From a phage, in the NCBI GenBank assembly GCA_022143435.1, contig GCA_022143435.1_3941.1: DNA of 64,000 nucleotides. One strand, given 5' to 3'. A program made the position numbers and the translations under genes. Positions 1 to 64,000 of this stretch are shown here, one piece after another. The number at the start of each line of letters is the position of its first letter. Within the stretch, counting starts at the first letter, position 1. The notes beneath the pieces are model-generated. The model did not search any database. It was not told where the DNA came from and worked only from the letters and a program-made list of their open reading frames with translations.

Positions 1-738
1 AAGGAATTTAAAACCTACACCAACTGTCTTCTTAGCTTTTGGTGTTGATTTTATTGGGCAATCCCAAATTTCACCTACGTTGTTGTCAGCAATGAAAATC
101 AAAGGCGACTTTTCATAGGTCATATCAATGCAGTAAGTCCCTTCAGCTTGGCGAAGGTCTTTATCAATACTCATCAAGGCAGCCTTTTTACCCATCTTTT
201 CAGCTTTAGCAATAACGATAGAATCGGCTTCAAATCCATCAAGAATTAGTTTGAACTCTGGTCTTGACAGAAGGTATTCACGACAAGCAACTAAGTGTGT
301 TGGTGTGACAGCATCTTTACGGTTACCTTGATATTGGTGCTCAAGACCTTTAATGTCTTTATGTTTATGCACACCTTTCTCTGTTAAATAGCCTACCCAA
401 GTTCTCTCTTTACCAACAACCTTAAGCCATTCCTGAAGCACCTGTTGAGTAGCCATGATAGCTTCTTTTTCACTCTTAGCTTCTTTCCAAGTCTGTCTTT
501 CCCATTCATCTTCATCAAATGTCAGGCCAAGTTCTTCTACAAGGATTCTCTGGTCTGCTAACCATCTTGCAGCATCTTTCGCATTATCAAATGGCTCAGA
601 TTCTTCTGCGGTGAGTTTATTGACGTATTTATATTTTGATTTCTCAACTACACAAGCACCTTTATAGGCAATACTGTCAGAGTCAATAAAAACATGTGTA
701 ACTGAATCGGGAAGTTTTGTTAATGTGTACTTCTCCAT
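1..738 (-). CDS. 5'-3' exonuclease / flap endonuclease (T4 RNase H / T5 D15-like), C-terminus cut by window edge
   Basis: ATG at 738 with GGAG 7 nt upstream; open to position 1 (246 codons); FEN-family motifs FIDSDSIAYKG, GFEADS, SIDKDL. Confidence 0.75.
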   Translation of the reverse strand, partial: MEKYTLTKLPDSVTHVFIDSDSIAYKGACVVEKSKYKYVNKLTAEESEPFDNAKDAARWLADQRILVEELGLTFDEDEWERQTWKEAKSEKEAIMATQQVLQEWLKVVGKERTWVGYLTEKGVHKHKDIKGLEHQYQGNRKDAVTPTHLVACREYLLSRPEFKLILDGFEADSIVIAKAEKMGKKAALMSIDKDLRQAEGTYCIDMTYEKSPLIFIADNNVGEIWDCPIKSTPKAKKTVGVGFKFL

Positions 739-799
739 TATGGCTCTCCATATGAAAAAGCCCCATACGGAGTACAGGGCTTTAAAGTAACTTTAGAGA

Positions 800-1657
800 T
801 TAATCTTCTGTATCGAAGTCTTCATCCTCTTCGTCATCTGGGTCTGGCAAATCTTCATCATCACCATCATCAGAATCATTCGAAGATTTATGGTCTGTTG
901 CGTCTTCTTCAGTGATTTCACCGTTATCTTCGACACCATCAAGACCAAGCATAGCCAGTTCATCTTCATCCAGTTCAGGTTCACCATTAGCACCGTTGCC
1001 ACCAGTGTAAGGTACAAGAGTATCAATGATAAACTGTTCCTGAATAGGTTTAGTCAGAACATTGTTCTCAAAAGTGTAGAAGTGAGTAGAAAGAATCACA
1101 CTACCAAAAGAACCGTTACCAACTGCGATATCTGGATGAATTACATCATAGTTCTTATCATCTTCATGCTTATCAGATGCTTGAGCTTTGATTTTCTTCA
1201 TCGGCTGCTTAACAGCTACACGCTTACCATTTACTTCTTCAATCAGCATTACAGGGAATGACTGTTTAGCTGTCCATACAGCACCATCTTTATAAGCTGC
1301 TGCACGACTTACTTTCAAGATGTAGTAAGTGTCTGCTTCAAATGGTGGTTTGCAACCAAACTTCTCTTCGAAGTCATCTGCATCAACTGCTTCAGTGGTA
1401 ACTTTATCCCAACCTTCTGGGTTTTTCTTAGACTTAGTAAACTCTTTAAAGAGTTTGTTACCGTCTTCTGCCAGAATTGATACGCTGTAGTTACAATCTT
1501 TTCCTGGGAATTTCTTGTCAATAGATTTACCTTTACCCGGACGTGGTGAAGTGTTCAGGTAATAAAACCAGACATCTTTCAGCAGGTAACGCAGAGTTTG
1601 ACGTTCAGTACCGTTGTACTTCTCTACCGGAGCTTTCATTTTAACAACTTTAGACAT
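800..1657 (-). CDS. putative ssDNA-binding protein (acidic C-terminal tail)
   Basis: 285-aa ORF ending DDGDDEDLPDPDDEEDEDFDTED, an SSB-like acidic tail; lies among replication genes. Confidence 0.4.
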   Translation of the reverse strand: MSKVVKMKAPVEKYNGTERQTLRYLLKDVWFYYLNTSPRPGKGKSIDKKFPGKDCNYSVSILAEDGNKLFKEFTKSKKNPEGWDKVTTEAVDADDFEEKFGCKPPFEADTYYILKVSRAAAYKDGAVWTAKQSFPVMLIEEVNGKRVAVKQPMKKIKAQASDKHEDDKNYDVIHPDIAVGNGSFGSVILSTHFYTFENNVLTKPIQEQFIIDTLVPYTGGNGANGEPELDEDELAMLGLDGVEDNGEITEEDATDHKSSNDSDDGDDEDLPDPDDEEDEDFDTED

Positions 1658-1729
1658 TATTTAAACCTCTATCTCAATTTATGAAGAGTACCAATTCTAA
1701 TTTGTTGATACTCTATTGTCAAATACTAA

Positions 1730-1879
1730 TTACTGGAAGTTGTGCTTATCTTTAGAAGCTGCTTTACGTGCAGTTTTTCCAGTTCTTACACGTTTTTCTT
1801 CATAGTATTTTGCTGGTTTTCCAGCAGTGGCTTTTAAGGAATCCCCAAAAACTTTTTCAAATGCTTTAGAGTGTTTCAT
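1730..1879 (-). CDS. small basic protein (49 aa), hypothetical
   Basis: ATG with GGAG 6 nt upstream; below the ORF-track size cutoff; lysine/arginine rich. Confidence 0.4.
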   Translation of the reverse strand: MKHSKAFEKVFGDSLKATAGKPAKYYEEKRVRTGKTARKAASKDKHNFQ

Positions 1880-2131
1880 GATATTCTCCGATATACTTGA
1901 TATTCAAACACATTTTCTTTCATTATAAACAGCCAACCAATATTATGCTGAGGCAGTGTAATGATGACTGTAATCATACTTTGATGGAACTGTTGTTCTA
2001 TTTCAACTTCTCCATCGCATTTCATGTGGAGCATTCTATAGAACCTATCAATCTTTGTCAAACACTCTTCATGAAATTTATTTAAACTTTTTTCTTCAAA
2101 GAAGGGTGTGAACCCCTCTCTTTTATAGCTA

Positions 2132-4117
2132 TCACTCAGTTTCGAACGGGCAGTCATCTGCATCCTCACTTAATACAGGTGGAATCGTTGAGCTTTGACG
2201 CTGCTCTTCAGTATAGACTTCACCAGTCTCACGGTCAAACACTTCGTCCTCATAATGTGGCAAAGAGTCATCGTAATGGTCTTCAGCTTCACCAATACCA
2301 AACTGCTGGCGAATATTTTCTGCTGCACCATCAATATCAACACCACATCCAGAAGCTTTGATAAGACGTCCTGTATCTGGATTGTACCAAGTATGACCAG
2401 CAATACCTGTTGACTTACCATGACGACGACACTTAGTTAACTTGATTTTTGTCAAGTTTTTCTTAACAGGGTCTGGGTCAACCTTGTTACGCATTAACAG
2501 AATGTTGTTCATAGAAATCTGGAAATACGCACCAGAACCTTTAATATCCTCTTCAGAGATATCTCCACCTTCGGAGTTAGCCTTCTGACCACCTGCACTC
2601 TTACGAACGTGACATACGTTTACCTGCGCATACTGGTAGCGTTTGCAACGACGCAATAGCTCAGATAAAACTTCCTCTTCATCCGTATCTGAACGTGACA
2701 GAGCCAACGTAATAGGGTCAAGAATAATAATCTTACAGTCTAAGCTGTTAACAAGATAGTCAACAAACTCCAGCAAGTTATCTTGGTCAATTGCCCCTTG
2801 ATGGTCAACGATGTGGATACGACGACCTTTAGACAGTTCTGCGTGTGCCTTCTTCAATTCATCCCAATCACGTTCGTCATAAGGAATCTCAGAAATCTGC
2901 TTGCTCAGGTGGATTGCACAGAGCATCTCCATCAACTCTTCATAGGTATCTTCTACAGGAATTACACCAATATTGTAATCGGTATCTTTCCAAGCAGTAT
3001 AAATCATTTCACGAGTGTATGCAGATTTACCCACTGAAGATGGTGCTGCCAGAGTTGTAATCTCACCTAAACCGTAACCACCATAAGTCAGTCTGTTCAA
3101 ATCCCCGAAAGATTCTGGGAAAGGAATCAATGGAATCTGACCACGATTCTTCATTGCCTCAAAACCATCTGCAAAGTTCTTGATACCAGCAGGGCAATAA
3201 CGAGGTGCGTTGTAGATACGCTGCTTAAATCCTTCCAGAACTGTGTCTTTCTCTTTATAGAACTTTGTCCACCATTCGTTAAGGTCTTTTACACCCTCTG
3301 GATACTGGAATAAACGAACCTTCTCGATAGGTAAGATACCAGCAGCCTCTTTGGTAGCTTTAGCACCTGCTTCATCGTTATCAAAGCACAAGTAAATTTC
3401 ATCAAATGATGTGATGTACTGATAGTTATCTTTGATAGACTTGATGTTTGCACCTGATGGAACAGATACGTGACAGTAATTCTTACGACGAGACTTATCT
3501 TTAATCGCCAAAGAAGTCATGTAGATAGCTGTCGCACATTCCATCTCACCTTCCCAGATGAACAGTCGGTTCCCACCTTCTGGAGCAATCCATGAACCGA
3601 ACATTACCAGTTCACCTTTGATATCTCCAACACCACCTGAAAAGTCTTTTAACTTACCACGTAGGTGTTCTTTTGGATGGTCTTCTGGGTAACGGTGACG
3701 AACACGGTAGCCAACATGTTCTAGCTTGCCATCTTCATTACGTTTATAAGTTGGATAGAAATGTGCATCAATTTCACCATCACTATCAATGTCAACCTTG
3801 ATACCTAAACGTTCAAGGACTTTTGCAGGGATTTTCCTGTCTTTCAAGTCCATTGCTTCAAGGTTTTCTTTCACATCGTCTAAATCCATTCCACGGAAAG
3901 TACGGTTTTTATTGTCTGAACCAGTAGAATAAGTGCTCACGATTTGTCCTTTATCAAAATCCCACTCTGGGAAACCTTTGTTACAGCTAAAGCAAGTCAT
4001 CGAATAAGAATCATCGTCATGATGATAGATTGAACCAGCATCTGATGAACCACAACGTGGACATGCACAATGACCAATAAACTGACCAGCCTCTTTCAAT
4101 TTACGACCTTTAGACAT
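2132..4117 (-). CDS. bifunctional DNA primase-helicase (T7 gp4-like)
   Basis: N-terminal Cys4 zinc finger (CACPRCGSS...CFSCNKG), TOPRIM-like FDNDEAG, DnaB-type Walker A (AAPSSVGKSAYT); ATG 4117 preceded by GAGGTG. Confidence 0.9.
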   Translation of the reverse strand: MSKGRKLKEAGQFIGHCACPRCGSSDAGSIYHHDDDSYSMTCFSCNKGFPEWDFDKGQIVSTYSTGSDNKNRTFRGMDLDDVKENLEAMDLKDRKIPAKVLERLGIKVDIDSDGEIDAHFYPTYKRNEDGKLEHVGYRVRHRYPEDHPKEHLRGKLKDFSGGVGDIKGELVMFGSWIAPEGGNRLFIWEGEMECATAIYMTSLAIKDKSRRKNYCHVSVPSGANIKSIKDNYQYITSFDEIYLCFDNDEAGAKATKEAAGILPIEKVRLFQYPEGVKDLNEWWTKFYKEKDTVLEGFKQRIYNAPRYCPAGIKNFADGFEAMKNRGQIPLIPFPESFGDLNRLTYGGYGLGEITTLAAPSSVGKSAYTREMIYTAWKDTDYNIGVIPVEDTYEELMEMLCAIHLSKQISEIPYDERDWDELKKAHAELSKGRRIHIVDHQGAIDQDNLLEFVDYLVNSLDCKIIILDPITLALSRSDTDEEEVLSELLRRCKRYQYAQVNVCHVRKSAGGQKANSEGGDISEEDIKGSGAYFQISMNNILLMRNKVDPDPVKKNLTKIKLTKCRRHGKSTGIAGHTWYNPDTGRLIKASGCGVDIDGAAENIRQQFGIGEAEDHYDDSLPHYEDEVFDRETGEVYTEEQRQSSTIPPVLSEDADDCPFETE

Positions 4118-4310
4118 TAGCACCTCTTCGTTGTAGTTCTGCTTTTAATCCATTTTCAATCTTGTCCAGCTCATGAATTTCATCTGCAATCTCTTTCCTT
4201 CGTGATTCAACTCTCTTAAGACGTTCAATCATTACCTCATTGGAAAGAGATGAGAGTTCCACTAAACGGTGGTCAATAACTTTAAAATTGTCTTTTACTC
4301 TCATCTTCAT
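4110..4310 (-). CDS. hypothetical protein (66 aa)
   Basis: ORF in operon context, charged/coiled-coil-like sequence. Confidence 0.35.
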   Translation of the reverse strand: MKMRVKDNFKVIDHRLVELSSLSNEVMIERLKRVESRRKEIADEIHELDKIENGLKAELQRRGANV

Positions 4311-4318
4311 CCTCTCTT

Positions 4319-5062
4319 TTAAACTTTAATGATGGCTCTTAGCTTGTTCTCAAGGTCTGCAAGAGTACCATTATTATGAATAATGTCACGCTCATATTTT
4401 GTAGAAATGCCATTTTCTGAAACATGTGATGAAACTTTGTCCACATTGTCTCTTTTTACTTCAATAGTTTGGTGTGCAAATCTACTCAGCCATTCAGCTT
4501 CAGAGTCAAATCTTAAATCACTGATTAAGACAAAACCATATTGGTTTCTAAGTGAGCACATTTCATGGAATCTAACCATTCTTTTTTCAAGGTCTTTAGA
4601 CCAGAACTTGTCGCCCATTACTTTACGGACAACTTCAGTACCCCAAACCTGTTGAATTTGTCTTGATGAGAATTTATACTTTTTACTAAACCCCAGACGT
4701 GTCAATAGAGTCGGTTTAGCAACCTTCTTAAGCTCCATGATTAATCGTCCGGTTAACTCTGACATAAGCTTGAAGTCCATATGGTAACGTTCATCTCTGA
4801 AGGTGAACTCCATAGCTTCCGTAACTTTAAACATCAGTTCAGAGTATGATAAGTCAAAAACCTGTGGAGTCTCTTTAGTTTCACCGTACAGGTCATTCCA
4901 AGTCAAGTCAAATATCTTTGATGCAGATAGTTTAAGGTTGTCTGCAAAGGCCATTACAGCAACATTGTAGCCATACTCATCCTCTAAGATGTTCTTCACA
5001 ATAGAACATGAGGTGTCTTTTCCAGAACGTGCCTTTCCAGTAAATGCGATAATATTACTCAT
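4319..5062 (-). CDS. deoxynucleoside monophosphate kinase
   Basis: N-terminal P-loop FTGKARSGKDT resembling T4 gene 1 dNMP kinase (GVKRSGKDT). Confidence 0.7.
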   Translation of the reverse strand: MSNIIAFTGKARSGKDTSCSIVKNILEDEYGYNVAVMAFADNLKLSASKIFDLTWNDLYGETKETPQVFDLSYSELMFKVTEAMEFTFRDERYHMDFKLMSELTGRLIMELKKVAKPTLLTRLGFSKKYKFSSRQIQQVWGTEVVRKVMGDKFWSKDLEKRMVRFHEMCSLRNQYGFVLISDLRFDSEAEWLSRFAHQTIEVKRDNVDKVSSHVSENGISTKYERDIIHNNGTLADLENKLRAIIKV

Positions 5063-5123
5063 TTTATCTCCCTTAATTACTAAAAAGCCCCCAACTAAGG
5101 AGGCTTGTAAGATTTATAAAGAC

Positions 5124-5924
5124 TTAGTGCAGTTGCTCAGCAGACTCTTTTTCAGCCATAGCTGAGATTTGCTTCACAAAATCATCACCGAAGTTAATGC
5201 GTAGTTTCTCTTCAATGATTGAAGCACCAATGTTCACCAAAACATCATTGATTGCTTGCATACTAACGCCACCAGTCATTTCCTCAATGAACTCAATACT
5301 CACACCCATCATCTGTGACAGTTGGATTAGTGCAACGATATTCATCATCGTAGATATAGCTGGAATCATCAGTGCAACTTTCACCTGAAGTGGTTCAATG
5401 TCAGCTACAGAGTCATTTTCAACAGCTTCTTCCAAAGACTCTTTAGTTTGCTGGATAATCTCTTTGATTCGTGGGTTTAATTCTTCTACGCCCCAATCAA
5501 GTTTTTCATATCGTGAAAGTTTCTCTTCCATACGCTTCTCAAGAACAGCCATAACAGCACTCGTTGATGAGATAAGCGTATCAATAATGAAATCAGTGTC
5601 CTTAGTCAGCAACAGTTCCTTATCTTCGTCTGACATCCTGATATAGTCATTCTTTTGCATTTCATAAAAAATGAACTCAGCAAGTGCATCAACACCAACC
5701 GCAATAGATGCCAGAGCAAGTGTAGTGTCTGTCAACATCATATTAACCTGTTCTGCAAAAGCACCGTTATCAGACTTGTCTTCAGGCAAGTTATAGCTTG
5801 CAGGCATAAACTGTTCTGTGTAGTTGTTGCCACGAAGAATCATAGCCATGCTTTCTACGGCATTGATTAAGAATGCTTCATCAACACCTTTCTCTTCAAG
5901 CATCTTTTCTACATCGATATTCAT
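5124..5924 (-). CDS. hypothetical protein
   Basis: 266-aa ORF, no motif recognised. Confidence 0.5.
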   Translation of the reverse strand: MNIDVEKMLEEKGVDEAFLINAVESMAMILRGNNYTEQFMPASYNLPEDKSDNGAFAEQVNMMLTDTTLALASIAVGVDALAEFIFYEMQKNDYIRMSDEDKELLLTKDTDFIIDTLISSTSAVMAVLEKRMEEKLSRYEKLDWGVEELNPRIKEIIQQTKESLEEAVENDSVADIEPLQVKVALMIPAISTMMNIVALIQLSQMMGVSIEFIEEMTGGVSMQAINDVLVNIGASIIEEKLRINFGDDFVKQISAMAEKESAEQLH

Positions 5925-5925
5925 A

Positions 5926-6348
5926 TTATTTCTCTCTCAGTTGGTTAAGTTTCTTTCTAGAACATTTTAAGTTTTCGGATGAAGAAAAGTCAAGTGTCTT
6001 TTCAGAACGTGGATAATAGTTCCTATCCCAAGAAGTTTCAACATCGTTAATCAGTGATGCTAGATTACACAGGTCTGTACCACTTTGCAACCTCTTTTTA
6101 AGAGAATCTAGTAAAGCAACTGTGTCTTTAGCTTTACGTCTCGCTGTAGCAACATCTTTCATATGCTCAAATACAGAGCATTTTAAGTCATCTTCATAGT
6201 CTTCAGACAACTCTATTTCATGTTGTATATCAACCATTCTCCTGTGATGGTGAGCATATTCCCGTTGAGCAGCAATGTCAAGTTCTTCCAACTTCTGCAA
6301 AGCTCTAACAAAGTCAGCTATGTCTGGGTGAACAAACATTTTCTGCAT
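5926..6348 (-). CDS. hypothetical protein
   Basis: 140-aa ORF, no motif recognised. Confidence 0.5.
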   Translation of the reverse strand: MQKMFVHPDIADFVRALQKLEELDIAAQREYAHHHRRMVDIQHEIELSEDYEDDLKCSVFEHMKDVATARRKAKDTVALLDSLKKRLQSGTDLCNLASLINDVETSWDRNYYPRSEKTLDFSSSENLKCSRKKLNQLREK

Positions 6349-6605
6349 GTAAGCCTCTTTTAAGTAGCTATTAAGTTTTAATCTTTTATCTTAACGTATT
6401 CTATACGTTATACTTTAAAGCTTTTTAAAAGCTATTAAATAATCTTTTAAGAGTTTTAAAGTATCTGTATAGTTAAACTGTTAAGTAACCTTTTAAGTAA
6501 AAACCCACTTCGCAAAGATTAACACCTTGTCAAGTGCATTGTCAACTTGCTTTTTATAATTTTTTGCAGTAATGTATGAGGTTAATGATTTTAGAGGGAG
6601 TAAAA

Positions 6606-9305
6606 ATGGAAAACGTAGATTTTAAAAACTTACATTTAGTTGGTGATACAGAAACTGATGGTTTACTCCTTGAGTTCACTAAAGTGCACGTAATGGCTTT
6701 CGCAGACTATAAATCTGACGATGAAGAGCCGCCTGTATGGGTCTTTACAGATGAGCCTATCCTCGGTCACAAGTATACCAAGTATATTAAGGGTGGCTTA
6801 CGTGAAGGTATTGAGTTTGCGTTAAAGGCAAAACGTCTTTGCATCCATAACGGTCTCGGTTATGACTGGTGGGTTTTCAATCACATTGCACCTGATTTAT
6901 GGAACTTTGATAATCCAAAGTGTAAACCGTGGAGTAATTTCTTTCAGGATTCTCTTATCCAGTCTCGTGTTCAGTGGATGGATAGACCAACTCCAAAGGG
7001 TTATAAAGGTGCTCATGGTTTGGCTGCATGGGGTGCTCGCGTTGGTGTTCGTAAGCCAGAGATTGAGCATTGGGGTGTGTGGAATGCAGAAATCTTCACT
7101 CGTGTTGTAGAAGATATCCGTATTAACGCCAAAACTAAACGGGCACTTGATAACGAGTATCTCAAGCTTAAGAAGTGTGGTATAGACACTTATGAGACTT
7201 ACATGCGAGCTAAAGAAACATCTTTCTGGATGAGTCAACAGGCTATTAATGGCTGGAAAGCTGATAAAGAGCTTATGGAGTTCCATGTGAAGGAACTTGA
7301 CAAATTGACTAATGAGCTTGCTTCAGAGGTTGAACCACATCTACCTCCAACTATTAAGACCAAAGGTAAAGTCACTGGAGAAGAGTTTGCAAAAGCTTGG
7401 AATGAGTATGTTGAAGCATTCGGTCATGCAGATGGACTGAAGAGAATTACCAAGTACCCTAAGACAAAGTACCGTCAGCAGGTACGTAACGGTGAGATGC
7501 AGACATACGAAATCAAGCCATTTGGTAAGCCAACTACAAAGATTTTTAACATTGAAAAGAGAAATTGCTATACACCAACCAACTCTGTAACTGGTGAAGA
7601 GTACAAGGAAGGTTTTGTAGCAATGAAGGATGCTCGTGCAATTTGCAATGAGTTGAACGCAAAGATTGGTAAGAAATGCAAAGACTGGAAGCCAGTAAAA
7701 ACAGTCAAAACTGTGAAGTACTATAACAGTCATGTTGTTAACCACTTTGAACTTGAGTCAAGTCGCTACACAGGTTTGATTGATGCACCATATACACCAA
7801 TTGAGTTCGAAGTTTCTCGCATGACTCAGGTAGCAGTTGTTAAAGACTACTTGAAATCAGTTGGTTGGATTCCAGATGACTGGAATTACAAGAAAGACTC
7901 AGATGGTCGCCCTGTCAAAGTTTGTCGTTTCAAAGACAATAAAAAGATGATTACAAAGCATCCTAAGTGGCAGGAAATGGTTGAGCGGTGTGGTTTGAAT
8001 TATGTTGAACATGAAGGTGTACAGTACATCGAGCATAACTGGTCTGTGAAGAAATACACAGATTTGCTTGAGCCTTGCTTAATCCGTACTTCACCAAAAC
8101 TTACTGAATCATCTTATGATACGATTGAAGGTGAGCTTGGACAGAAGATTGCTAAGTACTATACTTTGATGCACAGACGCAGAACTATTGAGAACTCAAA
8201 GGATGATGAAAAAGGTTGGTTGAACCAGATTCGTCCTGATGGTCGCCTTAGTGCTGGCGCAATGGTGTTTGGTACTTCAACTGGACGTATGACACAATAT
8301 GGTATTGTAAACGTACCGTCTGGTGCTGCTGTCTATGGGGAACCAATGAGGGCAGTGTGGATTTGTGAGGAAGGTACTAACGTTGTCTCTGTAGATATGA
8401 ACTCAGCCCAGCTAGTTCTTCTTTGTAACTTTATGGGTGATAAAGAGTTCACCAAAGCGGTAACGCAAGGTAAAGAAGAGATTGAGTTTATTCGTCAAGA
8501 AGATGGACGCTATTACTGCAAACATTTTGATGAGTACCTCAACCCAGAGATTGATAAGTACCTTCGCTATGACTCTGAGAATGACCTGTACGTTGTCTAT
8601 TCAGGGACTGATGCACATACACTGAACAGTATCTACTTTAGCTTGAACGATGAGCAGGACATCTTGACTTGTCGAGCTACTCAGGATGAGAATCTTCTTC
8701 ATGAGATTAGCAAAGGTCGTAAGAAAGCTAAGAATGGTATCTATGCACTACTGTTTGGTGCAGGTGATGAGAAGTTTGCTAAAACTATTAAGGCAGCCAC
8801 TACTCAGGAAGGTGCATTAACTAAACAGACTTACTTTGTGCGTTTGCCAAAGATTAAGAAACTATTAGATAACTTGGAAGCTGACTACAAAGCAACTAAA
8901 AAGGCACTTGAAGAGGTGTTTGGTAAGACCGCTGCAATCTCTAAAGGGGGTTTTGTAAAGGTTGCTGGAGCTTGGTTGTGGTGTAAATCTCCACATAAGT
9001 TGTTGAATTATTTGCTCATGGGTTCGGAAAGTCAGATTCAGAACGAGGCAATTAACCTTGCTTGCCGTCGTATGATTGACGAAGGTTTGATGAAGTTGAA
9101 CGGTCGCAAACCAGCTATAGGTGCTCGTTTATTGTGCTCCTATCACGACGAGACAAGTTGGGAATGTCCAGAAAGTATGACGGCAGAGGTGAAGGCTGTC
9201 ACTGATTGGTATTACGGGCAAGCCTCTAAGAACTTAGGACTAAAGAGTGAAACACTGGTAACTGGTACTGGTAAGGTTGGTAAGTCGTGGTTGGAAGTGC
9301 ATTAA
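6606..9305 (+). CDS. DNA polymerase, family A, with 3'-5' exonuclease domain
   Basis: Exo I motif VGDTETDGL; polymerase motif C YHDETSWECP; start moved to ATG 6606 (AGAGGGA RBS) rather than track start 6576. Confidence 0.9.
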   Translation: MENVDFKNLHLVGDTETDGLLLEFTKVHVMAFADYKSDDEEPPVWVFTDEPILGHKYTKYIKGGLREGIEFALKAKRLCIHNGLGYDWWVFNHIAPDLWNFDNPKCKPWSNFFQDSLIQSRVQWMDRPTPKGYKGAHGLAAWGARVGVRKPEIEHWGVWNAEIFTRVVEDIRINAKTKRALDNEYLKLKKCGIDTYETYMRAKETSFWMSQQAINGWKADKELMEFHVKELDKLTNELASEVEPHLPPTIKTKGKVTGEEFAKAWNEYVEAFGHADGLKRITKYPKTKYRQQVRNGEMQTYEIKPFGKPTTKIFNIEKRNCYTPTNSVTGEEYKEGFVAMKDARAICNELNAKIGKKCKDWKPVKTVKTVKYYNSHVVNHFELESSRYTGLIDAPYTPIEFEVSRMTQVAVVKDYLKSVGWIPDDWNYKKDSDGRPVKVCRFKDNKKMITKHPKWQEMVERCGLNYVEHEGVQYIEHNWSVKKYTDLLEPCLIRTSPKLTESSYDTIEGELGQKIAKYYTLMHRRRTIENSKDDEKGWLNQIRPDGRLSAGAMVFGTSTGRMTQYGIVNVPSGAAVYGEPMRAVWICEEGTNVVSVDMNSAQLVLLCNFMGDKEFTKAVTQGKEEIEFIRQEDGRYYCKHFDEYLNPEIDKYLRYDSENDLYVVYSGTDAHTLNSIYFSLNDEQDILTCRATQDENLLHEISKGRKKAKNGIYALLFGAGDEKFAKTIKAATTQEGALTKQTYFVRLPKIKKLLDNLEADYKATKKALEEVFGKTAAISKGGFVKVAGAWLWCKSPHKLLNYLLMGSESQIQNEAINLACRRMIDEGLMKLNGRKPAIGARLLCSYHDETSWECPESMTAEVKAVTDWYYGQASKNLGLKSETLVTGTGKVGKSWLEVH

Positions 9306-9315
9306 TGGTGACAAA

Positions 9316-9843
9316 ATGATTACACAAGAACGTTTAAAGGAACTACTACACTATGACCCCGAAACAGGGGTCTTTACTTGGCTTCGTAGGGAGGGTGACT
9401 CAAGGGCTGTTAAAGTCTTTAATAGTCGGTACGCAGGACAGGTAGCGGGGAGCATCCAGATTGACTCAACTGGTCATAATCAGATTACTATCTATTTTGA
9501 CAAGAAAGCACATAAAGCGCACAGACTCGCATGGCTGTACGTGTATGGTAGGCTGCCGAAAGGTGTTATTGACCATGTTAATGGGGACTCCCTTGATAAC
9601 AGGATTGTAAACTTAAGAGAAGCAGATGACTACCAAAGTGCTTGGAATAAAAGCAAACTATCCACCAATAAATCAGGCTATAAGGGTGTAAGCCTGAAGA
9701 AGAAGTCTGGTAGGTGGGTTGCGCAAATAAGCTATAAAGGTAAAAAGATGTCATTAGGCTACTATGACACACCAGAAGAGGCCCATAAAGCTTACTGTGA
9801 AGCTGCTGTAAAACTCCACGGAGAGTTTGCAAAACTAAGTTGA
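9316..9843 (+). CDS. HNH homing endonuclease with AP2-type DNA-binding domain
   Basis: HNH core HRLAWLYVYGRLPKGVIDHVNGDSLDNRIVNL; AP2-like SGYKGVSLKKKSGRWVAQISYKGKKMSLGYYDTPEEA; starts 11 nt after the polymerase stop. Confidence 0.8.
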   Translation: MITQERLKELLHYDPETGVFTWLRREGDSRAVKVFNSRYAGQVAGSIQIDSTGHNQITIYFDKKAHKAHRLAWLYVYGRLPKGVIDHVNGDSLDNRIVNLREADDYQSAWNKSKLSTNKSGYKGVSLKKKSGRWVAQISYKGKKMSLGYYDTPEEAHKAYCEAAVKLHGEFAKLS

Positions 9844-9894
9844 CAAGGTGCTCAGGGAAGAGTACCTTATACTATATCTTGTATAGGAGGGCTT

Positions 9895-10104
9895 ATGAGC
9901 CACCGTGGAAGAACCCATGCAGCGATGATGAAAGGTGCTTCAAAGGAGACTATCAAAAATCGTAAGCAGAAGTTGTTTGAGAGGATGAACAGGTTAATTG
10001 ACAATTCATCTCTTTCAGGTTCTGAGAAGGTTTTCTTGAAAGGTAATCTGAAAAGCATTGCACAAGAACTTATTGACATTGAGTATTGGAGACATCAAAA
10101 ATGA
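9895..10104 (+). CDS. hypothetical protein
   Basis: 69-aa ORF with RBS GGAGGG. Confidence 0.45.
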   Translation: MSHRGRTHAAMMKGASKETIKNRKQKLFERMNRLIDNSSLSGSEKVFLKGNLKSIAQELIDIEYWRHQK

Positions 10105-10313
10105 CACTTGCAGACGTTATTCAGCAACTTCATGATAACTGCTACACTCCAGAGTTAATTCAGGAGATGTCCATTGTAGTCATGCCTAGCAAGTTCGTAA
10201 AAACCTTTAACAACGACGCTTTAAGGTCTACACACATCCTTATCGTTGACGGTAAGATTGCAAAAGACCGTACTGGAGTACTCAAAGGTGAACGTATTGA
10301 CATTAACTTTTAA
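10101..10313 (+). CDS. hypothetical protein
   Basis: ATG 10101 with GGAG upstream (track start 10086 is TTG). Confidence 0.45.
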   Translation: MTLADVIQQLHDNCYTPELIQEMSIVVMPSKFVKTFNNDALRSTHILIVDGKIAKDRTGVLKGERIDINF

Positions 10314-10330
10314 GTATTGGAGAAATCAAA

Positions 10331-10543
10331 ATGACTTATGAAGAAGCTGTTGAAGCAATGAAGCAGGGTAAGAAAGTTCGTAACGAGAACTTCACACCTG
10401 ATGAGTTCTTTGAAATGAAAGACGGAAAGATTGTCTGTGAAATGGGTTACCCAATGGCTAAATGGTATCGTGGACTTGATTGGCAGAAAACTGGATGGAG
10501 TGTTGTAAAGGACTCTCCAAAAGCTTCTGATTTATTCTTTTAA
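10331..10543 (+). CDS. DUF2829-like small protein (same family as Thoeris anti-defence Tad2)
   Basis: N-terminus MTYEEAVEAMKQGKKVRNENF matches the DUF2829 signature as I recall it; conserved Trp near C-terminus; GGAG RBS. Confidence 0.5.
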   Translation: MTYEEAVEAMKQGKKVRNENFTPDEFFEMKDGKIVCEMGYPMAKWYRGLDWQKTGWSVVKDSPKASDLFF

Positions 10544-10552
10544 GGAAATACT

Positions 10553-10759
10553 ATGCAAGTTTTAGTAAACTATATCTACCGTTATGATGTTATCCACTCA
10601 ACCAATACAGTTGCTCAACGCAACCCTATTGTACCACGAGAAGGTGAGTGGGTTCGTATTGATGGTTGGATTTATACTGTAGAGAATGTTATCCACAAAT
10701 TTGATGTGGGTGATGATACTCAAGTGATTGATGTAGAGATTGGTGGGAAGAGAAAATGA
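10553..10759 (+). CDS. hypothetical protein
   Basis: 68-aa ORF in operon. Confidence 0.45.
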   Translation: MQVLVNYIYRYDVIHSTNTVAQRNPIVPREGEWVRIDGWIYTVENVIHKFDVGDDTQVIDVEIGGKRK

Positions 10760-11859
10760 CAATTCTGTACAAACAAAATAAAGATGGCTCTTTTAACGTC
10801 TGGTCATGCGTTGCTGTAGGTGACAAAGTGGTTACCACGTATGGCAAAGAAAATGGCAAGATGATGTTTGAAGAGTACACAGCAGAACCAAAAAACATCG
10901 GCAAAAAGAATGAGCGTAACGCTGAACAGCAAGCTCTCTTTGAAGTTGCTGCTAAATACAAGAAGCAGGTTGACCGTAAAGGCTATGCTTATTCAAAATC
11001 TGCTGCACAGGAAGTTGAGAAGGTTGGTGTACAGCTTGCACATGATGCTTCCAAGGTTAGTCATGCAAAGTATCTGAAATTCCCTGCTGATGCTCAACCA
11101 AAACTTGACGGTGTTCGTTGCAGGATTTCTCGTCATCAAAGTCTTGGTGGAATGTTTACAGCTTATTCTCGTGAGAATACGGTTTACAACATCCCCGAAG
11201 AATTGATTCCAGATATAACTATGATGCTCAAACTTCATAAAGATGTGGATGAGTTTGACGGTGAGATTTATGCTCATGGTTGGGACTTGGAAGATATTGT
11301 ATCCATGATTAAGAATGCTGACAATCCAGACCGTCACCTACTTAAATTCTACTGGTATGATATCTGCGATAATTCTAAATCTTGGCCTGAGCGTCGTGAA
11401 ATCATTGATAACTCACCAATCGTTGAACTCGGTGATGCTTGCAGGGTTGTACCTGTTCAAACTATCCGTGTTAACTCTTGGGAAGAGTTCGACAAAGCCC
11501 ATGATAATTGGGTTAAGCTGAAGTTTGAAGGGGCTATGTACCGTTCAATCTCTGAAGAATCTTTCTACGAGTGTAGTCACCGTTCATACTTCTTAATCAA
11601 GCATAAGAAGATGCACACTGAAGAGTTTAAAGTAACTGGTGTGAAAACTGATAAACGTGGTCATGGTAAGTTTGTTGTAGAGACTCTTCCTAACGTCTTT
11701 GTAGATGTTTCATGGAAAACTACCCATGAGAAGAAGAAGTATCTTGCTGAACATCCTGAAGAGTTTATCGGGAAACCTTTGACGGTTCAGTTCCAGAAGA
11801 TGACTCGTAGGGGGTCTTTACAGTTCCCTGTTGGGTTAGTTATCAGAGATTATGAATAA
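10756..11859 (+). CDS. DNA ligase, ATP-dependent type
   Basis: Nucleotidyltransferase motif I KLDGVRC; further ligase-like motifs EGAMYRS, LIKHKK. Confidence 0.6.
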   Translation: MTILYKQNKDGSFNVWSCVAVGDKVVTTYGKENGKMMFEEYTAEPKNIGKKNERNAEQQALFEVAAKYKKQVDRKGYAYSKSAAQEVEKVGVQLAHDASKVSHAKYLKFPADAQPKLDGVRCRISRHQSLGGMFTAYSRENTVYNIPEELIPDITMMLKLHKDVDEFDGEIYAHGWDLEDIVSMIKNADNPDRHLLKFYWYDICDNSKSWPERREIIDNSPIVELGDACRVVPVQTIRVNSWEEFDKAHDNWVKLKFEGAMYRSISEESFYECSHRSYFLIKHKKMHTEEFKVTGVKTDKRGHGKFVVETLPNVFVDVSWKTTHEKKKYLAEHPEEFIGKPLTVQFQKMTRRGSLQFPVGLVIRDYE

Positions 11860-11865
11860 AAGTTG

Positions 11866-11893
11866 TTGACATAGAAAATTTGGTGAGTATACT
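11866..11893 (+). promoter_or_regulatory. sigma70-like promoter (TTGACA-N16-TATACT)
   Basis: Near-consensus -35/-10 read directly; points into G-rich repeat block 1. Confidence 0.5.
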
Positions 11894-11926
11894 GAGCAGC
11901 ATAAACCAACGGGTACTCACCAGCAT

Positions 11927-12215
11927 CACTTAAGAGCCTTTCTAAGAGGGTTTTTAAGTGAGGTTCGGTATGGTACAGTAGGCTCTGGCTTGGTATGGTT
12001 TGGTGATGTTCGGTGTGGTACGGCGGTGTAAGGTATGGTATGGGTAGTTAGTCTCAGCTACATTAAAATGAGACTTACCTTTTTAAAAGGTCTTTAAAAG
12101 GGTCTTTTAATAAGGTATGGTGAGGTAGGGTTAGGCGAGGTCAGGTTTGGTAAGGTATGGGTGGATGGTAGCAGCCACGTTAAAAATCTACCAAGTTTCT
12201 AAAGAGTCTTCTGTT
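11927..12215. repeat. G-rich repeat/hairpin block 1 (GGTNNGG tracts plus three conserved hairpin modules)
   Basis: Shares about 80-bp near-identical element (12032-12116 vs 13511-13590) and hairpin modules with block 2. Confidence 0.8.
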
Positions 12216-12250
12216 GAGGGTTCTTTACAAACAACTTAACAATCAACTAA

Positions 12251-12856
<606 letters not shown>

Positions 12857-12858
12857 TT

Positions 12859-13299
12859 ATGAATACAAAAGCATTAGCAGCAAAGTTTAGTTACGGTGAC
12901 ACTGTATCACATTCTGAGATGGACACCTTCTTAGGTATTGTGAAGCCAACTTATCAAGGTGACATTGTTAAGTACGAAGATGAAATGAAGGCTTATGCAC
13001 TTACACGTCTAAACCGACTTGAGAAGTTTATTGAAAAGCTTCTTAAAGAAGAGAAGATTTATCTGGTTGCTTCAATGGGTGTTGGTTATCGTGTGGTTGA
13101 ACCTAAGCATCAAGCAACTATTGCAAAACGTAAAATGTCTGGTAAGATTGGTCGTGCTTTAAAGCAAGCCACTCAAGCGATTGAGAATGTGAATACTATG
13201 GCACTTAGTCATCAAGAACGTTCACGACTGATTGAACAGCAAAACCATTTAGCTGCTATGAAAGCTAACATTAACAAGCAACGTAGAAAACCTTTCTAA
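12859..13299 (+). CDS. hypothetical protein
   Basis: 146-aa ORF adjacent to previous gene. Confidence 0.5.
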   Translation: MNTKALAAKFSYGDTVSHSEMDTFLGIVKPTYQGDIVKYEDEMKAYALTRLNRLEKFIEKLLKEEKIYLVASMGVGYRVVEPKHQATIAKRKMSGKIGRALKQATQAIENVNTMALSHQERSRLIEQQNHLAAMKANINKQRRKPF

Positions 13300-13309
13300 G
13301 TTGACTAGG

Positions 13310-13333
13310 AAGCCTCTTCGGAGGCTCCTTTTT
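13310..13333 (+). terminator. rho-independent terminator
   Basis: GAAGCCTC-TTCG-GAGGCTCC hairpin followed by TTTTT. Confidence 0.7.
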
Positions 13334-13690
13334 AAAAGGTCTTTTAAGAAGGTCTTTTAATGAGGTAAGGTGCGGTCTGGTAAGGCATGGTATGGTTGGG
13401 TGAGGTGAGGTATGGGTAGTTAATCGGAGCTACATTAAAATTCGATTACATCACTTAAAAGTCTTCTAAGAGGATTTTTAAGTGATGTTCGGTAGGGTCT
13501 GGTAGGGTGAGGTATGGGTAGTTAGTCTCAGCTACATTAAAATGAGACTTACCTTTTTAAAATGTCTTTAAAAGGGTCTTTTAACAAGGTATTGTATGGT
13601 GTAGTTTGGTTAGGTATGGTTAGGTGTGGTAAGGTAGGGTATGGAAGGATGGCAGTAGCCTTATAAAAAATCTGCCAAATAAGCTATAAA
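13330..13690. repeat. G-rich repeat/hairpin block 2
   Basis: Second copy of the modules in block 1, with compensatory base changes in hairpin stems. Confidence 0.8.
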
Positions 13691-13768
13691 ATCTGTTGAC
13701 AAGTCAGGTGTTATAGCTTATTTTTATACTCAATGTAATACAAAATTTAATATAACTTTGAGGTCATT

Positions 13769-14152
13769 ATGAAAAAGATTTTATTAGCTGCTGCAATGGT
13801 TATGGCAATGAATTTACCAGTCAATGCAACAGAACTTCCAAATGTGGACTTATCAGGTGTTCCAGAAGACACTTGCCAGATTGTAAAAGGTGTTGCTCTA
13901 GCTAATGGTGAGCTACTTAAACCAATCTCTGAAGAGTCTTTGACAGAGATGACTGATAAAGTAACTGACTATCAGTATCGTGTTCTTGCAGAGTATTTCC
14001 TGCAATCTGCAAACATTAAAGAGAAGCACCATGAAGATATTGATGTACAGGCTATGCTAAATCATCGTATCCAGTTTAAAGAAGATTTGATGCAAAAAGC
14101 TATGTATGGTGTTGAGTATTTCTTAGAAAACAGAAGCTGCACAGGTATTTGA
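13769..14152 (+). CDS. secreted/periplasmic protein, hypothetical
   Basis: Signal peptide MKKILLAAAMVMAMNLPVNA with AxA-like cleavage site. Confidence 0.55.
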   Translation: MKKILLAAAMVMAMNLPVNATELPNVDLSGVPEDTCQIVKGVALANGELLKPISEESLTEMTDKVTDYQYRVLAEYFLQSANIKEKHHEDIDVQAMLNHRIQFKEDLMQKAMYGVEYFLENRSCTGI

Positions 14153-14153
14153 T

Positions 14154-14366
14154 ATGGCTCTTAAAAAGTTACATCCCAGAAGTGGTTATGGTAAGATAGT
14201 CGATGATACAGACGGCTTTACAGTATTTACAGTCATCTGTCAAGATGATTCACAGATTGAAAAGGCTCTTGATGATTATCTTAACGATGAACGTGAAAAG
14301 GTTAGGGCTACAAACATAGATTCATTAATTGACACTTCACGTAAACGGAAGAAGAAAGATGAATGA
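14154..14366 (+). CDS. hypothetical protein
   Basis: 70-aa ORF. Confidence 0.4.
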   Translation: MALKKLHPRSGYGKIVDDTDGFTVFTVICQDDSQIEKALDDYLNDEREKVRATNIDSLIDTSRKRKKKDE

Positions 14367-14658
14367 AGTTTTTGACCCTTATGCTCCACAAGATGATTGG
14401 GAGGCTGACAGAGAGGCTGAAATGGAGAGTTATGTTTGTCCAATGGATGTAGACGAAATGAGAGATTTCGTTGCACACCGTTTTAAGAAAGAGATTAAAT
14501 CCAGAGGTCTTTCTCAAGAGCAAGTTGCTAAAATTTGTGGTATCTCTCAGGCTCGCGTATCCAACATAATCCACCTCACTGGTAATGTCTCCCTTGAGTA
14601 TATGTTGGAAGTATGTGAAAAATTTGGTGTTAATTTCAATTTAAGGCTGGCAGATTAA
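14359..14658 (+). CDS. helix-turn-helix DNA-binding protein
   Basis: HTH LSQEQVAKICGISQARVSNI; start ATG 14359 overlapping upstream stop. Confidence 0.5.
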   Translation: MNEVFDPYAPQDDWEADREAEMESYVCPMDVDEMRDFVAHRFKKEIKSRGLSQEQVAKICGISQARVSNIIHLTGNVSLEYMLEVCEKFGVNFNLRLAD

Positions 14659-14659
14659 T

Positions 14660-15019
14660 ATGAAACGTGAAAACATTATCCACTCTGAAAACTTCGCATT
14701 AGGCTTTTATGGTGTACCTACTCACCTTGAAAAGTATTATGGTGTGAAGATTCTCTCCAATCTCATTATGGCTTACAAAGATGGTAAGATTAAGCATACT
14801 GAGAAGAAACGTGTCATGGGCTATATGGCTGTAGGTTCAGCAATCTCGAACATTAAGCTGGAAACAACTAGCAGTCAGATTGTGAAAGACCACTTCATCA
14901 AAGAGCTTTACCAGAATCTTGATGGTGTAGATGTTCAGGCTGTTTGGCTGGATGTTGACGGTCATAACTACACGAGTTTTGTTTTCAAAAACGACGACAT
15001 TAAGTGTCTGTTCCCATAA
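14660..15019 (+). CDS. hypothetical protein
   Basis: 119-aa ORF. Confidence 0.45.
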   Translation: MKRENIIHSENFALGFYGVPTHLEKYYGVKILSNLIMAYKDGKIKHTEKKRVMGYMAVGSAISNIKLETTSSQIVKDHFIKELYQNLDGVDVQAVWLDVDGHNYTSFVFKNDDIKCLFP

Positions 15020-15032
15020 TAGGTGATTAACT

Positions 15033-15548
15033 ATGATTGATATCTACTTACAAGATGCTCATGCAGATTTCCTTAAAACGATGCTTAAAAAGTTTATGGC
15101 TTCACAGGGTGATAATGAAGCATCTTTTAAAATAGTCACATGTGGCGACGAAGCTGGTTTTGTTGAGATTGAACATGAAGATACTGGAAAGACTGTTTGT
15201 AAGTTACCTGATAGCATGTTCTCTAACACGTTCTTAACAAAGACTAGTATAAATGTTAAGCTTGTGCCTCAGATTGAAACATACTCTGGTACAGATTACC
15301 CTAAAGGTTTTAAGTCACTGATGAAGTACTTCTTAGATGACTTTGTGGGTAATCTTCTGAGGGAGGTAAAAGAAAGTCGTACAGTGTTGACTGTAGAGAA
15401 CATGGGAGGAACTATCAAGGTCACTTCTGACTGTTTTGTTATGAGCCTCTTCGACTTCGTTCCTAAGAACTTTGATGGTATTCTGGATGAAGAAGATGAC
15501 TGTGTAGACTTTATATTGGTTCTTGAGCCAGTTTTTGAGGTTAAATAG
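15033..15548 (+). CDS. hypothetical protein
   Basis: 171-aa ORF, acidic C-terminus. Confidence 0.45.
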   Translation: MIDIYLQDAHADFLKTMLKKFMASQGDNEASFKIVTCGDEAGFVEIEHEDTGKTVCKLPDSMFSNTFLTKTSINVKLVPQIETYSGTDYPKGFKSLMKYFLDDFVGNLLREVKESRTVLTVENMGGTIKVTSDCFVMSLFDFVPKNFDGILDEEDDCVDFILVLEPVFEVK

Positions 15549-15809
15549 ATGAAAATTGAACACTGCTATGAGTCTGACGGAACACCTATACGTTGTCCAC
15601 ATTGTGGGTGTACAGACTTGCAAGGTGAAGTTCATGTGATTGTTAATGGTCATATAGCTGAAGAAAGTACTACATGTGTTGGTTGTGGTGAGCAACTATC
15701 ATTCTGGGCTTATGGTTCATACCAACCCTCTCCACATTTTATCTACCATCGTAGTAAAGTTGTGAAGAGTGTCATCAACTGGTTCATTAAGAAAGGGTTT
15801 ACAAAATGA
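15549..15809 (+). CDS. zinc-ribbon protein
   Basis: CPHCG...CVGCG cysteine pairs. Confidence 0.45.
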   Translation: MKIEHCYESDGTPIRCPHCGCTDLQGEVHVIVNGHIAEESTTCVGCGEQLSFWAYGSYQPSPHFIYHRSKVVKSVINWFIKKGFTK

Positions 15810-16351
15810 TTAAGCTAATATTTGCAAGTGGTGAAAACGGTGAATTTGGTACTCCAACTGGTATGCCGTGGCCTCGACATAAACAGGACATGCAAGAGTT
15901 TAAGAGACTCACTAAAAACAACTTAGTAGTGATGGGGAATGAGACTTTCAAGACTCTGGGTAGTAAACCTTTACCAGAACGTGCAAACCTCATCTTAACA
16001 AACTCTGTACCATACTTAGGCATAGACTTTGGCAAAGATGAGGTAATGTATGCTAAGGCCAGCAAAGAATCCTTTGGAGCATTTTTGAAGTATCTCGATA
16101 GCTCTATTGATGAAGATATCTTTGTAATTGGTGGTGCAGGTGTCCTTGTCAATGCTTTACCATATGCTGGTGTAGTTTTCCATACAGTTTTCCATAAAGT
16201 TACTGAAGAGGCCACTGTGTATTTACCTTTTGAAAACTTCTTTGAGAAGCTGTATGATAACCGTGTATTTACAAAGGTACAGTCAAAACCCTCAGATGAT
16301 GGTAAAGCAACCTTTGAGATTTATGTTCCACAAGTAAAAGGACACTTTTGA
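15806..16351 (+). CDS. folA: dihydrofolate reductase
   Basis: N-terminus MIKLIFASGENGEFGTPTGMPW and LVVMGNETFKTLG match the DHFR fold signature; next to thymidylate synthase. Confidence 0.85.
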   Translation: MIKLIFASGENGEFGTPTGMPWPRHKQDMQEFKRLTKNNLVVMGNETFKTLGSKPLPERANLILTNSVPYLGIDFGKDEVMYAKASKESFGAFLKYLDSSIDEDIFVIGGAGVLVNALPYAGVVFHTVFHKVTEEATVYLPFENFFEKLYDNRVFTKVQSKPSDDGKATFEIYVPQVKGHF

Positions 16352-16352
16352 T

Positions 16353-17252
16353 ATGTCACAAGCTGATTTGAGTTACAAAAATATCCTGAACCATGTTTTA
16401 TCCGTTGGTGAACTGCGTACTACACGAACTGGGGATGTTATCTCTGCATTTGCTCCACCACAGTTTCGTTTTGATATGAGAACTGGTTTCCCACTCTTAA
16501 CATCTAAACAGGTGTTTACACGGCAAGTTATTGGGGAAGCTTTATGGTTCCTGAATGGTGAGAATAAACTTGGTGAACTCCGTTATCGCACTTGGGGTGA
16601 AAATGATGGAGAACGTTGGACTATCTGGTCAGATGATTTTAAACGTTGGTTAAGCTCTAACTATTCTTCTGAGCAAGACTGGTTAGAAGATGCAGGTGGG
16701 AGAATCTACGGGGTTCAGTGGAGAAACTTTGAAGGTCATAATGGTTGTGTTGTAGACCAGTTAGAAACCTTAGTAACGAAGATGAAAGGTGATATCACAG
16801 ACCGCTACATGCTTGTTAATGCTTGGAATGCAGCAGATATTGCAGCAAACTCGATGGCTTTAGCACCTTGTCATGTTCTGTTTCAGATTTATATCACCAA
16901 CGAAGGTGAAGTAGATTTGCAATGGTATCAGCGTTCTGTAGACACATTTTTAGGACTTCCGTTTAACATTGCATCTTATGGTTTTATTCTGGAAGTTCTT
17001 TGTAAGATGACTGGATACACCCCACGGTACTTGATAGGTGTCTTTGGGGATACTCAGATTTATCAGAACCATATGAAGCAGGTTTATGAACTGATAAACA
17101 ATGAAGAGTTCCATGCACCTACTTTTGAGATTGGTGTGCAGCTTAACACTTTAAGTGACTTAAAACATCTTACTGCAAGTGATTTTATTGGTGGCATTAA
17201 CAACTACCAACATGCAGGGAAGATTGAAGCACCTCTGTCAGTAGGCAAGTAA
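16353..17252 (+). CDS. thyA: thymidylate synthase
   Basis: Active-site region ALAPCHVLFQIY and LQWYQRSVDTFLGLPFNIASYGFILEVL. Confidence 0.9.
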   Translation: MSQADLSYKNILNHVLSVGELRTTRTGDVISAFAPPQFRFDMRTGFPLLTSKQVFTRQVIGEALWFLNGENKLGELRYRTWGENDGERWTIWSDDFKRWLSSNYSSEQDWLEDAGGRIYGVQWRNFEGHNGCVVDQLETLVTKMKGDITDRYMLVNAWNAADIAANSMALAPCHVLFQIYITNEGEVDLQWYQRSVDTFLGLPFNIASYGFILEVLCKMTGYTPRYLIGVFGDTQIYQNHMKQVYELINNEEFHAPTFEIGVQLNTLSDLKHLTASDFIGGINNYQHAGKIEAPLSVGK

Positions 17253-17260
17253 AACAAAAA

Positions 17261-17282
17261 AGGCTCCCGTAAAAAGGAGCCT
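17261..17282. terminator. bidirectional terminator hairpin between convergent genes
   Basis: AGGCTCC-loop-GGAGCCT flanked by A-run on plus (T-run on minus). Confidence 0.6.
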
Positions 17283-17288
17283 TAAACT

Positions 17289-17660
17289 TTATTTTTCAGT
17301 ATTCTTTGTGTTCTTTTCAGTAATAGCTTGGAGGGCTGATACTGATTGAGCCAGATTGTTCACACTGTCAGAGAATTTATCAAGAGTTTTGGTAAGTTTT
17401 GCGTTTTCACCCTTAACATTCTCTAACTGAACTTTCTGGTTCTCCATCCCTAGCTGAATCAGTCTCATGTCAGACTGTAAATCACGAATAGCTGAATAGT
17501 TACTTTTGGAATAATTATCTAGCTGCTGTAACTTTGTTGTGACAGACACTTCTTGTTTACCACTTGAAACTTGCATAGTGGTATACATCCCAATAACACT
17601 AAAAATACCAACTACAATTGCACCAATATTATTTTTAAAAGCTTCCTCTAGCCACTTCAT
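17289..17660 (-). CDS. membrane-anchored coiled-coil protein (possible lysis/holin-like or spanin-like)
   Basis: N-terminal TM segment IGAIVVGIFSVIGMYTT then long heptad-like region; last gene of the tail-fibre operon. Confidence 0.4.
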   Translation of the reverse strand: MKWLEEAFKNNIGAIVVGIFSVIGMYTTMQVSSGKQEVSVTTKLQQLDNYSKSNYSAIRDLQSDMRLIQLGMENQKVQLENVKGENAKLTKTLDKFSDSVNNLAQSVSALQAITEKNTKNTEK

Positions 17661-17855
17661 TTATTTCTCCCCCTTAAAAGCTTTTTCTAAGTTATCTACG
17701 AACTCATCATCAATAGGTGTGTCTGTTTTACTCGCAAGGTATCTTGCAAGCTTAAAGAACACTTTCTCAATCATGTATTCACTTAGAAGGGATAAAATGA
17801 GTTTCCAGAAGAAGCTACCTAGATTTTTTAGAAGAATTGCTAGGATTGTAGGCAT
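17661..17855 (-). CDS. hypothetical small protein
   Basis: 64-aa ORF, hydrophobic N-terminus. Confidence 0.4.
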   Translation of the reverse strand: MPTILAILLKNLGSFFWKLILSLLSEYMIEKVFFKLARYLASKTDTPIDDEFVDNLEKAFKGEK

Positions 17856-17934
17856 TTAATCACCTCATCAGCCAAGATGGTGAGAATACCCATAAAGAAT
17901 ATTAACACCATCTTAACAATCAGTCAACAAGGGA

Positions 17935-20325
17935 TTAAGCAGTTCTTACCCAAGCCATTAACTTGTAGAACTGGTTAGTAACACTAAATGCTGAACCAGA
18001 ACCTGTACCACCAGTGTTACCACTAACTGTATGGGTGTGAGCACCAATACCTACAGAGTGGGTGTGAGCACCAGTGTTACTTGTAGTACCAGACCATGTG
18101 TGTGTATGGTTACCAGTTGTGTTAGTGTTAGGGAACTTGTTATCAGTTCTGTCAAGCCAGTCAAGAGTTCTCGTCTTGTTATTGCTAACAGTTGTATAAC
18201 CGTACTGAGCATCACCACCATTAACCAATAGTAGACCTAAGTGGTGAGCGTGGTTACCAGCAGCACTTGTTGTACCACTTACAGAGTGAGTATGACCACC
18301 AGTGCTATTAGTGCTCTTCGTACCATAATCAAAAGATGAAGTGGTAGCAGAGAAACTATGGGTGTGTGATGGTAAGTTACCAACAGCTAACGTCACAGAA
18401 TCTGAACCGCCAGTTGTAGCAACATCTGAACCGTTTGCTGCTGCAATCCTGATAGTTCTACCAACACCATTGTTAAGGTACGTCCAAGTTAGACCAGGAA
18501 GTGCCGTATTAGGGTCAACATTACTGTTAAACCACGTTACAATGCCTACTGGATAGATTTTGTTAAGGTCTGTAGAGTCACTGATTGCTTCTGCAATCTT
18601 CTGGTCAGTTTCTGCTTTAGTATATGCACCGATATCTGAGGGTGCTGGTTTATCTTGGTCTGTATAGATTTTAGCCCATGTATTCTCAAAACCATACCCA
18701 TCTCGTGCTGTCCTGTACCAAATACCACCATTCCTGTAGCTAAACTTCAACTGTGCAGTTGGTGTTGAGCCACCACCGATATACATCTGATAAACCAGAT
18801 GTGTTGAACCACCAGATTCCCTTGTAACATTATACAAACCAGTTCTAGCATTCCAAGCAATACCATCCCCACCACCAGCCTCTGTACCATTGCCAGTAGA
18901 GATAGCATACATGTACCTATAGTCTGCGGTAGATTGCGTGTAATATCTAGCATCTAAGTTAGCCCAATCAGAAGGTTGAACTTGACCAGTAATGGCTAAA
19001 TTCTTATTCGCAACAATTGCTGATGGTTCAAGGGCAATTTGAGTACCAGAGTAACTATTGTTTAAGGTTACCACATTAGAGTTTGGGCCACCTACACCTA
19101 ACCACCACCTCGATACGTTCGCGGTATCCACACCACGGATATATAGTGGTTGCCCCTGTGTCAAGTTTCTTAATACTAAACCTTCGTTATTTGCTACGAT
19201 AGTCTGCACATTCACAAATGTGTTAGCAACATTAAGTTTAGGCAGGTTACTCAAAGTTGCGGCTGGGATATATCTAGAGTCAATGTTAGTCCAATCAGAG
19301 GGTTGAACTTGACCAGTGATTTTTACACTCTTATTAAATGTAGCACCAGACGAGTTTAAGACAATTGAGGTGTTGCCCTTGTAATCGTAAAATGTGATAT
19401 TGTCATTTGCATCACCTTTACCGATATACCACAGATTATTGTTTTCAACATCTTTTGCTAGGATGAACAAAGACTCATTAACAGCTTTATTTTTTAGCAT
19501 GATAGCAGCAGCATTAGAGCTGACACTAACATAGTTGCTGAAGGTGTTTAAACCACTAAAAGTGTTATTAGCAGTTAACTGTGCAAACCTCTGATTAGCT
19601 GCTGTCTGAGTAAAATATCTAGCATCTAAGTTAGAGAAGTCAGATGGTTGAACTTGACCAGTGATTCTTAGGGTTTTACTAATAGCAGCAACACTAGACA
19701 GATTAACTTCACAACCTGTCTTGTAGTTGTGGATAATAACATTGTCATTCACTGAACCATTACCTACATACCACCTATTAGCACCAGTGCTATCCTGACC
19801 TCTAATATACAACGGTGAGTTCTCAGAAGAGTTTTTTAGTCTAATAGCTTCACCATTTGCTTGAATAACCTGTTGGAAGGTAAAGATGTTATTTGCAGCT
19901 AATCTTGAGTATCTTGCATCATTCTCTTCATTAGTTCTCATCCCAAGTTCATTAGGACTTGGCTTATTCAGAGTATGATAAACAGTTGCCGACCTTGAAG
20001 CATCTGCAATAGTTAGTTTAAGGCCATTTGCATTGATTTTAAAAGTCTTTAAAACATCCCCAATAGTAATCTCAGAAGAGCCTGTTGGGTTAAAGACTAC
20101 CTTACCACCATAAAGTAACTTAACAATCCCTAAATCACCCGTCATAGTACTACCAGCAATCTGAACAAATCTTTCAAGTTTAAAAGATGCTAAGAAATCT
20201 TGATAGGTCATTCGACGGTCTTCATCGCCAAGCATTTCAGGTCTCTTTTTAACTCTGACATGAAGAAGGTCATCTGAACGGATTGTATCGATTGAGTTTA
20301 ATTCACTCAACTTGTAATCTGCCAT
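17935..20325 (-). CDS. tail fibre protein (distal, HxH-motif tip)
   Basis: 796 aa; three internal repeats beginning ITGQVQPSD; C-terminal His-x-His clusters ([29 protein letters not shown]) like T4 gp37 needle. Confidence 0.75.
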
Positions 20326-20371
20326 TATAAATTTTCCTCTTAAAAGGGGCTATCAAGCCCCTGTAAAGAAA

Positions 20372-21559
20372 TTAAGCTGTTCTCTGCCATACATACAGTA
20401 CGAAGGATGGCTGCTCAATGTTGAAAGCTTGTCCACCACCAACACTGTTAGTATTCCCGCTATGTGTATGCTCAGAAGAAGAAACTGTCACAGTACCATT
20501 GTGCGTATGTGAACCAATACCAACCGTATGACTGTGAGCACCGATACCTACAGAGTGAGAATGGTCACCAGTTGTGTTAGTAGTAACACTGAAAGAGTGA
20601 GTGTGTGCACCAGCTACTTCACAGACAGCATCTGCTGAGTACCATGATTGGTCATTTCTTGTAGACCAAACCATTGCAGGTCTTTCCGATAGGCCACCAC
20701 CTGCTTCATATGTCAATCTGTGGTTGTGAGCACCAGCAGAACTTGTTGACCCACTACCAACATGGTTATGGTTACCAGTCGTGTTAGTGGTTTTAGTTCC
20801 ATAGTCAAAAGAGTTAGTAGTCTTAGTTCCATAATCAAAAGCTGAAATTGACACCGTTGCATTATGAGTATGACCACCACCACTAAGAGACACAGAGTGA
20901 GAGTGTTGAGGCATGTTATTAACTGACAAAGTGACAGTTGAAGCACCAAATACAGAACCTGCTGGTCTTGTGTCAGAGTCATAACCAACCAATGCTCTAC
21001 CCTTTGAAACTAACTCCCAAGTACCTCCACAAATTAAATATGTAGAAGGGTTTGCAGAGTTCATGGAAAGATGGATAGTACCTACTGGATAGGAAGCCTG
21101 AACAGCCTTGTACAAGTTATTTACTGCTCTTGCTGTAGCATACTTATCTGCATCTTCGTTATAAAGGTTAGATGTTGTCCAGTTCTGAACATTACTCAAT
21201 CCTACCTGTGCCTTAGTTGTATTATGTGGGTTGCTCTTGTCCTGAATATGCTGTTGAACAAGATTATTAACCTCTTCTGAAGACATAATCTGTAGATTTG
21301 CTCTTGCCTGAGCTACATTAGTAACGTCTGATAAGTTATTTGCAGCAACTAACTGAAGAGCATTGATAACGTTATCTAAACCAATTTGTGTTTTAGTAAC
21401 ACCATGAGGGTTATTTCTTAGGCTTGAGTGTGGAGCAAGTAATTGCTCAAGAGTACATCTCTTATCCTCAATACCCTGCTTAAGATGGAAGATATCACTA
21501 AGGTCAATTGGTAAGGCTGCTTGAGGCAAGGCACTAATTTGAATTTCACCTACCGCCAT
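20372..21559 (-). CDS. tail fibre protein (second, HxH-motif tip)
   Basis: 395 aa; [43 protein letters not shown]; C-terminus parallels the adjacent fibre. Confidence 0.7.
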   Translation of the reverse strand: MAVGEIQISALPQAALPIDLSDIFHLKQGIEDKRCTLEQLLAPHSSLRNNPHGVTKTQIGLDNVINALQLVAANNLSDVTNVAQARANLQIMSSEEVNNLVQQHIQDKSNPHNTTKAQVGLSNVQNWTTSNLYNEDADKYATARAVNNLYKAVQASYPVGTIHLSMNSANPSTYLICGGTWELVSKGRALVGYDSDTRPAGSVFGASTVTLSVNNMPQHSHSVSLSGGGHTHNATVSISAFDYGTKTTNSFDYGTKTTNTTGNHNHVGSGSTSSAGAHNHRLTYEAGGGLSERPAMVWSTRNDQSWYSADAVCEVAGAHTHSFSVTTNTTGDHSHSVGIGAHSHTVGIGSHTHNGTVTVSSSEHTHSGNTNSVGGGQAFNIEQPSFVLYVWQRTA

Positions 21560-21561
21560 TA

Positions 21562-29559
<7,998 letters not shown>

Positions 29560-29560
<1 letters not shown>

Positions 29561-29799
29561 TACATTTTTCCTGCTCTTCTAAGTTCGTTGTAAGCAATTT
29601 CCTCTTTATACGACCTCTGAATCTCAAGAAATTGTCTCAATGATAATAAATCAGAGAATGTCATAGCAAAGAGTTGGTCAAGTGTTTCTTTACACCCTTC
29701 CATACCATAAATAGCAAGCACAAATTTCATCTCGTCTGCTTCTTCATAGGTTGCCTCTACAGCAGCATCAGTTAGTGGTGTCTGTAGAGTGTTACCCAT
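29560..29799 (-). CDS. tail assembly chaperone (putative)
   Basis: Small ORF immediately upstream of tape measure. Confidence 0.4.
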
Positions 29800-29801
29800 G
29801 T

Positions 29802-30200
29802 TTACTGAGAAGTTAGGCTTTTGAAAATGCTTGCTTCGAAAAAACTTCCGAAGTTTGCCTCCAGCGCAAATGCTAAGTAATCAATAAACTCACCGTAGTT
29901 TGCTTGGAAGTACGTATCAATATTAAGTGGGAAGTCGTCAACAGTTGCCCCTTGAAATAATAAGGTAGCCATCTCTTCAAGGTTAATTTCTTCAATTCTG
30001 TCAAAACAAGCTTCAACAAGTTCTTTAAATGGAACCATTGGAGCTTCTTTCTTACCCTTGTCAGTCAGACTTGATAGCATCTGTGCAAAGGTTGGAACAA
30101 CAATTTTACCCAACTTCATAGACATCTTAATACCATCTCTTGCCCCAAGCAGAACGATATTTACTTTCTTACCATTAATTACTCTAGATTCTGTTTTCAT
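29802..30200 (-). CDS. tail assembly chaperone (putative)
   Basis: Small ORF pair upstream of tape measure. Confidence 0.4.
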   Translation of the reverse strand: MKTESRVINGKKVNIVLLGARDGIKMSMKLGKIVVPTFAQMLSSLTDKGKKEAPMVPFKELVEACFDRIEEINLEEMATLLFQGATVDDFPLNIDTYFQANYGEFIDYLAFALEANFGSFFEASIFKSLTSQ

Positions 30201-30273
30201 TGTGATTCCTTAATACTTTTAAAAGAAACAAAAAAGGGGAAGACCTTTTAAAGTCTCCCCCTTATAGGATTTA

Positions 30274-30720
30274 TTAAACACTTGACGCTGGAATTGTAGA
30301 AGTGTAGTCTAGCTTCTCACAACCAAAAATCCAAGTTTTAGAGTTCTGGTCACGACCAAGTTCAATCTGTGGTAATTCCTGCAACCAAGCATTAATACCA
30401 GTTGCCAGAACAGAGCCTGATGGGTCGTAGATTACGAAGTTAGAAGAGATATCTTCTTCAAGTTCCATATTGTCTTGTTTAGCTTGAATTGCAGAAAGCA
30501 TCTGGTTAGAGAGAGAAGTCTGCATTAACTCAATCTCAATAGTACCTGTCTTGTCTGCATTTCTTGTCAGAGCAACTTGACCACCTGCACCAACAACTGG
30601 TGTCACAAGTGGTGATGTTCTCTGTAGACGCAAGAATGAATCTGGGGCAAAGCCTTCAATGGCAATACCATTCCAGCTACATACAACGTCTTTAGGGGAA
30701 TATTGCTGATACATAGCCAT
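30274..30720 (-). CDS. tail tube protein (putative)
   Basis: 148 aa between putative sheath and chaperones. Confidence 0.5.
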   Translation of the reverse strand: MAMYQQYSPKDVVCSWNGIAIEGFAPDSFLRLQRTSPLVTPVVGAGGQVALTRNADKTGTIEIELMQTSLSNQMLSAIQAKQDNMELEEDISSNFVIYDPSGSVLATGINAWLQELPQIELGRDQNSKTWIFGCEKLDYTSTIPASSV

Positions 30721-30735
30721 TCCAATTTACCTCTA

Positions 30736-32088
30736 TTATTCGTAAGCCACTGTACCTTTCAAGTCAACATCCAAGATAGCCCCTGCTAAGACACCTGCGA
30801 AGGTAACATCTTTCAGGATACGTGCTTTCTTGTCTGCTAAAGCAACTTGAGAGGCTTTAGGAACATTAACTGTGTAAGATGACAGGAAGTTTCTGTTGAC
30901 TGCTCTTTGCAGAGAGGTTTCAATGACTTGACGAATACGGGTAATACCAGTATCATCATAAGTAATCTTACCACCCTTCTGGTTAATTAGCAAGTCTCTC
31001 AGAGAAGTTTTCAGGTCTGATTCTAACCAGTCAACACCACGGATGATATCAATCCATTCCCCACCAGAAGTAATCCCTCTACGAACCACTGGAACACCAC
31101 CATCAAGGTCAATAAAGTTACAGTGACGTGCATCTAAAGCAGACTTCTGAATACTTGTCAGAGGTCTCTGATTAGATGGTTGTAGAGAAGCTGCTACGCC
31201 AGTTAGCTGAGCATTACCCCAAGCAATTGACCCTGCATCATATGGAGCACCATAAGCAATGTATGCCATCTCTGGATAATCTTCTGTTGCTGCGTGATGC
31301 CACAAGCAAACTGTGCGAGTATACATACCCTTAGCAAGCTGTGCTGGAACATCGTTTGCACTGGCTAACTCTGTACCTTGCAGTGCTGTTACATCGGAGT
31401 TAGCTGTAAAGAAGATTTTCTTACGAGCCTGAATCTCAGAAGCCATTGCTAAGACAAACTGTTGAGTTCTGTCTTCTGCTGCAATGAAATACCAGTCAGT
31501 AGAATAAGCTTCAATAGCTGCCAGAGCAGTTGATGCTGTATCGGCAGTTGTACTTGCAATATACACAGTCTGTGCTGTGGTTGTTACTTTCACAAAGTCA
31601 TTATCACCAGCTTTGGTAATAATCATTGTGGCAGAGCCATTGCTACCAGTTACATTCACAGAAACCTTATCTTTGATTGTTGGGTCAGCTTCAATCTGTG
31701 TTTTAAACTGTTGCAACACTACCTCAGCAGTGTCTGAATCTTGTGCTGTGTACTGGTATGGTTGAGAAATTCCACCGCCAGCAGCTACAGTAATTGAGTA
31801 GTCTGTACTTTCGGTAACGGCATCAGGAATTGATACAGTGTACTGCATAGCACGTCTACCAATATAAAGCTGAGTTACTTTAGGAGTTTGACTCCAAAGT
31901 TGTTTAGCAGCCTTATATGCAGCAGTAGTCTCATCGAAATCTTCAGCAACTTCAGTTAAGGAAGTGTAGCCACGTACTCTTTCTTCAAAGTTATCTGTTG
32001 AAGCTAAGAATAGTGGTAAACCAAAACCTTCTCTTGTAGTTCCTGCGGTGTTCAATGTAATATCTACATTAACAATTGGATTCCACAT
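30736..32088 (-). CDS. tail sheath protein (putative)
   Basis: 450 aa; canonical sheath-tube-chaperone-tape-measure order. Confidence 0.55.
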   Translation of the reverse strand: MWNPIVNVDITLNTAGTTREGFGLPLFLASTDNFEERVRGYTSLTEVAEDFDETTAAYKAAKQLWSQTPKVTQLYIGRRAMQYTVSIPDAVTESTDYSITVAAGGGISQPYQYTAQDSDTAEVVLQQFKTQIEADPTIKDKVSVNVTGSNGSATMIITKAGDNDFVKVTTTAQTVYIASTTADTASTALAAIEAYSTDWYFIAAEDRTQQFVLAMASEIQARKKIFFTANSDVTALQGTELASANDVPAQLAKGMYTRTVCLWHHAATEDYPEMAYIAYGAPYDAGSIAWGNAQLTGVAASLQPSNQRPLTSIQKSALDARHCNFIDLDGGVPVVRRGITSGGEWIDIIRGVDWLESDLKTSLRDLLINQKGGKITYDDTGITRIRQVIETSLQRAVNRNFLSSYTVNVPKASQVALADKKARILKDVTFAGVLAGAILDVDLKGTVAYE

Positions 32089-32688
32089 TTATTTTACCCC
32101 TTTGGAGTCTACATCTAGATGGATAGTATATTCTGGTGGCTCTTGTCCTTCTTCATAAACCAACTCACCATCAACAATGACACGCTCAATAATACTTCCA
32201 CGTTCATCTTTCAGGACTGAATTTTTTACAAGAGTTACAACAAGAGGCGCAGAATTTTCGAAATCTGTATTGAGATAAGTGTAATCATTTGGGATTGCTC
32301 CAGTATCTAAAACTGTTGCCCCTGTTTCTTCAAGGATTAAATCTCTGATTGAACTCATCTCTAATCGTTGTTTAAGCTCAAGCATAATACTGTGAGCACC
32401 TTTACCATTCACCGTAATTAATACTGGAATCTGAAAAGCAATTCTGTAGCAAACTACATCATCCTCAACAAACTTATCAAGAACCCAACCATAAGGTGTT
32501 GCAGCATCTTGACAATATACGGTAATAAATGGCTGGTCAGGTTTTAAACCTTTGTCATTTGAGTTATCAGAAGGGTAAGCTCTAATTACATTTGGTCTAT
32601 TATTCTTATCACGAGCTAGTCTGTGACCAATAACATCCACTAAGGTTCTAACTAGACCTTTTTCAAGTTCTGCTGTTTCTAACTGCAT
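32089..32688 (-). CDS. head-tail joining/tail completion protein
   Basis: Synteny. Confidence 0.4.
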   Translation of the reverse strand: MQLETAELEKGLVRTLVDVIGHRLARDKNNRPNVIRAYPSDNSNDKGLKPDQPFITVYCQDAATPYGWVLDKFVEDDVVCYRIAFQIPVLITVNGKGAHSIMLELKQRLEMSSIRDLILEETGATVLDTGAIPNDYTYLNTDFENSAPLVVTLVKNSVLKDERGSIIERVIVDGELVYEEGQEPPEYTIHLDVDSKGVK

Positions 32689-33064
32689 TCATTTTATCCC
32701 TTCTAATAATGATATATTCATAATGGGATGTATGGGCTAATTGCTGTGACCAATCCATAGTCATAAATACTTCATACTCATGACCATCAATCATAACAAT
32801 GTCAGACTCATTCCACTCTACATCGTCTGAAGTTCTAAGTTTATATGTAGTGTACAGGATTCTTGTATCGGTCAGTCTAATACCTTCCGGTAAAGCAATC
32901 TGTGTACCGTTCTTTACAGAACCTTTGATATATGGCTGGATATTACCTTTACAGTTAACTTCTACAATATCTTGTGAAGCTACCCAATCACCATCATCAT
33001 TATAATAACCGTCTTCAGAGACTTTACGCTTTACTACAAAGCTGTGTCTGTTTAAGAGCCTCAT
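32663..33064 (-). CDS. head-tail joining protein
   Basis: Synteny. Confidence 0.4.
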   Translation of the reverse strand: MRLLNRHSFVVKRKVSEDGYYNDDGDWVASQDIVEVNCKGNIQPYIKGSVKNGTQIALPEGIRLTDTRILYTTYKLRTSDDVEWNESDIVMIDGHEYEVFMTMDWSQQLAHTSHYEYIIIRRDKMNAVRNSRT

Positions 33065-33543
33065 TTTTTAATACCCTTCTTAGTAGAAATTTTATAAGCA
33101 AGGTTATCCCTTAAGTCACCTGTCTCAACAAGAGGTGCATTAAAGCCTTTTTTCTTGACTGTGGAAGGTGCGTTAGGAGGGAGAATAGCAGAATTACCAA
33201 AACCTCTTTTAATTGCCTTTTGAGCATTCTTTGCAAATGCTTCTAAGGTATCTGAAGGGTCTGTGTTGAGACTGCTAAGTTGCTTATATAGATTCTTCTT
33301 AGCCTGCTCTAACAAGGTCTGTCTGTTTAGCATCATAGTGATTTCAAACAACCTACGATATACTTTACCAGAAGCTGAAGGAACCCCAATAACTTCTTGT
33401 AAATACATTAAAGCAGGATAAGAAAAACCAGAGCTATGTTGACCTTGTTCTTGAAAATACCCAACTTGAGCATTAGCCGTCTGCAAGTTCTTCATAGCCC
33501 CGACTAATTTTGCTCTAGCGGGGTGAATAACCCTTTTAACCAT
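33061..33543 (-). CDS. head-tail joining protein
   Basis: Synteny. Confidence 0.4.
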   Translation of the reverse strand: MVKRVIHPARAKLVGAMKNLQTANAQVGYFQEQGQHSSGFSYPALMYLQEVIGVPSASGKVYRRLFEITMMLNRQTLLEQAKKNLYKQLSSLNTDPSDTLEAFAKNAQKAIKRGFGNSAILPPNAPSTVKKKGFNAPLVETGDLRDNLAYKISTKKGIKK

Positions 33544-33992
33544 TATTCATCTCGCTCGATAATAAATACGCCATTAACACGGTTGCAGTAATCTCTGCCT
33601 TCGTATCTGGCAGCATCACCATATTCTGTGTATTTCTTGACAGAGCAAGGATTTTGACGACGCATGTCAATATCACACTGATTAATACCACCTGCATAGG
33701 GTAGTCCTGAAACAGAGCTTTTAACAAGGTCGTCATAAACAGCTTTCAGAGACTTGAATCTGGAAGAGTTACGTAAATAAACACCACCAACCTTCTCATC
33801 TCCCATCTTGGCTACTTGAAAGAGTAAATATTTAAGAGCTTTGATGGCTGCTTTCTTTTCATCCTTTCCAGATTCTAGATAGAACCACTCTAGCACAGAC
33901 TGTTCAATAAGAATTTCATCGTTATTGGTGTCTGTGCAGAGGATTCTTACTCTATCAAGAGGGTTATTGGCTGGGTCGCCTGTATAACACAT
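33543..33992 (-). CDS. head completion/connector protein
   Basis: Synteny. Confidence 0.4.
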   Translation of the reverse strand: MCYTGDPANNPLDRVRILCTDTNNDEILIEQSVLEWFYLESGKDEKKAAIKALKYLLFQVAKMGDEKVGGVYLRNSSRFKSLKAVYDDLVKSSVSGLPYAGGINQCDIDMRRQNPCSVKKYTEYGDAARYEGRDYCNRVNGVFIIERDE

Positions 33993-34013
33993 TCATAACC
34001 CTCCTTAAGAATA

Positions 34014-35117
34014 TTAGCCTTGAGCGTCAGCGCGAACATCTACCAGCAACTGAGGACGAGTACAGTATGGCAGCATGTAAGAGTGAGCTTCAAAGTCAAT
34101 ACCTTCGTCACGGTCTTTTTCGTATTCGAATACGTACAGTTCCTGACCAAGTGTATTTGCGTAACCCATCTTAGGACATGGACCATAAGCCACTTCGAAG
34201 ATGTTGTTTGCTTCACCAAGCATAGAAACGTTAGGGAAAGCGTGTCCTACACCAACCTCTGCACCAGCACCATCAATGCTCACCAGAGTATGAACCTTAC
34301 CACGCTTGTCTTTGAACTTACCGTTGTACTGGACAAACTTAACACCACCGTAGTAGAAGGTGTTCATGTGAGCCTGAACTCCATCAGTACCACCAGTTCT
34401 CAGAGAACCAGTAATCTGTTGCCAAGCCAGTGGGGTCTGCTGTGCAAGATAAGCGTCACGAATCTTAGGATGCTTAACCAGTTTGCTGAAGAATACACGG
34501 TCAACAACTACGTGAATTTCTTCACCGTTGATTACAGTGCCAGTCTTAGCTTCGTCTTCCATGTGCATACGCAGTTCTTCAATAGAAGCGTCGATGTCAG
34601 CATTAGGGTTGTCAAGGTCGAAGTAAACAGTTTTCTTCTCAACGTCGAACTGCTTGTACAGGTCAGCATACAGAGTACCACGAGCATCAACAACTTTACC
34701 CTTCAGAGCTTGCATAAACAGGAACTCACGAGTAATATCGAACTTGGTACGAATCTTCATCAGCTTCTTGGCACGTACTACAGCTTCAGTAGTCAGTTCG
34801 TTTGCAGTGCCTGGCTGACGTACACCCTGAATCTCATCAGGAGTAATGCTTTCAACTTCTTTGAAGTACATCATTGGGAAGCTGATTTGACGAACACGCT
34901 CAGGTGCGCTAGTCTCTGCTTTACGGCTATCACGGTCTACCGCATCAAGCAAGCTAACATCCCAATCAGTCAAGTCCATAAGGAAAGTAGTTTGGGTGAT
35001 TGGTGCTGAACGGAATAGACCTAAGTTGGAAATATACCCATAAGTATTTGGGATAGACTGGACTTCACCAGTCAGGTCAGCAAGGAAAAATCTGCTTTTT
35101 TCAGAATTAGTCAACAT
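34014..35117 (-). CDS. major capsid protein (HK97 fold, lambda gpE-like arrangement)
   Basis: 367 aa following protease and a small decoration-like gene. Confidence 0.7.
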   Translation of the reverse strand: MLTNSEKSRFFLADLTGEVQSIPNTYGYISNLGLFRSAPITQTTFLMDLTDWDVSLLDAVDRDSRKAETSAPERVRQISFPMMYFKEVESITPDEIQGVRQPGTANELTTEAVVRAKKLMKIRTKFDITREFLFMQALKGKVVDARGTLYADLYKQFDVEKKTVYFDLDNPNADIDASIEELRMHMEDEAKTGTVINGEEIHVVVDRVFFSKLVKHPKIRDAYLAQQTPLAWQQITGSLRTGGTDGVQAHMNTFYYGGVKFVQYNGKFKDKRGKVHTLVSIDGAGAEVGVGHAFPNVSMLGEANNIFEVAYGPCPKMGYANTLGQELYVFEYEKDRDEGIDFEAHSYMLPYCTRPQLLVDVRADAQG

Positions 35118-35150
35118 TGTAAAATTCTCCAGAATGTCTTATTATTGTTA

Positions 35151-35528
35151 TTACAGGCCAGTTGGTACGAAATCAATACCTTTAGCAGCCAGAGCTGTCT
35201 TGACTGCATCAGCATCAACACCTGATTCAAGAGTAAGCAGGTCTTTTAGTTCTGCGTCACGGTAAATACCAACAACTTTCAACTGACCGTGGTAAGACAG
35301 TTGTAGGTCTGCGTAAAAGTTAACGATACATACAGAATCAGCCTGAGCTTCTTCCCCTGCTGCAACTTTAGTACCATCTGCTTTCAGGACTTCACCTACA
35401 CGGTATTCTGTTGAAGCAACTGGGGTGTACTCTTTACGAGAGTGGCCTGTTGGGGTAACCTGTTCCCAAAGAATGATATCATTCAGAGGTTCTCTTTTAC
35501 CTAACTTAGTAAAACCTTGATATGCCAT
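35151..35528 (-). CDS. head decoration-like protein
   Basis: 125 aa between protease/scaffold and capsid genes (gpD-like position). Confidence 0.4.
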   Translation of the reverse strand: MAYQGFTKLGKREPLNDIILWEQVTPTGHSRKEYTPVASTEYRVGEVLKADGTKVAAGEEAQADSVCIVNFYADLQLSYHGQLKVVGIYRDAELKDLLTLESGVDADAVKTALAAKGIDFVPTGL

Positions 35529-35539
35529 TATTGTGTTCC

Positions 35540-36886
35540 TTATTTGATAAGAGATTTTAGAGCATTCTGGAGAGCCAGTTTGCGTTGTTCAGCGGTGTCT
35601 TCGGAAGCATTCTTAGCTGGTTCTTTTTCTTCTTCAACCAAATCAGCTTCGCCGTCATTACCCATTTCTTCCATAGCGTTGGAGTGTTCAAGAACAGCAC
35701 CAGCAGTTTCTTTCAGCTTGGTAATTTCTGATTCTTTTTCTTCCATTGCGGAAGCATGGGACGCGATAGTTTCATTAAGTTTCTGGTTAGCACCTTCCAT
35801 AGCATTCATAAACAGAACACTCAGAGGGTTATCAAGACCAGCACCTAAAATAGTCGTTGCAGCTTCTTTTGCATCAAATCCAAAAGCTTCAGCAGAAGCA
35901 GAAATCTTATTAGTCAAATCTGACAAAGCAGCTTCCTGTTCTTTAGCTTTCATTTGAGCAACCTGAAGACGCAAAGCTTCTAGTTCTTGCTTTTCTTGTT
36001 CAGTCATTTCTTCACCTGAATTGTTAACGTTTAAACTTACAGGAGCCTCTTCAGAACCTTGTAAGTAATTTAAGAAATCATCTTGAGACATGATTGAGTT
36101 AATTAAACCAAGTTCAAGAGCTTCCTGAGCAGAATAAACATTCGCCTCAGTATTCTTTACAGCTTCTTCAGAGAGATTACGAGATTCGGCTACAAAACCT
36201 GTAAAGGTTGCGTAGGTATCATTAATTCTCTTTTGAAGTCTTTCTTTGCTTTCTTCTGAGAGTGCTTGGAATGGTGAACCCATACCTTTAAACTCACCAG
36301 CTTTGATGACGTTAATTGTTACGCCATTCTTTTCAAATGCCTTAGTTAATTCCTGATGAACCATGATTACACCAATAGAACCAACATCTGCATCTGGTGA
36401 TGCAATAATTTCTTCAGCAGAAGATGCAAGAGCGTATGCAGCGGAACAAGCGAACTCATCTACATAAGCAATAATTTTCTTTTGGCCTCTTGAAGCCATA
36501 ATGTGACGTGCTAATTCAAAGCAACCTGAAGCTTCACCACCACCAGAATCGATGTGCAGAACAATAGTCTTGATTGACTCATCTGCTAAAGCTTCGTCAA
36601 AGCCTCTACGCAAACCTTCATAAGAACTTAATCCACCTGTACACATTGCATCAATGAATGTCATACGATGGGTTAAACCACCCATAATAGGAATAATAGC
36701 AATGTCATCTTTCACTTTTAAAAGACTTCTTGCTTCACCTTTGGGTTTATCAAAGTTTACTGCTGCTTGGACATCACCCAGCAATCTGTTATTCACATAA
36801 GTTGCTGCTGAGTGAGCTAATGATTCAGTGGCTAGTAAAGGTTGGTTGAATAATCTATCAGCAAGTCTGAAGATATTCGAACTCAT
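35540..36886 (-). CDS. prohead protease (ClpP/SppA S49 family) with C-terminal scaffold-like domain
   Basis: Motifs IAIIPIMGGL, LHIDSGGGEASG; Glu/Ala/Lys-rich coiled-coil C-terminus. Confidence 0.75.
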   Translation of the reverse strand: MSSNIFRLADRLFNQPLLATESLAHSAATYVNNRLLGDVQAAVNFDKPKGEARSLLKVKDDIAIIPIMGGLTHRMTFIDAMCTGGLSSYEGLRRGFDEALADESIKTIVLHIDSGGGEASGCFELARHIMASRGQKKIIAYVDEFACSAAYALASSAEEIIASPDADVGSIGVIMVHQELTKAFEKNGVTINVIKAGEFKGMGSPFQALSEESKERLQKRINDTYATFTGFVAESRNLSEEAVKNTEANVYSAQEALELGLINSIMSQDDFLNYLQGSEEAPVSLNVNNSGEEMTEQEKQELEALRLQVAQMKAKEQEAALSDLTNKISASAEAFGFDAKEAATTILGAGLDNPLSVLFMNAMEGANQKLNETIASHASAMEEKESEITKLKETAGAVLEHSNAMEEMGNDGEADLVEEEKEPAKNASEDTAEQRKLALQNALKSLIK

Positions 36887-36897
36887 TTTTACTCACC

Positions 36898-37230
36898 CTA
36901 TTTGTTTAAATCTACAGAGACTGAAGAGATAACATAGATACCTTCTTCAGCAAAGAATTGAGGTTTGCTAAGAGCACCAGTTGCCACGCATTTATCGTTA
37001 GCATCCCACAAGCTATAGTGTGAGACCGTTGCAGAAGCTGGAACAGTAATGTTAACTGTGTCTTCTGAGGCAATTAAGCCATTATCCGGTTCAGAAAAAT
37101 AAATAGCCACTGGCTGAGTAACCTTATTTGCTGTAGGGTCTGCCGTTGGGTCTACATTGTGTAAAATAATAGTCGTTGGGGTTAGCGTGGCGAGGATTTT
37201 ATTCTTACCATCAATAGTTAATGTTCCCAT
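36898..37230 (-). CDS. hypothetical head-module protein
   Basis: 110-aa ORF. Confidence 0.4.
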   Translation of the reverse strand: MGTLTIDGKNKILATLTPTTIILHNVDPTADPTANKVTQPVAIYFSEPDNGLIASEDTVNITVPASATVSHYSLWDANDKCVATGALSKPQFFAEEGIYVISSVSVDLNK

Positions 37231-37730
37231 TAATTAAACCTTACTTTTTGTTTAAGGACTGTTGAATGGTTACCAGATTCATCTACCACATTTACAATCA
37301 TATCATATACTTTGCCTTTGACAAGTACTTTGTAATCATTTTGTGAAAAAATGTATTCAAGTCTGTTTGTTTCTTTATTAACTGTCATTGGAGATTGAAA
37401 TGCAGTGTCGAGGGTAATGAAAGCGGCTTCAATGCTATTAACATTGATACGTTTATTCTCGCAGTTATATAACTTTACACCCAAAAGGCATGAACTGTCA
37501 AATGGAATTTTAACAATTTCACTACAATTTCCTAAAATAAACGGTTTTCCACTCATTGGTGCATCAAGTAACCTGCAAATAGTGAAAACGTCAGAGGTTC
37601 CACCATCACTTACATAACCTGAAAGGCTGACCCTTGAGCCAGCCTCTACAGATAATTTGTCAGTGATAATAAGAACACCTCTATACGAATGCACTCGTGT
37701 AGCATTTGAAATAGAGATAACTTCAGCCAT
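37230..37730 (-). CDS. hypothetical head-module protein
   Basis: 166-aa ORF. Confidence 0.4.
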   Translation of the reverse strand: MAEVISISNATRVHSYRGVLIITDKLSVEAGSRVSLSGYVSDGGTSDVFTICRLLDAPMSGKPFILGNCSEIVKIPFDSSCLLGVKLYNCENKRINVNSIEAAFITLDTAFQSPMTVNKETNRLEYIFSQNDYKVLVKGKVYDMIVNVVDESGNHSTVLKQKVRFN

Positions 37731-39196
37731 TATTTATTTGCCTTATTTGCTGTGCTTGGGTCTTTCGCTGAAGGTGTCTTTGCAGTACCTTCTCCAGCGG
37801 TCTTATAACCATCTCCTGAACGGCTTTGACTATTTGGAGAAAGCTTTTCAGATACTGGCTGAGACTCATCAGCAGGAGGAAGACCAATATGCTCTCTAAG
37901 CTTGTTAGATAGCTCTTTGTCAACTTCCAAAGCACCTACTGCAACAGTCTTCTGGATATAAGAACCAATTGCTTCAAGGTCTGGAGTTTCGATATCATCA
38001 TATGTGATTTGTACATGTTCTTCATCATCCCACATATTAAGAGCATAAGTCTGTGCAACTAAATCACGGTTAATTACGTTCTTAATTTGCTTCAGCAGAA
38101 TATCCACTGACATTGCTAGTAAGCTTGTCTTAGAATCTGCAAGAGAGAATGAACCATATTTTGACTGACCCATAGCAAGAACATCTGACATAAATGCCAT
38201 CATAATCTGCTTGGAATATCTGTCAATAATAGAACCTGTATCGTATGCTTTAGCACCCTGTCTAGATACTAATGAGAACTCGAAAATATCCTCTTTAGTA
38301 TCTGGGTCGATATATCTAGGCCAGATTAAACCTGCTCTATCATTAGCAATCATATCGTTAACAACAGTTTTGCAGTATTGTACGAAAGCTTTCTTTTCAG
38401 GTTCTGCATTTTCATCCAGATAATCTGGTGGTAAACCAATCTTTGGCATACCTACCAAGTCTCTTGAAACACCAACGGCTTCGTACTCTTCAATCTGAAC
38501 TTTATACTTCCACGGTACATAGGCATTAAGTAATGGTGAACGACCTTCTGGGTTTCCATATTCATCATCATACTTAAACAGCATGAATTTAGCTCGTGGA
38601 AGTTTTCTTGTTAGTGGCCTTTCTCCGAGATTAATTGCCCCAGCAATATGTGAAACATTTCTCAGATTCTGTCTAACACCAGTAACTTTTCTAAAGTCTT
38701 CGTCAAAATACCACTTATCAAGTGTTGATTGGTTTCTGATTGGTAATTTAGCCCATCCAATCAGACCATCATCAAATTTTGACTGGTACTTTCCTTTTTT
38801 ACCCTGTCGCTTCTTATAAACTTTCTCGTTAACACAGAACCCATAAGTGCAGAATGACATTACAGAATTAATAAAATCTGCCCAATCATGCTCCATGTCA
38901 TCCATTAAAGAATTAAAGAAGTCTGCTCTTTCAAGCATTTTAGGGTCTTGCTCTTTTCCCTTTGGAGGTACGAATCTCCAGTTGACTTTTCTGACAAACA
39001 TCTTAATAATATTTACAGATGCTGCTACAGCAGGGTCACGCATCATTAATTGGAAAGTTTTAATACTTTCAGGGAACCTTAGTGCCTGACGAGGTTCTTC
39101 ATAGATTCTTCCATTCTTAACCTTCAGACCCAAAGAACCTACTTCACCCATTCTAAATGGTGGTAAGCTTTCTTGTGTTTCTGTAATATCTGCCAT
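37730..39196 (-). CDS. portal protein (putative)
   Basis: About 488 aa directly downstream of terminase; ATG 39196 with AGGTGAG RBS. Confidence 0.65.
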   Translation of the reverse strand: MADITETQESLPPFRMGEVGSLGLKVKNGRIYEEPRQALRFPESIKTFQLMMRDPAVAASVNIIKMFVRKVNWRFVPPKGKEQDPKMLERADFFNSLMDDMEHDWADFINSVMSFCTYGFCVNEKVYKKRQGKKGKYQSKFDDGLIGWAKLPIRNQSTLDKWYFDEDFRKVTGVRQNLRNVSHIAGAINLGERPLTRKLPRAKFMLFKYDDEYGNPEGRSPLLNAYVPWKYKVQIEEYEAVGVSRDLVGMPKIGLPPDYLDENAEPEKKAFVQYCKTVVNDMIANDRAGLIWPRYIDPDTKEDIFEFSLVSRQGAKAYDTGSIIDRYSKQIMMAFMSDVLAMGQSKYGSFSLADSKTSLLAMSVDILLKQIKNVINRDLVAQTYALNMWDDEEHVQITYDDIETPDLEAIGSYIQKTVAVGALEVDKELSNKLREHIGLPPADESQPVSEKLSPNSQSRSGDGYKTAGEGTAKTPSAKDPSTANKANK

Positions 39197-39212
39197 TCTT
39201 CTCACCTAGCTA

Positions 39213-40814
39213 TCAACGTCTAAGCCCCTCATATGGGTTTCCTCTCACTAAATCTGTGTGAGCACCCATTGATGGTGGCTTGAATAATTTAACTTCGTTA
39301 AGACTGTTGAAAGCATCACTGGTAGCATCCACTTGGTCATCTTTAGTTTTACCGTCACCACAAAAGCCTTCAAGTTCTTGAAAGTAAGCTTCATTCCAAC
39401 TACCTCTCAAGACTTTTACAAGTCCAGCTTCAGAAGCAGCAGAAAATCCCGCAAAGCGGGTAACTTTATCTTTATTTGTTGGTTTGGCTCTTGCTCGATA
39501 ACCTTTCTCGGCAAGTTTCCTGATGAGGGATGTTGCGTAGGATTTACCAGCAGCGCCTGGGTCTTGAGGGATAAAAATACCAGTTCGCTTACCGTCACTT
39601 TCAGCAGTCAAATTAATTTGTGTTTCGACTCCAGAGGGTCTATCTCTAAATCTTACTACATCAATGATATAATAGCAACCGTCTTTTTTAGATTTACCCA
39701 TCTTAACACCTGCTGTCCAGTCTGGATTAGGGTTAATCTCAGATGGTAAAGTTGCTGCTAAGTCCCATGCTCTAACATCAAATACATCTTCTGGGAGTGA
39801 ATCAACAATTTCACACCATTGTCTTTGCCAATAGTTTGAACCTTCTGCACGAGCCTTCCAGTTACCGAAACGAAGTCTTGCAACGTTTACAGGAGTGTTG
39901 TTTTCCAACTTACCACGGTACTTAGGCTCTAAGAAGTCAAGGATTGGGTTATCATCAATCGTACCAGAGATGAAGGTGTATGTTTGAGGAATCTCAAGAG
40001 GGAACATTTCAAGAATCTTGTCTCTCTCCCAATCAGAAACCATCACACCATCATTCATTACATACCAACGAATACGACCACACTTTTCAGGGTCTGGATA
40101 ACCTTCTTCGTCTAAGAAAGGTTCTACCCAATCGTAAATAAAGTGGTCTCTATCTGGGTTCATGGAAATCTTCATGTATGAATCGCCTTCAGCACCAGAA
40201 CGTAGACGGGTTTGTAGGTATGAAATCTGTGAAGCAGAGAAGTGTGTACCTTCGTCAAAGTAAATAGCTGAGTATTCAATACCCTGATGACCTTCAGCGT
40301 GCTTTTCAAGTTCTAGGTAGGTAAACTTGATAGTTGCCCCAGAAGGAAATGTGATAGTCATTTTCTGCTCATGAGGAATCCCACCAAACTTACCAAATAG
40401 TTTCTTTGCAGCAGGCCATAAACCACCTTGTAACTGTGTTGTATTTCGACGGAAATATACAGCATTATAGTTAGGGTCTTCAATAAATCTTAAAGAGTCC
40501 ATTAACAATGCGGCAGTCTTACCAGCACCAGCAGCACCACCATAGAGAACCAAGTCAGCATTAGTATTTAAAAAGACCTCTTGAGAACCCGGTTGAGGGG
40601 CTACATAGTTCTTATCAGTCATCAATTTAAAGATGAGGCGAACTTGGTCTGGTGTGTATCTTAATAAAGTCAGAATTTGAGTTGGAAGGAATTTAGAGGG
40701 GTCTTTACCGAATGATTTAATAATTTCTTTTACTTCATCAGAAAGCCCCAACTCTCCAGCTAGGACTTTCCTAACATCTTCCACTCGCTTCTGCTTAATA
40801 GCATTTAAGTCCAT
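39213..40814 (-). CDS. terminase large subunit
   Basis: Walker A VLYGGAAGAGKT; ATG 40814 with GGAGGTG RBS. Confidence 0.9.
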   Translation of the reverse strand: MDLNAIKQKRVEDVRKVLAGELGLSDEVKEIIKSFGKDPSKFLPTQILTLLRYTPDQVRLIFKLMTDKNYVAPQPGSQEVFLNTNADLVLYGGAAGAGKTAALLMDSLRFIEDPNYNAVYFRRNTTQLQGGLWPAAKKLFGKFGGIPHEQKMTITFPSGATIKFTYLELEKHAEGHQGIEYSAIYFDEGTHFSASQISYLQTRLRSGAEGDSYMKISMNPDRDHFIYDWVEPFLDEEGYPDPEKCGRIRWYVMNDGVMVSDWERDKILEMFPLEIPQTYTFISGTIDDNPILDFLEPKYRGKLENNTPVNVARLRFGNWKARAEGSNYWQRQWCEIVDSLPEDVFDVRAWDLAATLPSEINPNPDWTAGVKMGKSKKDGCYYIIDVVRFRDRPSGVETQINLTAESDGKRTGIFIPQDPGAAGKSYATSLIRKLAEKGYRARAKPTNKDKVTRFAGFSAASEAGLVKVLRGSWNEAYFQELEGFCGDGKTKDDQVDATSDAFNSLNEVKLFKPPSMGAHTDLVRGNPYEGLRR

Positions 40815-40835
40815 TAAGCACCTCCGCAAATAGAA

Positions 40836-41036
40836 TTATTCAGAGTCTGTAGCAGTCTCTTCTTTCTTAACTTCGAACTTTGCATCAACAGCGTCAAGAA
40901 GTGCATCCATAGAGGCTTCTTTGATATCAATACCTGTTGCTACAGATAATCTGTCTGCAATTGCCATGATAGTGTTCTGCATAAATTCTAGCTTTTTGTT
41001 AGCTTCATAAAGTTCTTTATAAACGGTCTCGCTCAT
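40836..41036 (-). CDS. hypothetical small protein upstream of terminase
   Basis: 66-aa ORF. Confidence 0.4.
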   Translation of the reverse strand: MSETVYKELYEANKKLEFMQNTIMAIADRLSVATGIDIKEASMDALLDAVDAKFEVKKEETATDSE

Positions 41037-41072
41037 TATGTTTTCTCCAAATAATTAACCATGTTTCTCCTT

Positions 41073-41096
41073 AAAAAAGACGGTACAGAGACCGTC
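41073..41096 (-). terminator. rho-independent terminator (end of tRNA transcription unit)
   Basis: GACGGT-loop-ACCGTC hairpin followed by T6 on the minus strand. Confidence 0.65.
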
Positions 41097-41161
41097 AAGG
41101 AGAAACCACAATGTACGTCAGAGACATACTGTATAAGTCTTCCTATAAAGTATAACTCTGT

Positions 41162-41222
41162 AAAAAAGCCCTGTCTAAAAATACTCTTCGGTAGCGAAAG
41201 GAAGAATACTTATAGCAGGGCA
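41162..41222 (-). terminator. terminator-like hairpin
   Basis: GCCCTG...CAGGGC stem followed by T-run on minus strand, downstream of tRNA-Cys. Confidence 0.5.
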
Positions 41223-41258
41223 TTATTATTATTTTAATTGAGAGAGAGTAAAATAACT

Positions 41259-41334
41259 TGGAGAATCCGAAGGGACTCGAACCCTTATAAACCTGTTTTG
41301 CAGACAGGCACATATCCATTTCTGTCACGGATTC
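41259..41334 (-). tRNA. tRNA-Cys (GCA)
   Basis: Manual cloverleaf; 7-bp acceptor stem; CCA encoded. Confidence 0.65.
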
Positions 41335-41339
41335 AAAAT

Positions 41340-41432
41340 TGGAGGAAGATACCAGACTTGAACTGGTACACCGATTTCTCAGCTACTGGCAGTTTAGCAA
41401 ACTGCTCCCTTACCTTTTAGGGTTAATCTTCC
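41340..41432 (-). tRNA. tRNA-Ser (GCT), class II
   Basis: Long variable arm; anticodon loop TTGCTAA. Confidence 0.6.
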
Positions 41433-41433
41433 A

Positions 41434-42168
41434 TTATTTCTGTAATGCGCTCTTCATTTCTGGTGTTGCAATAGTGTCAATTACACCAGTTTTACAGGCA
41501 TCATCAAACCAGTCTGGTAAGATACCTGCTAAGAACCCATTGATATTCGTTTTAAGGTACTCTGCAATAAGGGCAGCTTCTTCTTCAATCATCTGCACAA
41601 CTTCATCTGCATAAGCTGTAATCTTTGAGATACCTTCATTAATCTTACTGACAGCTTGGTTAGCTAAATCAGAAACAGTATCAAGACCCTTGTCAATAGC
41701 GTCTTGTAAGTCACTTAATACATTGTTAACACTCTCTAGTGTACTGTTAATCATATCAATAGCTTTTTGACCATATTCTGTAGCAACACCCATAATACCA
41801 CTGAACGGTGTACAACCAACTTGTTCTCCTGCTGCACCCATAACATTGGAATATCCCTTTGCTACCTGCATACGTGATGAAAACTCATCAATAGATTTTT
41901 GACCGTAGTCTGTCAGGGTCTTAGTAGTTGCTGTAGTGCTTGTAAGGCTTGTTGTAAAGCTGTTTAGAAGGACTGTTGTAAGTCCAGCAGCAACAAGTTT
42001 CTCCTGCATTGTAGGGTCTGTTACAGAACTAATAGAGCTTACAAGTGATGTAGAAGCAGCTACGGTTCCACCGAGAACTGCTGCACCAGTAATAAGTGGG
42101 TTAGAAAACCCTTTACCGGTTTTTAAGAGATTAAAAATCTCCTTACCTTGTTCTGTCATCTCTTTCAT
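41434..42168 (-). CDS. hypothetical protein embedded in tRNA array
   Basis: Start moved to ATG 42168 (AGGTG upstream) because the track start overlaps tRNA-Phe. Confidence 0.4.
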   Translation of the reverse strand: MKEMTEQGKEIFNLLKTGKGFSNPLITGAAVLGGTVAASTSLVSSISSVTDPTMQEKLVAAGLTTVLLNSFTTSLTSTTATTKTLTDYGQKSIDEFSSRMQVAKGYSNVMGAAGEQVGCTPFSGIMGVATEYGQKAIDMINSTLESVNNVLSDLQDAIDKGLDTVSDLANQAVSKINEGISKITAYADEVVQMIEEEAALIAEYLKTNINGFLAGILPDWFDDACKTGVIDTIATPEMKSALQK

Positions 42169-42184
42169 TAAGCACCTTTGAAAT

Positions 42185-42260
42185 TGGTAGTCCAGTGGGA
42201 TTTGAACCCTCTTCTCATGTTTTTCAGACACGCGCTTTAACCATATAAGCTACTTGGACT
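42185..42260 (-). tRNA. tRNA-Phe (GAA)
   Basis: Manual cloverleaf; anticodon loop CTGAAAA. Confidence 0.6.
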
Positions 42261-42266
42261 ATAAAT

Positions 42267-42342
42267 TGGGGTGACCTACGGGATTTGAACCCGTATAGAC
42301 CATGTTCACAGCATGGGTCATTACCATTTATGATAAGGCCAC
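42267..42342 (-). tRNA. tRNA-His (GTG)
   Basis: Anticodon loop CTGTGAA. Confidence 0.6.
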
Positions 42343-42377
42343 ATTTAAGGACTCTCGTAAGAACCCTTAGAAGTGGC

Positions 42378-42448
42378 AGCGGCATAAGGATTTGAACCTT
42401 AATAGGACAGCTTCAGAGACTGTTGCATTGCCAGTTATGCTATACCGC
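42378..42448 (-). tRNA. tRNA-Gln (CTG)
   Basis: Anticodon loop CTCTGAA; CCA not encoded. Confidence 0.5.
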
Positions 42449-42454
42449 TAAATT

Positions 42455-42533
42455 TGGTACTCCATATCGGATTCGAACCGATACATAACACAGATTTTAA
42501 GTCTGGCCTCTCTGCCAATTGGAGTAATGGAGC
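42455..42533 (-). tRNA. tRNA with anticodon TAA (Leu by anticodon, short variable loop)
   Basis: Good acceptor and T arms; 4-bp anticodon stem; class-I-like length. Confidence 0.45.
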
Positions 42534-42535
42534 AT

Positions 42536-42611
42536 TGGCGGGGGATGTTGGAATTGAACCAACTTCTTCGATTTCAAAGACCGAGGTTTTAACCTTGTAA
42601 ACTAATCCCCT
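42536..42611 (-). tRNA. tRNA-Gln (TTG)
   Basis: Anticodon loop CTTTGAA. Confidence 0.5.
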
Positions 42612-42619
42612 TTAAATCT

Positions 42620-43177
42620 TTACTTTCTTAGTGGATGAATAAAGAATGCCAACATAACTCTTTCCCTTGAGAATGCTCTTTCTTCTGGGACAACACTTTT
42701 TAGCTTCCACCCAATATAAATTCTCCAGTAGAACTGTTTACCAAAGATTTTAATTGATGGGATAAAAGCGAATAATCCCCAAGCATTGCTGTTCCACATT
42801 AGGAGATAACCTGTCTGATTATCTTCAGGGTTAGAACTTACGTTGATATTACCTTTCCACTTAGTAACATCTTTTACATCTCTTCCTAATACATGGTAAG
42901 AGAAGTTATAAGCTTTGTTTCTCCAGAGCCATCCGACTCTTTGCATGTAGACACCTAGTTTACCAATCCATCTAATATTAGCCCATCTTTTAACGTGACC
43001 TTCATCACCATCAATTGGGTTGTCATATGTCTCCATCCATCTGAATCCGAAAGGTAAGTGTCCTTTCTTCTCACTGTAGAATGGAACTACAAAAGGTGCT
43101 AAGATAACTGCTAAGATTGCTGCAAATGGCTCTAACAAAGCTAAGAAAATCCATGAAGCATACTTCAAATATCTCAT
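42620..43177 (-). CDS. membrane protein embedded in tRNA array
   Basis: N-terminal hydrophobic segment WIFLALLEPFAAILAVILAPFVVPF; Trp-rich. Confidence 0.45.
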   Translation of the reverse strand: MRYLKYASWIFLALLEPFAAILAVILAPFVVPFYSEKKGHLPFGFRWMETYDNPIDGDEGHVKRWANIRWIGKLGVYMQRVGWLWRNKAYNFSYHVLGRDVKDVTKWKGNINVSSNPEDNQTGYLLMWNSNAWGLFAFIPSIKIFGKQFYWRIYIGWKLKSVVPEERAFSRERVMLAFFIHPLRK

Positions 43178-43196
43178 CTAAATAGCCTCTTTAAAT

Positions 43197-43272
43197 TGGC
43201 GCAGGATAAGGGATTCGAACCCCTATTAACAGCTTCGTAGACTGTTGCTCTATCCATTTGAACTAATCCTGC
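43197..43272 (-). tRNA. tRNA-Arg (ACG)
   Basis: Anticodon loop CTACGAA. Confidence 0.65.
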
Positions 43273-43277
43273 AAAAT

Positions 43278-43355
43278 TGGTGTTCCAAGACGGATTCGAA
43301 CCGTCACTAGTACAAGGTTTGAGCTTGCATCCTCTGCCAATTGGGATACTGGAAC
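43278..43355 (-). tRNA. tRNA with anticodon CAA (Leu by anticodon, short variable loop)
   Basis: 5-bp anticodon stem, loop CTCAAAC. Confidence 0.45.
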
Positions 43356-43356
43356 A

Positions 43357-43431
43357 TGGTACTCACTAAAGGACTTGAACCTTTTTCTTCATCTTGTAAG
43401 GGTGGTGTTTTACCATATAAACTAAGCGAGT
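43357..43431 (-). tRNA. tRNA-like, anticodon TAC (Val?), weak anticodon stem
   Basis: Good acceptor/D/T arms; anticodon stem has two C-A mismatches. Confidence 0.4.
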
Positions 43432-43527
43432 GTGAAAGAGGTCTGAAGTTGTGCCGCTAACTCAACTCCGTGGAATTTGTTACGGTCTTCAGTTGACTCA
43501 AAGCGGTCTTTCACTTGACCTCTAAAT
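43432..43527 (-). ncRNA. tRNA-sized structured element, not a canonical cloverleaf
   Basis: Perfect 7-bp terminal stem AGAGGTC/GACCTCT enclosing about 73 nt; no standard T-loop. Confidence 0.25.
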
Positions 43528-43603
43528 TGGTGCTCCCACAAGGATTCGAACCCTGATAAGTTGCTTACAAGGCAACCGTAATAGCCAATTATACGATAGG
43601 AGC
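43528..43603 (-). tRNA. tRNA-Thr (TGT)
   Basis: Anticodon loop CTTGTAA. Confidence 0.6.
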
Positions 43604-43610
43604 ATTAATT

Positions 43611-43685
43611 TGGAGCATCCAGAGGGAATCGAACCCTCAACCTCAGTTTGGAAGACTGTAATTTTCCCGTTTAAACTATGGATGC
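43611..43685 (-). tRNA. tRNA-Gly (TCC)
   Basis: Anticodon loop CTTCCAA. Confidence 0.6.
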
Positions 43686-43691
43686 ACTAAT

Positions 43692-43767
43692 TGGTGGAGT
43701 CACTGAGAATTGAACTCAGTTCCCAAGTTTGCAAAACTCGAATTTTAACCATATAAACTATGACCCC
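43692..43767 (-). tRNA. tRNA-Ala (TGC)
   Basis: Anticodon loop TTTGCAA. Confidence 0.6.
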
Positions 43768-43773
43768 ATTTTT

Positions 43774-43849
43774 TGGTACAGGTGGAGGGAATTGAACCCA
43801 TCGTCTTACTGATTAAGAGTCAGCCGCATAACCATTTTGCTACACCTGC
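43774..43849 (-). tRNA. tRNA-Lys (CTT)
   Basis: Anticodon loop CTCTTAA; register slightly ambiguous. Confidence 0.45.
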
Positions 43850-43856
43850 ATTAATT

Positions 43857-43934
43857 TGGTAGGAGACAAGGGATTCGAACCCTCAAACACCAACTTCTAA
43901 GGATGGTAGGTTTACCAATTACCGTCAATCTCCC
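43857..43934 (-). tRNA. tRNA with anticodon TAG (Leu by anticodon)
   Basis: Anticodon loop CTTAGAA, 4/5 stem pairs. Confidence 0.4.
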
Positions 43935-44190
43935 ATTAAATCTTTTTAGAGAACTTCTAAGAACCTAAGCAACAAGGTTCCACAACAAGCTGTAATAACC
44001 TTAGAAGCCCTCTAAAAAGACCTAAAAAGGTCTTTGCATAGTCTTGTTTAATCCGGTGACTAGAACCTTTGGAGAGCTTGATATTATCTCTTCTCCGTGA
44101 CACCTACTAGGTGCTTTACTGTGCGTGTACGACAATACACTAGGGATACCAAAGCAACATCCGAATGAAGCTTGGCTTTAAATCTTATTA

Positions 44191-44269
44191 GGCGGTAAGT
44201 AAAGGAGTCGAACCCTCACCGTATCTCTACAGTGGCAACTGTTTTCAAGACAGTTTGGCTACCATTAGC
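44191..44269 (-). tRNA. tRNA-Ser (TGA), class II
   Basis: Anticodon stem ACTGT/ACAGT, loop CTTGAAA, long variable arm. Confidence 0.55.
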
Positions 44270-44293
44270 CGCTACCTACCCCTAATAAGACTT

Positions 44294-44376
44294 TGGCATG
44301 GGACGGAGGAGTTGAACCCCTTTGAAACGGTTTTGGAGGCCGTTGCTCATGCCTTAGAGTCTTAACATCGCCCCAT
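44294..44376 (-). tRNA. tRNA-like with Trp-type anticodon loop CTCCAAA (CCA)
   Basis: Anticodon arm matches E. coli tRNA-Trp loop; D region about 7 nt too long for a standard cloverleaf. Confidence 0.35.
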
Positions 44377-44518
44377 ACTATAATTCGAAGCTTACCGTAT
44401 TATCTCAACACTGTAAAGCCCCTTCTCAGATTATTTACATGTTCTGGAAAACATGAGATACAGACCACCTCCCTACAGGAAGACCCGCTTAGGTCGTCTA
44501 AGTAATCTGCTAACTAAT

Positions 44519-44595
44519 TGGTACACCCTACAGGATTCGAACCTGTAACTAACGATTTAGAAGACCGTTGCTCTATCCAATTGAACTAAGGGTGC
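44519..44595 (-). tRNA. tRNA-Arg (TCT)
   Basis: Anticodon loop CTTCTAA. Confidence 0.6.
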
Positions 44596-44798
44596 ATTAA
44601 TCTTTAAAGACTCTCTTAGAAAGCCCTTAAAGATGCCCACCTTATTAATCATACCGTGGGCTAGTACGCCAAATTCTTTGATGAGGGATTGGAAGACCTC
44701 ACTGGTGTTTAGCCTATCAAGCTACTGCCAGAAAAACATTGTCGTTTGCATTTATTTTAAATTTGCAAAATAGACGCTACGCAACGAAAACTAAGGTT

Positions 44799-44827
44799 AC
44801 TATAAAGTAGTCACATCTCAATGTCAA
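44799..44827 (-). promoter_or_regulatory. sigma70-like promoter inside tRNA array (TTGACA-N17-TATAGT)
   Basis: Read on minus strand; would drive the tRNAs at lower coordinates. Confidence 0.5.
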
Positions 44828-44842
44828 CAACTTTATTGAAAT

Positions 44843-44917
44843 TGGTTGTAGGTGAGGGTATCGAACCCTCTTCTAACGGTTATCAGCCGTTTGCATTACC
44901 ATTTATGCTAACCCACA
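44843..44917 (-). tRNA. tRNA-Ile (GAT)
   Basis: Anticodon loop CTGATAA. Confidence 0.65.
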
Positions 44918-44919
44918 AT

Positions 44920-44996
44920 TGGAGGTTCAGATGGGAATCGAACCCACATTCATAGGGCTTATGAGACCCTTGCATTACCTTATCTGCGACTGAACC
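44920..44996 (-). tRNA. tRNA-Met (CAT)
   Basis: Anticodon loop CTCATAA. Confidence 0.6.
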
Positions 44997-45000
44997 ATTT

Positions 45001-45076
45001 TGGTAGAAGTGGAGGGATTCGAACCCATCGCCTGTCAGATTAAAAGTCTGCCGCATCACCATTCTGCTACACTTCC
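45001..45076 (-). tRNA. tRNA-Lys (TTT)
   Basis: Anticodon loop CTTTTAA. Confidence 0.55.
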
Positions 45077-45081
45077 ATTAA

Positions 45082-45229
45082 ATTATCTTTGTAGATAAGC
45101 TACCCAGACTTGCTTAAGGTCTGTAGCGATGTGCCTTTTTGGGTTTAAATCTAGAATTTACCCTTTCACCCTTTGTGGTCGCATACTCACAGGTAAGCTT
45201 AATAACTTATCTACAAAGATAATTACCAG
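45082..45229. repeat. 18-bp inverted repeat (ATTATCTTTGTAGATAAG ... CTTATCTACAAAGATAAT) flanking about 110 bp
   Basis: Read directly; inside a tRNA-free gap of the array. Confidence 0.7.
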
Positions 45230-45504
45230 ACCGTTGTTTATCATCTTAAGTGCTACCATTACACCAACTCGACATCTGCCGAGTGAAGGAATCGAACCTT
45301 CGCCTTTTCTTTACCGAGAAATAGATTGTTTAAGTTTTGCTGTAAACGGTCTTCTGTAAATTTGTTGAGCCAGACCAAGTTTTAGATTTTCAAAATTAAA
45401 TTGGCTTGAAATTTCATACGTTCTTGCTGTATTTGGTCTTCTGCTCCTTTAAAGGATACTCGTAAGAACCCTTTAAGGGAGGGGCTAAATAGCCCTCTCA
45501 AAAT

Positions 45505-45583
45505 TGGCGGTTACGAAGGGATTTGAACCCTCATCATCTCCCGTGACAGGGGAGTATTTTAACCAAATTAAACTACATAACCT
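45505..45583 (-). tRNA. tRNA-Asp (GTC)
   Basis: Anticodon stem CTCCC/GGGAG, loop CTGTCAC. Confidence 0.65.
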
Positions 45584-45587
45584 TTAT

Positions 45588-45675
45588 TGGTGTGCCGTGT
45601 AGGAGTCGAACCTACCGAGTCTCAATGACAAGGGATTTACAGTCCCCACCGCTACCATCTACGGGATAACGACAC
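45588..45675 (-). tRNA. tRNA-Tyr (GTA), class II
   Basis: Anticodon loop CTGTAAA with long variable arm. Confidence 0.6.
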
Positions 45676-45684
45676 ATTTAAATT

Positions 45685-45761
45685 TGGCGGTTAGTCAGGG
45701 ATTCGAACCCTGTGCCATTCGCTTAACAGGCTACCGCACATACCTTATGTGCTTCCTAACC
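45685..45761 (-). tRNA. tRNA-Asn (GTT), imperfect anticodon stem
   Basis: Anticodon loop CTGTTAA; good acceptor and T arms. Confidence 0.45.
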
Positions 45762-45838
45762 TTAATACATTGCCAGACCGTGTTTTTTCTTTTATCCGCA
45801 AAAAGTAGTTTGTTGCTGAATACGGTCTTCTGCAAAAT

Positions 45839-45915
45839 TGGAGGCGGGTGCAGGAGTCGAACCTGCCGATACCATGCTAATGAGACATGTGAGACGCCCT
45901 TTCTCTATACCCGCA
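45839..45915 (-). tRNA. tRNA with anticodon CAT (second Met, initiator or Ile-lysidine type)
   Basis: Anticodon loop CTCATTA. Confidence 0.5.
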
Positions 45916-46006
45916 ATTCTTAATGACCAGACCAAATCTCTTCTTTGTCCGATTTCGTGTCAGATGAATAAGATTAAACTTGCTGTAATTGGTCTTCTGT
46001 CAAAAC

Positions 46007-46084
46007 TGGCGTTCCAGAAGGGATTTGAACCCTCAAATATCCACTTTGAAAGAGTGGTGACTTTACCATTTTGTCTACTGGAAC
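46007..46084 (-). tRNA. tRNA-Glu (TTC)
   Basis: Anticodon stem CCACT/AGTGG, loop CTTTCAA. Confidence 0.65.
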
Positions 46085-46091
46085 ATTAATT

Positions 46092-46168
46092 TGGTCTCTG
46101 TTGGAGGACTTGAACCTCCGGCCTTACCGTCCCAAACGGAACGCTCTACCAATCTGAGCTAAACAGAG
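46092..46168 (-). tRNA. tRNA-Pro (TGG)
   Basis: Canonical D arm GCTCAGATTGGTAGAGC; anticodon loop TTTGGGA. Confidence 0.65.
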
Positions 46169-46333
46169 ATAAACTTTTCAAACTCTATGTAACCACTTTA
46201 ACATTATTTTTTAGTGGTTGTCAAGAACTTTTTTAAAATATTTTTCAGTATCTTAGAAAAGCTCTCATTTCGTTTCTATGTAGAACATATTAAAGGGTAT
46301 CAAACACATTGTCAATACCCTTTTTAAAACTTT

Positions 46334-47749
46334 TTACCAGATATAACGGTCAATCATTACTGCTTTGAGCATTACGCTGATTGGGTCAAACTTCTCACCA
46401 CCAAGCAAAGCTTTTAAAGTGGCTGGAGAGAACCCTGATACCATTGCTACACCGTTATCCTTAACAGACACTTCGCAAGTACCATTACGGTTTGCTAAGT
46501 ACCAGAATACCAGTTGTGGCATCTCATATCCAGCTTTCTTGTACTTGCTCTGAATTGCTTCAAAGTTTGTACGACCGTTAGCTCCATCAACCTGATTGAA
46601 CTCCATATCGGAGAAGATGATAAGCTTACTTGGCATATCTTCCTGAGTCAAGTTGTTTCTCTTACCTATCTCAAGAATGCGGTCAAAAGCTGCTTGTAAG
46701 TTGGTTGAGCCATATTCAACGTGTCGCATCACCTGACGATGACGGTTTCGTAAATCACCACTCAGTTCGATGAAGTGAGGGTTTGTTGAATAAACCATCA
46801 ACTCATCCTTAAAGCAACCTGTATTGCGTTCTGCTACATACAAGGCAAGTGATACACCAATATCAAGAGCAGTAATGGAGCCAAAATTCACCCAAGACAT
46901 TGAGCTTGAAACATCAGTCATACATAAGATGTTTTCACCTTCTGCCATCCAGTTTGGTAGTGCTTTCCACTGCTCATTAGCAACATCTGCATTACCATGC
47001 TTGACAGATTTAATCACATCGTATGGGTAAACAGCACCAGCATTAATCTTAGCCTCACCCTTTGATAAGGACTCGATGTAAGCTTTGTAGCGTTCTCCAT
47101 CTTTACGGTTAAACAGTTTTTGGTAACGTGCAGCAGCAAGTGAAGGAATCTTACTGTAGTCAATCTTACCAAACTCATTAGCAGAGATTTTTTGCTCAAC
47201 TGTATCAGATAGTGCAGACAACAGTGTGCGGTACTCTTTCTCACTCAGGTTGGCAAATTTGCAGAAACGTTTTACAAACTGTTTATGACGTGGTTTGACT
47301 CGTGGTAACCACTTAGCTGCCAAACCTGCTGTTGCAGGGTCTAGTAATGCCGCTTCTAAATGTTTGAAGGCATCTGTCTCGAAACGAGTACCTACGAAGA
47401 TTTTGAAGTCATCAAAACGACCAAGTTCTGCAATCTTATCCATAATGCGAAGAACCTGTGTAGGCTCTAAAACTTTATCTTCAATTGCTTGAAGCAAAAC
47501 AGTTCTGAAGGCTTTACGCTCACCCATACCTTCTCGTACATCTCGCATATGAAGCAAAATACGAACTGCAACATCAACATCCTCACGCAAAGCTTTGTAG
47601 AACAAGTCTGGTAAGATTTCTACATTGCTACGGCTCGAACCAGCAGCTTTGTAAAAGTCCACAAGAGCAGACATTGATGAAGTATGGTTTACAGCACCAT
47701 TTTCAGTTCGACCTGCATGAAGGTGCGCATGTTTGAATAATTCGCTCAT
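46334..47749 (-). CDS. vWA-domain protein with about 270-aa helical N-terminal domain
   Basis: MIDAS-type motif NILCMTDVSSSMSW and later LIIFSDMEF; architecture recalls TROVE+vWA (Ro60-like) proteins (inference). Confidence 0.6.
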   Translation of the reverse strand: MSELFKHAHLHAGRTENGAVNHTSSMSALVDFYKAAGSSRSNVEILPDLFYKALREDVDVAVRILLHMRDVREGMGERKAFRTVLLQAIEDKVLEPTQVLRIMDKIAELGRFDDFKIFVGTRFETDAFKHLEAALLDPATAGLAAKWLPRVKPRHKQFVKRFCKFANLSEKEYRTLLSALSDTVEQKISANEFGKIDYSKIPSLAAARYQKLFNRKDGERYKAYIESLSKGEAKINAGAVYPYDVIKSVKHGNADVANEQWKALPNWMAEGENILCMTDVSSSMSWVNFGSITALDIGVSLALYVAERNTGCFKDELMVYSTNPHFIELSGDLRNRHRQVMRHVEYGSTNLQAAFDRILEIGKRNNLTQEDMPSKLIIFSDMEFNQVDGANGRTNFEAIQSKYKKAGYEMPQLVFWYLANRNGTCEVSVKDNGVAMVSGFSPATLKALLGGEKFDPISVMLKAVMIDRYIW

Positions 47750-47831
47750 ATTTTACTCTCTTCTCTCATTTTGTTTGTTGATGTGACAGACTTTAGAGCA
47801 ACTTTGTAGAGTCTGTCAACACCTTTTAAAA

Positions 47832-48203
47832 TTATTTTTTGAGAGTCGCTACAGCAGAGAACGTTGGTTTGTTATCTGTCTGAGACTGACCACCATTATC
47901 AGGGGTCTTCTTAGTGTCTGCTGCAATCGCTTTCATCTCACCTGCTGAGTGAGTCATGATGGTTTTACCAGCCTCCATCATCGACTTCAGGTTTACATCG
48001 TCAGTCGTCAAACCGAACTCTGCAAGCTTAGCAGCATCCCTTGTAACAACCGCCTCAAACAACTTTGCAGCAAACTCAGCAGAATTATCAATGGTCAGTT
48101 GAGCTTTTACAAGTGAGCTTTTGTTACGAGAGCCTTTTGGTCTTCCAGATGGGTTTCCAGACTGGCCTTTTTTAAACTGGCCTTTGTTTGTTCTGTTTTT
48201 CAT
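47832..48203 (-). CDS. hypothetical protein with basic Gly-Pro-rich N-terminus
   Basis: N-terminus KGQFKKGQSGNPSGRPKGSRNK. Confidence 0.45.
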   Translation of the reverse strand: MKNRTNKGQFKKGQSGNPSGRPKGSRNKSSLVKAQLTIDNSAEFAAKLFEAVVTRDAAKLAEFGLTTDDVNLKSMMEAGKTIMTHSAGEMKAIAADTKKTPDNGGQSQTDNKPTFSAVATLKK

Positions 48204-48452
48204 TGGTATGCCTCTTATAAGACCTCTTAAAAGGCTTTTAAGATAAAAGATAGATATCCAGAAAGATATCTGTTTAAATAGCCTTTTTAGAGGAACCTTT
48301 TAAGTTATCTTCTAAGTATTTATAAGCCTATACCTTGTCAAGTACTTTGTCAACAACTTTTTTAACTTGCAATAGTTCTTGACTTGTTGTATGGATTACT
48401 GTACCATCTTACTTAAAGCTGTAGGTCTGCCTTGTTCTACAAAGGAGACTTA

Positions 48453-48614
48453 ATGAGAAAATCAAATAAACCGAAGAAAGGTAAGAATACCAATCACTGT
48501 AAGGAATCAAAAAGGGTAGAATTAATCTACTATTCGTCCTCTGAAATTGGTCTGTACCTGTTCTTTCAAAATTACAGAAGACAAGAGGATTATCTATGTG
48601 TAGTTCCCAATTAG
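48453..48614 (+). CDS. hypothetical small protein
   Basis: ATG 48453 with AAGGAG RBS; short. Confidence 0.3.
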   Translation: MRKSNKPKKGKNTNHCKESKRVELIYYSSSEIGLYLFFQNYRRQEDYLCVVPN

Positions 48615-48829
48615 AAATCGCAGATATTATAGATTTATATCAAACTGCAAAGAGTCATGGCTATATAACCTCAATTGGAAAGAATAGTCACTATGATGCT
48701 TTGACTGGAATGTATTTCAGGGCAATGGCTCAATCTAGTGAACAACACTTAATGGTTTCTTCCAGTGAGTTTACTTCGTTTCTCTATTGCAGCAAGATTA
48801 TAAACCGCAGGAGAACTGAAAAATGTTAA
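48596..48829 (+). CDS. hypothetical protein
   Basis: 77-aa ORF. Confidence 0.35.
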   Translation: MCSSQLEIADIIDLYQTAKSHGYITSIGKNSHYDALTGMYFRAMAQSSEQHLMVSSSEFTSFLYCSKIINRRRTEKC

Positions 48830-49413
48830 CAGTAAGTTTTAATTACAATAGTGATGGCTCTGTATCAATTAATTCACCATATGCAAATGACCTTCTTAAA
48901 GAGCTAGTTAATCAGTGTGATAGAGGTCTTCACTATGTTCAAAATTCTTTTAAACAGAAGACTATTGCTAATAACTTGATGCGTGTAACAGTGACGGCAT
49001 CGAATCCAAATTATGACTTTGATAGTGAAAGTCCGTACTCATTAGTTGCGCTTGGAGAGAGCAGCCAATTCAAACTTGTTTGCCACGACTCAGAAACATT
49101 CCTTAAGGTATTTTCCAACCTTATTCATAATAATAAGTACAGCTACGTCGATGGTAGTGTAAATTTCTATCCAGCAAACTATACATGTTTGTTGGTTGAT
49201 AATATGAGAAAAAGTAAGCAAGAGCCTACAGAAATTTCATTTGATGTAAACTCTAGCCCAGACGCAGAAACAAGTAAGAACTTTGATATGAGCTACGCAT
49301 TGTCACTCAGTAAGAAATCCGAGTTCATTGATTATGTCAATGGATTTGGTTTTAAGTTTGATGAGAGTATGAATCTTAAAAAACTTAAGAACCTACTTAA
49401 GACCAAAGCTTAA
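48823..49413 (+). CDS. hypothetical protein
   Basis: 196-aa ORF. Confidence 0.45.
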   Translation: MLTVSFNYNSDGSVSINSPYANDLLKELVNQCDRGLHYVQNSFKQKTIANNLMRVTVTASNPNYDFDSESPYSLVALGESSQFKLVCHDSETFLKVFSNLIHNNKYSYVDGSVNFYPANYTCLLVDNMRKSKQEPTEISFDVNSSPDAETSKNFDMSYALSLSKKSEFIDYVNGFGFKFDESMNLKKLKNLLKTKA

Positions 49414-49460
49414 GTGTGAATAGGGGCTGATGCCCCTTTAACTATTTATAAGGTTATTTA

Positions 49461-49832
49461 ATGAAAGCTAAGAGTGCAAAAGACTTTTATTGCTTCCTAC
49501 AATCCTATATCAATTCCGTGCAAAATGGTGAAAGGTACAACCTTAATGATGTTATCCCAACACCTTTGACATGGAGACTCAGCAAATGGCCTGAAGAAGA
49601 TATTACACCAACAAGCGAACAGCGTACCTACAAACCTGAAATCAATATTCCAGATTCTGAGAACCTATTATACCCAATGTTCCATATTGTTGGACTTGGA
49701 AGATTCCTTATGGATATCCAGTATGTAATTGGTAAAGGTTATAAGGTTAAAGGTATTGTTGTTGGTGATGTATCTCCGCATCACAAAGGTTATTTTAGAC
49801 TAAACGCACATTTAGAGGCTAAAAAGAAATGA
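49461..49832 (+). CDS. hypothetical protein, paralogous to N-terminal domain of next gene
   Basis: Shared motifs YKP and FMDLQYVI with 49829-50659. Confidence 0.45.
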   Translation: MKAKSAKDFYCFLQSYINSVQNGERYNLNDVIPTPLTWRLSKWPEEDITPTSEQRTYKPEINIPDSENLLYPMFHIVGLGRFLMDIQYVIGKGYKVKGIVVGDVSPHHKGYFRLNAHLEAKKK

Positions 49833-50659
49833 TTAAAGCAAAGACTTACCCAGACTTCAAAGAGTTTGTGAAGGGCTTCGTTGAAAATGTAAAGGCTGGT
49901 AAGAGATATGATTTTAGAACATATCAGGAGGCTATTTTACCGCTTACCTATAGTTCGTATTGGCCTGAAGCTGATATTGCAGAAGTTGAGAAGTTTGACT
50001 ACAAACCAGACTACAAAGTTCCATTTAGTGATGAGTTGCTTTACAGCGTTGGTGCTCAAATGAGAACTTCTGACTTCTTCATGGATTTGCAGTATGTAAT
50101 CATCAATGGTAAAGATGTTGACACAATTTACTGTGAATGGTTGGCAAGAGTTAAGCCTTTCTCAATGTTGAATGCTAAGTTGAAGGATGCTATTAAGCCA
50201 CCAGCAATTACTCAGCAACCAACAGGTCAAACAGTCAATGAGGGTGGCACACTTACTCTAAGCATTCTAGCAACTAACGCCACTGGATATCAGTGGAAGA
50301 AGGATGGTGAGGACATCCCTAGTGCCAATTCTGCAACTTACACAAAACAGTCAGTAGCACCTTCTGACGCTGGTTCATACACTTGTGTTGTATCTGGAGA
50401 GGGTGGAACAAGTGTTACCTCAGATACAGCAACAGTGACTGTGAACGCACTACCTGTGATTACACAACAACCTTCTAGCCAGACCATCAATGAGGGTGGA
50501 AACATCAACTTGGAAGTGACTGCAACTACTGCAACTTACACCAAAGAAGGTGCAACCGCTGCTGATGCAGGAAGCTACACTTGTGTAGTTACTGGTGCAG
50601 GTGGCTCTGTAACATCTAATGCGGCAACAGTTACAGTTAACCCAGCAGAGGAGGCATAA
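49829..50659 (+). CDS. protein with two C-terminal Ig-like domains
   Basis: Tandem repeats ITQQP...NEGG...GSYTCVV...TVTVN (Ig-like Y-x-C signature). Confidence 0.55.
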   Translation: MIKAKTYPDFKEFVKGFVENVKAGKRYDFRTYQEAILPLTYSSYWPEADIAEVEKFDYKPDYKVPFSDELLYSVGAQMRTSDFFMDLQYVIINGKDVDTIYCEWLARVKPFSMLNAKLKDAIKPPAITQQPTGQTVNEGGTLTLSILATNATGYQWKKDGEDIPSANSATYTKQSVAPSDAGSYTCVVSGEGGTSVTSDTATVTVNALPVITQQPSSQTINEGGNINLEVTATTATYTKEGATAADAGSYTCVVTGAGGSVTSNAATVTVNPAEEA

Positions 50660-51123
50660 TGCAACTCTCAAGAAAAGGTTTAGATGCTATTAAGTTCTTC
50701 GAAGGTCTGAAGTTAGAGGCTTACGAAGACTCTGCCGGAATCCCAACAATCGGGTATGGGACAATCCGTATTGACGGAAAACCTGTTAAGATGGGTATGA
50801 AAATTACTGCTGAACAAGCTGAACAGTATCTTCTCGCAGATGTTGAAAAGTTCGTTGCAGCAGTGAACAAATCCATCAAGGTTCCAACTTCTCAGAATGA
50901 GTTCGATGCACTTGTAAGTGAAACATACAACATCGGTATCACAGCTATGCAGGATTCTACATTTATCAAGCGCCACAATGCTGGTAATAAGGTAGGTTGT
51001 GCAGAAGCTATGCAGTGGTGGAACAAGGTTACAGTCAAAGGTCAGAAGGTCACTTCAAACGGCCTGAAAAACAGACGTAGAATGGAAGCTGACATTTATC
51101 TTGACAGTGTATATCCAAAGTAA
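50659..51123 (+). CDS. lysozyme (GH24, T4 e-like) endolysin
   Basis: Catalytic region EGLKLEAYEDSAGIPTIGYG (Glu-Asp-Thr triad spacing). Confidence 0.85.
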   Translation: MQLSRKGLDAIKFFEGLKLEAYEDSAGIPTIGYGTIRIDGKPVKMGMKITAEQAEQYLLADVEKFVAAVNKSIKVPTSQNEFDALVSETYNIGITAMQDSTFIKRHNAGNKVGCAEAMQWWNKVTVKGQKVTSNGLKNRRRMEADIYLDSVYPK

Positions 51124-51132
51124 TATCTTCAT

Positions 51133-51156
51133 AGGCTCCTTCGGGAGCCTTTTTTA
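51133..51156 (+). terminator. rho-independent terminator
   Basis: AGGCTCC-TTCG-GGAGCCT followed by TTTTT. Confidence 0.75.
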
Positions 51157-51174
51157 TTTTATAAGGAGAAAACT

Positions 51175-51573
51175 ATGAAACTTTGGGCTAGTGACTTTGG
51201 AACTTTTAAGTACACTCGTAATGGCTCAATGGTGAGAATCATTGGGAGTAACGTTGTTACAGTTGGAGATAGGGTACATACAAGGTTTACTGTTGAGTTA
51301 GCTGAGCTATCGCCTATTGAATCTGCTAACAATGGACTGTTCAAGTTTGAGACTTACCATGTAAATGAACACGGGCAGTTTAATACTCTAGGGGAAAGTG
51401 GTCTTGATATTATTTCAGAACACCCCTTGACAAGAGAGCAACTTGCAGGTTACTATAAAACCATTCTTGAAAGAACTTTGGCGACACATGAGAATGAAGC
51501 CAGATATCACATTGAACGGTGTGAAGTCCTAAAAGCGAAAATCGAACAAGCAGAGAGAGGTTTTTATGAATAA
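51175..51573 (+). CDS. hypothetical protein
   Basis: 132-aa ORF. Confidence 0.45.
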   Translation: MKLWASDFGTFKYTRNGSMVRIIGSNVVTVGDRVHTRFTVELAELSPIESANNGLFKFETYHVNEHGQFNTLGESGLDIISEHPLTREQLAGYYKTILERTLATHENEARYHIERCEVLKAKIEQAERGFYE

Positions 51574-51961
51574 TAGCAGTCATATCCACGTTAAAGTTGA
51601 TGTCAGTCGTTACAGTGAAAATGAAGAATTAGACCTGCAAGATGCTCTTCTCTTTGAGAAGAATGGTAATCTTCATTTGCATTTTGAAGGTACAAACACA
51701 TATCTCCACAGATGTCGAGATGATGCAGATGGTTGTCCTGTTTTTGCTTGGTATAATTTAGAGTTCCCTCTTTACGCAATCCACTACCCAGATGGTGGAG
51801 AAGACTGGACAACTCAATCAATCTTTGATGAGCTTAATGGTGTTCCAGTTGAGCAAGAAGAGCAAGAGCCTGTTGAACTCACCTTCACTTTTATCAAAGA
51901 AGAGAAAGTGGGTGATTTGTCAGTAACTGAAGCAATTCAAGTCTCACAGGTTATTCGTTAA
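51566..51961 (+). CDS. hypothetical protein
   Basis: 131-aa ORF. Confidence 0.45.
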   Translation: MNNSSHIHVKVDVSRYSENEELDLQDALLFEKNGNLHLHFEGTNTYLHRCRDDADGCPVFAWYNLEFPLYAIHYPDGGEDWTTQSIFDELNGVPVEQEEQEPVELTFTFIKEEKVGDLSVTEAIQVSQVIR

Positions 51962-52254
51962 TGAGTAAAGTACAGGTTGTTTTCCCTATTTGTGACTTCT
52001 CACTAGAGCGTGAACTTGACCTGTACGAAGAAATTACTGACGAAATTATCTGGTCTGTTGTAGAAGAGGCTATCAAGAAACTGTATGGTGGCCTCTTAAA
52101 CCCATCAAGTAAGAAGTTAAGCACTAAGCAAGTAGCTGACCCATATGTTTCATATGATGCCTACAACAAACCTTTTGAGAATACCTGCTTTGACCTTATG
52201 GTAGGTAATAACAAAGTCAACTATTTCTTCGTCAGAGAGTTTAACGATGAGTAA
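51961..52254 (+). CDS. hypothetical protein
   Basis: 97-aa ORF. Confidence 0.45.
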   Translation: MSKVQVVFPICDFSLERELDLYEEITDEIIWSVVEEAIKKLYGGLLNPSSKKLSTKQVADPYVSYDAYNKPFENTCFDLMVGNNKVNYFFVREFNDE

Positions 52255-52341
52255 GCTCCATGTCACAGTGTACAAAAACTTCTCAGATATCAAAGAGTCT
52301 TTAACAAATAAGCTTGACTTACAACGTAAAGACTCTTTTTA

Positions 52342-52590
52342 ATGTACGACATAGACAACTACAACCACCCTAAAGAGTTTAACTACAAAGATGGTACAAA
52401 GGTTGTTGAGTTTGAAGATTCTGTAACGGTATATGTAAAATATGACTTACCAGCAAAGTACATAGGGATGTTAGAGTATTACATATTCAAACATACTGGT
52501 ATGCGTGGTGAATCTGTCAAGATATCTTCTATAGAAGTTTTTGAGAAACCTAACACACAACTTAAAAAGTATTTAATGAGGAAACTGTAA
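52342..52590 (+). CDS. hypothetical protein
   Basis: 82-aa ORF. Confidence 0.45.
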   Translation: MYDIDNYNHPKEFNYKDGTKVVEFEDSVTVYVKYDLPAKYIGMLEYYIFKHTGMRGESVKISSIEVFEKPNTQLKKYLMRKL

Positions 52591-53171
52591 TGTCCGAAGA
52601 GCAACAGAATATTACTCCACAAGTAACACTGGTACAACATTTTGGAAACATTGAAGGGTGTATTGCACTTTTTCAACCAAGCATCAACTCCCCTGCAAAA
52701 GTTTGTAAGTTGACTATGAATGTTAACAACATCAGTGTTTGCCTTGTTGATGAAGTTCAATATTTCAAGTTCAATGACAGAGAGGTTGATGCTGCACTAT
52801 TGAAGTATCGAGCAAACCTCGAAAAAGACATCGACCACAAAGAACTTGTAACACTGTTTGGTGACCTTCACAAGCTTCTTGAAAAGGTTATGAAGCGCAC
52901 ATACTACATGAACAACGGTTCAATCATCACCACTTTGATTTCACCATGTATTTCAGAGCCAATTTTAACTGATGACGGTGGATACTACGTGGTAGCATCA
53001 GCAGATTCTGATTGGTGGATGAAGAACACAGCACTTAAAACAGTGATTGAGGCTATCCGCGAACATATCCCTTCATTCAGCCCGTGGAAAGGTAAAGGCG
53101 ACGAATTTATCGCACTATTGAGTGAAGAGAGTAACAAACGTAGCGCATTACTGCCTAAAAAATACTCTTGA
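52590..53171 (+). CDS. hypothetical protein
   Basis: 193-aa ORF. Confidence 0.45.
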   Translation: MSEEQQNITPQVTLVQHFGNIEGCIALFQPSINSPAKVCKLTMNVNNISVCLVDEVQYFKFNDREVDAALLKYRANLEKDIDHKELVTLFGDLHKLLEKVMKRTYYMNNGSIITTLISPCISEPILTDDGGYYVVASADSDWWMKNTALKTVIEAIREHIPSFSPWKGKGDEFIALLSEESNKRSALLPKKYS

Positions 53172-53254
53172 CCAAATATACAATGTTAACTATGATGGGA
53201 GCTATCGAGAGGTAGTTCCCTTTTTAGTTTCTTAAGAGGATTCGTGGTGAAAGA

Positions 53255-53473
53255 ATGAAAAAGCTAACTACAGTTGAAGATTACTACAAACTGTCCCTGT
53301 TAGAGCAATATCGTAGAAGTCAGAATATAAGAAAGTGCTATGGTAAACACGCTGAAGGTGACTTTTACCGTTGCTACGATGCAGATTTAAAAGGCGTAAC
53401 ACCTAGAGGGAAAGTCCTGCAAAGACTTGTTGACCTTGAGTGGAATAAACGATTGAGAGGGATTGGAAAATGA
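53255..53473 (+). CDS. hypothetical protein
   Basis: 72-aa ORF. Confidence 0.4.
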   Translation: MKKLTTVEDYYKLSLLEQYRRSQNIRKCYGKHAEGDFYRCYDADLKGVTPRGKVLQRLVDLEWNKRLRGIGK

Positions 53474-53973
53474 TTTACGAAGAAAGATATAAGATAGATT
53501 ATCAGGATACTCGTCATCACACCTCTTTGAGAGTAACCAAACCAAATGGGGATACCGGTATCATAGCACACTTTGGTGGTGACTATTGGTACGGTACAGG
53601 TTGCTTTGAAGGCTACACTCAAGAATACTTGAAAGCTTTCTACAGAGACTTTACAAATGACTACAACAGGGTTGTTGAAGAGAAGAATAAGTGCATTAAG
53701 CATGAATACCATGCCAGAGGTTGTCTGAATATTGCTATGATACTGGTTTTCTTCTTAGCAACATTACTAGCCGTATCAGCAATCAGTTACATAGCTCAAG
53801 ATTTAACTATCACACAGATTACTGCAAAGATACACGATATCTGGTACTTGTATGCTGTTCCTTTAGCTGGTATCATCACCTCACTAATAAGGTTCAGAGT
53901 TCATAAGAAACGACTTAAGGACTCTGAGGTTAAACTTGAAGAGGTAAGTAAAGAATGCAACCTACAATTATAG
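53470..53973 (+). CDS. membrane protein (two predicted TM segments)
   Basis: Hydrophobic stretches IAMILVFFLATLLAVSAISYI and YLYAVPLAGIITSLI. Confidence 0.45.
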   Translation: MIYEERYKIDYQDTRHHTSLRVTKPNGDTGIIAHFGGDYWYGTGCFEGYTQEYLKAFYRDFTNDYNRVVEEKNKCIKHEYHARGCLNIAMILVFFLATLLAVSAISYIAQDLTITQITAKIHDIWYLYAVPLAGIITSLIRFRVHKKRLKDSEVKLEEVSKECNLQL

Positions 53974-54049
53974 CTGTATGTGTTCGTTTTGCAATCGCTG
54001 AAATGATTAACAAGGCAATCTTGAAAGATGCCTATGGAGAAACTAAGTA

Positions 54050-54274
54050 ATGATTAAGACACCTGTACCAATTTTTGGATTTCCTTCTATTGAAGAGTTC
54101 AAAGTTTATCTTGACAAAAACTTCTACAATGAGCAGCCTGTTACTTTGCTGAAGAGTGACCTATCAGAGCTTCTTGATATGGTTATCAAGGCAACTTCTG
54201 AGAAGGAACCTGAACAGAAAGCTGAGAAGAAGACTAGTAAGAAATCTGATAAGAAGACTGAAAAGTCTGAGTAA
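54050..54274 (+). CDS. hypothetical protein
   Basis: 74-aa ORF, lysine-rich C-terminus. Confidence 0.4.
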   Translation: MIKTPVPIFGFPSIEEFKVYLDKNFYNEQPVTLLKSDLSELLDMVIKATSEKEPEQKAEKKTSKKSDKKTEKSE

Positions 54275-54327
54275 TAACTTGAGGGGTTACTTGATAGCCC
54301 CTTTGTAGAAACTTAGAAGGTAGCGAA

Positions 54328-54756
54328 ATGAAAGAGCATGTAGGTAAAGAGCTTGACATTGTAGATGCAAAGACACAGAGGTATATAGCTACTGTTAAGT
54401 TTCTTGGAATTAGTGATATGAGTGATTTTTACCCTCTCAATTGCATAGTGCTAGATAAATTTGAGGTTTGTGGTATTAATTTTAATGAGGATAACTTTAT
54501 AAGTTTTGATAAGGACGGTTTCTGGCGTGGTAAGAACCATCCTCAAGCAAATGAGTTTGATATGTGCCTAGTGATACCACAAAAAGGTAATCCACAAAAC
54601 GTAAAAGATATCCTTGTGGAAGCCTATGCAGAAGGTATAATAGATGTTGTGCATGATGTTGAAAAAGCTTTAAAGCTTGTTATGCCGCATTTAGAATCTG
54701 GAAAGCTGACTTTAGAGATGCTTAATAGGGTTATTCGGAGAGCTTATGAAAATTAA
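54328..54756 (+). CDS. hypothetical protein
   Basis: 142-aa ORF. Confidence 0.45.
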   Translation: MKEHVGKELDIVDAKTQRYIATVKFLGISDMSDFYPLNCIVLDKFEVCGINFNEDNFISFDKDGFWRGKNHPQANEFDMCLVIPQKGNPQNVKDILVEAYAEGIIDVVHDVEKALKLVMPHLESGKLTLEMLNRVIRRAYEN

Positions 54757-55210
54757 AGAAGTAGTGCAAAGAGCAATGCTTGACAATTCTACTAAAGATG
54801 AGATGTACACAGAAATTTGTGATAAGTTGAACTGTTCAAGACATGCTGCTAAGGTTCTTGTACATTGTTTTATCTGGGAATGCTCAGAAGCTTATATGAA
54901 ACACGTAGCTTTTGAGAGTTCTCATTTACTCGGTGATGCAAAAATAGGTGTAGCACTAAAAGAGCCTGAGATGAAAACAGTACCTAAAGTTGGTAATGTG
55001 TATAAACTAAAAAATTTTATTACAGGCGAGATTGTTGCAGAAGGTGAAGTGCAACAGGTTTATCATGATGGTAAATATCTGTTTAAGATATTCGAGTATG
55101 ATAGTCGTTACAGACACTTATGTGGTATTACATTTTTAGTTTCAGAGGATGACCTCATCAAGAACAATAGTAATAAATTCGCAGTACCAGAATATCAAGT
55201 TTTACGATAA
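54746..55210 (+). CDS. hypothetical protein
   Basis: 154-aa ORF. Confidence 0.45.
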   Translation: MKIKEVVQRAMLDNSTKDEMYTEICDKLNCSRHAAKVLVHCFIWECSEAYMKHVAFESSHLLGDAKIGVALKEPEMKTVPKVGNVYKLKNFITGEIVAEGEVQQVYHDGKYLFKIFEYDSRYRHLCGITFLVSEDDLIKNNSNKFAVPEYQVLR

Positions 55211-55223
55211 TGGTGTGATATCT

Positions 55224-55772
55224 ATGGAAAAAGATAACTTAAAAGAAGTTGAAGGTAACTACCTAGTACTTGACTGGAGTGATGTTCGAGAAGCACTCTC
55301 TGAAGAAAATCTTGACTGGTTCGAACAAATTATCTTTGCAGTACGGCATAACCGAGAAGTTGAAAATGGTAAAGAGCCACTTGAAGGAATCTTTGTAGAA
55401 AGGTCTTATCCGTTCTATGAAGACACTTTACAGAAAGTTAAAATGTACTTCAGACAGAAGAACCGTAAAGTGGTCACTATGGTATCTCTTGGTGGACAGA
55501 GTATGTCTGTGATGGAAGATATCAACCCTAAGAGACCGAGTAAAGGCGTTTGTATAAAAATCACAGGTCATGAAGAGTACATCTCAGTGGATGATTTTAG
55601 TGTGTTCTGTAATGGTTCTGCTGTCTTTAATGGGTTTCACTATGATATCCGAGTTTACCCAATCAAGGGTGATGATATCATGATGCAGATATTCGATAAT
55701 AACAACGGATTCACTCATTTTTATCAGACAACTAAGTCATCCCTAAAAACAGTTCTGGAAACACTGATTTAA
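55224..55772 (+). CDS. hypothetical protein
   Basis: Start ATG 55224 (track start 55149 overlaps the previous gene). Confidence 0.45.
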   Translation: MEKDNLKEVEGNYLVLDWSDVREALSEENLDWFEQIIFAVRHNREVENGKEPLEGIFVERSYPFYEDTLQKVKMYFRQKNRKVVTMVSLGGQSMSVMEDINPKRPSKGVCIKITGHEEYISVDDFSVFCNGSAVFNGFHYDIRVYPIKGDDIMMQIFDNNNGFTHFYQTTKSSLKTVLETLI

Positions 55773-55783
55773 AATATCTTAAG

Positions 55784-55808
55784 AGCCTCCTTAATTGGGG
55801 GCTTTTTA
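55784..55808 (+). terminator. rho-independent terminator
   Basis: AGCCTCC-TTAATT-GGGGGCT followed by TTTTT. Confidence 0.7.
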
Positions 55809-55969
55809 CTTTTATAAAATTTTATCGGTTGTCCCAACCTCTGGGTCACCATTATGTGTGAACAAAATATCTACCCTTCTTAACAACCTTCTTAATCTTA
55901 CTCTCTATATATAGTTATATAGTACTATATAGTATCTTAGTATCTATCTAGTGGTCTTAATAGCCCCTC

Positions 55970-57420
55970 TGTATAAGCCTTCTAACAAGCCCTCTAACAA
56001 GCCTTCTAAACAACCTATACAAGCACCTTAACCACCTCTCTATACCCTCTTAGAAGCTCCTATACACCTCTTAATCTCTAGGTTATCTGTGTTACTTAAC
56101 AGTAACCCATTATGTTAGCTATGACACTCTCTATAGGTGTTCACTAGGTATTACTAAGCCTCTATATAGACTGTTTTAACAAGCTTAACAGGAATATCTT
56201 CACAGACCTTATCTCACAAGGTCTAACACGGTACTAACAAGGTATCTTATAAGCCTGTTATTGCCTGTATTTTTAAAAGGCTGTATAGGTAATTATTCAG
56301 AATCTTAAAATTTTTATAAAATAGGACTATCAAGTCCTTTTTTTAGGGTCTTTGAAGGAACTGAAAAATATCTGTAGAAGATGTATATCTGCTTGGTAGC
56401 CCTTAACAGCTCCCTTACAAGTACTTTGCAAAATTTTAAAATATCCTTAACAATCTCTTAACAGCTCTCACATCTTCTTAACAACTCTTCAAAGGTCTTA
56501 ACAGATTCTTAACAGAACTAACAAGGCTGTAACAGTTTTCTAGGGATTGGTAACAATACCAATTAACAAGTGCTGAATAGTCTTTACAGAATCTTAACAG
56601 ATGACTAACAAGAGCTAAGTAGTTAAATGTTAAGAGTTATTTTGTTAAGATAATTAACAAGTCTCTAACAAGTGTTTAATCTTTTTAACAAGCTATTAAC
56701 ATGGTCACTACTCTTTTCTTATCGTTCCCTTTGCTTCTTAGTGATTCTCTAAACATACCTCTTAAAAGCTCTCTATAGCTCCTTGTAAGCCCTTTTAAGC
56801 CTCTTCCTAGTATTTACCCCCCAACTGTACAGATAGCTCTTTATAGGGCTTTACAGGAGCTTTTAAGGCTATGTCAAAGACTCTTACAAGGCTTTTACGT
56901 GGTCTTAACAGAGATTTAACAAGGGGCTAACAAATCTCTAACAAGCATAACTATGTAGGGATTGTTAAGAAATTGTTAAGAAAATGTTAAGGGGGCTAGC
57001 ATTTACGTAACTTTATAGCCTCTTTTACGTAACTTTGAAGTAACTTTATAGCCCCTATAACATACTTTTAAGACACTACCAATAGGATTCGATAGATTCC
57101 TATCTCATAGCCCTTTTTAATAGTTCACAAGAATACTAACGAGATGATAAAGCTTACACCCTTATAAGATTCTTTTAAGTCTCTGAGAAGCTTTATAAAG
57201 GGCTTTTTAGGGTGAGTTAATGCAATCCCTTAAGTTAGGTTGATAAGGCTGTTATAGAGCTTTATAGAGCGTTTAAACGGTTGCCCTTCCCTTTCGGGTT
57301 ATGGGCTTATATTTAAGTTGATTTGATAAGAGGTTATAGCGTAGACTATAGAGTTATTGCTTTTAAGGTCTAGTAAGATTCTGGAAAGGTGATGGAAAGA
57401 GATTGTATAAGGATTCGATA
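55970..57420. repeat. ORF-free repeat-dense region with YTAACAR heptamer array and other short direct repeats
   Basis: At least 25 copies of (T/C)TAACA(A/G) between about 55975 and 56960, three inverted copies TGTTAAG at 56963-56995; no ORF of 60 aa or more in any frame. Confidence 0.8.
56323..56345 (+). terminator. terminator-like hairpin within the noncoding region
   Basis: GGACT-ATCA-AGTCC followed by T8. Confidence 0.55.
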
Positions 57421-57425
57421 GACGT

Positions 57426-57450
57426 AAAAAAAGCCCCTTTAAATAGGGGC
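57426..57450 (-). terminator. rho-independent terminator ending the early minus-strand gene array
   Basis: GCCCCT-loop-AGGGGC followed by T7 on the minus strand. Confidence 0.7.
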
Positions 57451-57489
57451 TGTTCAGGTATCTGGGGCTATTTAGCCCCGCTGCGTCGA

Positions 57490-57738
57490 TTAGTTGTAAC
57501 CTTGTTTATTGTAGTACAGGGAAACAATCAAGTCACCCCAGTAATGATAGTGATGCTCGTCGTTTAATGCCTCTTTTACAGCGTCTTTCCAGAAGTCATC
57601 AGTAGGGTTATAATCTGGGATAACTTGCTTGATAACTGTCTTCACTAATGAAAAACACTCATCAGTTCCACCAATATCAAATTTAACGTCCAGAGTATAA
57701 CAGCCATAAGCATTGACAGTTGCGCGGATAGTTGCCAT
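57490..57738 (-). CDS. small early protein, hypothetical (type A cassette upstream)
   Basis: ORF with conserved GGAG-N8-ATG. Confidence 0.5.
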   Translation of the reverse strand: MATIRATVNAYGCYTLDVKFDIGGTDECFSLVKTVIKQVIPDYNPTDDFWKDAVKEALNDEHHYHYWGDLIVSLYYNKQGYN

Positions 57739-57800
57739 TTTAGAATCTCCAGTTTAGGACTTTATTTAGTGGGGAGGTTATTCCCTCCCCGTTGATGAGT

Positions 57801-57829
57801 AATTTACTGCATGTTGGCGTATGTTGCAA
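57801..57829 (-). promoter_or_regulatory. sigma70-like promoter of type A cassette (TTGCAA-N17-TAAATT)
   Basis: Read on minus strand just upstream of conserved hairpin 57771-57790. Confidence 0.5.
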
Positions 57830-58067
57830 GTCTTTTTTCGTTGTATTTTGTCAGAATCTCACAAGATAAAACATCATATTTTGTAACCGCTTTGCCTTTG
57901 TCGAGGTCAAAAAAGCCAAATGCTTTACCATCTTTGAATCCGACAACTTCATAAGATTCTTTGATGATTTCACCATTGAATAAATCGCTTTCGATACGGT
58001 GAAACAGTGCTACATCTTCTTTGTCAGTTGCAATTTGTAAAAGTGTGGTTAATTCTACGTTTTCCAT
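57804..58067 (-). CDS. small early protein, hypothetical (type A cassette upstream)
   Basis: ATG with GGAG RBS. Confidence 0.5.
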   Translation of the reverse strand: MENVELTTLLQIATDKEDVALFHRIESDLFNGEIIKESYEVVGFKDGKAFGFFDLDKGKAVTKYDVLSCEILTKYNEKRLATYANMQ

Positions 58068-58099
58068 CTTGATAACTCCAGTTTAGGACTTTATTTAGT

Positions 58100-58120
58100 G
58101 GGGAAGGTCATTCCCTCCCC
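58100..58120 (-). repeat. type A cassette hairpin core GGGGAAGGTCATTCCCTCCCC (one of 7 copies)
   Basis: Copies at about 57771, 58100, 58697, 59259, 60817, 61682, 63827; each about 25 nt upstream of a GGAG-N8-ATG. Confidence 0.85.
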
Positions 58121-58133
58121 GTTGATTGACAAT

Positions 58134-58664
58134 TTACAGACTTTTGATTATCTCGTCAATATCTTTTTCAATGTCTTTTAAAGTTTTTTCTAAGTTCTTG
58201 ATATTAAATGATAAACCTTCACCAAGAGTCTTAGAGTAACCACTAGGACGTAGATTATACAGTTTAATTTCTTCCACTTTAAAGAGACTAACTAACTCAC
58301 CGTTTACATCATAAGCCATTGAAACAGTATTTGCAGGTGCATTGTAAAACTTGTTTAGTGACTTGATAGAGCGTTCATAAGCCATTTTATAACCGTTTAA
58401 AAGGTTTTTAACGTGGTTGTGAACGTTTTTACACTCATCTAGATAAATCTCTAAGAATAACGGTAATAATTCCGCTACAGCTTGCATAAAGTGAGAGACT
58501 ACAACGGTTGAGACATTACGACGATGAACGTAATAAGCCCCGTTTTCTGATTTGGTGATTGTTGCGAAATGTACCCCATTACAACGGAATTCGTATGTAT
58601 CTTTTACAGGCTTAGACATTACAGCATTTGAACGAATGAAGTTGATAGCTTGAAATTTGTTCAT
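58134..58664 (-). CDS. early protein, hypothetical (type A cassette upstream)
   Basis: 176-aa ORF. Confidence 0.5.
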   Translation of the reverse strand: MNKFQAINFIRSNAVMSKPVKDTYEFRCNGVHFATITKSENGAYYVHRRNVSTVVVSHFMQAVAELLPLFLEIYLDECKNVHNHVKNLLNGYKMAYERSIKSLNKFYNAPANTVSMAYDVNGELVSLFKVEEIKLYNLRPSGYSKTLGEGLSFNIKNLEKTLKDIEKDIDEIIKSL

Positions 58665-58883
58665 TTTAGAATCTCCAGTTTAGGACTTTATTTAGTGGGG
58701 AGGTTATTGCCTTCCCGTTGATTAGTAATTTACTTGTTTTGATAGTTGATTGCAAGTAATTTTTTGAGCTTATCTATAAAGAATCTTTTAAGTGAATCCC
58801 TTTTAGATAACCCCCTCGAACAAAGTTACCAATGTCAATGGGTATTGTCAACACTTTTTTAAAAGTTTTTTGTAAGTTATTGA

Positions 58884-59225
58884 TTAACTGATGAATATTT
58901 TTTCAGGTTTTACATAGCTGATACGCTGACTTTTTAGCAGGTCATCCCAGATTAGCGCGGCGATATGGGAGTAACCGGATTCACGTAAAAGCTTCATTGT
59001 TTTACTTCTCGTTTCAAAACGGCTTGCGTAGTACTCACTATTTAAAACCGTTTTATTCCCTTCGTTATCTACATGGATAATCTGCATCACTTGAAAGGGG
59101 CTTGTGTCCTCGCCTTTGTTCCACTGTTCAAAGTATTTTAGGCACTGCATAGGTGACATCTTATCACTTACTTGAGTTGACCAAGATGAATTTTCTTTAT
59201 CGGTAATTACGGTTACATAAGCCAT
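58884..59225 (-). CDS. small early protein, hypothetical (type A cassette upstream)
   Basis: 113-aa ORF. Confidence 0.5.
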   Translation of the reverse strand: MAYVTVITDKENSSWSTQVSDKMSPMQCLKYFEQWNKGEDTSPFQVMQIIHVDNEGNKTVLNSEYYASRFETRSKTMKLLRESGYSHIAALIWDDLLKSQRISYVKPEKIFIS

Positions 59226-59316
59226 TTTTGAATCTCCTAGTTTAAGGATTTTACTTAGTGGGGAAGGTCATTCCCTCCCCGTTGATTGACAATTTACAGA
59301 TTTTTATCAGGCTTGT

Positions 59317-59550
59317 CTAGTCTTTTTCAATGATAATTTCATACTGACCATCTACGCTGTCAAAATAGATACCGTCTTCATCTTCTGTCTTAAAGTAACA
59401 TTGTATATCATCACTAGCGGGATAGTCTTGTCTTGCTATCTGGCAAACTTGAATAGCATTTTCTTTACTTCCTGTAAACTCTTCAAGCCCTTTAAAATCA
59501 CATGAATGACCATTACAGATGGAAAGGATGAGGTAAATGGTTGTAAGCAT
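59317..59550 (-). CDS. small early protein with hydrophobic N-terminus
   Basis: N-terminus MLTTIYLILSICNGHSC. Confidence 0.45.
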   Translation of the reverse strand: MLTTIYLILSICNGHSCDFKGLEEFTGSKENAIQVCQIARQDYPASDDIQCYFKTEDEDGIYFDSVDGQYEIIIEKD

Positions 59551-59564
59551 GATTTAAGCCCTCT

Positions 59565-59583
59565 AAAAGCCCCTACAAGGGGC
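59565..59583 (-). terminator. terminator-like hairpin
   Basis: GCCCCT-TGTA-GGGGC followed by TTTT on the minus strand. Confidence 0.5.
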
Positions 59584-59616
59584 TGATTAGTGTTTATAAG
59601 GTGATTGCATAGGTTT

Positions 59617-60159
59617 TTAGAAAAAGCTCTTTAAATCCTCTTCTGCAATGTTTCCTGTCAGTGTATCCATGATGTCACAAAAAACCTGAATACTGTCCGA
59701 CTGTTGAACACTTTTAGCAAGAAGCTCCAGAGACTCATCAAGATAGTTTAAATTTGGGTTATCCAATGAAGGAAGACAAAAAGGTGAATACATAGCGTTA
59801 AACTCTGTTGTATAGACCTTTTTAATCCAATTTACATCAAAGTACTCTGTAAAACTTGCTACACTCGACATATTATCACAAGAATAATCATCATTTAGCT
59901 CATCCTCTGGAATATCGAGTTCTAAGATAACAATATTTTGAGTCTTCATCTGAAAAGCTGCGGTGATAGTGGCATTGCCTAAAGCTTGCTGGATACCTTC
60001 AGAGATTATTTCTTCCTCATCGTCGCCATAGATTTTATTTTCTGGATACACGTAAAAATTGCCGTCCATATCCGAACAATTCCATGCGCCTGATGGTTTA
60101 TCACCGTTATTAATCAGGTTGAGGAAATTTTCTTGAGTAGTTCCGTGATAGCATTTCAT
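59617..60159 (-). CDS. acidic early protein, hypothetical (type B cassette upstream)
   Basis: 180-aa ORF. Confidence 0.5.
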   Translation of the reverse strand: MKCYHGTTQENFLNLINNGDKPSGAWNCSDMDGNFYVYPENKIYGDDEEEIISEGIQQALGNATITAAFQMKTQNIVILELDIPEDELNDDYSCDNMSSVASFTEYFDVNWIKKVYTTEFNAMYSPFCLPSLDNPNLNYLDESLELLAKSVQQSDSIQVFCDIMDTLTGNIAEEDLKSFF

Positions 60160-60246
60160 TTTTGAATCTCCTAGTTTAAGGATTTAGTGGTAAAGCTCTT
60201 TATCTGGGGCTTACTTTATCGAACTATAAGCCCCTTGTAAAGTACT

Positions 60247-60495
60247 TTATTTAACTTTCTTTGAGAAAATTAGTTTAACTGCAACCGTAGGAACCTCGTC
60301 AGCGATTGTAACCAGCATCACTTTTTGAGTGACCAACTTATAACCGTTCTTTGCAGCGTATGCGGTAAAACGGTTGACATTGTAACTATAAGTTTTTGGT
60401 GTGTTATCTGGCATGTGGTAAATGAAAGGTTTACCCAAATTTTCTTCTTGTGTCAATAATCTACAGGTATCGGGAATGTTAAAGTAGTTCATCAT
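60247..60495 (-). CDS. small early protein, hypothetical (type B cassette upstream)
   Basis: 82-aa ORF. Confidence 0.5.
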   Translation of the reverse strand: MMNYFNIPDTCRLLTQEENLGKPFIYHMPDNTPKTYSYNVNRFTAYAAKNGYKLVTQKVMLVTIADEVPTVAVKLIFSKKVK

Positions 60496-60553
60496 TTTTA
60501 GAATCTCCAGTTTAGGATTTAGTGGTAAAGCTCTTTATCTGAGGCTTAAGTTA

Positions 60554-60784
60554 TCAACTTTTAAGCCCCTTGTAAAGTACTTTATTTGTTATTTTGACAA
60601 CTTTTAAAACTGCAAGATAGCCTAAGCAATAAGAATCACCGAAGAGAGTCCTACCCATGAAAGAATCCTCTTTGATATCCTTTGCAGTGACAGTTTTTTC
60701 TACGCCGTGGGAAAGGACTATATCACCAACTTTGATATCTTTGATGTGTGTAGTTTCAATGGTTAAACCATTAATAATAGCCAT
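60554..60784 (-). CDS. small early protein, hypothetical (type A cassette upstream)
   Basis: 76-aa ORF. Confidence 0.5.
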   Translation of the reverse strand: MAIINGLTIETTHIKDIKVGDIVLSHGVEKTVTAKDIKEDSFMGRTLFGDSYCLGYLAVLKVVKITNKVLYKGLKS

Positions 60785-60847
60785 TTTAGAATCTCCAGTT
60801 TAGGACTTTATTTAGTGGGGAAGGTCATTCCCTCCCCGTTGATGTGT

Positions 60848-60876
60848 AATTTAATCTATCTAAAAACCAGTGTCAA
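60848..60876 (-). promoter_or_regulatory. sigma70-like promoter of type A cassette (TTGACA-N17-TAAATT)
   Basis: Consensus -35 with AT-rich upstream tract; hairpin 60817-60837 lies in the 5' leader. Confidence 0.55.
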
Positions 60877-60885
60877 CAAAATTTT

Positions 60886-61290
60886 TTAGAGTTCTGCATA
60901 AATTGCATCACAGATATTACGGAAGTCATGATTAGTCAAATTACGCTGCAACCAAGTGGCGAAAAAGTCAGCGATTGCAAAGTTAGCATCATACTCGACA
61001 GATAGCCACACTTTAACAGCAAATCGGAACATTTTCAAATCTAACTCTTTATTCATTACCTTAGATTTGCCTAACATGTCGGACATTTCATATTGCGCAC
61101 CGTCTAGCGTGATACCTGCTGCAACGTCAGCCAATGAATTTTTTACGTTTTCAACGTCTAAAATAACGCTTTGAATCTTTCCGATAATGTTGTGCAATGT
61201 CTCATCAGGCGCTGATGATGTCATAATGTTGATTCGATTAACGGTCAAACGTGCTTTTAAGGTTGATAATTCACGGTTATTAATAGCCAT
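60886..61290 (-). CDS. early protein, hypothetical (type B cassette upstream)
   Basis: ATG 61290 (track start is TTG); first codons MAI are part of the conserved cassette. Confidence 0.5.
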   Translation of the reverse strand: MAINNRELSTLKARLTVNRINIMTSSAPDETLHNIIGKIQSVILDVENVKNSLADVAAGITLDGAQYEMSDMLGKSKVMNKELDLKMFRFAVKVWLSVEYDANFAIADFFATWLQRNLTNHDFRNICDAIYAEL

Positions 61291-61335
61291 TTTTAAGTTC
61301 TCCAATTTAGGATTGAGTGGTAAAGCTCTTTATCT

Positions 61336-61364
61336 GGGGCTTAAGATATCAACTTCCAAGCCCC
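61336..61364 (-). repeat. type B cassette hairpin core GGGGCTTAA...TTAAGCCCC (one of 6 copies)
   Basis: Copies at about 60206, 60540, 61336, 62409 (variant), 63011, 63357; followed by palindrome TGTAAAGTACTTTA. Confidence 0.85.
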
Positions 61365-61376
61365 ATGTAAAGTACT

Positions 61377-61649
61377 TTACATTAAATGCAGTTTTTTGCC
61401 TTTTACTATAATGTAACTCGATGCGCTATTGCTTTGCACATCCTGATAAATTCTGCGCAAACGTCCTTCGTAGTGTACTTTCCAACTGGTTGGAATCTTT
61501 TTACCGTATCCCGTAGCAGTTTTTTGGAGTCCTGCTACTTGCCAATCTAAGATATGAGTTTCAGCCTGTAAATCCTCAAAGTGCATGACACCATCTACAT
61601 AGTGACGTAGTGTGACATTTAAAGTACGACCGTTGTTAGTAGTATACAT
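61377..61649 (-). CDS. small early protein, hypothetical (type A cassette upstream)
   Basis: 90-aa ORF. Confidence 0.5.
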   Translation of the reverse strand: MYTTNNGRTLNVTLRHYVDGVMHFEDLQAETHILDWQVAGLQKTATGYGKKIPTSWKVHYEGRLRRIYQDVQSNSASSYIIVKGKKLHLM

Positions 61650-61712
61650 TTTGGAATCTCCAGTTTAGGACTTTATTTAGTGGGGAAGGTCATTCCCTCC
61701 CCGTTGATGTGT

Positions 61713-61741
61713 AATTTAATCTATCTAAAAACCAGTATCAA
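61713..61741 (-). promoter_or_regulatory. sigma70-like promoter of type A cassette (TTGATA-N17-TAAATT)
   Basis: Near-identical to the promoter at 60848-60876. Confidence 0.5.
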
Positions 61742-62070
61742 CAGTTTTGTTTTCGTTTGCTCAATTCTTGAACAATTACAGCGTAGTAGTCTTTTAAGTC
61801 ACTGACATTTAAAGCATTTATCAGAGAATTATAATCATCAACTAACTGAAAATTATCTTTGAAGATGTCACTTATCTGATAGGTTTTCGCTTTATATCTG
61901 AAGCTCATCTCTAGCCGCTTTATTTGCTCATCACTGAGGCGCCCTAGAAAGCTTTCTACAAGGCTATTACTAACCTGCTGTGTGATTGCCTTATTTGCTA
62001 GATTATAGGCTTTATATGCCTTATATAGCGCGAAAATGGCAATGATTGCAGTGATACCAGTCATTAACAT
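61738..62070 (-). CDS. small membrane protein, hypothetical
   Basis: N-terminal TM segment ITAIIAIFALY. Confidence 0.45.
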   Translation of the reverse strand: MLMTGITAIIAIFALYKAYKAYNLANKAITQQVSNSLVESFLGRLSDEQIKRLEMSFRYKAKTYQISDIFKDNFQLVDDYNSLINALNVSDLKDYYAVIVQELSKRKQNC

Positions 62071-62360
62071 GGTGTTTCCTCTTTACGTGATACTTTGCCA
62101 TTTACAGTTATCTCATAGGATTCTAATAAATCGCTTTTAGACTTTACAGGACTTTTAAAAGTATCATCATAGATATTAACTTGCAATACAGGTTTTTTAT
62201 ACTCCCTGCAACTGTTCCATAAGCAAATCACTACACGACGGCCTTTTATTTTGCCGTGTAACCATTCCATAACATCATGATTATTCCTTGATGTTTCAAT
62301 GAAATCAATTTTGTTGAGTAATTTGCTTAGATTTTCACGCACTTGATTTGATAATTTCAT
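62064..62360 (-). CDS. small early protein, hypothetical (variant type B cassette upstream)
   Basis: 98-aa ORF. Confidence 0.5.
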   Translation of the reverse strand: MKLSNQVRENLSKLLNKIDFIETSRNNHDVMEWLHGKIKGRRVVICLWNSCREYKKPVLQVNIYDDTFKSPVKSKSDLLESYEITVNGKVSRKEETPC

Positions 62361-62452
62361 TTTAGAATCTCCTAGTTTAAGGGCTTTATTTGATAAATCT
62401 CTTTATCTGGGGCTATCCTACCAGCTTGATAACCCCGTGTAAAGAAATCTAT

Positions 62453-62965
62453 TTAGTTCTTAAAGATATTCATCACTGAATCTTTTAGTGATTCCAAACG
62501 TTCTAATACTTCAGATTCTGCGTCTGAATTGTTCACCTCTTCTTTTAGTCTATCCTCTAAATCATCGCCGTCACTATAGCACCAATCAAAAGCGTAGCCA
62601 ATATAAAAACTGTCTAAAATTGTTTGACCATTTGCATCGACAACTTTCGCGGCAAGGTTGTATTCTGAAGCCTCTAAATCTCTTTCTAATTCTTTCTGTA
62701 AGCTTGTGTAAGCCTCTTTTGATGGATTTTCCCGGCCTTGTTTTGCATAGTCACTTGAAAGCTGTTTAAGGCTGTAATGCAAAGGGGTTGCATATTTAAA
62801 ATCATTACGCTGACAGTTGGGGTTTTTAATAGTCACGCCGCCCTGATGGGTGTCTGTAAACTCCCAATTATCAAGATTATGGCTTGCTTCAAAGCAATTG
62901 ACAGCTTCATAAATAATAGTGAATTTTTCTTTTACAACTTCAAAGGTAGCGTCTACAGTTTTCAT
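62453..62965 (-). CDS. early protein, hypothetical (type B cassette upstream)
   Basis: 170-aa ORF. Confidence 0.5.
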   Translation of the reverse strand: MKTVDATFEVVKEKFTIIYEAVNCFEASHNLDNWEFTDTHQGGVTIKNPNCQRNDFKYATPLHYSLKQLSSDYAKQGRENPSKEAYTSLQKELERDLEASEYNLAAKVVDANGQTILDSFYIGYAFDWCYSDGDDLEDRLKEEVNNSDAESEVLERLESLKDSVMNIFKN

Positions 62966-63053
62966 TTTTGAATCTCCAGTTTAGGACTTAGTAGTAAAGC
63001 TCTTTATCTGGGGCTTAAGATATCAACTTTTAAGCCCCTTGTAAAGTACTTTA

Positions 63054-63311
63054 TCAGATTAAATTGCCAGTTAATGATAAGTGCATTTTGTAACCTTGTT
63101 TAGTGAAAACATTCACTTTACCGAGTGTTTTTACACCTTTAAAAAGGTTATTTGAACTGCGTTTTAGGTTTAACTGTTTATCAACCTTCACGCCCCACCT
63201 TACAGCAGATTGTTTTCCGTTGTCAACCACTTTCCCGCATAACTTTTTAGCCATGATACGAGCGTCATCACGAGTCTTTGCGGTAATTACAACGTTTTTG
63301 ATAATAGCCAT
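63054..63311 (-). CDS. small basic early protein, hypothetical (type B cassette upstream)
   Basis: ATG 63311; shares first codons MAI with 60886-61290. Confidence 0.5.
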   Translation of the reverse strand: MAIIKNVVITAKTRDDARIMAKKLCGKVVDNGKQSAVRWGVKVDKQLNLKRSSNNLFKGVKTLGKVNVFTKQGYKMHLSLTGNLI

Positions 63312-63399
63312 TTTTAAGTTCTCCAATTTAGGATTTAGTGGTAAAGCTCTTTATCTGGGGCTTACTTTATCGAACTATAAGCCCCTTGTAAAGTACTTT

Positions 63400-63621
63400 T
63401 TATTTATCGTAGTAGTAAATTGCTGTCTGTCTCGTAAATTTTTTAGTATTTCTTGTAAGGTAGCAATTAGAGTTTATAGCTGTTTCTACATAGTTGCAAT
63501 AGTCAGCTTCTGATATTCTGGACCATACGCCACAGATTTGCATGTAAAAACGTTTTGCCTTTGTGTTAACGTTAGTTGTAACCATCAATTCGCGACTGTA
63601 AAGCATTATTTCGCGCTCCAT
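63400..63621 (-). CDS. small early protein, hypothetical
   Basis: 73-aa ORF. Confidence 0.45.
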   Translation of the reverse strand: MEREIMLYSRELMVTTNVNTKAKRFYMQICGVWSRISEADYCNYVETAINSNCYLTRNTKKFTRQTAIYYYDK

Positions 63622-63794
63622 TTCTCAAAGAGTTCAGCAGGGAAACGTTCGCTATACCCTTTTAAGGAAAAAGTATTATCTTTGTGGATAGCTTCCACCT
63701 GATAAACCTTATAAGAGCGTATAGTTAGCATTTTGTAAGAGTATTCGTGCTTAATGTTAACCTCATCGCCAACTTTAATTTTTCTTGATGCCAT
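63606..63794 (-). CDS. small early protein, hypothetical (type A cassette upstream)
   Basis: 62-aa ORF. Confidence 0.45.
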   Translation of the reverse strand: MASRKIKVGDEVNIKHEYSYKMLTIRSYKVYQVEAIHKDNTFSLKGYSERFPAELFEKWSAK

Positions 63795-64000
63795 TTTTGA
63801 ATCTCCAGTTTAGGATTTTATTTAGTGGGGAAGGTCATTCCCTCCCCGTTGATGTAAATATTAGATAACCACGTTCAAAGAGTCAATAAAAATTTTAAAA
63901 ATATTTTTGGCAAAACTGTAATGAAACGGGTGCGCACGACTACCACAAAACAGAACGCAAATCAAGAATTATTTTTCAATCCGCTACAAATTTTTCTCTT

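What the first reader, a model, noticed from the sequence alone, without database searches (positions are those of the whole stretch)
46334..47749. vWA (MIDAS) protein with helical N-terminal domain abutting the tRNA array: candidate Ro60/TROVE-like RNA-binding module with nearby non-canonical tRNA-like elements
The 471-aa protein carries a clear von Willebrand A signature (hydrophobic strand then DVSSSMS, later LIIFSDMEF) after about 270 aa of helical sequence. This architecture is known from Ro60-type (TROVE+vWA) proteins, which bind tRNA-like Y RNAs. The gene ends 165 bp from tRNA-Pro, and the array contains several tRNA-sized elements that I could not fold as canonical cloverleaves (43432-43527; T-arm plus half-tRNA-like motifs at 45250-45300; gaps 43940-44190 and 44596-44842). 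Together these could be a phage RNP for RNA quality control or tRNA protection.
Basis: partly seen in the sequence, partly recalled or inferred. Interest (0 to 1): 0.7.

Follow-up and report, generated by a model that had tools for sequence, protein, structure and literature searches.

The report
Phage Ro60-like protein with partner RNAs
A Felix O1-type phage encodes a ring-shaped Ro60-like RNA-binding protein, and hidden between the neighbouring tRNA genes are four small structured RNAs (one a tRNA mimic) of a previously undescribed, very widespread family that are the likely RNA partners of this protein.

Summary
ORF 46334-47749 (-) encodes a 471-aa protein with a complete MIDAS motif, ending 165 nt before tRNA-Pro.

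**RNAs (new here).** The candidate partners are not tRNAs. They are four tandem elements in the tRNA spacers: E1 45924-46002, E2 45770-45835, E3 45367-45446 and E4 45223-45359. Each is closed by a 7-bp helix followed by an invariant CAGCAA. E4 carries a permuted T arm, acceptor-like hairpin and D arm, as in bacterial YrlA.

**Distribution.** The same "handle" lies beside DUF2828 genes, on the same strand, in distant phages:
- Hosts include Yersinia, Campylobacter, Listeria and Mycobacterium.
- It occurs in 50 of 75 viral loci and 58 of 80 bacterial-genome loci.
- The helix shows massive compensatory change.
- Rfam does not contain it.

**Limits.** Binding and expression are inferred, not shown. 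I rate it a new variant of the Ro60-Y RNA kind.

The parts
46334..47749 (-). Gene for a 471-aa Ro60-like protein (DUF2828 helical ring domain plus vWA/MIDAS). It is the orthologue of Bas63 gp130.
46955..47749 (-). Codons 1-265: all-helical, TROVE-like (HEAT-repeat ring) part.
   Evidence: DSSP on the model. 394 residues align with Ro60 1yvp_A, far more than the vWA domain alone. No Pfam TROVE hit at E<=1.
46385..46936 (-). Codons 272-455: vWA domain. The MIDAS residues are D279, S281, S283 (nt 46901-46915), T349 and D381.
   Evidence: PF25043 E 5e-44 and VWA_2 E 7e-4. The MIDAS residues are invariant in 50 homologues.
47790..47819 (-). Sigma-70-like promoter match upstream of the Ro-like gene.
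   Evidence: TTGACA-18-TAAAGT, 10 of 12. This is a consensus match only.
46195..46315 (-). Two sigma-70-like promoter matches between the Ro-like gene and tRNA-Pro. They are the likely start of the tRNA/E-RNA transcript.
   Evidence: 46315-46287 TTGACA-17-TAATAT and 46224-46195 TTGACA-18-TAAAGT. These are consensus matches only.
45924..46002 (-). E1: short CAGCAA-handle RNA. It fills the tRNA-Glu/tRNA-Met spacer.
   Evidence: UGAC-AGA-AGACCAA-UUA-CAGCAA ... UUGGUCU-G-GUCA. Conserved in Ounavirinae with a G.U variant.
45770..45835 (-). E2: short CAGCAA-handle RNA. It fills the tRNA-Met/tRNA-Asn spacer.
   Evidence: UUGC-AGA-AGACCGU-AUU-CAGCAA ... ACGGUCU-G-GCAA. Fold z-score -2.4. The interior is conserved as far as mycobacteriophages.
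45367..45446 (-). E3: short CAGCAA-handle RNA.
   Evidence: GAGC-AGA-AGACCAA-AUA-CAGCAA ... UUGGUCU-G-GCUC. The outer stem keeps pairing through G.U in Moogle and Sf16.
45223..45359 (-). E4: long CAGCAA-handle RNA with a permuted tRNA-like domain (YrlA-like architecture).
   Evidence: UUAC-AGA-AGACCGU-UUA-CAGCAA ... ACGGUCU-G-GUAA. The order is V hairpin, T arm, acceptor-like hairpin, D arm.
45249..45301 (-). tRNA-like core of E4. T arm GAAGG-UUCGAUU-CCUUC (45285-45301), acceptor-like hairpin ACUCGGC-AGAU-GUCGAGU (45267-45284), D arm with a GG loop (45249-45265).
   Evidence: Local match to positions 43-63 of the Rfam tRNA model. The acceptor-like hairpin covaries between relatives: ACUCG/CGAGU, ACACG/CGUGU, ACCCUUC/GAAGGGU.
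41259..46168 (-). Array of 26 tRNA genes on the same strand, in which E1-E4 are embedded (context).
   Evidence: ARAGORN and Rfam tRNA hits.

Best explanation
The gene encodes a Ro60-type ring protein: a TROVE-like helical ring plus a vWA/MIDAS domain, from the divergent DUF2828 branch. The tRNA operon directly downstream, on the same strand, also encodes four small RNAs, E1-E4. These are most likely cut out of the precursor when the flanking tRNAs are processed.

Each RNA pairs its 5' and 3' ends into a 7-bp helix. In this phage clade the helix is extended by an AGA/G internal loop and a 4-bp outer stem. The 5' strand of the helix is followed, after 3 nt, by an invariant single-stranded CAGCAA. 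The 3' strand is preceded by an A-rich run.

I propose that this 'handle' is the binding site of the Ro-like protein, playing the role of the conserved stem of Y RNAs. The variable interior would be an adaptor or decoy module. In E4 that module mimics the tRNA elbow (T arm, acceptor-like hairpin, D arm), as in bacterial YrlA. It could therefore engage tRNA-recognising host or defence factors.

The ribonucleoprotein would act in RNA surveillance or counter-defence during infection. The 97%-identical Bas63 protein is an experimentally shown counter of the Ppl defence system.

Shown here: the protein fold, the RNA family, its structure by covariation, and its strand-specific linkage to the gene. 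Shown by others: the anti-Ppl phenotype. Inferred: expression and processing of E1-E4, binding to the protein, and what the modules recruit.
For: Protein:
- AF2 model with pLDDT 89.4 and pTM 0.89.
- Foldseek PDB top 11 hits are all Ro60.
- MIDAS residues are invariant.
- The weak profile hit among PDB vWA domains goes to Ro60 specifically.
- 97% identical to Bas63 gp130, whose deletion sensitises Bas63 to Ppl and whose expression rescues T7.

RNA in the window:
- Four elements share the motif pair.
- Their flanking stems covary between copies: GAC/GUC, UGC/GCA, AGC/GCU, UAC/GUA; AA/UU against GU/AC.
- Relatives show G.U-preserving changes.

RNA in distant phages. The same handle, with fully compensated helices, lies next to the DUF2828 gene on the same strand in Yersinia P778, Campylobacter CPX, Listeria AG20 and mycobacteriophage LilDestine.

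Statistics:
- In 75 viral-contig loci there are 92 same-strand against 19 opposite-strand hits.
- Within 300 nt of the gene there are 38 against 0.
- Unbiased pairing test: 61 of 138 same-strand CAGCAA sites have a perfect 7-nt partner, against 5-7 for scrambled controls.
- Replicated in 80 bacterial-genome loci: 131 of 218 against 12-16.
- All 7 pairs show double changes, with covariation score 1.05 against 0.21 shuffled.
- An RNA-first scan found 6 loci, and all 6 had the gene 78-520 nt upstream on the same strand.
- At least 11 of 16 parsed long-form elements from different phages have the T / acceptor-like / D order, with covarying stems.

Context: in Listeria phage AG20 the gene is followed by RtcB and an RNA ligase. 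This echoes the bacterial rsr-yrlA-rtcB operon (PMC7790460; abstract only).
Against: - There are no expression or binding data for E1-E4.
- gp130 alone, expressed in T7 or from a plasmid without these RNAs, suffices to counter Ppl. The one known phenotype therefore does not require them.
- The handle does not match the known Ro60-binding motifs (GGUCCGA in animals, GNCGAAN0-1G in YrlA).
- Rfam Y_RNA/YrlA models give no hit even at E<=10.
- Pfam TROVE is not matched by sequence.
- The single-sequence folding energies of E1-E4 are only weakly better than shuffles (z -0.9 to -2.4).
- 25 of 75 viral loci and 22 of 80 genomic loci gave no hit with my strict scanner.
- The scanner-selected alignment is paired by construction, so the unbiased support rests.
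Confidence: 0.62

Rival explanations
1. The CAGCAA-handle elements are real structured RNAs but are not partners of the Ro-like protein. They could be processing or stability signals of tRNA-type operons. They could be cis-regulatory leaders or trailers of the DUF2828 mRNA. Or they could be bound by a different host or phage factor. On this reading the linkage to the gene reflects a shared 'RNA region' of the genome.
For: - In many loci the elements lie within 300 nt up- or downstream of the gene, where UTR elements would lie.
- tRNAs are often interleaved with them.
- gp130 works against Ppl without them.
Against: - The position relative to the gene varies: upstream in Listeria and Campylobacter phages, downstream in mycobacteriophage, and beyond two promoters and two tRNAs in this window.
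- The elements occur in tandem arrays of 2-6 with different interiors, including tRNA mimics. That is atypical for a UTR switch.
- LilDestine has them with no tRNA in 13 kb.
- The RNA-first search always found the gene.
Confidence: 0.22
2. The protein acts purely as a protein-level inhibitor, for example through MIDAS-mediated binding of a defence protein such as Ppl. Its Ro60-like fold would be an evolutionary leftover with no RNA ligand. E1-E4 would be unrelated tRNA-derived small RNAs.
For: - The protein alone is transferable to T7 and active.
- vWA/MIDAS domains are classic protein-protein interaction modules (vWA hits).
Against: - The helical ring domain is conserved over its full length across hundreds of phages.
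- There is a strict strand-specific association with one RNA family across phyla.
Confidence: 0.12
3. The elements are decayed tRNA pseudogenes or chance inverted repeats in AT-rich spacers.
For: - E4 contains tRNA-like arms.
- Fold z-scores are weak.
- The loose scanner gives 4-8 chance hits per 128 kb of shuffled sequence.
Against: - The CAGCAA spacing is invariant.
- There are 57 distinct, fully compensated helices among 80 elements.
- 61 of 138 sites are paired against 5-7 in controls.
- The elements are conserved from Enterobacteria phages to mycobacteriophages.
Confidence: 0.03

Closest known systems
Bas63 (Escherichia phage JohannRWettstein) gp130, PhageMaP preprint PMC11482910
   Same: It is the orthologous gene: 471 aa, 97% identity, and the same position directly upstream of tRNA-Pro. 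It was reported as structurally Ro60-like and as a counter of the Ppl defence system.
   Different: The preprint only guessed that 'some tRNA genes are possibly Y RNAs'. The candidates found here are not annotated tRNAs. They are four spacer elements, one pair of which is overlapped by the annotated 'hypothetical' bas63_0137 on the opposite strand.
Ro60 (TROVE2)-Y RNA ribonucleoprotein of animals and Deinococcus (Rsr-Yrn1, RYPER)
   Same: The protein has a ring of helical repeats plus a vWA/MIDAS domain. The partner RNAs are modular: the paired 5' and 3' ends form a conserved protein-binding stem, and the interior is a variable effector module. In the Felix clade the stem is bulged (3 nt opposite 1 nt).
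   Different: Sequence identity is about 13%, there is no Pfam TROVE match, and the protein is shorter (471 aa against about 530). The conserved RNA motif is CAGCAA, 3 nt after a 7-bp helix, not GGUCCGA with a bulged C. Recruitment of PNPase or any other effector is untested.
Bacterial YrlA (Salmonella rsr-yrlBA-rtcBA operon; Chen et al. 2014, PMC4201824)
   Same: E4 and at least 10 of the 15 other long forms parsed share the permuted order V / T arm / acceptor-like hairpin / D arm closed by a terminal stem. They lie within 4 kb of the Ro-like gene on the same strand, and shorter Y-like RNAs accompany them. In Listeria phage AG20 RtcB is adjacent.
   Different: The 5' motif GNCGAAN0-1G is absent. 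The Rfam models do not detect any of the elements. The partner protein belongs to a different Pfam family.
Thermus phage phiLo phiRo60 with Yrl1/Yrl2 (PMC12135203)
   Different: phiRo60 is a canonical TROVE protein and its RNAs carry the CGAA motif. Binding and PNPase recruitment were shown for phiLo, whereas nothing has been shown for the DUF2828 class.
Stable 'species 1/species 2' RNAs in the phage T4 tRNA cluster (from my own knowledge, not checked here)
   Same: They are small stable non-tRNA RNAs encoded inside a phage tRNA operon and released by tRNA-type processing.
   Different: No link to a Ro-like protein is known for them. I did not test them for sequence similarity.

Membership tests
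Pfam DUF2828 (PF11443) + DUF7788 (PF25043); PHROG 850 'RNA-binding protein' | Profile match above the curated threshold | tested here: met
   PF11443 scores 104 bits (cut-off 29) and PF25043 scores 151 bits (cut-off 27). PHROG 850 matches at E 6e-184 over the full length.
Ro60 / TROVE family | TROVE domain recognisable by sequence profile (Pfam PF05731) | tested here: not met
   No TROVE hit at E<=1. The family profile against PDB sequences hits only the Ro60 vWA segment, at E 0.57.
Ro60 / TROVE family | Helical-repeat ring fused to a C-terminal vWA domain (fold) | tested here: met
Ro60 / TROVE family | MIDAS motif DxSxS...T...D in the vWA domain | tested here: met
   D279, S281, S283, T349 and D381 are invariant in 50 homologues.
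Ro60 / TROVE family | Binds Y RNA on the outer ring surface and misfolded RNA ends in the central hole | not testable with these tools
   This needs RIP/CLIP, gel shifts or a solved structure.
YrlA-type bacterial Y RNA | Encoded within 4 kb of the Ro60 orthologue on the same strand | tested here: met
   E1-E4 lie 330-1110 nt downstream of the gene on the - strand. The same holds in distant loci.
YrlA-type bacterial Y RNA | Permuted tRNA-like domain: V, T arm, acceptor-like stem-loop, D arm, with T-loop and D-loop GG conserved | tested here: met
   E4 has GAAGG-UUCGAUU-CCUUC, then ACUCGGC..GUCGAGU, then GGUG-UAAUGGUAG-CACU. The stems covary across relatives and across unrelated phages.
YrlA-type bacterial Y RNA | 5' motif GNCGAAN0-1G (presumed Rsr-binding site) | tested here: not met
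   The conserved motif is (N)U(A/U)CAGCAA instead. The YrlA motif definition is from PMC4201824.
YrlA-type bacterial Y RNA | Detected by the Rfam covariance model | tested here: not met
   Only tRNA and chance hits appear at E<=1 over 8 kb and at E<=10 over 261 nt. Gathering-threshold scans of 17 related loci gave only tRNAs.
YrlA-type bacterial Y RNA | tRNA-type modifications and RNase P/CCA-enzyme substrate | not testable with these tools
   This needs biochemistry. The acceptor-like loop often reads NCCA in relatives, which fits but does not prove it.
Metazoan Y RNA | Terminal stem from the 5' and 3' ends containing the conserved bulged helix GGUCCGA/UUGACC | tested here: not met
   A terminal stem is present, and it is bulged (AGA opposite G) only in the Felix/P778 clade. 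The sequence and strand arrangement differ.
Canonical tRNA | Cloverleaf with anticodon arm, found by ARAGORN or the Rfam tRNA model | tested here: not met
   E1-E4 are not called as tRNAs. Only the T arm of E4 matches locally.

The most novel reading that the evidence does not exclude
DUF2828 Ro-like proteins and CAGCAA-handle RNAs form a large class of phage ribonucleoproteins that has gone unrecognised. It is present in myo- and siphophages of Proteobacteria, Firmicutes, Actinobacteria, Campylobacterota, Bacteroidota, Chloroflexota and others. One protein would be armed by an array of interchangeable RNA adaptors: tRNA mimics, the deeply conserved E2-type module, and several larger modules. 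These would decoy or tether different host RNA-processing or immune factors. On this reading the tRNA-array regions of many phages double as arsenals of Y-like RNAs.
Probability: 0.45. Interest if true: 0.85.

Novelty: new variant of a known kind. Interest (0 to 1): 0.72.

Why it matters
Ro60-Y RNA particles are a long-studied but functionally murky RNA-surveillance system. Their phage versions are only beginning to be linked to counter-defence.

This gene family occurs in 710 of 50,697 deposited phage genomes. One member has a validated anti-defence phenotype, but its RNA partners were unknown and were sought among the tRNAs.

A precise, testable candidate set makes the mechanism directly accessible to RIP-seq, gel shifts, mutagenesis and cryo-EM. 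The set consists of a 7-bp helix plus CAGCAA handle with modular interiors that include tRNA mimics.

It also flags mis-annotated 'hypothetical proteins' in tRNA spacers, and it supplies a new RNA family for databases such as Rfam.

Tried and rejected
1. **Rfam.** Models for Y_RNA, YrlA and all other families gave nothing but tRNAs and chance hits on the window region and on 17 related loci.
2. **Direct sequence searches of the protein.** The single sequence against PDB chains gave nothing, and the family profile gave only E 0.57 to the Ro60 vWA segment. NCBIfam gave nothing.
3. **Alternative phasing.** I considered that GGUCUGG...CAGAAGACC might flank each tRNA, with the tRNA as the insert. 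I rejected this because the covarying flanks only pair in the CAGAAGACC...GGUCUGG phase.
4. **Thermodynamic stability.** It is uninformative for E1-E4 (z -0.9 to -2.4).
43432-43527 is a different, highly conserved hairpin without CAGCAA. A relaxed scan of 41000-46400 found no further handle copies; its remaining hits are isolated, and the only one with exact CAGCAA lies inside the DUF7338 ORF.
6. **Relaxed ARAGORN.** It turned up only an aberrant tRNA-Trp-like element.
7. **MAFFT alignment of the long forms.** It misaligned the 3' ends, so I parsed the arms by script instead.
8. **Supplementary tables.** Those of Chen 2014 and of PhageMaP are not held. I therefore could not check which phages Chen et al. 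covered, or whether knock-outs of bas63_0137/0138 have a Ppl phenotype.
9. **Literature searches.** Searches on DUF2828, Ro-like, TROVE/phage/tRNA and Felixounavirus/RNA-seq found no description of these RNAs. Subscription-only papers are not covered.
Full report
**1. Observation**

The ORF at 46334-47749 on the - strand is real: ATG start, 471 aa. It contains DVSSSMS (aa 279-285) and LIIFSDMEF (aa 376-384). In an alignment of 50 homologues down to 40% identity, D279, S281, S283, T349 and D381 are invariant, which is a complete MIDAS motif. ARAGORN finds 26 tRNA genes on the same strand between 41259 and 46168.

**2. Where the window comes from**

The 5.3 kb around the gene is 96-98% identical to many Felixounavirus genomes, including LF82P3, LinBro and JH2. 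There the gene is annotated 'RNA-binding protein', 'vWFA protein' or 'hypothetical'.

**3. The protein**

- By sequence it belongs to Pfam DUF2828 (PF11443) plus DUF7788 (PF25043, a vWA domain) and to PHROG 850 'RNA-binding protein'. Pfam TROVE is not matched at E<=1.
- A profile of the family against PDB sequences gives only a marginal hit, E 0.57. Notably, it goes to the vWA/MIDAS segment of Ro60 rather than to any other vWA protein.
- An AlphaFold2 model built from the 50-sequence alignment is confident: pLDDT 89.4, pTM 0.89, all-helical to about aa 263 and then an alpha/beta domain.
- In Foldseek against the PDB, the top 11 hits are all full-length Ro60 proteins: Xenopus and human Ro60, Deinococcus Rsr and Thermus phage phiLo Ro60. 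E-values run from 8e-8 to 2e-6 and TM-scores from 0.5 to 0.67. Isolated vWA domains follow only at E about 1e-2.

The N-terminal domain is therefore TROVE-like in fold, though not detectably in sequence.

**4. Prior art on the protein**

The PhageMaP preprint (PMC11482910) studied the Felixounavirus Bas63. [quoted passage not shown] I fetched Bas63 (MZ501086). bas63_0130 is 471 aa, sits just before tRNA-Pro, and is 97% identical to the window protein.

One point bears on mechanism. gp130 expressed alone from a plasmid, or inserted into T7, restores T7 plaquing on Ppl. That phenotype therefore does not need any Bas63 RNA.

tblastn finds the family in 710 of 50,697 phage records. These include:
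- Yersinia P778 (54% identity) and KVP40-like Vibrio phages (46%)
- Aeromonas, Cronobacter, Campylobacter (36%), Sinorhizobium, Ralstonia and Synechococcus phages
- 75-kb (cluster-L-like) mycobacteriophages, annotated 'Ro-like RNA binding protein' (33%)
- Bacillus, Staphylococcus, Enterococcus and Listeria phages (29%)

**5. The RNAs in the window**

Reading the - strand of the spacers, I noticed a repeated motif pair: CAGAAGACC(N3)(U/A)CAGCAA ... GGUCUGG. Four of the six exact CAGAAGACC sites in 64 kb lie within 45226-45999 on the - strand, as do the four - strand GGUCUGG sites of that stretch.

They define four elements:

| Element | Coordinates (-) | Sequence of the closing structure |
|---|---|---|
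| E1 | 45924-46002 | UGAC-AGA-AGACCAA-UUA-CAGCAA ... UUGGUCU-G-GUCA |
| E2 | 45770-45835 | UUGC-AGA-AGACCGU-AUU-CAGCAA ... ACGGUCU-G-GCAA |
| E3 | 45367-45446 | GAGC-AGA-AGACCAA-AUA-CAGCAA ... UUGGUCU-G-GCUC |
| E4 | 45223-45359 | UUAC-AGA-AGACCGU-UUA-CAGCAA ... ACGGUCU-G-GUAA |

- The outer 4 bp and the inner 2 bp differ between copies but stay complementary.
- The opposite phasing, with each tRNA flanked by the motifs, does not pair, so I rejected it.
- E1 and E2 fill the whole spacers tRNA-Glu/tRNA-Met and tRNA-Met/tRNA-Asn. Ordinary tRNA 5' and 3' processing would release them (inference).
- Sigma-70-like promoter matches precede the gene (47819-47790) and the tRNA-Pro end of the array (46315-46287 and 46224-46195) (consensus matches only).
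- E4 carries, in order, a small hairpin, a T arm (GAAGG-UUCGAUU-CCUUC, 45285-45301), an acceptor-like hairpin (45267-45284) and a D arm with a GG loop (45249-45265). It is also the V/T/AS/D order that defines bacterial YrlA (PMC4201824).
- No tRNA finder calls E1-E4.
- Rfam finds only a local T-arm match, with no Y_RNA or YrlA hit even at E<=10 on 261 nt.

**6. Conservation and covariation in close relatives**

All four elements are present in LinBro, Moogle, SUSP2, Sf16 and Bas63. The changes preserve pairing:
- AGACC becomes AGGCC or AGACU, pairing through G.U.
- The outer stem GCUC becomes GUUC.
- The acceptor-like hairpin of E4 reads ACUCG/CGAGU, ACACG/CGUGU or ACCCUUC/GAAGGGU, in the last case with loop GCCAAACA.

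In Bas63 and LinBro, small annotated 'hypothetical' CDSs overlap the elements, some on the opposite strand. These are probably mis-annotations.

**7. Distant relatives**

| Phage (locus) | Elements found | Position |
|---|---|---|
| Yersinia P778 (54% protein identity) | UGC-ACA-GGACUGU-UUA-CAGCAA...ACAGUCC-A-GCA; GGAUUC...GAAUCC; a T-arm-bearing copy GGACUC...GAGUCC | Same layout as the window |
| Campylobacter CPX | Two elements | Between tRNA-Tyr and the gene start |
| Listeria AG20 | Three elements | Just upstream of the gene; an HD phosphohydrolase, RtcB and an RNA ligase follow the gene |
| Mycobacteriophage LilDestine | Three elements: UGGACGC.., UGGACUC.., UGGUCAC.. | Directly after the gene; no tRNA within 13 kb |

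The middle LilDestine element has a full T / acceptor-like / D domain. In every case CAGCAA follows the 5' strand of a 7-bp helix after 3 nt, and the helix sequence differs.

**8. Statistics**

In 75 diverse IMG/VR loci found through the protein (39-48% identity), I ran a strict scanner. It requires a 7-bp helix with at most one G.U, a 3-nt spacer, exact CAGCAA, and a partner 15-200 nt downstream.
- It finds 92 hits on the gene strand against 19 on the other strand, and 50 of 75 loci have at least one.
- Within 300 nt of the gene there are 38 same-strand elements and none on the opposite strand.

A test free of selection bias gives the same answer. Of 138 same-strand CAGCAA sites within 1 kb outside the gene, 61 have a perfect partner for the 7-mer 3 nt upstream. 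Reversed and shuffled 7-mer controls give 7 and 5. On the opposite strand the figure is 7 of 43.

The result replicates in 80 loci from bacterial genomes and MAGs, mostly Clostridia and probably prophages or phage contigs. There 131 of 218 sites are paired against 12-16 in controls, and 4 of 37 on the opposite strand. 58 of 80 loci are positive, with arrays of up to six elements.

From 80 non-redundant elements (57 distinct helices) the handle consensus is (A/U)G(G/A)N(U)NN - N U (A/U) - CAGCAA ... A-rich ... NN(A)N(Y)C(U/A) - G. On a 61-sequence mini-alignment all seven pairs show double substitutions, in 177 of 427 cells. The covariation score is 1.05 against 0.21 for shuffles and at most 0.16 for slid registers. 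That alignment was selected for pairing, so searches are the unbiased evidence.

An RNA-first search also points to the gene. I scanned IMG/VR for the E2-type interior (CAGCAAC..AACU..UUGCGGAUAA). It returned six contigs, two Felix-like and four 76-78-kb ones whose Ro-like protein is 31-34% identical to the query, as in the mycobacteriophage records. All six have the DUF2828 gene ending 78-520 nt upstream on the same strand.

**9. Modules**

- Short forms (46-68 nt) have A-rich interiors with a small hairpin.
- Among the long forms, 16 of the elements flagged for a T-loop motif were parsed by script. At least 11 show a 5-bp T stem with a UUCRANY loop, a 6-8-bp fully compensated acceptor-like stem whose loop often begins NCCA, then U(A), then a 3-4-bp D stem with a GG loop.
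- Other recurrent interiors exist, for example ...CCUUUCUGGAGGGGAAAGCAAAAACUCGCC... in five loci.

A common handle combined with varied interiors is the Y RNA design principle.

**10. Comparison with known systems**

Known phage Ro60 systems use canonical TROVE proteins, and their RNAs carry the (GN)CGAA motif. These are mycobacteriophage ET08 and the phages listed as covered by Chen et al. 2014 (mycobacteriophages, CcrColossus, Bacillus phage G), plus Thermus phage phiLo with Yrl1/2 and PNPase recruitment. Chen et al. searched only genomes annotated with a TROVE domain.

The present class differs in three ways:
- the protein family, which is DUF2828
- the RNA handle
- its absence from Rfam 15

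I found no paper describing it in the searchable library. That library lacks most subscription journals.

**11. Verdict**

The protein half was already in the literature as a structural similarity plus a phenotype. The RNA half is new as far as I can tell: four specific elements in this window, belonging to a widespread, covariation-supported, gene-linked family that includes YrlA-like tRNA mimics.

What remains inferred:
- that the RNAs are expressed as discrete species
- that the protein binds the handle
- what the modules do

The finding that gp130 alone counters Ppl argues that the RNAs are not needed for that one activity. Their role, whether as regulator, adaptor for other targets or decoy, is open.

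I rate the finding a new variant of the Ro60-Y RNA kind, with interest 0.72.

Noticed in passing
window 44298-44375 (-): An aberrant tRNA-Trp-like element. It has anticodon loop CUCCAAA, a 7-bp acceptor stem followed by GCCA, a normal T arm, and an odd, extended D region (GAUGUUAAGAC...). Default ARAGORN and Rfam miss it, and only ARAGORN in -mt mode calls it. Trp is the only amino acid missing from the 26 tRNAs. Yersinia phage P778 has a similar sequence (L002 gap 11141-11517).
   Followed up: partly
window 43432-43527 (-): A 96-nt spacer between tRNA-Thr and tRNA-Val that folds into a stable multi-branched hairpin (-29.9 kcal/mol, z -3.6). It is almost invariant across Ounavirinae. It holds a remnant CUGAAGACCGU but no CAGCAA and no matching 3' strand. 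Its function is unknown.
   Followed up: partly
window 45447-45504 (-): Two hairpins between tRNA-Asp and E3: GAGAGGGC..GCCCCUC, and CCUUAAAGGG..CCUUUAAAGG. The second shows a compensatory G>A / C>U change in relatives. They could be a terminator, a processing site, or part of a longer E3 precursor.
   Followed up: no
window 45770-45835 (E2); L008 7448-7497; L091-L094: The interior of E2 (CAGCAAC.AACU..UUGCGGAUAA.AAGAAAA) is conserved between E. coli Felix-type phages and cluster-L-like mycobacteriophages, whose Ro-like proteins share only about 33% identity. In this type CAGCAA can pair with UUGCGG. Listeria phage elements have a similar ...AUUGGAUAAAA.
   Followed up: partly
L090 12749-12901 (bas63_0137); L001 CDS0139-0141: Small 'hypothetical protein' CDSs annotated in Bas63 and LinBro overlap E2-E4, some on the opposite strand. 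They are probably spurious. Knock-outs of them in genome-wide screens would in fact hit the RNAs.
   Followed up: partly
L009 (Listeria phage AG20) 5959-12521: The Ro-like gene is followed on the same strand by an HD phosphohydrolase, RtcB ('tRNA splicing ligase'), a 'tRNA amidotransferase' and an RNA ligase. A 17-tRNA array precedes it. This RNA-repair neighbourhood is reminiscent of the bacterial rsr-yrlA-rtcB operon.
   Followed up: no
L047 3734-3833; L158 2665-2773: Some handle elements enclose a stretch that scores as a complete, non-permuted tRNA with the Rfam model: tRNA hits at L047 3753-3824 and L158 2689-2761. The handle may therefore also be grafted onto ordinary tRNA-like bodies.
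   Followed up: no
L159, L160, L158, L172, L176 (Clostridia-type genome contigs): Arrays of five to six tandem handle RNAs, interleaved with single tRNAs, lie upstream of the Ro-like gene. They carry a clade-specific helix start AAAGRYRC.
   Followed up: no
window 41434-42231, 42620-43177, 47832-48203 (all -): Protein genes of unknown function lie inside the tRNA array: DUF7217 (265 aa) and DUF7338 (185 aa). A DUF5681 protein (123 aa) is the conserved upstream neighbour of the Ro-like gene in all Ounavirinae loci and in P778.
   Followed up: no
window 44799-44827 (-): The best sigma-70-like promoter match of the region (TTGACA-17-TATAGT, 11 of 12) lies inside the gap between tRNA-Arg and tRNA-Ile. 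This suggests the tRNA array is more than one transcription unit.
   Followed up: no
L004 and L005, after tRNA-Asn (alignment): SUSP2 and Sf16 carry an extra insert of about 60 nt (GAUUUGGGAGAGAAGC..UGCUCACCGAUUUGUAAGGUGCAAGUCCUUAGCC...) between tRNA-Asn and tRNA-Tyr that is absent from the window. I did not analyse it.
   Followed up: no

Follow-up and report, generated by a model that had tools for sequence, protein, structure and literature searches.

A 602-bp segment of phage DNA, at positions 56395-56996 of the 64,000-nucleotide stretch analysed here (the window), can be identified from its homology to mapped genome ends as the short exact direct terminal repeat (DTR) of a Felix O1-like phage. 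The 1.7-kb gap in which it lies is best read as the concatemer junction, composed of a left arm, the DTR and a right arm, where the virion DNA physically begins and ends; the DTR is expected as one copy in the concatemer or in an assembly and as two copies in the virion. Heptamers built on the word TTAACA are arrayed in the left arm and in the repeat, and we consider it probable that they are phased sites for a packaging protein, which would position terminase at both invariant boundaries of the DTR. The terminal repeat of the Felix O1-like group has already been published and is annotated in some records, so the element itself is already known. The only new detail is the heptamer architecture together with the conserved flanks of the cut sites, which appears to be undescribed; in the literature on Felix O1-like phages we found no mention of the arrays, of their phasing, of the inverted copies or of these flanks.

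The window belongs to the Felixounavirus group (Felix O1-like myoviruses). Across the region it shares 89-93% identity with about 170 Felixounavirus genomes, and by sequence comparison the plus strand of the window corresponds to the minus strand of Felix O1. The gap is located where two gene blocks converge, between genes at 55149-55772 (+) and 57490-57738 (-), and, as a preliminary description made from the letters alone had claimed, no open reading frame (ORF) of at least 60 aa with an ATG, GTG or TTG start exists between them; the largest ORFs are of 39 aa (55795-55914), 33 aa (56330-56431) and 54 aa (57403-57567, at the edge). In the homologous regions of 20 relatives, drawn from Felixounavirus, Mooglevirus and Suspvirus to form the alignment set, stop-free stretches never exceed 69 codons. 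Most related records leave the gap unannotated, or give just 'repeat_region', terminators and very short automatic ORFs. This non-coding DNA is better conserved than the flanking coding sequences (about 0.9 identity to the window vs 0.77-0.84); in the alignment of the 20 relatives this holds for the left arm taken by itself, in which a block at 56140-56260 is nearly invariant.

Intrinsic terminators on both sides insulate the junction from the two converging gene blocks (Table 1). Both had been proposed beforehand and were recovered in the terminator scan, at 55781-55806 (+) and 57451-57432 (-), and the former closes the rightward (+) gene block and keeps transcription out of the terminus region. 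The proposed internal hairpin was found as well, at 56323-56338 with a terminator score on both strands, and it is probably a second insulator. The reported scarcity of G on the plus strand agrees with the composition measured at 55960-56080, and the further direct repeats that had been noted beside the heptamers are present, namely a TTTACGTAACT tandem, three copies of GTAACTTT and two of TTGATAAG. The right arm carries repeat families of its own, consisting of the TTTACGTAACT-type 11-bp tandem in four units (57002-57047), CTTTWWAG, and TTGATAAG..GTTATAG in two copies, and the core of the DTR between its heptamer arrays is poor in heptamers and contains CTYTWWAG-type motifs.

Table 1. Features of the junction region in window coordinates, with the strand where one applies.
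Feature	Position	Strand	Remarks
Intrinsic terminator	55781..55806	+	10-bp stem and T-run (terminator scan); annotated in AYO145A and Moogle; kept even in Kolesnikvirus SPARTY
Left arm, unique non-coding, 588 bp	55807..56394		7 forward heptamers; borders the right-hand DTR copy of virion DNA
AT-rich TATATAG(T) tandem	55906..55952		Within left arm; conservation 0.92-0.98
C-rich, G-poor tract	55960..56080	+	6.6% G, 35.5% C; three 12-bp CTCTAACAAGCC units at 55975-56009
Hairpin and T-run	56323..56345		Terminator score on both strands (56323-56338); conserved; 50 bp outside DTR
TGTATATCTGCTT 13-mer	56382..56394		Directly outside left DTR boundary; invariant in 20 relatives
Direct terminal repeat (DTR), 602 bp	56395..56996		Mapped by homology to the DTRs of relatives
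Main forward array, CTTAACA(A/G)/CTAACAAG and degenerate copies	56401..56703	+	Spacing 9-12, 20-22 or 31 bp
Four forward heptamers, exact 11-bp spacing	56903..56945	+	
Three inverted heptamers (TGTTAAG), 11-bp spacing	56961..56992	-	Abut right DTR boundary
Right arm, unique non-coding, 435 bp	56997..57431		Adjoins the left-hand DTR copy in the virion
Intrinsic terminator	57432..57451	-	Terminator scan; annotated in AYO145A and Moogle; ends leftward gene block

The assignment of the genome ends relies on relatives whose termini have been determined. Exact DTRs of 579-613 bp are found at both ends of four independent GenBank records from different laboratories (Pr103Blw, CRP22, D4 and SeKF_63), starting with GCCCCCTTAACA and ending with TGTTAAGGGCTACC, and these ends are identical in all four. 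In the case of Escherichia phage Pr103Blw, the record opens at the termini given by PhageTerm and has a 581-bp DTR annotated at both ends, and blastn of this DTR aligns it to the window from 56996 down to 56395. PhageTerm has also yielded a 613-bp DTR for Ro111lw, and short DTRs have been reported for Kolesnikviruses by the same program. For UAB_Phi87, another Felix O1-like phage, the ends were determined by the Bal31 sensitivity of two restriction fragments and subsequent run-off sequencing, and its DTR of 608 bp was published with the sequence (Bardina et al., 2016). This sequence was taken from the supplement, as the GenBank version is not opened at the ends, and it maps to 56393-56988 of the window, the PhageTerm and run-off boundaries lying 2-8 nt apart. 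The DTRs of the relatives map to 56395-56996 and their boundaries are conserved, and therefore the assembly of the window appears to run through the concatemer junction.

A T7-type, non-permuted terminus presents the same sequence at both virion ends with fixed boundaries, which is what we see here by homology, and the boundaries are conserved in the 20 relatives and unique in the 64-kb window. The preliminary description had left the choice between a replication origin, a pac-like site and a genome terminus, possibly with a small RNA, and its interpretation is only partly supported, because of these alternatives it is the terminus that proved correct: homologous DTRs, determined by PhageTerm in several laboratories and by Bal31 and run-off sequencing in UAB_Phi87, map inside the region and strongly support it as a terminus or packaging region. 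A headful pac site is rejected by the exact repeats, by ends that are identical in independent isolates, and by the discrete Bal31-sensitive fragments of UAB_Phi87.

The sequences at the two boundaries are TGTATATCTGCTT/GGTAGCCC on the left and AAGGGGGC/TAGCATTTACG on the right, where the slash marks the edge of the repeat. Among the aligned relatives from three genera, the left context GATGTATATCTGCTT/GGTAGCCCTTAACA is invariant in 20 out of 20 and the right context TGTTAAGGGGGC/TAGCATTTACGTAAC is nearly invariant, and both boundary sequences are unique within the 64-kb window, which covers all but roughly 24 kb of the genome. An inward-pointing CTTAACA preceded by GCC(CC) is found 5-7 nt inside each boundary, although the distance from the cut to the nearest heptamer is 7 nt at one end and 5 nt at the other and is less clear in the Hafnia phage SPARTY. 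Judged from its position and invariance, TGTATATCTGCTT is a candidate cleavage or nicking signal. DNA folding revealed nothing at the left DTR boundary (z=+0.37), and at the right boundary a modest inverted repeat pairing 56984-56998 with 57047-57063 (z=-1.7); as a structural signal the latter was set aside, being lost in SP116 and Sf16.

A second, independently determined set of termini is available from the Kolesnikvirus SPARTY, for which PhageTerm on PacBio reads gave a 439-bp DTR, and the terminus at which the record of Erwinia phage Roscha1 opens is the same. The DTR of SPARTY aligns boundary-to-boundary with that of the window, and little else of the junction aligns. The aligned pieces are syntenic and comprise the left terminator, TGTATATCTGCTT, the first part of the heptamer array and the last 36 bp of the repeat; TGTATATCTGCTT is identical in SPARTY and ends exactly at its left terminus, and the last 36 bp end in GGC/TA at its right terminus. 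The boundaries of SPARTY and of the window align, and thus two independently determined sets of termini fall on homologous positions.

On the plus strand, the exact heptamer YTAACAR occurs 24 times at 55880-56944 (7 in the left arm and 17 in the DTR) and 36 times in the remaining 62 kb. In 2000 dinucleotide-preserving shuffles of 55809-57431 the expectation was 1.12±1.01 with a maximum of 5, and hence the dense array noticed in the preliminary description is borne out by the count; its figure of at least 25 copies is not, the exact number being 24, nor is its spacing of roughly 8-20 bp. The heptamers are instead clustered, with all 14 short gaps measuring 9-12, 20-22 or 31 bp and other gaps reaching up to 220 bp, and many of them have a degenerate copy 11 bp upstream. 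Pair distances are periodic at 10-10.5 bp (vector strength 0.6), and gaps in multiples of about 10.5 bp would place the sites on one face of the helix. Three inverted copies (TGTTAAG) were confirmed at 56963, 56974 and 56985 with an 11-bp period, so that the heptamers face inward at both ends of the DTR, and two further inverted heptamer-like copies (56626 and 56641) lie inside the main forward array. The right arm is essentially devoid of heptamers.

The same layout is seen in other genomes. Heptamer counts per compartment are broadly conserved: Felixounavirus genomes contain 5-8 in the left arm, 15-19 forward plus 2-5 inverted in the DTR and 0-1 in the right arm, and Mooglevirus and Suspvirus have fewer, with only 1-3 left-arm heptamers and 12-15 forward copies within the DTR. 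SPARTY shows the same layout with the variant TCTTAAC(A/C), and its right arm carries a different word, TTAGAAG, in 12 copies. One might suppose that the heptamers have no sequence-specific function and are products of slippage or unequal recombination in a non-coding DTR, and the copy number of the 11-bp units does vary with the strain, with 2-4 inverted units at the right DTR boundary depending on the relative and variable units in the right arm. However, most individual heptamers are kept in 16-20 of the 20 relatives, conservation is higher at heptamer positions than in the spacers (0.954 vs 0.892, p about 1e-5), and Kolesnikvirus has retained both motif and layout even though the sequence around them can no longer be aligned, which makes such an origin of the repeats very unlikely. 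Binding of a protein to the heptamers can instead be reasonably inferred from their helical phasing and their conservation.

The reading that we favour is one of packaging. A packaging protein, either an equivalent of the terminase small subunit or an accessory factor, would bind the heptamers of both left arm and DTR and, once assembled on the junction, would direct terminase to cut or nick at TGTATATCTGCTT/GGTAGCCC and AAGGGGGC/TAGCATTTACG. Because an inward-pointing CTTAACA lies 5-7 nt inside each boundary, a single complex could bind in opposite orientations at the two DTR edges and nick a different strand at each. Strand-displacement synthesis after nicking would then duplicate the repeat, leaving each packaged genome with a DTR at both ends, as in the T7 model. 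In that classical model, the terminal repeat is duplicated through nicks on opposite strands followed by strand-displacement synthesis. More tentatively, the phased inward-facing TTAACA arrays and the invariant flanks, TGTATATCTGCTT/ on the left and /TAGCATTTACG on the right, might constitute a two-sided recognition system shared throughout the Ounavirinae, in which, in a lineage lacking a recognisable small terminase, one DNA-binding factor marks both DTR edges for opposite-strand nicking; we regard this extension as conceivable but doubtful. Were it true, this would be the first packaging signal to be defined in a DTR myovirus, and it would provide a tractable system in which to model terminal-repeat duplication. 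The window encodes a T4-type large terminase at 39213-40829 (Terminase_6N/6C); no recognisable small terminase gene was found next to it, the upstream 66-aa ORF being acidic and without a family match. Large terminases of Felix O1-like phages have been placed in a DTR cluster (Bardina et al., 2016).

Other roles of the heptamers have to be weighed against packaging. They could be the iterons of a replication origin in or beside the DTR, whose initiator would melt the AT-rich tandem at 55906-55952, and phased short repeats beside a highly conserved AT-rich tandem, in a non-coding and strongly conserved region, are in keeping with this idea. Yet 55000-58000 contains neither DnaA boxes (up to one mismatch) nor an IHF consensus, and no initiator gene is adjacent, the neighbouring genes matching no Pfam family and, among PHROGs, only families of unknown function. 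Moreover, transcription units converge here rather than diverge, the cumulative GC skew follows gene orientation with no distinct switch at the region, and array and DTR coincide exactly, with inverted heptamers at the right DTR boundary, neither of which an origin needs. The combination of iterons, DnaA and IHF sites, unwinding element and adjacent initiator that defines an iteron-type origin is therefore represented by little beyond the repeats and the AT-rich tandem, and the replication origin proposed in the preliminary description is unlikely.

It is likewise improbable that the heptamers serve a protein unrelated to packaging, be it an end-protection or nucleoid-type factor, a T5-like signal controlling ejection, or sigma-70. 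TTAACA shares 5 of the 6 bases of the -35 consensus and was repeatedly scored as -35-like, but matching -10 partners are missing and promoter-like matches reach only 9/12; the scan of the region gave no convincing promoter, and most of its matches arise because TTAACA resembles the -35 hexamer. The arrays are placed at the DNA ends that enter the cell, and the T5 injection stop signal is a cis-acting element in a large untranslated part of the terminal repeat. Against these roles, heptamers are essentially missing from the right arm, although this arm borders one of the two DNA ends, and the inward-facing layout at both cut sites fits end formation better.

We consider it very unlikely that the region encodes a non-coding RNA. 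Such an RNA could be a small one with its end at the 56323 hairpin, or a protein sponge with UAACA motifs. The terminator-like hairpin at 56323-56345 would suit the former, and 56120-56350 folds as RNA with a stability somewhat above that of shuffled sequences (z=-2.55). Nevertheless, no Rfam family matched the region at gathering or permissive thresholds, no plus-strand promoter was detected between 55810 and 56320, a strong terminator lies just upstream, and both the helical phasing of the DNA and the inversion of heptamers beside the DTR boundary indicate a role at the DNA level; the suggested small RNA thus found no support. Rfam matches in the window were tRNAs located elsewhere and a sub-threshold Phe-leader match on a flanking terminator.

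The practical consequence of a packaging junction at this site is that genome records can be oriented and annotated correctly. Many deposited Felixounavirus genomes, the window included, continue across the physical ends without annotation of the 1.7-kb gap, and with the ends placed at 56395 and 56996 this can be amended. The phased arrays, the inverted copies and the cut-site flanks shared across genera offer mutable targets for studying how myoviruses with short DTRs recognise and duplicate their ends. To our knowledge, the mechanism by which terminal repeats are duplicated is only partly understood, even for T7. Furthermore, packaging signals must stay intact when Felix O1-like phages are engineered for therapeutic or diagnostic use.

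The closest known elements are the published DTRs of Felix O1-like phages (608 bp in UAB_Phi87, 613 bp in Ro111lw and 581 bp in Pr103Blw), which are homologous to the 602-bp repeat described here, share its boundaries and occupy the same position between hypothetical genes of 207 aa and 82 aa, with no essential difference; what has been reported of them is their length and sequence only. The paper on the Felix O1 genome deduced short terminal repeats from genome size, neither placing them nor mentioning the gap, and the PhageMaP essentiality study of the Felixounavirus Bas63 covers genes only, with nothing on the intergenic region.

Among more distant systems, iteron origins such as lambda ori and plasmid iterons resemble the junction in having phased direct repeats near an AT-rich tract, but iterons are usually 17-22 bp long, few in number and located beside an initiator gene and DnaA/IHF sites, none of which were found here. 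The T5 injection stop signal likewise acts in cis from a repeat-rich, non-coding part of a terminal repeat; T5 however has a repeat of roughly 10 kb and a two-step transfer, and for Felix O1-like phages nothing indicates an ejection in two steps. In the pac site of P1, clusters of the hexamer TGATCA/G lie on both sides of the cut. The likeness is that clusters of a short repeated word flank a terminase cut; P1 differs in being a headful phage with permuted ends and control by Dam methylation, whereas the ends here are fixed and the repeat is exact.

The closest functional analogue is the junction of T7, where a short exact DTR also lies in non-coding DNA and a 7-bp word is repeated inside and beside it, and PhageTerm likewise classifies the packaging of Felix O1-like and Kolesnikvirus relatives as T7-type. 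Checked directly, the T7 junction contains CCTAAAG 13 times in one orientation, mostly 13 bp apart, inside the 160-bp repeat and on both sides of it. In the window, too, a 7-bp word is repeated at least ten times (24 forward copies), mostly in one orientation, in and beside the repeat and with regular spacing. The T7 arrays are said to have been named SRL and SRR by Dunn and Studier in 1983, and we know of no settled function for these heptamers. Several features set the two junctions apart: the word is CTTAACA here rather than CCTAAAG, its spacing is about 10.5/11 bp rather than 13 bp, inverted copies occur at one DTR end here and not in T7, the repeat is fourfold longer than the 160 bp of T7, and terminators bracket the junction here where promoters (A0, phiOL and phiOR) lie beside that of T7. 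Word, spacing and orientation all differ and there is no sequence homology between the two, and the junction described here is therefore an analogue of the T7 junction rather than a member of its family.

Small early genes near the end of the window are preceded by a cassette of ~85 nt, present in at least seven copies on the minus strand between 57730 and 63860. Each copy is built in the same order, TAAATTAC-CATCAAC being followed by a hairpin, GGGGAGGGAATGACCTTCCCC, and then by ACTAAATAAAGTCCTAAACTGGAGATTC-AAAATG; 45 columns are invariant among the copies, and the leader hairpin is conserved. A 39-bp repeat containing TTGACA has previously been reported in Felix O1, and the cassette overlaps it. 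The cassette looks like a reused module of promoter, 5′ UTR and ribosome-binding site. Also on the minus strand (39213-41036), no gene next to that of the large terminase can be recognised as encoding a small subunit; the sole ORF upstream encodes an acidic 66-aa protein of unknown family (phrog_4397), and the portal protein is of the Mu type. The cluster of 26 tRNA genes includes duplicates for Met, Gln, Lys, Arg and Ser (two genes each) and three genes for tRNA-Leu.

Coordinates of the features in the window
Feature	Position	Strand	Basis
Large terminase region (Terminase_6N/6C)	39213-41036	-	domain matches
tRNA gene cluster (n = 26)	41259-46168	-	
Small presence/absence insertions	56079-56110, 56541-56563, 57083-57109		comparison of strains
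~85-nt cassette copies	~57730-57815, 58070-58150, 58655-58740, 59220-59305, 60775-60860, 61640-61725, 63785-63860	-	sequence repeat

Around the direct terminal repeat (DTR), strains differ by insertions of 23-32 bp with a patchy distribution, each starting with TAGG and carrying a short palindrome (for example GTTACTTAACAGTAAC, ATTGGTAACAATACCAAT and GGATTCGATAGATTCC). L023, L026, L031 and L035 have a 24-bp insert immediately left of the DTR boundary; the related insert TTGATTCGGTAGAATCTACCTCAT occupies a different site in other strains. These insertions resemble very small mobile elements or products of recombination. The 13-nt sequence AGGATTCGATAGA is repeated exactly, once within the strain-variable insertion (57084-57096) and again close to the right-hand intrinsic terminator (57410-57422).

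At the right DTR boundary (56961-57050 and homologous positions in relatives), 11-bp units vary in copy number among strains: the DTR end carries two to four inverted TGTTAAGAAAT units, the TTTACGTAACT-type units directly outside it likewise vary in number, and this variation partly accounts for the spread of reported DTR lengths (569-638 bp). The same boundary is spanned by an inverted repeat, 56984-56998 pairing with 57047-57063 (arms ATGTTAAGGGGGCTA and TATAGCCCCTATAACAT), that is kept in most relatives and absent from some. For phage T7, a hairpin intermediate has been proposed in the formation of genome ends, and the inverted repeat is reminiscent of that intermediate.

Follow-up and report, generated by a model that had tools for sequence, protein, structure and literature searches.

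Why should the same short control sequences stand again and again in front of small early genes that are unrelated to one another? In the 64,000-nucleotide stretch of phage DNA analysed here (the window), 13 such cassettes, seven of type A and six of type B, span positions 57,738-63,886, all on the minus strand. A sequence-only reading of this DNA had counted thirteen units in the same two families, and both the repeat finder, which retrieves the families at the same places, and motif searches confirm it; every match to the cassette cores lies on the minus strand within 57.7-63.9 kb, and window positions 1-57,000 have none by the motif searches. The phage is a Felixounavirus (Felix O1-type), and the array corresponds to ORF15-23 of Felix O1, flanked by the terminators t13 and t23. 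The closing terminator at 57432..57451 (minus strand) is a canonical intrinsic one, AGCCCCTATTTAAAGGGGCT then TTTTTTT, and equals Felix O1 t23 (PMC3185647 Table 2). Of the array's 16 small early genes, 13 have a cassette directly ahead of them. These 16 ORFs fall into 16 different PHROGs, every one of unknown function, and the Pfam search gave no hit for any of them, which agrees with the earlier description of units ahead of unrelated small ORFs with unannotatable contents. We consider it probable that the units are mobile expression cassettes of two families, belonging to a Felix O1-like early-gene array, and that each would equip its downstream ORF or ORF pair with a structured leader and a shared RBS module besides a promoter of the host sigma70 type. 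The module common to both families is near-consensus, CTAAACTGGAGATTCTAAAATG, and the GGAG-N8-ATG noticed before holds in 13/13 cassettes with a spacing of N8/9.

The type A units have their start codons at 63794, 61649, 60784, 59225, 58664, 58067 and 57738 (minus strand), and their proposed order is a promoter, about 10 nt, a GC-rich hairpin of 7-8 bp, and then the RBS. The first one (63792..63886) carries the array's first promoter signature, with the -35 TTGACT at 63886-63881 and the -10 TAATAT at 63863-63858, followed by the hairpin at 63847-63827, GGAG at 63806-63803 and the ATG at 63794 of a 62-aa ORF. The -10 reads TAAATT in the others: 61647..61741 (-35 TTGATA 61741-61736, -10 61718-61713, hairpin 61702-61682, ATG 61649, 90 aa); 60782..60876, with the consensus -35 TTGACA (60876-60871, -10 60853-60848, hairpin 60837-60817, ATG 60784, 76 aa); 59223..59319 (-35 TAGACA 59319-59314, -10 59296-59291, hairpin 59280-59260, ATG 59225, 113 aa); 58662..58755, whose hairpin is weakened (-35 TTGCAA 58755-58750, -10 58732-58727, GGGAAGGCAATAACCTCCCC 58716-58697, ATG 58664, 176 aa); 58065..58159 (-35 TTGACG 58159-58154, -10 58136-58131, hairpin 58120-58100, ATG 58067, 87 aa); and 57736..57829 (-35 TTGCAA 57829-57824, -10 57806-57801, hairpin 57790-57771, ATG 57738, 82 aa). 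The exact hairpin GGGGAGGGAATGACCTTCCCC is found in 5/7 units, and the other two have the variants GGGAAGGCAATAACCTCCCC and GGGGAGGGAATAACCTCCCC.

The two hexamers and the 17-nt spacer had been described for type A where intergenic space allows; the hexamers and the spacer stand, but the restriction does not, since the signature is present in 7/7 units, and in four of them the upstream stop codon lies inside a promoter hexamer (TAA in TAAATT at 58136 and 57806, TAG in TAGACA at 59319, TGA in TTGATA at 61740). In fact, the signatures of 58065..58159 and 57736..57829 sit within the upstream CDS. Across many genomes, all 135 distinct type A units have a TAnnnT -10, while the spacer is 17 nt in 132/135, the -35 matches at least 4/6 positions in 131/135, and the distance from the -10 to the hairpin is 10 nt in 131/135. 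Moreover, since the -35 hexamers differ among copies inside unrelated coding sequences (TTGACG, TTGCAA, TAGACA, TTGATA), the promoter signal is maintained independently of repeat homology. The +1 is predicted at about 60840, 61705 and 58123 (minus strand) for three of the units. The literature searched yielded no transcript 5'- or 3'-end data for any Felix O1-like phage, so what is said here of start sites and promoter activity is prediction throughout.

As the type A hairpin begins 10 nt past the -10, a gap of 2-4 nt is predicted between it and the 5' end of the mRNA. All 48 distinct hairpin variants fold with at least 5 bp, at a median of -11.9 kcal/mol vs -3.1 for shuffles. Base-pairing at the 5' end is known to block RppH and RNase E (PMC3997798), and we infer that the hairpin may shield the transcript against 5'-end-dependent decay by these two enzymes. 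In this it would resemble the 5'-terminal stabilising stem-loops of the ompA, papA and T7 gene 10 leaders, which hinder RppH and RNase E (PMC3997798), except that here the start site is predicted and that the same hairpin repeated before many genes is unusual. The hairpin shows mostly sequence conservation and little true covariation, so it may also have a sequence-specific role, for example protein binding.

The type B units begin genes at 63311, 62965, 62360, 61290, 60495 and 60159 (minus strand). Here the promoter (TTTACA, 17 nt, TAnnnT) would be written within a two-tier hairpin of about 60 nt, in which a 3x3 internal loop separates a lower stem of 11 bp from a GC-clamped upper stem of 9 bp; the hairpin loop contains the -10, and the predicted +1 is immediately 3' of the upper stem. 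In 63309..63399, the lower-stem 5' arm with the -35, AAAGTACTTTACA, lies at 63399-63387, the -10 TAAAGT at 63369-63364, the end of the upper stem at 63357, the 3' box AGATAAAGAGCTTTA at 63356-63342, GGAG at 63324-63321 and the ATG at 63311 (85 aa). The unit 62963..63052 has its -35 at 63045-63040, the -10 TATCTT at 63022-63017, a predicted +1 at about 63009 and the ATG at 62965 (170 aa). Five of the six units are close copies, and the one at 62358..62450 (GGGGTTATC...GATAGCCCC) is divergent yet homologous: it has AGATTTCTTTACA at 62450-62438, the -10 TAGGAT at 62420-62415 and the upper stem GGGGUUAUC/GAUAGCCCC, its compensatory changes preserve both stems, and the 98-aa ORF from its ATG at 62360 overlaps the next ORF (110 aa). 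The remaining units are 61288..61378 (-35 61371-61366, -10 TATCTT 61348-61343, upper stem GGGGCUUGG/UUAAGCCCC, two of its pairs being G.U, ATG 61290, 134 aa); 60493..60583 (-35 60576-60571, -10 TAACTT 60553-60548, ATG 60495, 82 aa), into which the upstream 76-aa ORF runs, with its stop in the loop at 60554; and 60157..60248 (-35 60241-60236, -10 TAAAGT 60218-60213, ATG 60159 of a 180-aa ORF). The predicted +1 is the A of AGATAAAG, at 63009, 63356, 61335 and 60205 (minus strand).

What had been taken for a palindrome in type B has to be redrawn: AAAGTACTTTA is instead the 5' arm of the lower stem, pairing with the downstream TAAAGAGCTTT box to form the base of a long interrupted hairpin, and the same arm holds the -35. 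The stem cells are paired in 99.3%, vs 34-71% with partners slid by 1-3 columns, double compensatory changes (G-C to U-A) occur, and in the upper stem at least 8 arm pairs covary. Since G.U far outnumbers A.C in the stem cells (239 vs 10), the pairing is sense-strand specific. This bears on whether the inverted repeats could act as DNA, either as operators by which a dimeric phage or host regulator switches the early promoters off, or as structures (a cruciform, or hairpins in the non-template strand) that a recombinase or RNA polymerase would recognise. It is true that the promoter core is flanked by two near-palindromes, AAAGTACTTT and AAAGAGCTTT, that several cassette classes of two genera place the -10 within a hairpin loop, and that the GGGG...CCCC of the PeSLs of T4-like phages was speculated by its authors to be a protein target (PMC2839356). 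However, many variants, and the divergent copy at 62450 with them, have lost the self-palindrome and kept the inter-arm complementarity, G.U pairs included; neither a protein site in duplex DNA nor a symmetric cruciform would be expected to show the excess of G.U over A.C, and the half-sites, 47 bp apart centre to centre by hand count, come on opposite helical faces. We therefore hold a DNA-level role to be quite improbable, with the reservation that sense-strand pairing is not strict proof of RNA, as a non-template-strand DNA hairpin would tolerate G.T too.

Turning to the promoter signature of type B, TTTACA is invariant in 170/170 distinct variants and TAnnnT follows 17 nt past it in 162/170, while the remaining eight look, by eye and with shifted hexamers, compatible with an 18-nt spacer. 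More than 10 different -10 hexamers occur among the 170; the column entropy is 0 at T-12, A-11 and T-7, and the three positions between are highly variable. The earlier statement that loops vary while stems are conserved thus needs amending, in that the loops do vary but keep an invariant TA...T fitting a -10 hexamer. One may suppose that only type A units are promoters and that type B units are intercistronic processing or stability elements of RNA within A-driven operons, the TTTACA...TAnnnT being a by-product of the hairpin. The hexamers do partly overlap paired positions (CTTTA in the lower stem, T-7 in the upper 3' arm), and within the array a type B unit always lies downstream of some type A unit. 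Furthermore, the -10 hexamers match the consensus at just 3-5/6 positions and a GC-rich discriminator follows, so judged by sequence the type B promoters could be weak. Against this supposition, neither the unpaired CA of TTTACA nor the TA in the loop ever changes although the neighbouring loop positions are highly variable, the 17-nt spacing is kept despite differing loop lengths, a TG stands at -15/-14 in 81/170 variants, and the TTTACA/TAnnnT signature also appears in Kolesnikvirus, where the stems differ. In Felix O1 and ESCO45 the first B-driven genes of the array have no unit ahead of them that the scan assigns to type A, though it may have missed an unrecognised promoter such as the one heading the Bas63 array. 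A merely structural origin of the signature is accordingly unlikely in our judgement, and type B appears to carry a promoter signature of its own, embedded in the two-tier hairpin. The Erwinia phage Roscha1, which belongs to another genus, retains both hairpin and signature, its clamp now reading GGUG...CACC.

With the predicted +1 directly 3' of the upper stem, the full type B hairpin would exist only in read-through transcripts from upstream, where it may be an intercistronic processing or 3'-end-protecting element like a T7-type RNase III site, or possibly an attenuator. RNase III substrates are about two helical turns long, internal loops restrict cleavage to one strand, and the product retains a protective 3' hairpin (PMC1540722). 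The early RNase III signals of T7, for example R1.1, share with type B an intercistronic position between small early genes, interleaved with promoters, and a two-tier hairpin of about two helical turns in which an internal loop parts the lower stem from the upper; if a single strand were cut in the 3' side of this loop, the upstream mRNA would keep such a protective hairpin. The two differ in that type B has no sequence similarity to R1.1, a larger apical loop (10-13 nt) and a symmetric 3x3 internal loop, and in that only its hairpin also encodes a promoter signature, whose predicted +1 is the 3' side of the internal loop.

Could the hairpins rather be terminators or attenuators that insulate each gene, making the cassettes composites of terminator and promoter? 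The ASO1A and XTG1 records label type A hairpins as rho-independent terminators (a WebGeSTer prediction), PeSL stem-loops, likewise GGGG...CCCC, terminated transcription in reporter assays (PMC2839356), and overlap of terminators with promoters is reported to be common in bacteria (bioRxiv 10.64898/2026.08.19.745784). Nevertheless, neither hairpin is followed by a U-tract (type A continues with ACUAAAUAAAG and type B with AGAUAAAGAG), a consensus terminator scan picks 0/13 cassettes, its only hits being t23 and two unrelated sites, and the TransTerm table of Felix O1 has just t13 and t23 around the array (PMC3185647). The XTG1 record puts some of its "terminators" on the non-coding strand, and a type A hairpin, being downstream of its own promoter, would terminate its own transcripts. 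Type B does share with promoter-coupled terminators (Fletcher et al. 2026 preprint) that one DNA stretch serves as upstream RNA stem-loop and downstream promoter; the geometry is unlike, however, for there the hairpin DNA is the -35, the T-tract is the spacer and the -10 comes after, whereas type B, which lacks a T-tract, has its -35 ahead of the upper stem and its -10 in the loop. Insulation by termination seems to us an unlikely role.

Returning to cassettes as expression units, the array lies between t13 and t23 and therefore needs its own promoters. The authors of the Felix O1 study regarded promoters and temporal control as unknown; in their RT-PCR, ORFs 16, 20, 21 and 22 were maximal 5 min after infection, but by end-point RT-PCR ORFs 17, 19 and 23 of the same array were maximal at 25 min, which counts against an early-promoter reading (PMC3185647).

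The link to modular gene shuffling, suggested before, is supported by related genomes, where the cassette-flanked content is not identical: the array has 9 to 17 genes across 10 genomes, and only 12/255 related records cover at least 80% of the region, though the matched parts are about 90% identical. In nine relatives, 45 of 52 indel endpoints, several of these junctions being shared by descent, are within cassettes, which make up about 20% of the array, and the alignments flanking indels overlap by 61-97 nt, the full cassette lengths. For example, LF82P5 has a 3,055-bp deletion between the type B units at 63311 and 60159. We count at least 10 independent events. As near-identical direct repeats of 60-100 nt, the cassettes would allow homologous recombination to insert, delete and exchange cassette-plus-ORF units, which would render the array hypervariable among relatives. 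A contrary opinion is that the cassettes are passive, similar through duplication of gene plus regulatory region or through strong purifying selection, with boundary indels reflecting selection for intact genes. Since surviving indels must respect gene boundaries, enrichment of junctions in intergenic cassettes is partly expected without cassette-driven recombination, and five of about 15 events are not cassette-to-cassette. Yet the downstream ORFs are unrelated, the junction overlaps have the full length of a cassette, and hairpin variants are reassorted relative to genes: one gene is found behind 9 different variants, one variant ahead of 9 different genes, and A/B swaps are seen before the same gene at the shared RBS module. 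Passive cassettes are thus very doubtful, and the comparison with related phages depicts genes gained, lost and swapped exactly at "plug-in" control units.

The likeness to the PeSLs of T4-like phages (Arbiol 2010, PMC2839356; Comeau 2014, PMC4122927), already remarked upon, is upheld for the repeated promoter, stem-loop and Shine-Dalgarno sequence and for shuffling, but not for the order of parts. In each case a unit of about 70-100 nt unites a start codon and its Shine-Dalgarno sequence with a GGGG...CCCC stem-loop and an early promoter of sigma70-like type, copies recur among small ORFans in a hyperplastic region, and the units delimit indels and replacements between close relatives; the type B -35 TTTACA even agrees with the T4/PST PeSL consensus TTTACW. 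However, the PeSL stem-loop sits upstream of the promoter and its -35 and has been shown to act as a terminator (PMC4122927; PMC2839356), whereas the hairpins here are downstream of the -10 in type A and straddle the promoter in type B. Unlike PeSLs, the cassettes have no U-tract, type B has a second, lower stem with an internal loop, and two discrete families share one RBS module. They are therefore PeSL-like elements of a different phage subfamily (Ounavirinae rather than Tevenvirinae) with a different architecture. The same sequences had been recorded as the 57-bp and 39-bp repeats of Felix O1 (PMC3185647), which are the type B core and the type A promoter, respectively, and as DR_1 to DR_9 in the GenBank record of wV8; the cassette reading differs from these records, which list them only as repeats with no proposed function, structure or evolutionary role.

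Two details concern the 180-aa ORF (60159-59617). Its homologue in Bas63, gp107, showed host-conditional importance when genes were knocked out in a screen (PMC11482910), which is the one hint towards the host-takeover or anti-defence functions for which the ORFs had been named as candidates. Between this ORF and the 77-aa ORF, a short GC hairpin at 59568..59584 (minus strand; AGCCCCUUGUAGGGGCU then UUUAGAGG) is the array's only intergenic hairpin without a cassette, and the wV8 record labels the equivalent site as a rho-independent terminator.

The thirteen cassettes, seven of type A and six of type B, are recovered in the number and at the coordinates given by the sequence-only reading when the window is analyzed by a repeat finder, which retrieves both families, and by motif searches. 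The core motifs all lie at 57.7-63.9 kb on the minus strand; none is found in window 1-57,000, nor in Felix O1 1-8,300 or 68,000-86,155. Each unit closes with a Shine-Dalgarno sequence and a start codon as previously read (GGAG-N8/9-ATG in 13/13), the 3' module CACUAAAU..CCUAAACUGGAGAUUCUAAAAUG is common to both types, and in some copies the likeness does reach into the first codons (MAI...). The array is made up of sixteen small minus-strand ORFs (62-180 aa) and corresponds to ORF15-23 of Felix O1, with rIIA/rIIB and the ORF13 phosphatase upstream of it and a canonical terminator, the Felix O1 t23 (57,451-57,432, minus strand), found by the terminator scan at its 3' end. There are 255 phage records that match the 6.6-kb region, and essentially every one is Felix O1-like (Ounavirinae); the best matches, XTG1 and ASO1A, have 94-96% identity.

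Every type A unit runs on the coding strand from a -35 hexamer through 17 nt of spacer to a -10 hexamer, followed by 10 nt with ATCAAC at their end, a hairpin and ACUAAAUAAAGUCCUAAACUGGAGAUUCUAAAAUG. The -35 is TTGACA, TTGACT, TTGATA, TTGACG, TTGCAA or TAGACA, the -10 is TAAATT (TAATAT once), and the hairpin GGGGAGGG-AAUGA-CCUUCCCC has 8 bp including one G.U, the whole unit folding at about -18 kcal/mol. The promoter had been thought limited to units with intergenic room, but the tightly packed units carry it within the preceding coding sequence, where the promoter hexamer provides the upstream stop codon: TAA of TAAATT at 58136 and 57806, TAG of TAGACA at 59319 and TGA within TTGATA at 61740, all on the minus strand. 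Since the embedded -35 hexamers are mutually different and lie in unrelated genes, the promoter signal is kept in its own right, beyond the homology of the repeat. Moreover, among 135 distinct type A units from many genomes, tested at the sequence level, the -10 reads TAnnnT in all 135, 132 have a 17-nt spacer, 131 have a -35 that matches at 4/6 or more, and 131 have the stem 10 nt past the -10. The starts predicted from the distance to the -10, 7-8 nt past it (about 60840, where the base is A, 61705, 59283 and 58123, minus strand), would leave 2-4 unpaired nt ahead of the stem. Each of the 48 distinct hairpin variants folds into 5 bp or more, the median free energy being -11.9 kcal/mol against -3.1 for shuffles; the conservation is chiefly of sequence and compensatory changes are few. 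In Bas63, a Felix O1-like phage, further variants occupy the same position (GGGC...GCCC, GGGGG...CCCCC and GUGAGG...CCUCAC).

A leader peptide was also considered for type A, where the loop AUG opens a 6-codon ORF, MTFPTK, with its stop in the TAA of ACTAAATAA; it was rejected because the AUG is missing from many variants (GATAA and CAATAA loops) and because the SD-like GGAGG lies just 2 nt upstream of the AUG, inside the stem. As a separate observation, an unusually long intergenic region of 219 nt (58,665-58,883, minus strand) lies upstream of the type A cassette at 58,755, with an extra TTGACA-17-TAACTT match (about 58,826-58,860) and the run GAGGGGG. The ASO1A record marks both a promoter and a terminator there, a 139-bp insertion is present there in SflM_004, and the region may be the leftover of a lost cassette or gene.

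The type B hairpin has two tiers. The AAAGUA.CUUUA sequence pointed out earlier as a palindrome is indeed present, but it does not stand alone: in folding it pairs with a downstream box, UAAAG.AGCUUU, to give an 11-bp lower stem that contains a single mismatch. Above it come an internal loop of 3x3 nt (CAA/AGA), a 9-bp upper stem (GGGGCUUAA/UUAAGCCCC) and an apical loop that varies from 10 to 13 nt. In the 135 distinct cores, 99.3% of the stem cells are paired, as compared with 34-71% when the partners are slid by 1-3 columns, and double changes occur, for example G-C to U-A in 16 sequences. The upper-stem arms were parsed directly, as MAFFT with RNAalifold shortened the stem owing to loop-length gaps, and show at least eight covarying pairs (CTTAA/TTAAG, CTTAT/GTAAG, TTATC/GATAG, TTTAT/ATAAG, TTTATA/TATAAG, CTA/TAG, TTATA/TATAG and CTTGG/TTAAG). 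Even the divergent copy at 62,450-62,394 retains both stems through compensatory changes. The stems hold 239 G.U cells against 10 A.C cells, so that selection acts on the sense strand. Because of this asymmetry, and because half-site palindromy is lost in variants, DNA-level roles for the hairpins are disfavoured from the alignments, with the exception that a hairpin may form on the non-template strand. The hairpin starts 0-3 nt past the upstream stop codon or overlaps it, and in a single case the upstream ORF, ending at 60554, runs into it. This ORF has 76 aa in the window (60,554-60,784, minus strand) and 65-68 aa in relatives; its own stop is lost here, and it reads about 9 codons into the downstream type B cassette, ending in ...NKVLYKGLKS at a stop in the hairpin loop.

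The same hairpin encloses a promoter signal. TTTACA, which takes in the last bases of the lower 5' arm together with the internal loop's unpaired CA, occurs in 170/170 distinct type B units in a sequence-level test, and 162 of these have TAnnnT 17 nt past it; the other 8 look by eye, from shifted hexamers, consistent with an 18-nt spacer. More than ten different -10 hexamers are used (TAAAGT, TATCTT, TAAGAT, TAGTAT, TATGAT, TACCTT, TAGGAT, TAACTT, TACAGT and others), and TG stands at -15/-14 in 81/170 units. The type B loops had been described as variable, and this holds for most of the loop but not for T-12, A-11 and T-7, where the alignment entropy is zero, the three positions between being among the most variable columns. 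Three invariant positions in an otherwise free loop are the classic signature of a -10 element. The predicted +1 is the A of AGAUAAAG, directly 3' of the upper stem (e.g. 63009), and the predicted starts accordingly fall on the A of AGATAAAG at 63356, 63009, 62408, 61335, 60540 and 60205 on the minus strand. With the start placed there, the complete hairpin would be present only in RNA reading through from upstream.

The same arrangement is seen in Roscha1, an Erwinia phage of the genus Kolesnikvirus, where TTTACA-17-TAGTAT or TAATCT is set inside GGUGUUUAUAC/GUAUAAGCACC together with the same lower stem, and where TTGACA-type units likewise set TAAAAT in a hairpin loop. The promoter inside the hairpin, an unusual overlap of DNA-level and RNA-level codes, has been kept with compensatory changes in both of the genera examined (Felixounavirus and Kolesnikvirus), and this design is the most distinctive feature of the cassettes. 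The Roscha1 region at 1,800-6,700 holds a cassette repertoire of Kolesnikvirus' own, which includes the B-type units, a class TTGCAA...GGGGUUA-loop-UAACCCC, and a class TTGACA-18-TAAAAT with the -10 in the loop of a GAGGGG/CCCCUC hairpin; all its classes share a different RBS module, CCCTTAYAAAGGAATCAAA.

The hairpins could also be taken for intrinsic terminators, and in fact the ASO1A and XTG1 records call type A hairpins rho-independent terminators, some of those in XTG1 on the non-coding strand. A terminator role is unlikely as judged from the sequence because there is no U-tract; an A-rich sequence follows instead, and the terminator scan picked up 0/13 cassettes, returning only t23 and two unrelated sites. 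The labels are probably mis-annotations, which the present analysis corrects, while attenuation by the hairpins may occur. A known RNA family was rejected as well, as Rfam, searched with both strands of 57,300-64,000, gives no match at E<=1.

It had been proposed to compare related genomes for varying presence of the cassette-flanked ORFs, and the variation is found. In ten genomes (the window, ASO1A, Felix O1, XTG1, SWJM-02, Seyj1-1, ESCO45, SflM_004, LF82P5 and VpaE1_ev78) the array has 9 to 17 genes, with conserved order and units gained or missing. In the 26 junctions taken from collinear BLAST chains, 45 of the 52 endpoints lie inside a cassette or no more than 6 nt from its ATG, although only about 20% of the array length is cassette, and the flanking alignments overlap by 61-97 nt in the genome without the segment, that is, by one cassette length. 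For example, naming cassettes by the start codon they drive, a 3,055-bp difference in LF82P5 runs from B@63311 to B@60159 with a 96-nt overlap, and a 1,492-bp difference in Felix O1 runs from A@60784 to A@59225; single-gene differences are bounded by A@58067/A@57738, B@60495/B@60159 and A@58664/A@58067, and insertions are found at B@63311, A@61649 and A@59225. Altogether there are at least 10 independent cassette-to-cassette events and 5 events of another kind. Hairpin variants are also reassorted against genes: the MKCFH gene stands behind 9 hairpin variants, a single variant is found ahead of 9 different genes, and types A and B alternate before the same gene between genomes (f30 in VpaE1_ev78, and MAYVT). 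Only 12 of the 255 records cover at least 80% of the region, the matched parts being about 90% identical. Paralogy of two ORFs grouped as 'f6' by single-linkage clustering was left unused, their sequences looking unrelated by eye.

The array had been likened to the promoter-early stem-loop (PeSL) cassettes, which are units of a sigma70 promoter, a stem-loop and an SD sequence in T4-like phages, where the stem-loop, placed directly ahead of the promoter, acts as a transcription terminator in reporters, and where PeSL-to-PeSL recombination yields indels and mini-circles (PMC2839356, PMC4122927). In function and evolution the resemblance stands: at the sequence level both types carry a sigma70-like early promoter inside the repeated unit, the SD and start codon are at its 3' end, the cassettes all cluster in a single array, a hyperplastic region whose small ORFs have no known function, and insertions, deletions and replacements between relatives are bounded by them. 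In architecture and lineage it does not, since the type A hairpin lies 10 nt downstream of the -10 rather than upstream of the promoter, the spacer, -10 and discriminator of type B all lie within its hairpin, and the host phage is a Felixounavirus of the subfamily Ounavirinae, hence outside the T4-like group. The design is apparently independent of PeSL, and this points to a general way of keeping early-gene "toolboxes" expressible despite their hypervariability. The PeSL idea, in which phages plug small accessory genes in and out by means of standardised regulatory linkers, is thereby extended past the T4-like group.

As far as found in the literature and records, the Felix O1-like repeats have had only uninterpreted mentions. 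For Felix O1, 'direct repeats' of 57 bp and 39 bp were recorded, with promoters and temporal control stated to be unknown (PMC3185647); the wV8 record has features DR_1 to DR_9, which go unmentioned in the wV8 paper, and the ASO1A and XTG1 records hold piecemeal program-predicted 'promoter' and 'terminator' features. Our literature searches on Felixounavirus with PeSL, regulatory cassettes or early-gene promoters found no interpretation of the repeats, and those on Felix O1-like transcription found no TSS or RNA-seq study. The present analysis thus offers the first explicit early-promoter model, with predicted start sites, for Felix O1-type phages, which are widely used in Salmonella and E. 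coli typing and biocontrol.

The best reading of the cassettes is that they act as self-contained expression modules and at the same time as recombination linkers. By analogy, the type A hairpin, fixed beside the predicted 5' end, would fit protection from RppH and RNase E, as 5' base-pairing protects against both (PMC3997798); the fixed 10 nt between the -10 and the stem predict 2-4 unpaired nt ahead of it, which would be the place of a 5'-terminal stabilising stem-loop. The type B hairpin, by its size, internal loop and intercistronic position, would fit a T7-type RNase III-like processing signal: RNase III cuts such signals in a single strand, and the product retains a protective hairpin at its 3' end (PMC1540722), the type B helix likewise has about two turns with an internal loop between cistrons, and T7 R1.1 folds with comparable tiers and is flanked by promoters too. 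Cleavage at the 3' side of the type B internal loop would fall on the predicted +1 of the embedded promoter, which is an attractive but unproven idea. That type B, along with the Kolesnikvirus units with the -10 in the loop, is dual-coded, the same 60 nt serving in DNA as a sigma70 promoter and, in RNA that reads through, as an RNase III-type processing hairpin with the cut at the +1, is a speculation that we consider improbable. If true, every gene would have the same leader whether locally initiated or cut from a polycistron, and the cassette-plus-ORF units would be fully context-independent and freely exchangeable. In a more radical variant, the sense-strand hairpin on non-template DNA may offer the -10 as single-stranded DNA to sigma70.

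The gene contents are unannotatable, as had been stated: Pfam gives no hits for the 16 array ORFs, and all 16 proteins fall in PHROGs of unknown function. By RT-PCR in Felix O1, expression peaks at 5 min for ORFs 16, 20, 21 and 22 and at 25 min for ORFs 17, 19 and 23 (PMC3185647). The 180-aa ORF (MKCYHGT..., 59617-60159, minus strand) has 96% identity to gp107 of Bas63 (bas63_0107); this gene, g107, was reported as more essential on E. coli S17-1 in a PhageMaP knockout screen and as having slight structural similarity to the NAD-binding domain of RNA 2'-phosphotransferase (PMC11482910), and the 180-aa protein itself gives nothing significant in a PDB sequence search and no Pfam hit. The cassettes also mark accessory-gene sites, some with genes of host-conditional fitness effects such as this gp107 homologue, and are natural landing pads for phage engineering. 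Directly downstream of the array terminator, about 1.7 kb (55,773-57,430) is without ORFs and dense in short direct repeats. Here 27 of the 97 window matches to YTAACAR fall within 55,880-56,979, nearly all on the plus strand and often 10-11 nt apart, and CTTTATAG-type repeats lie at 56,757-57,273; the Felix O1 counterpart of this gap (12,368-13,928) is unannotated. From its repeats the region looks iteron-like, and it could be an origin, a packaging site or a landing site for a regulator.
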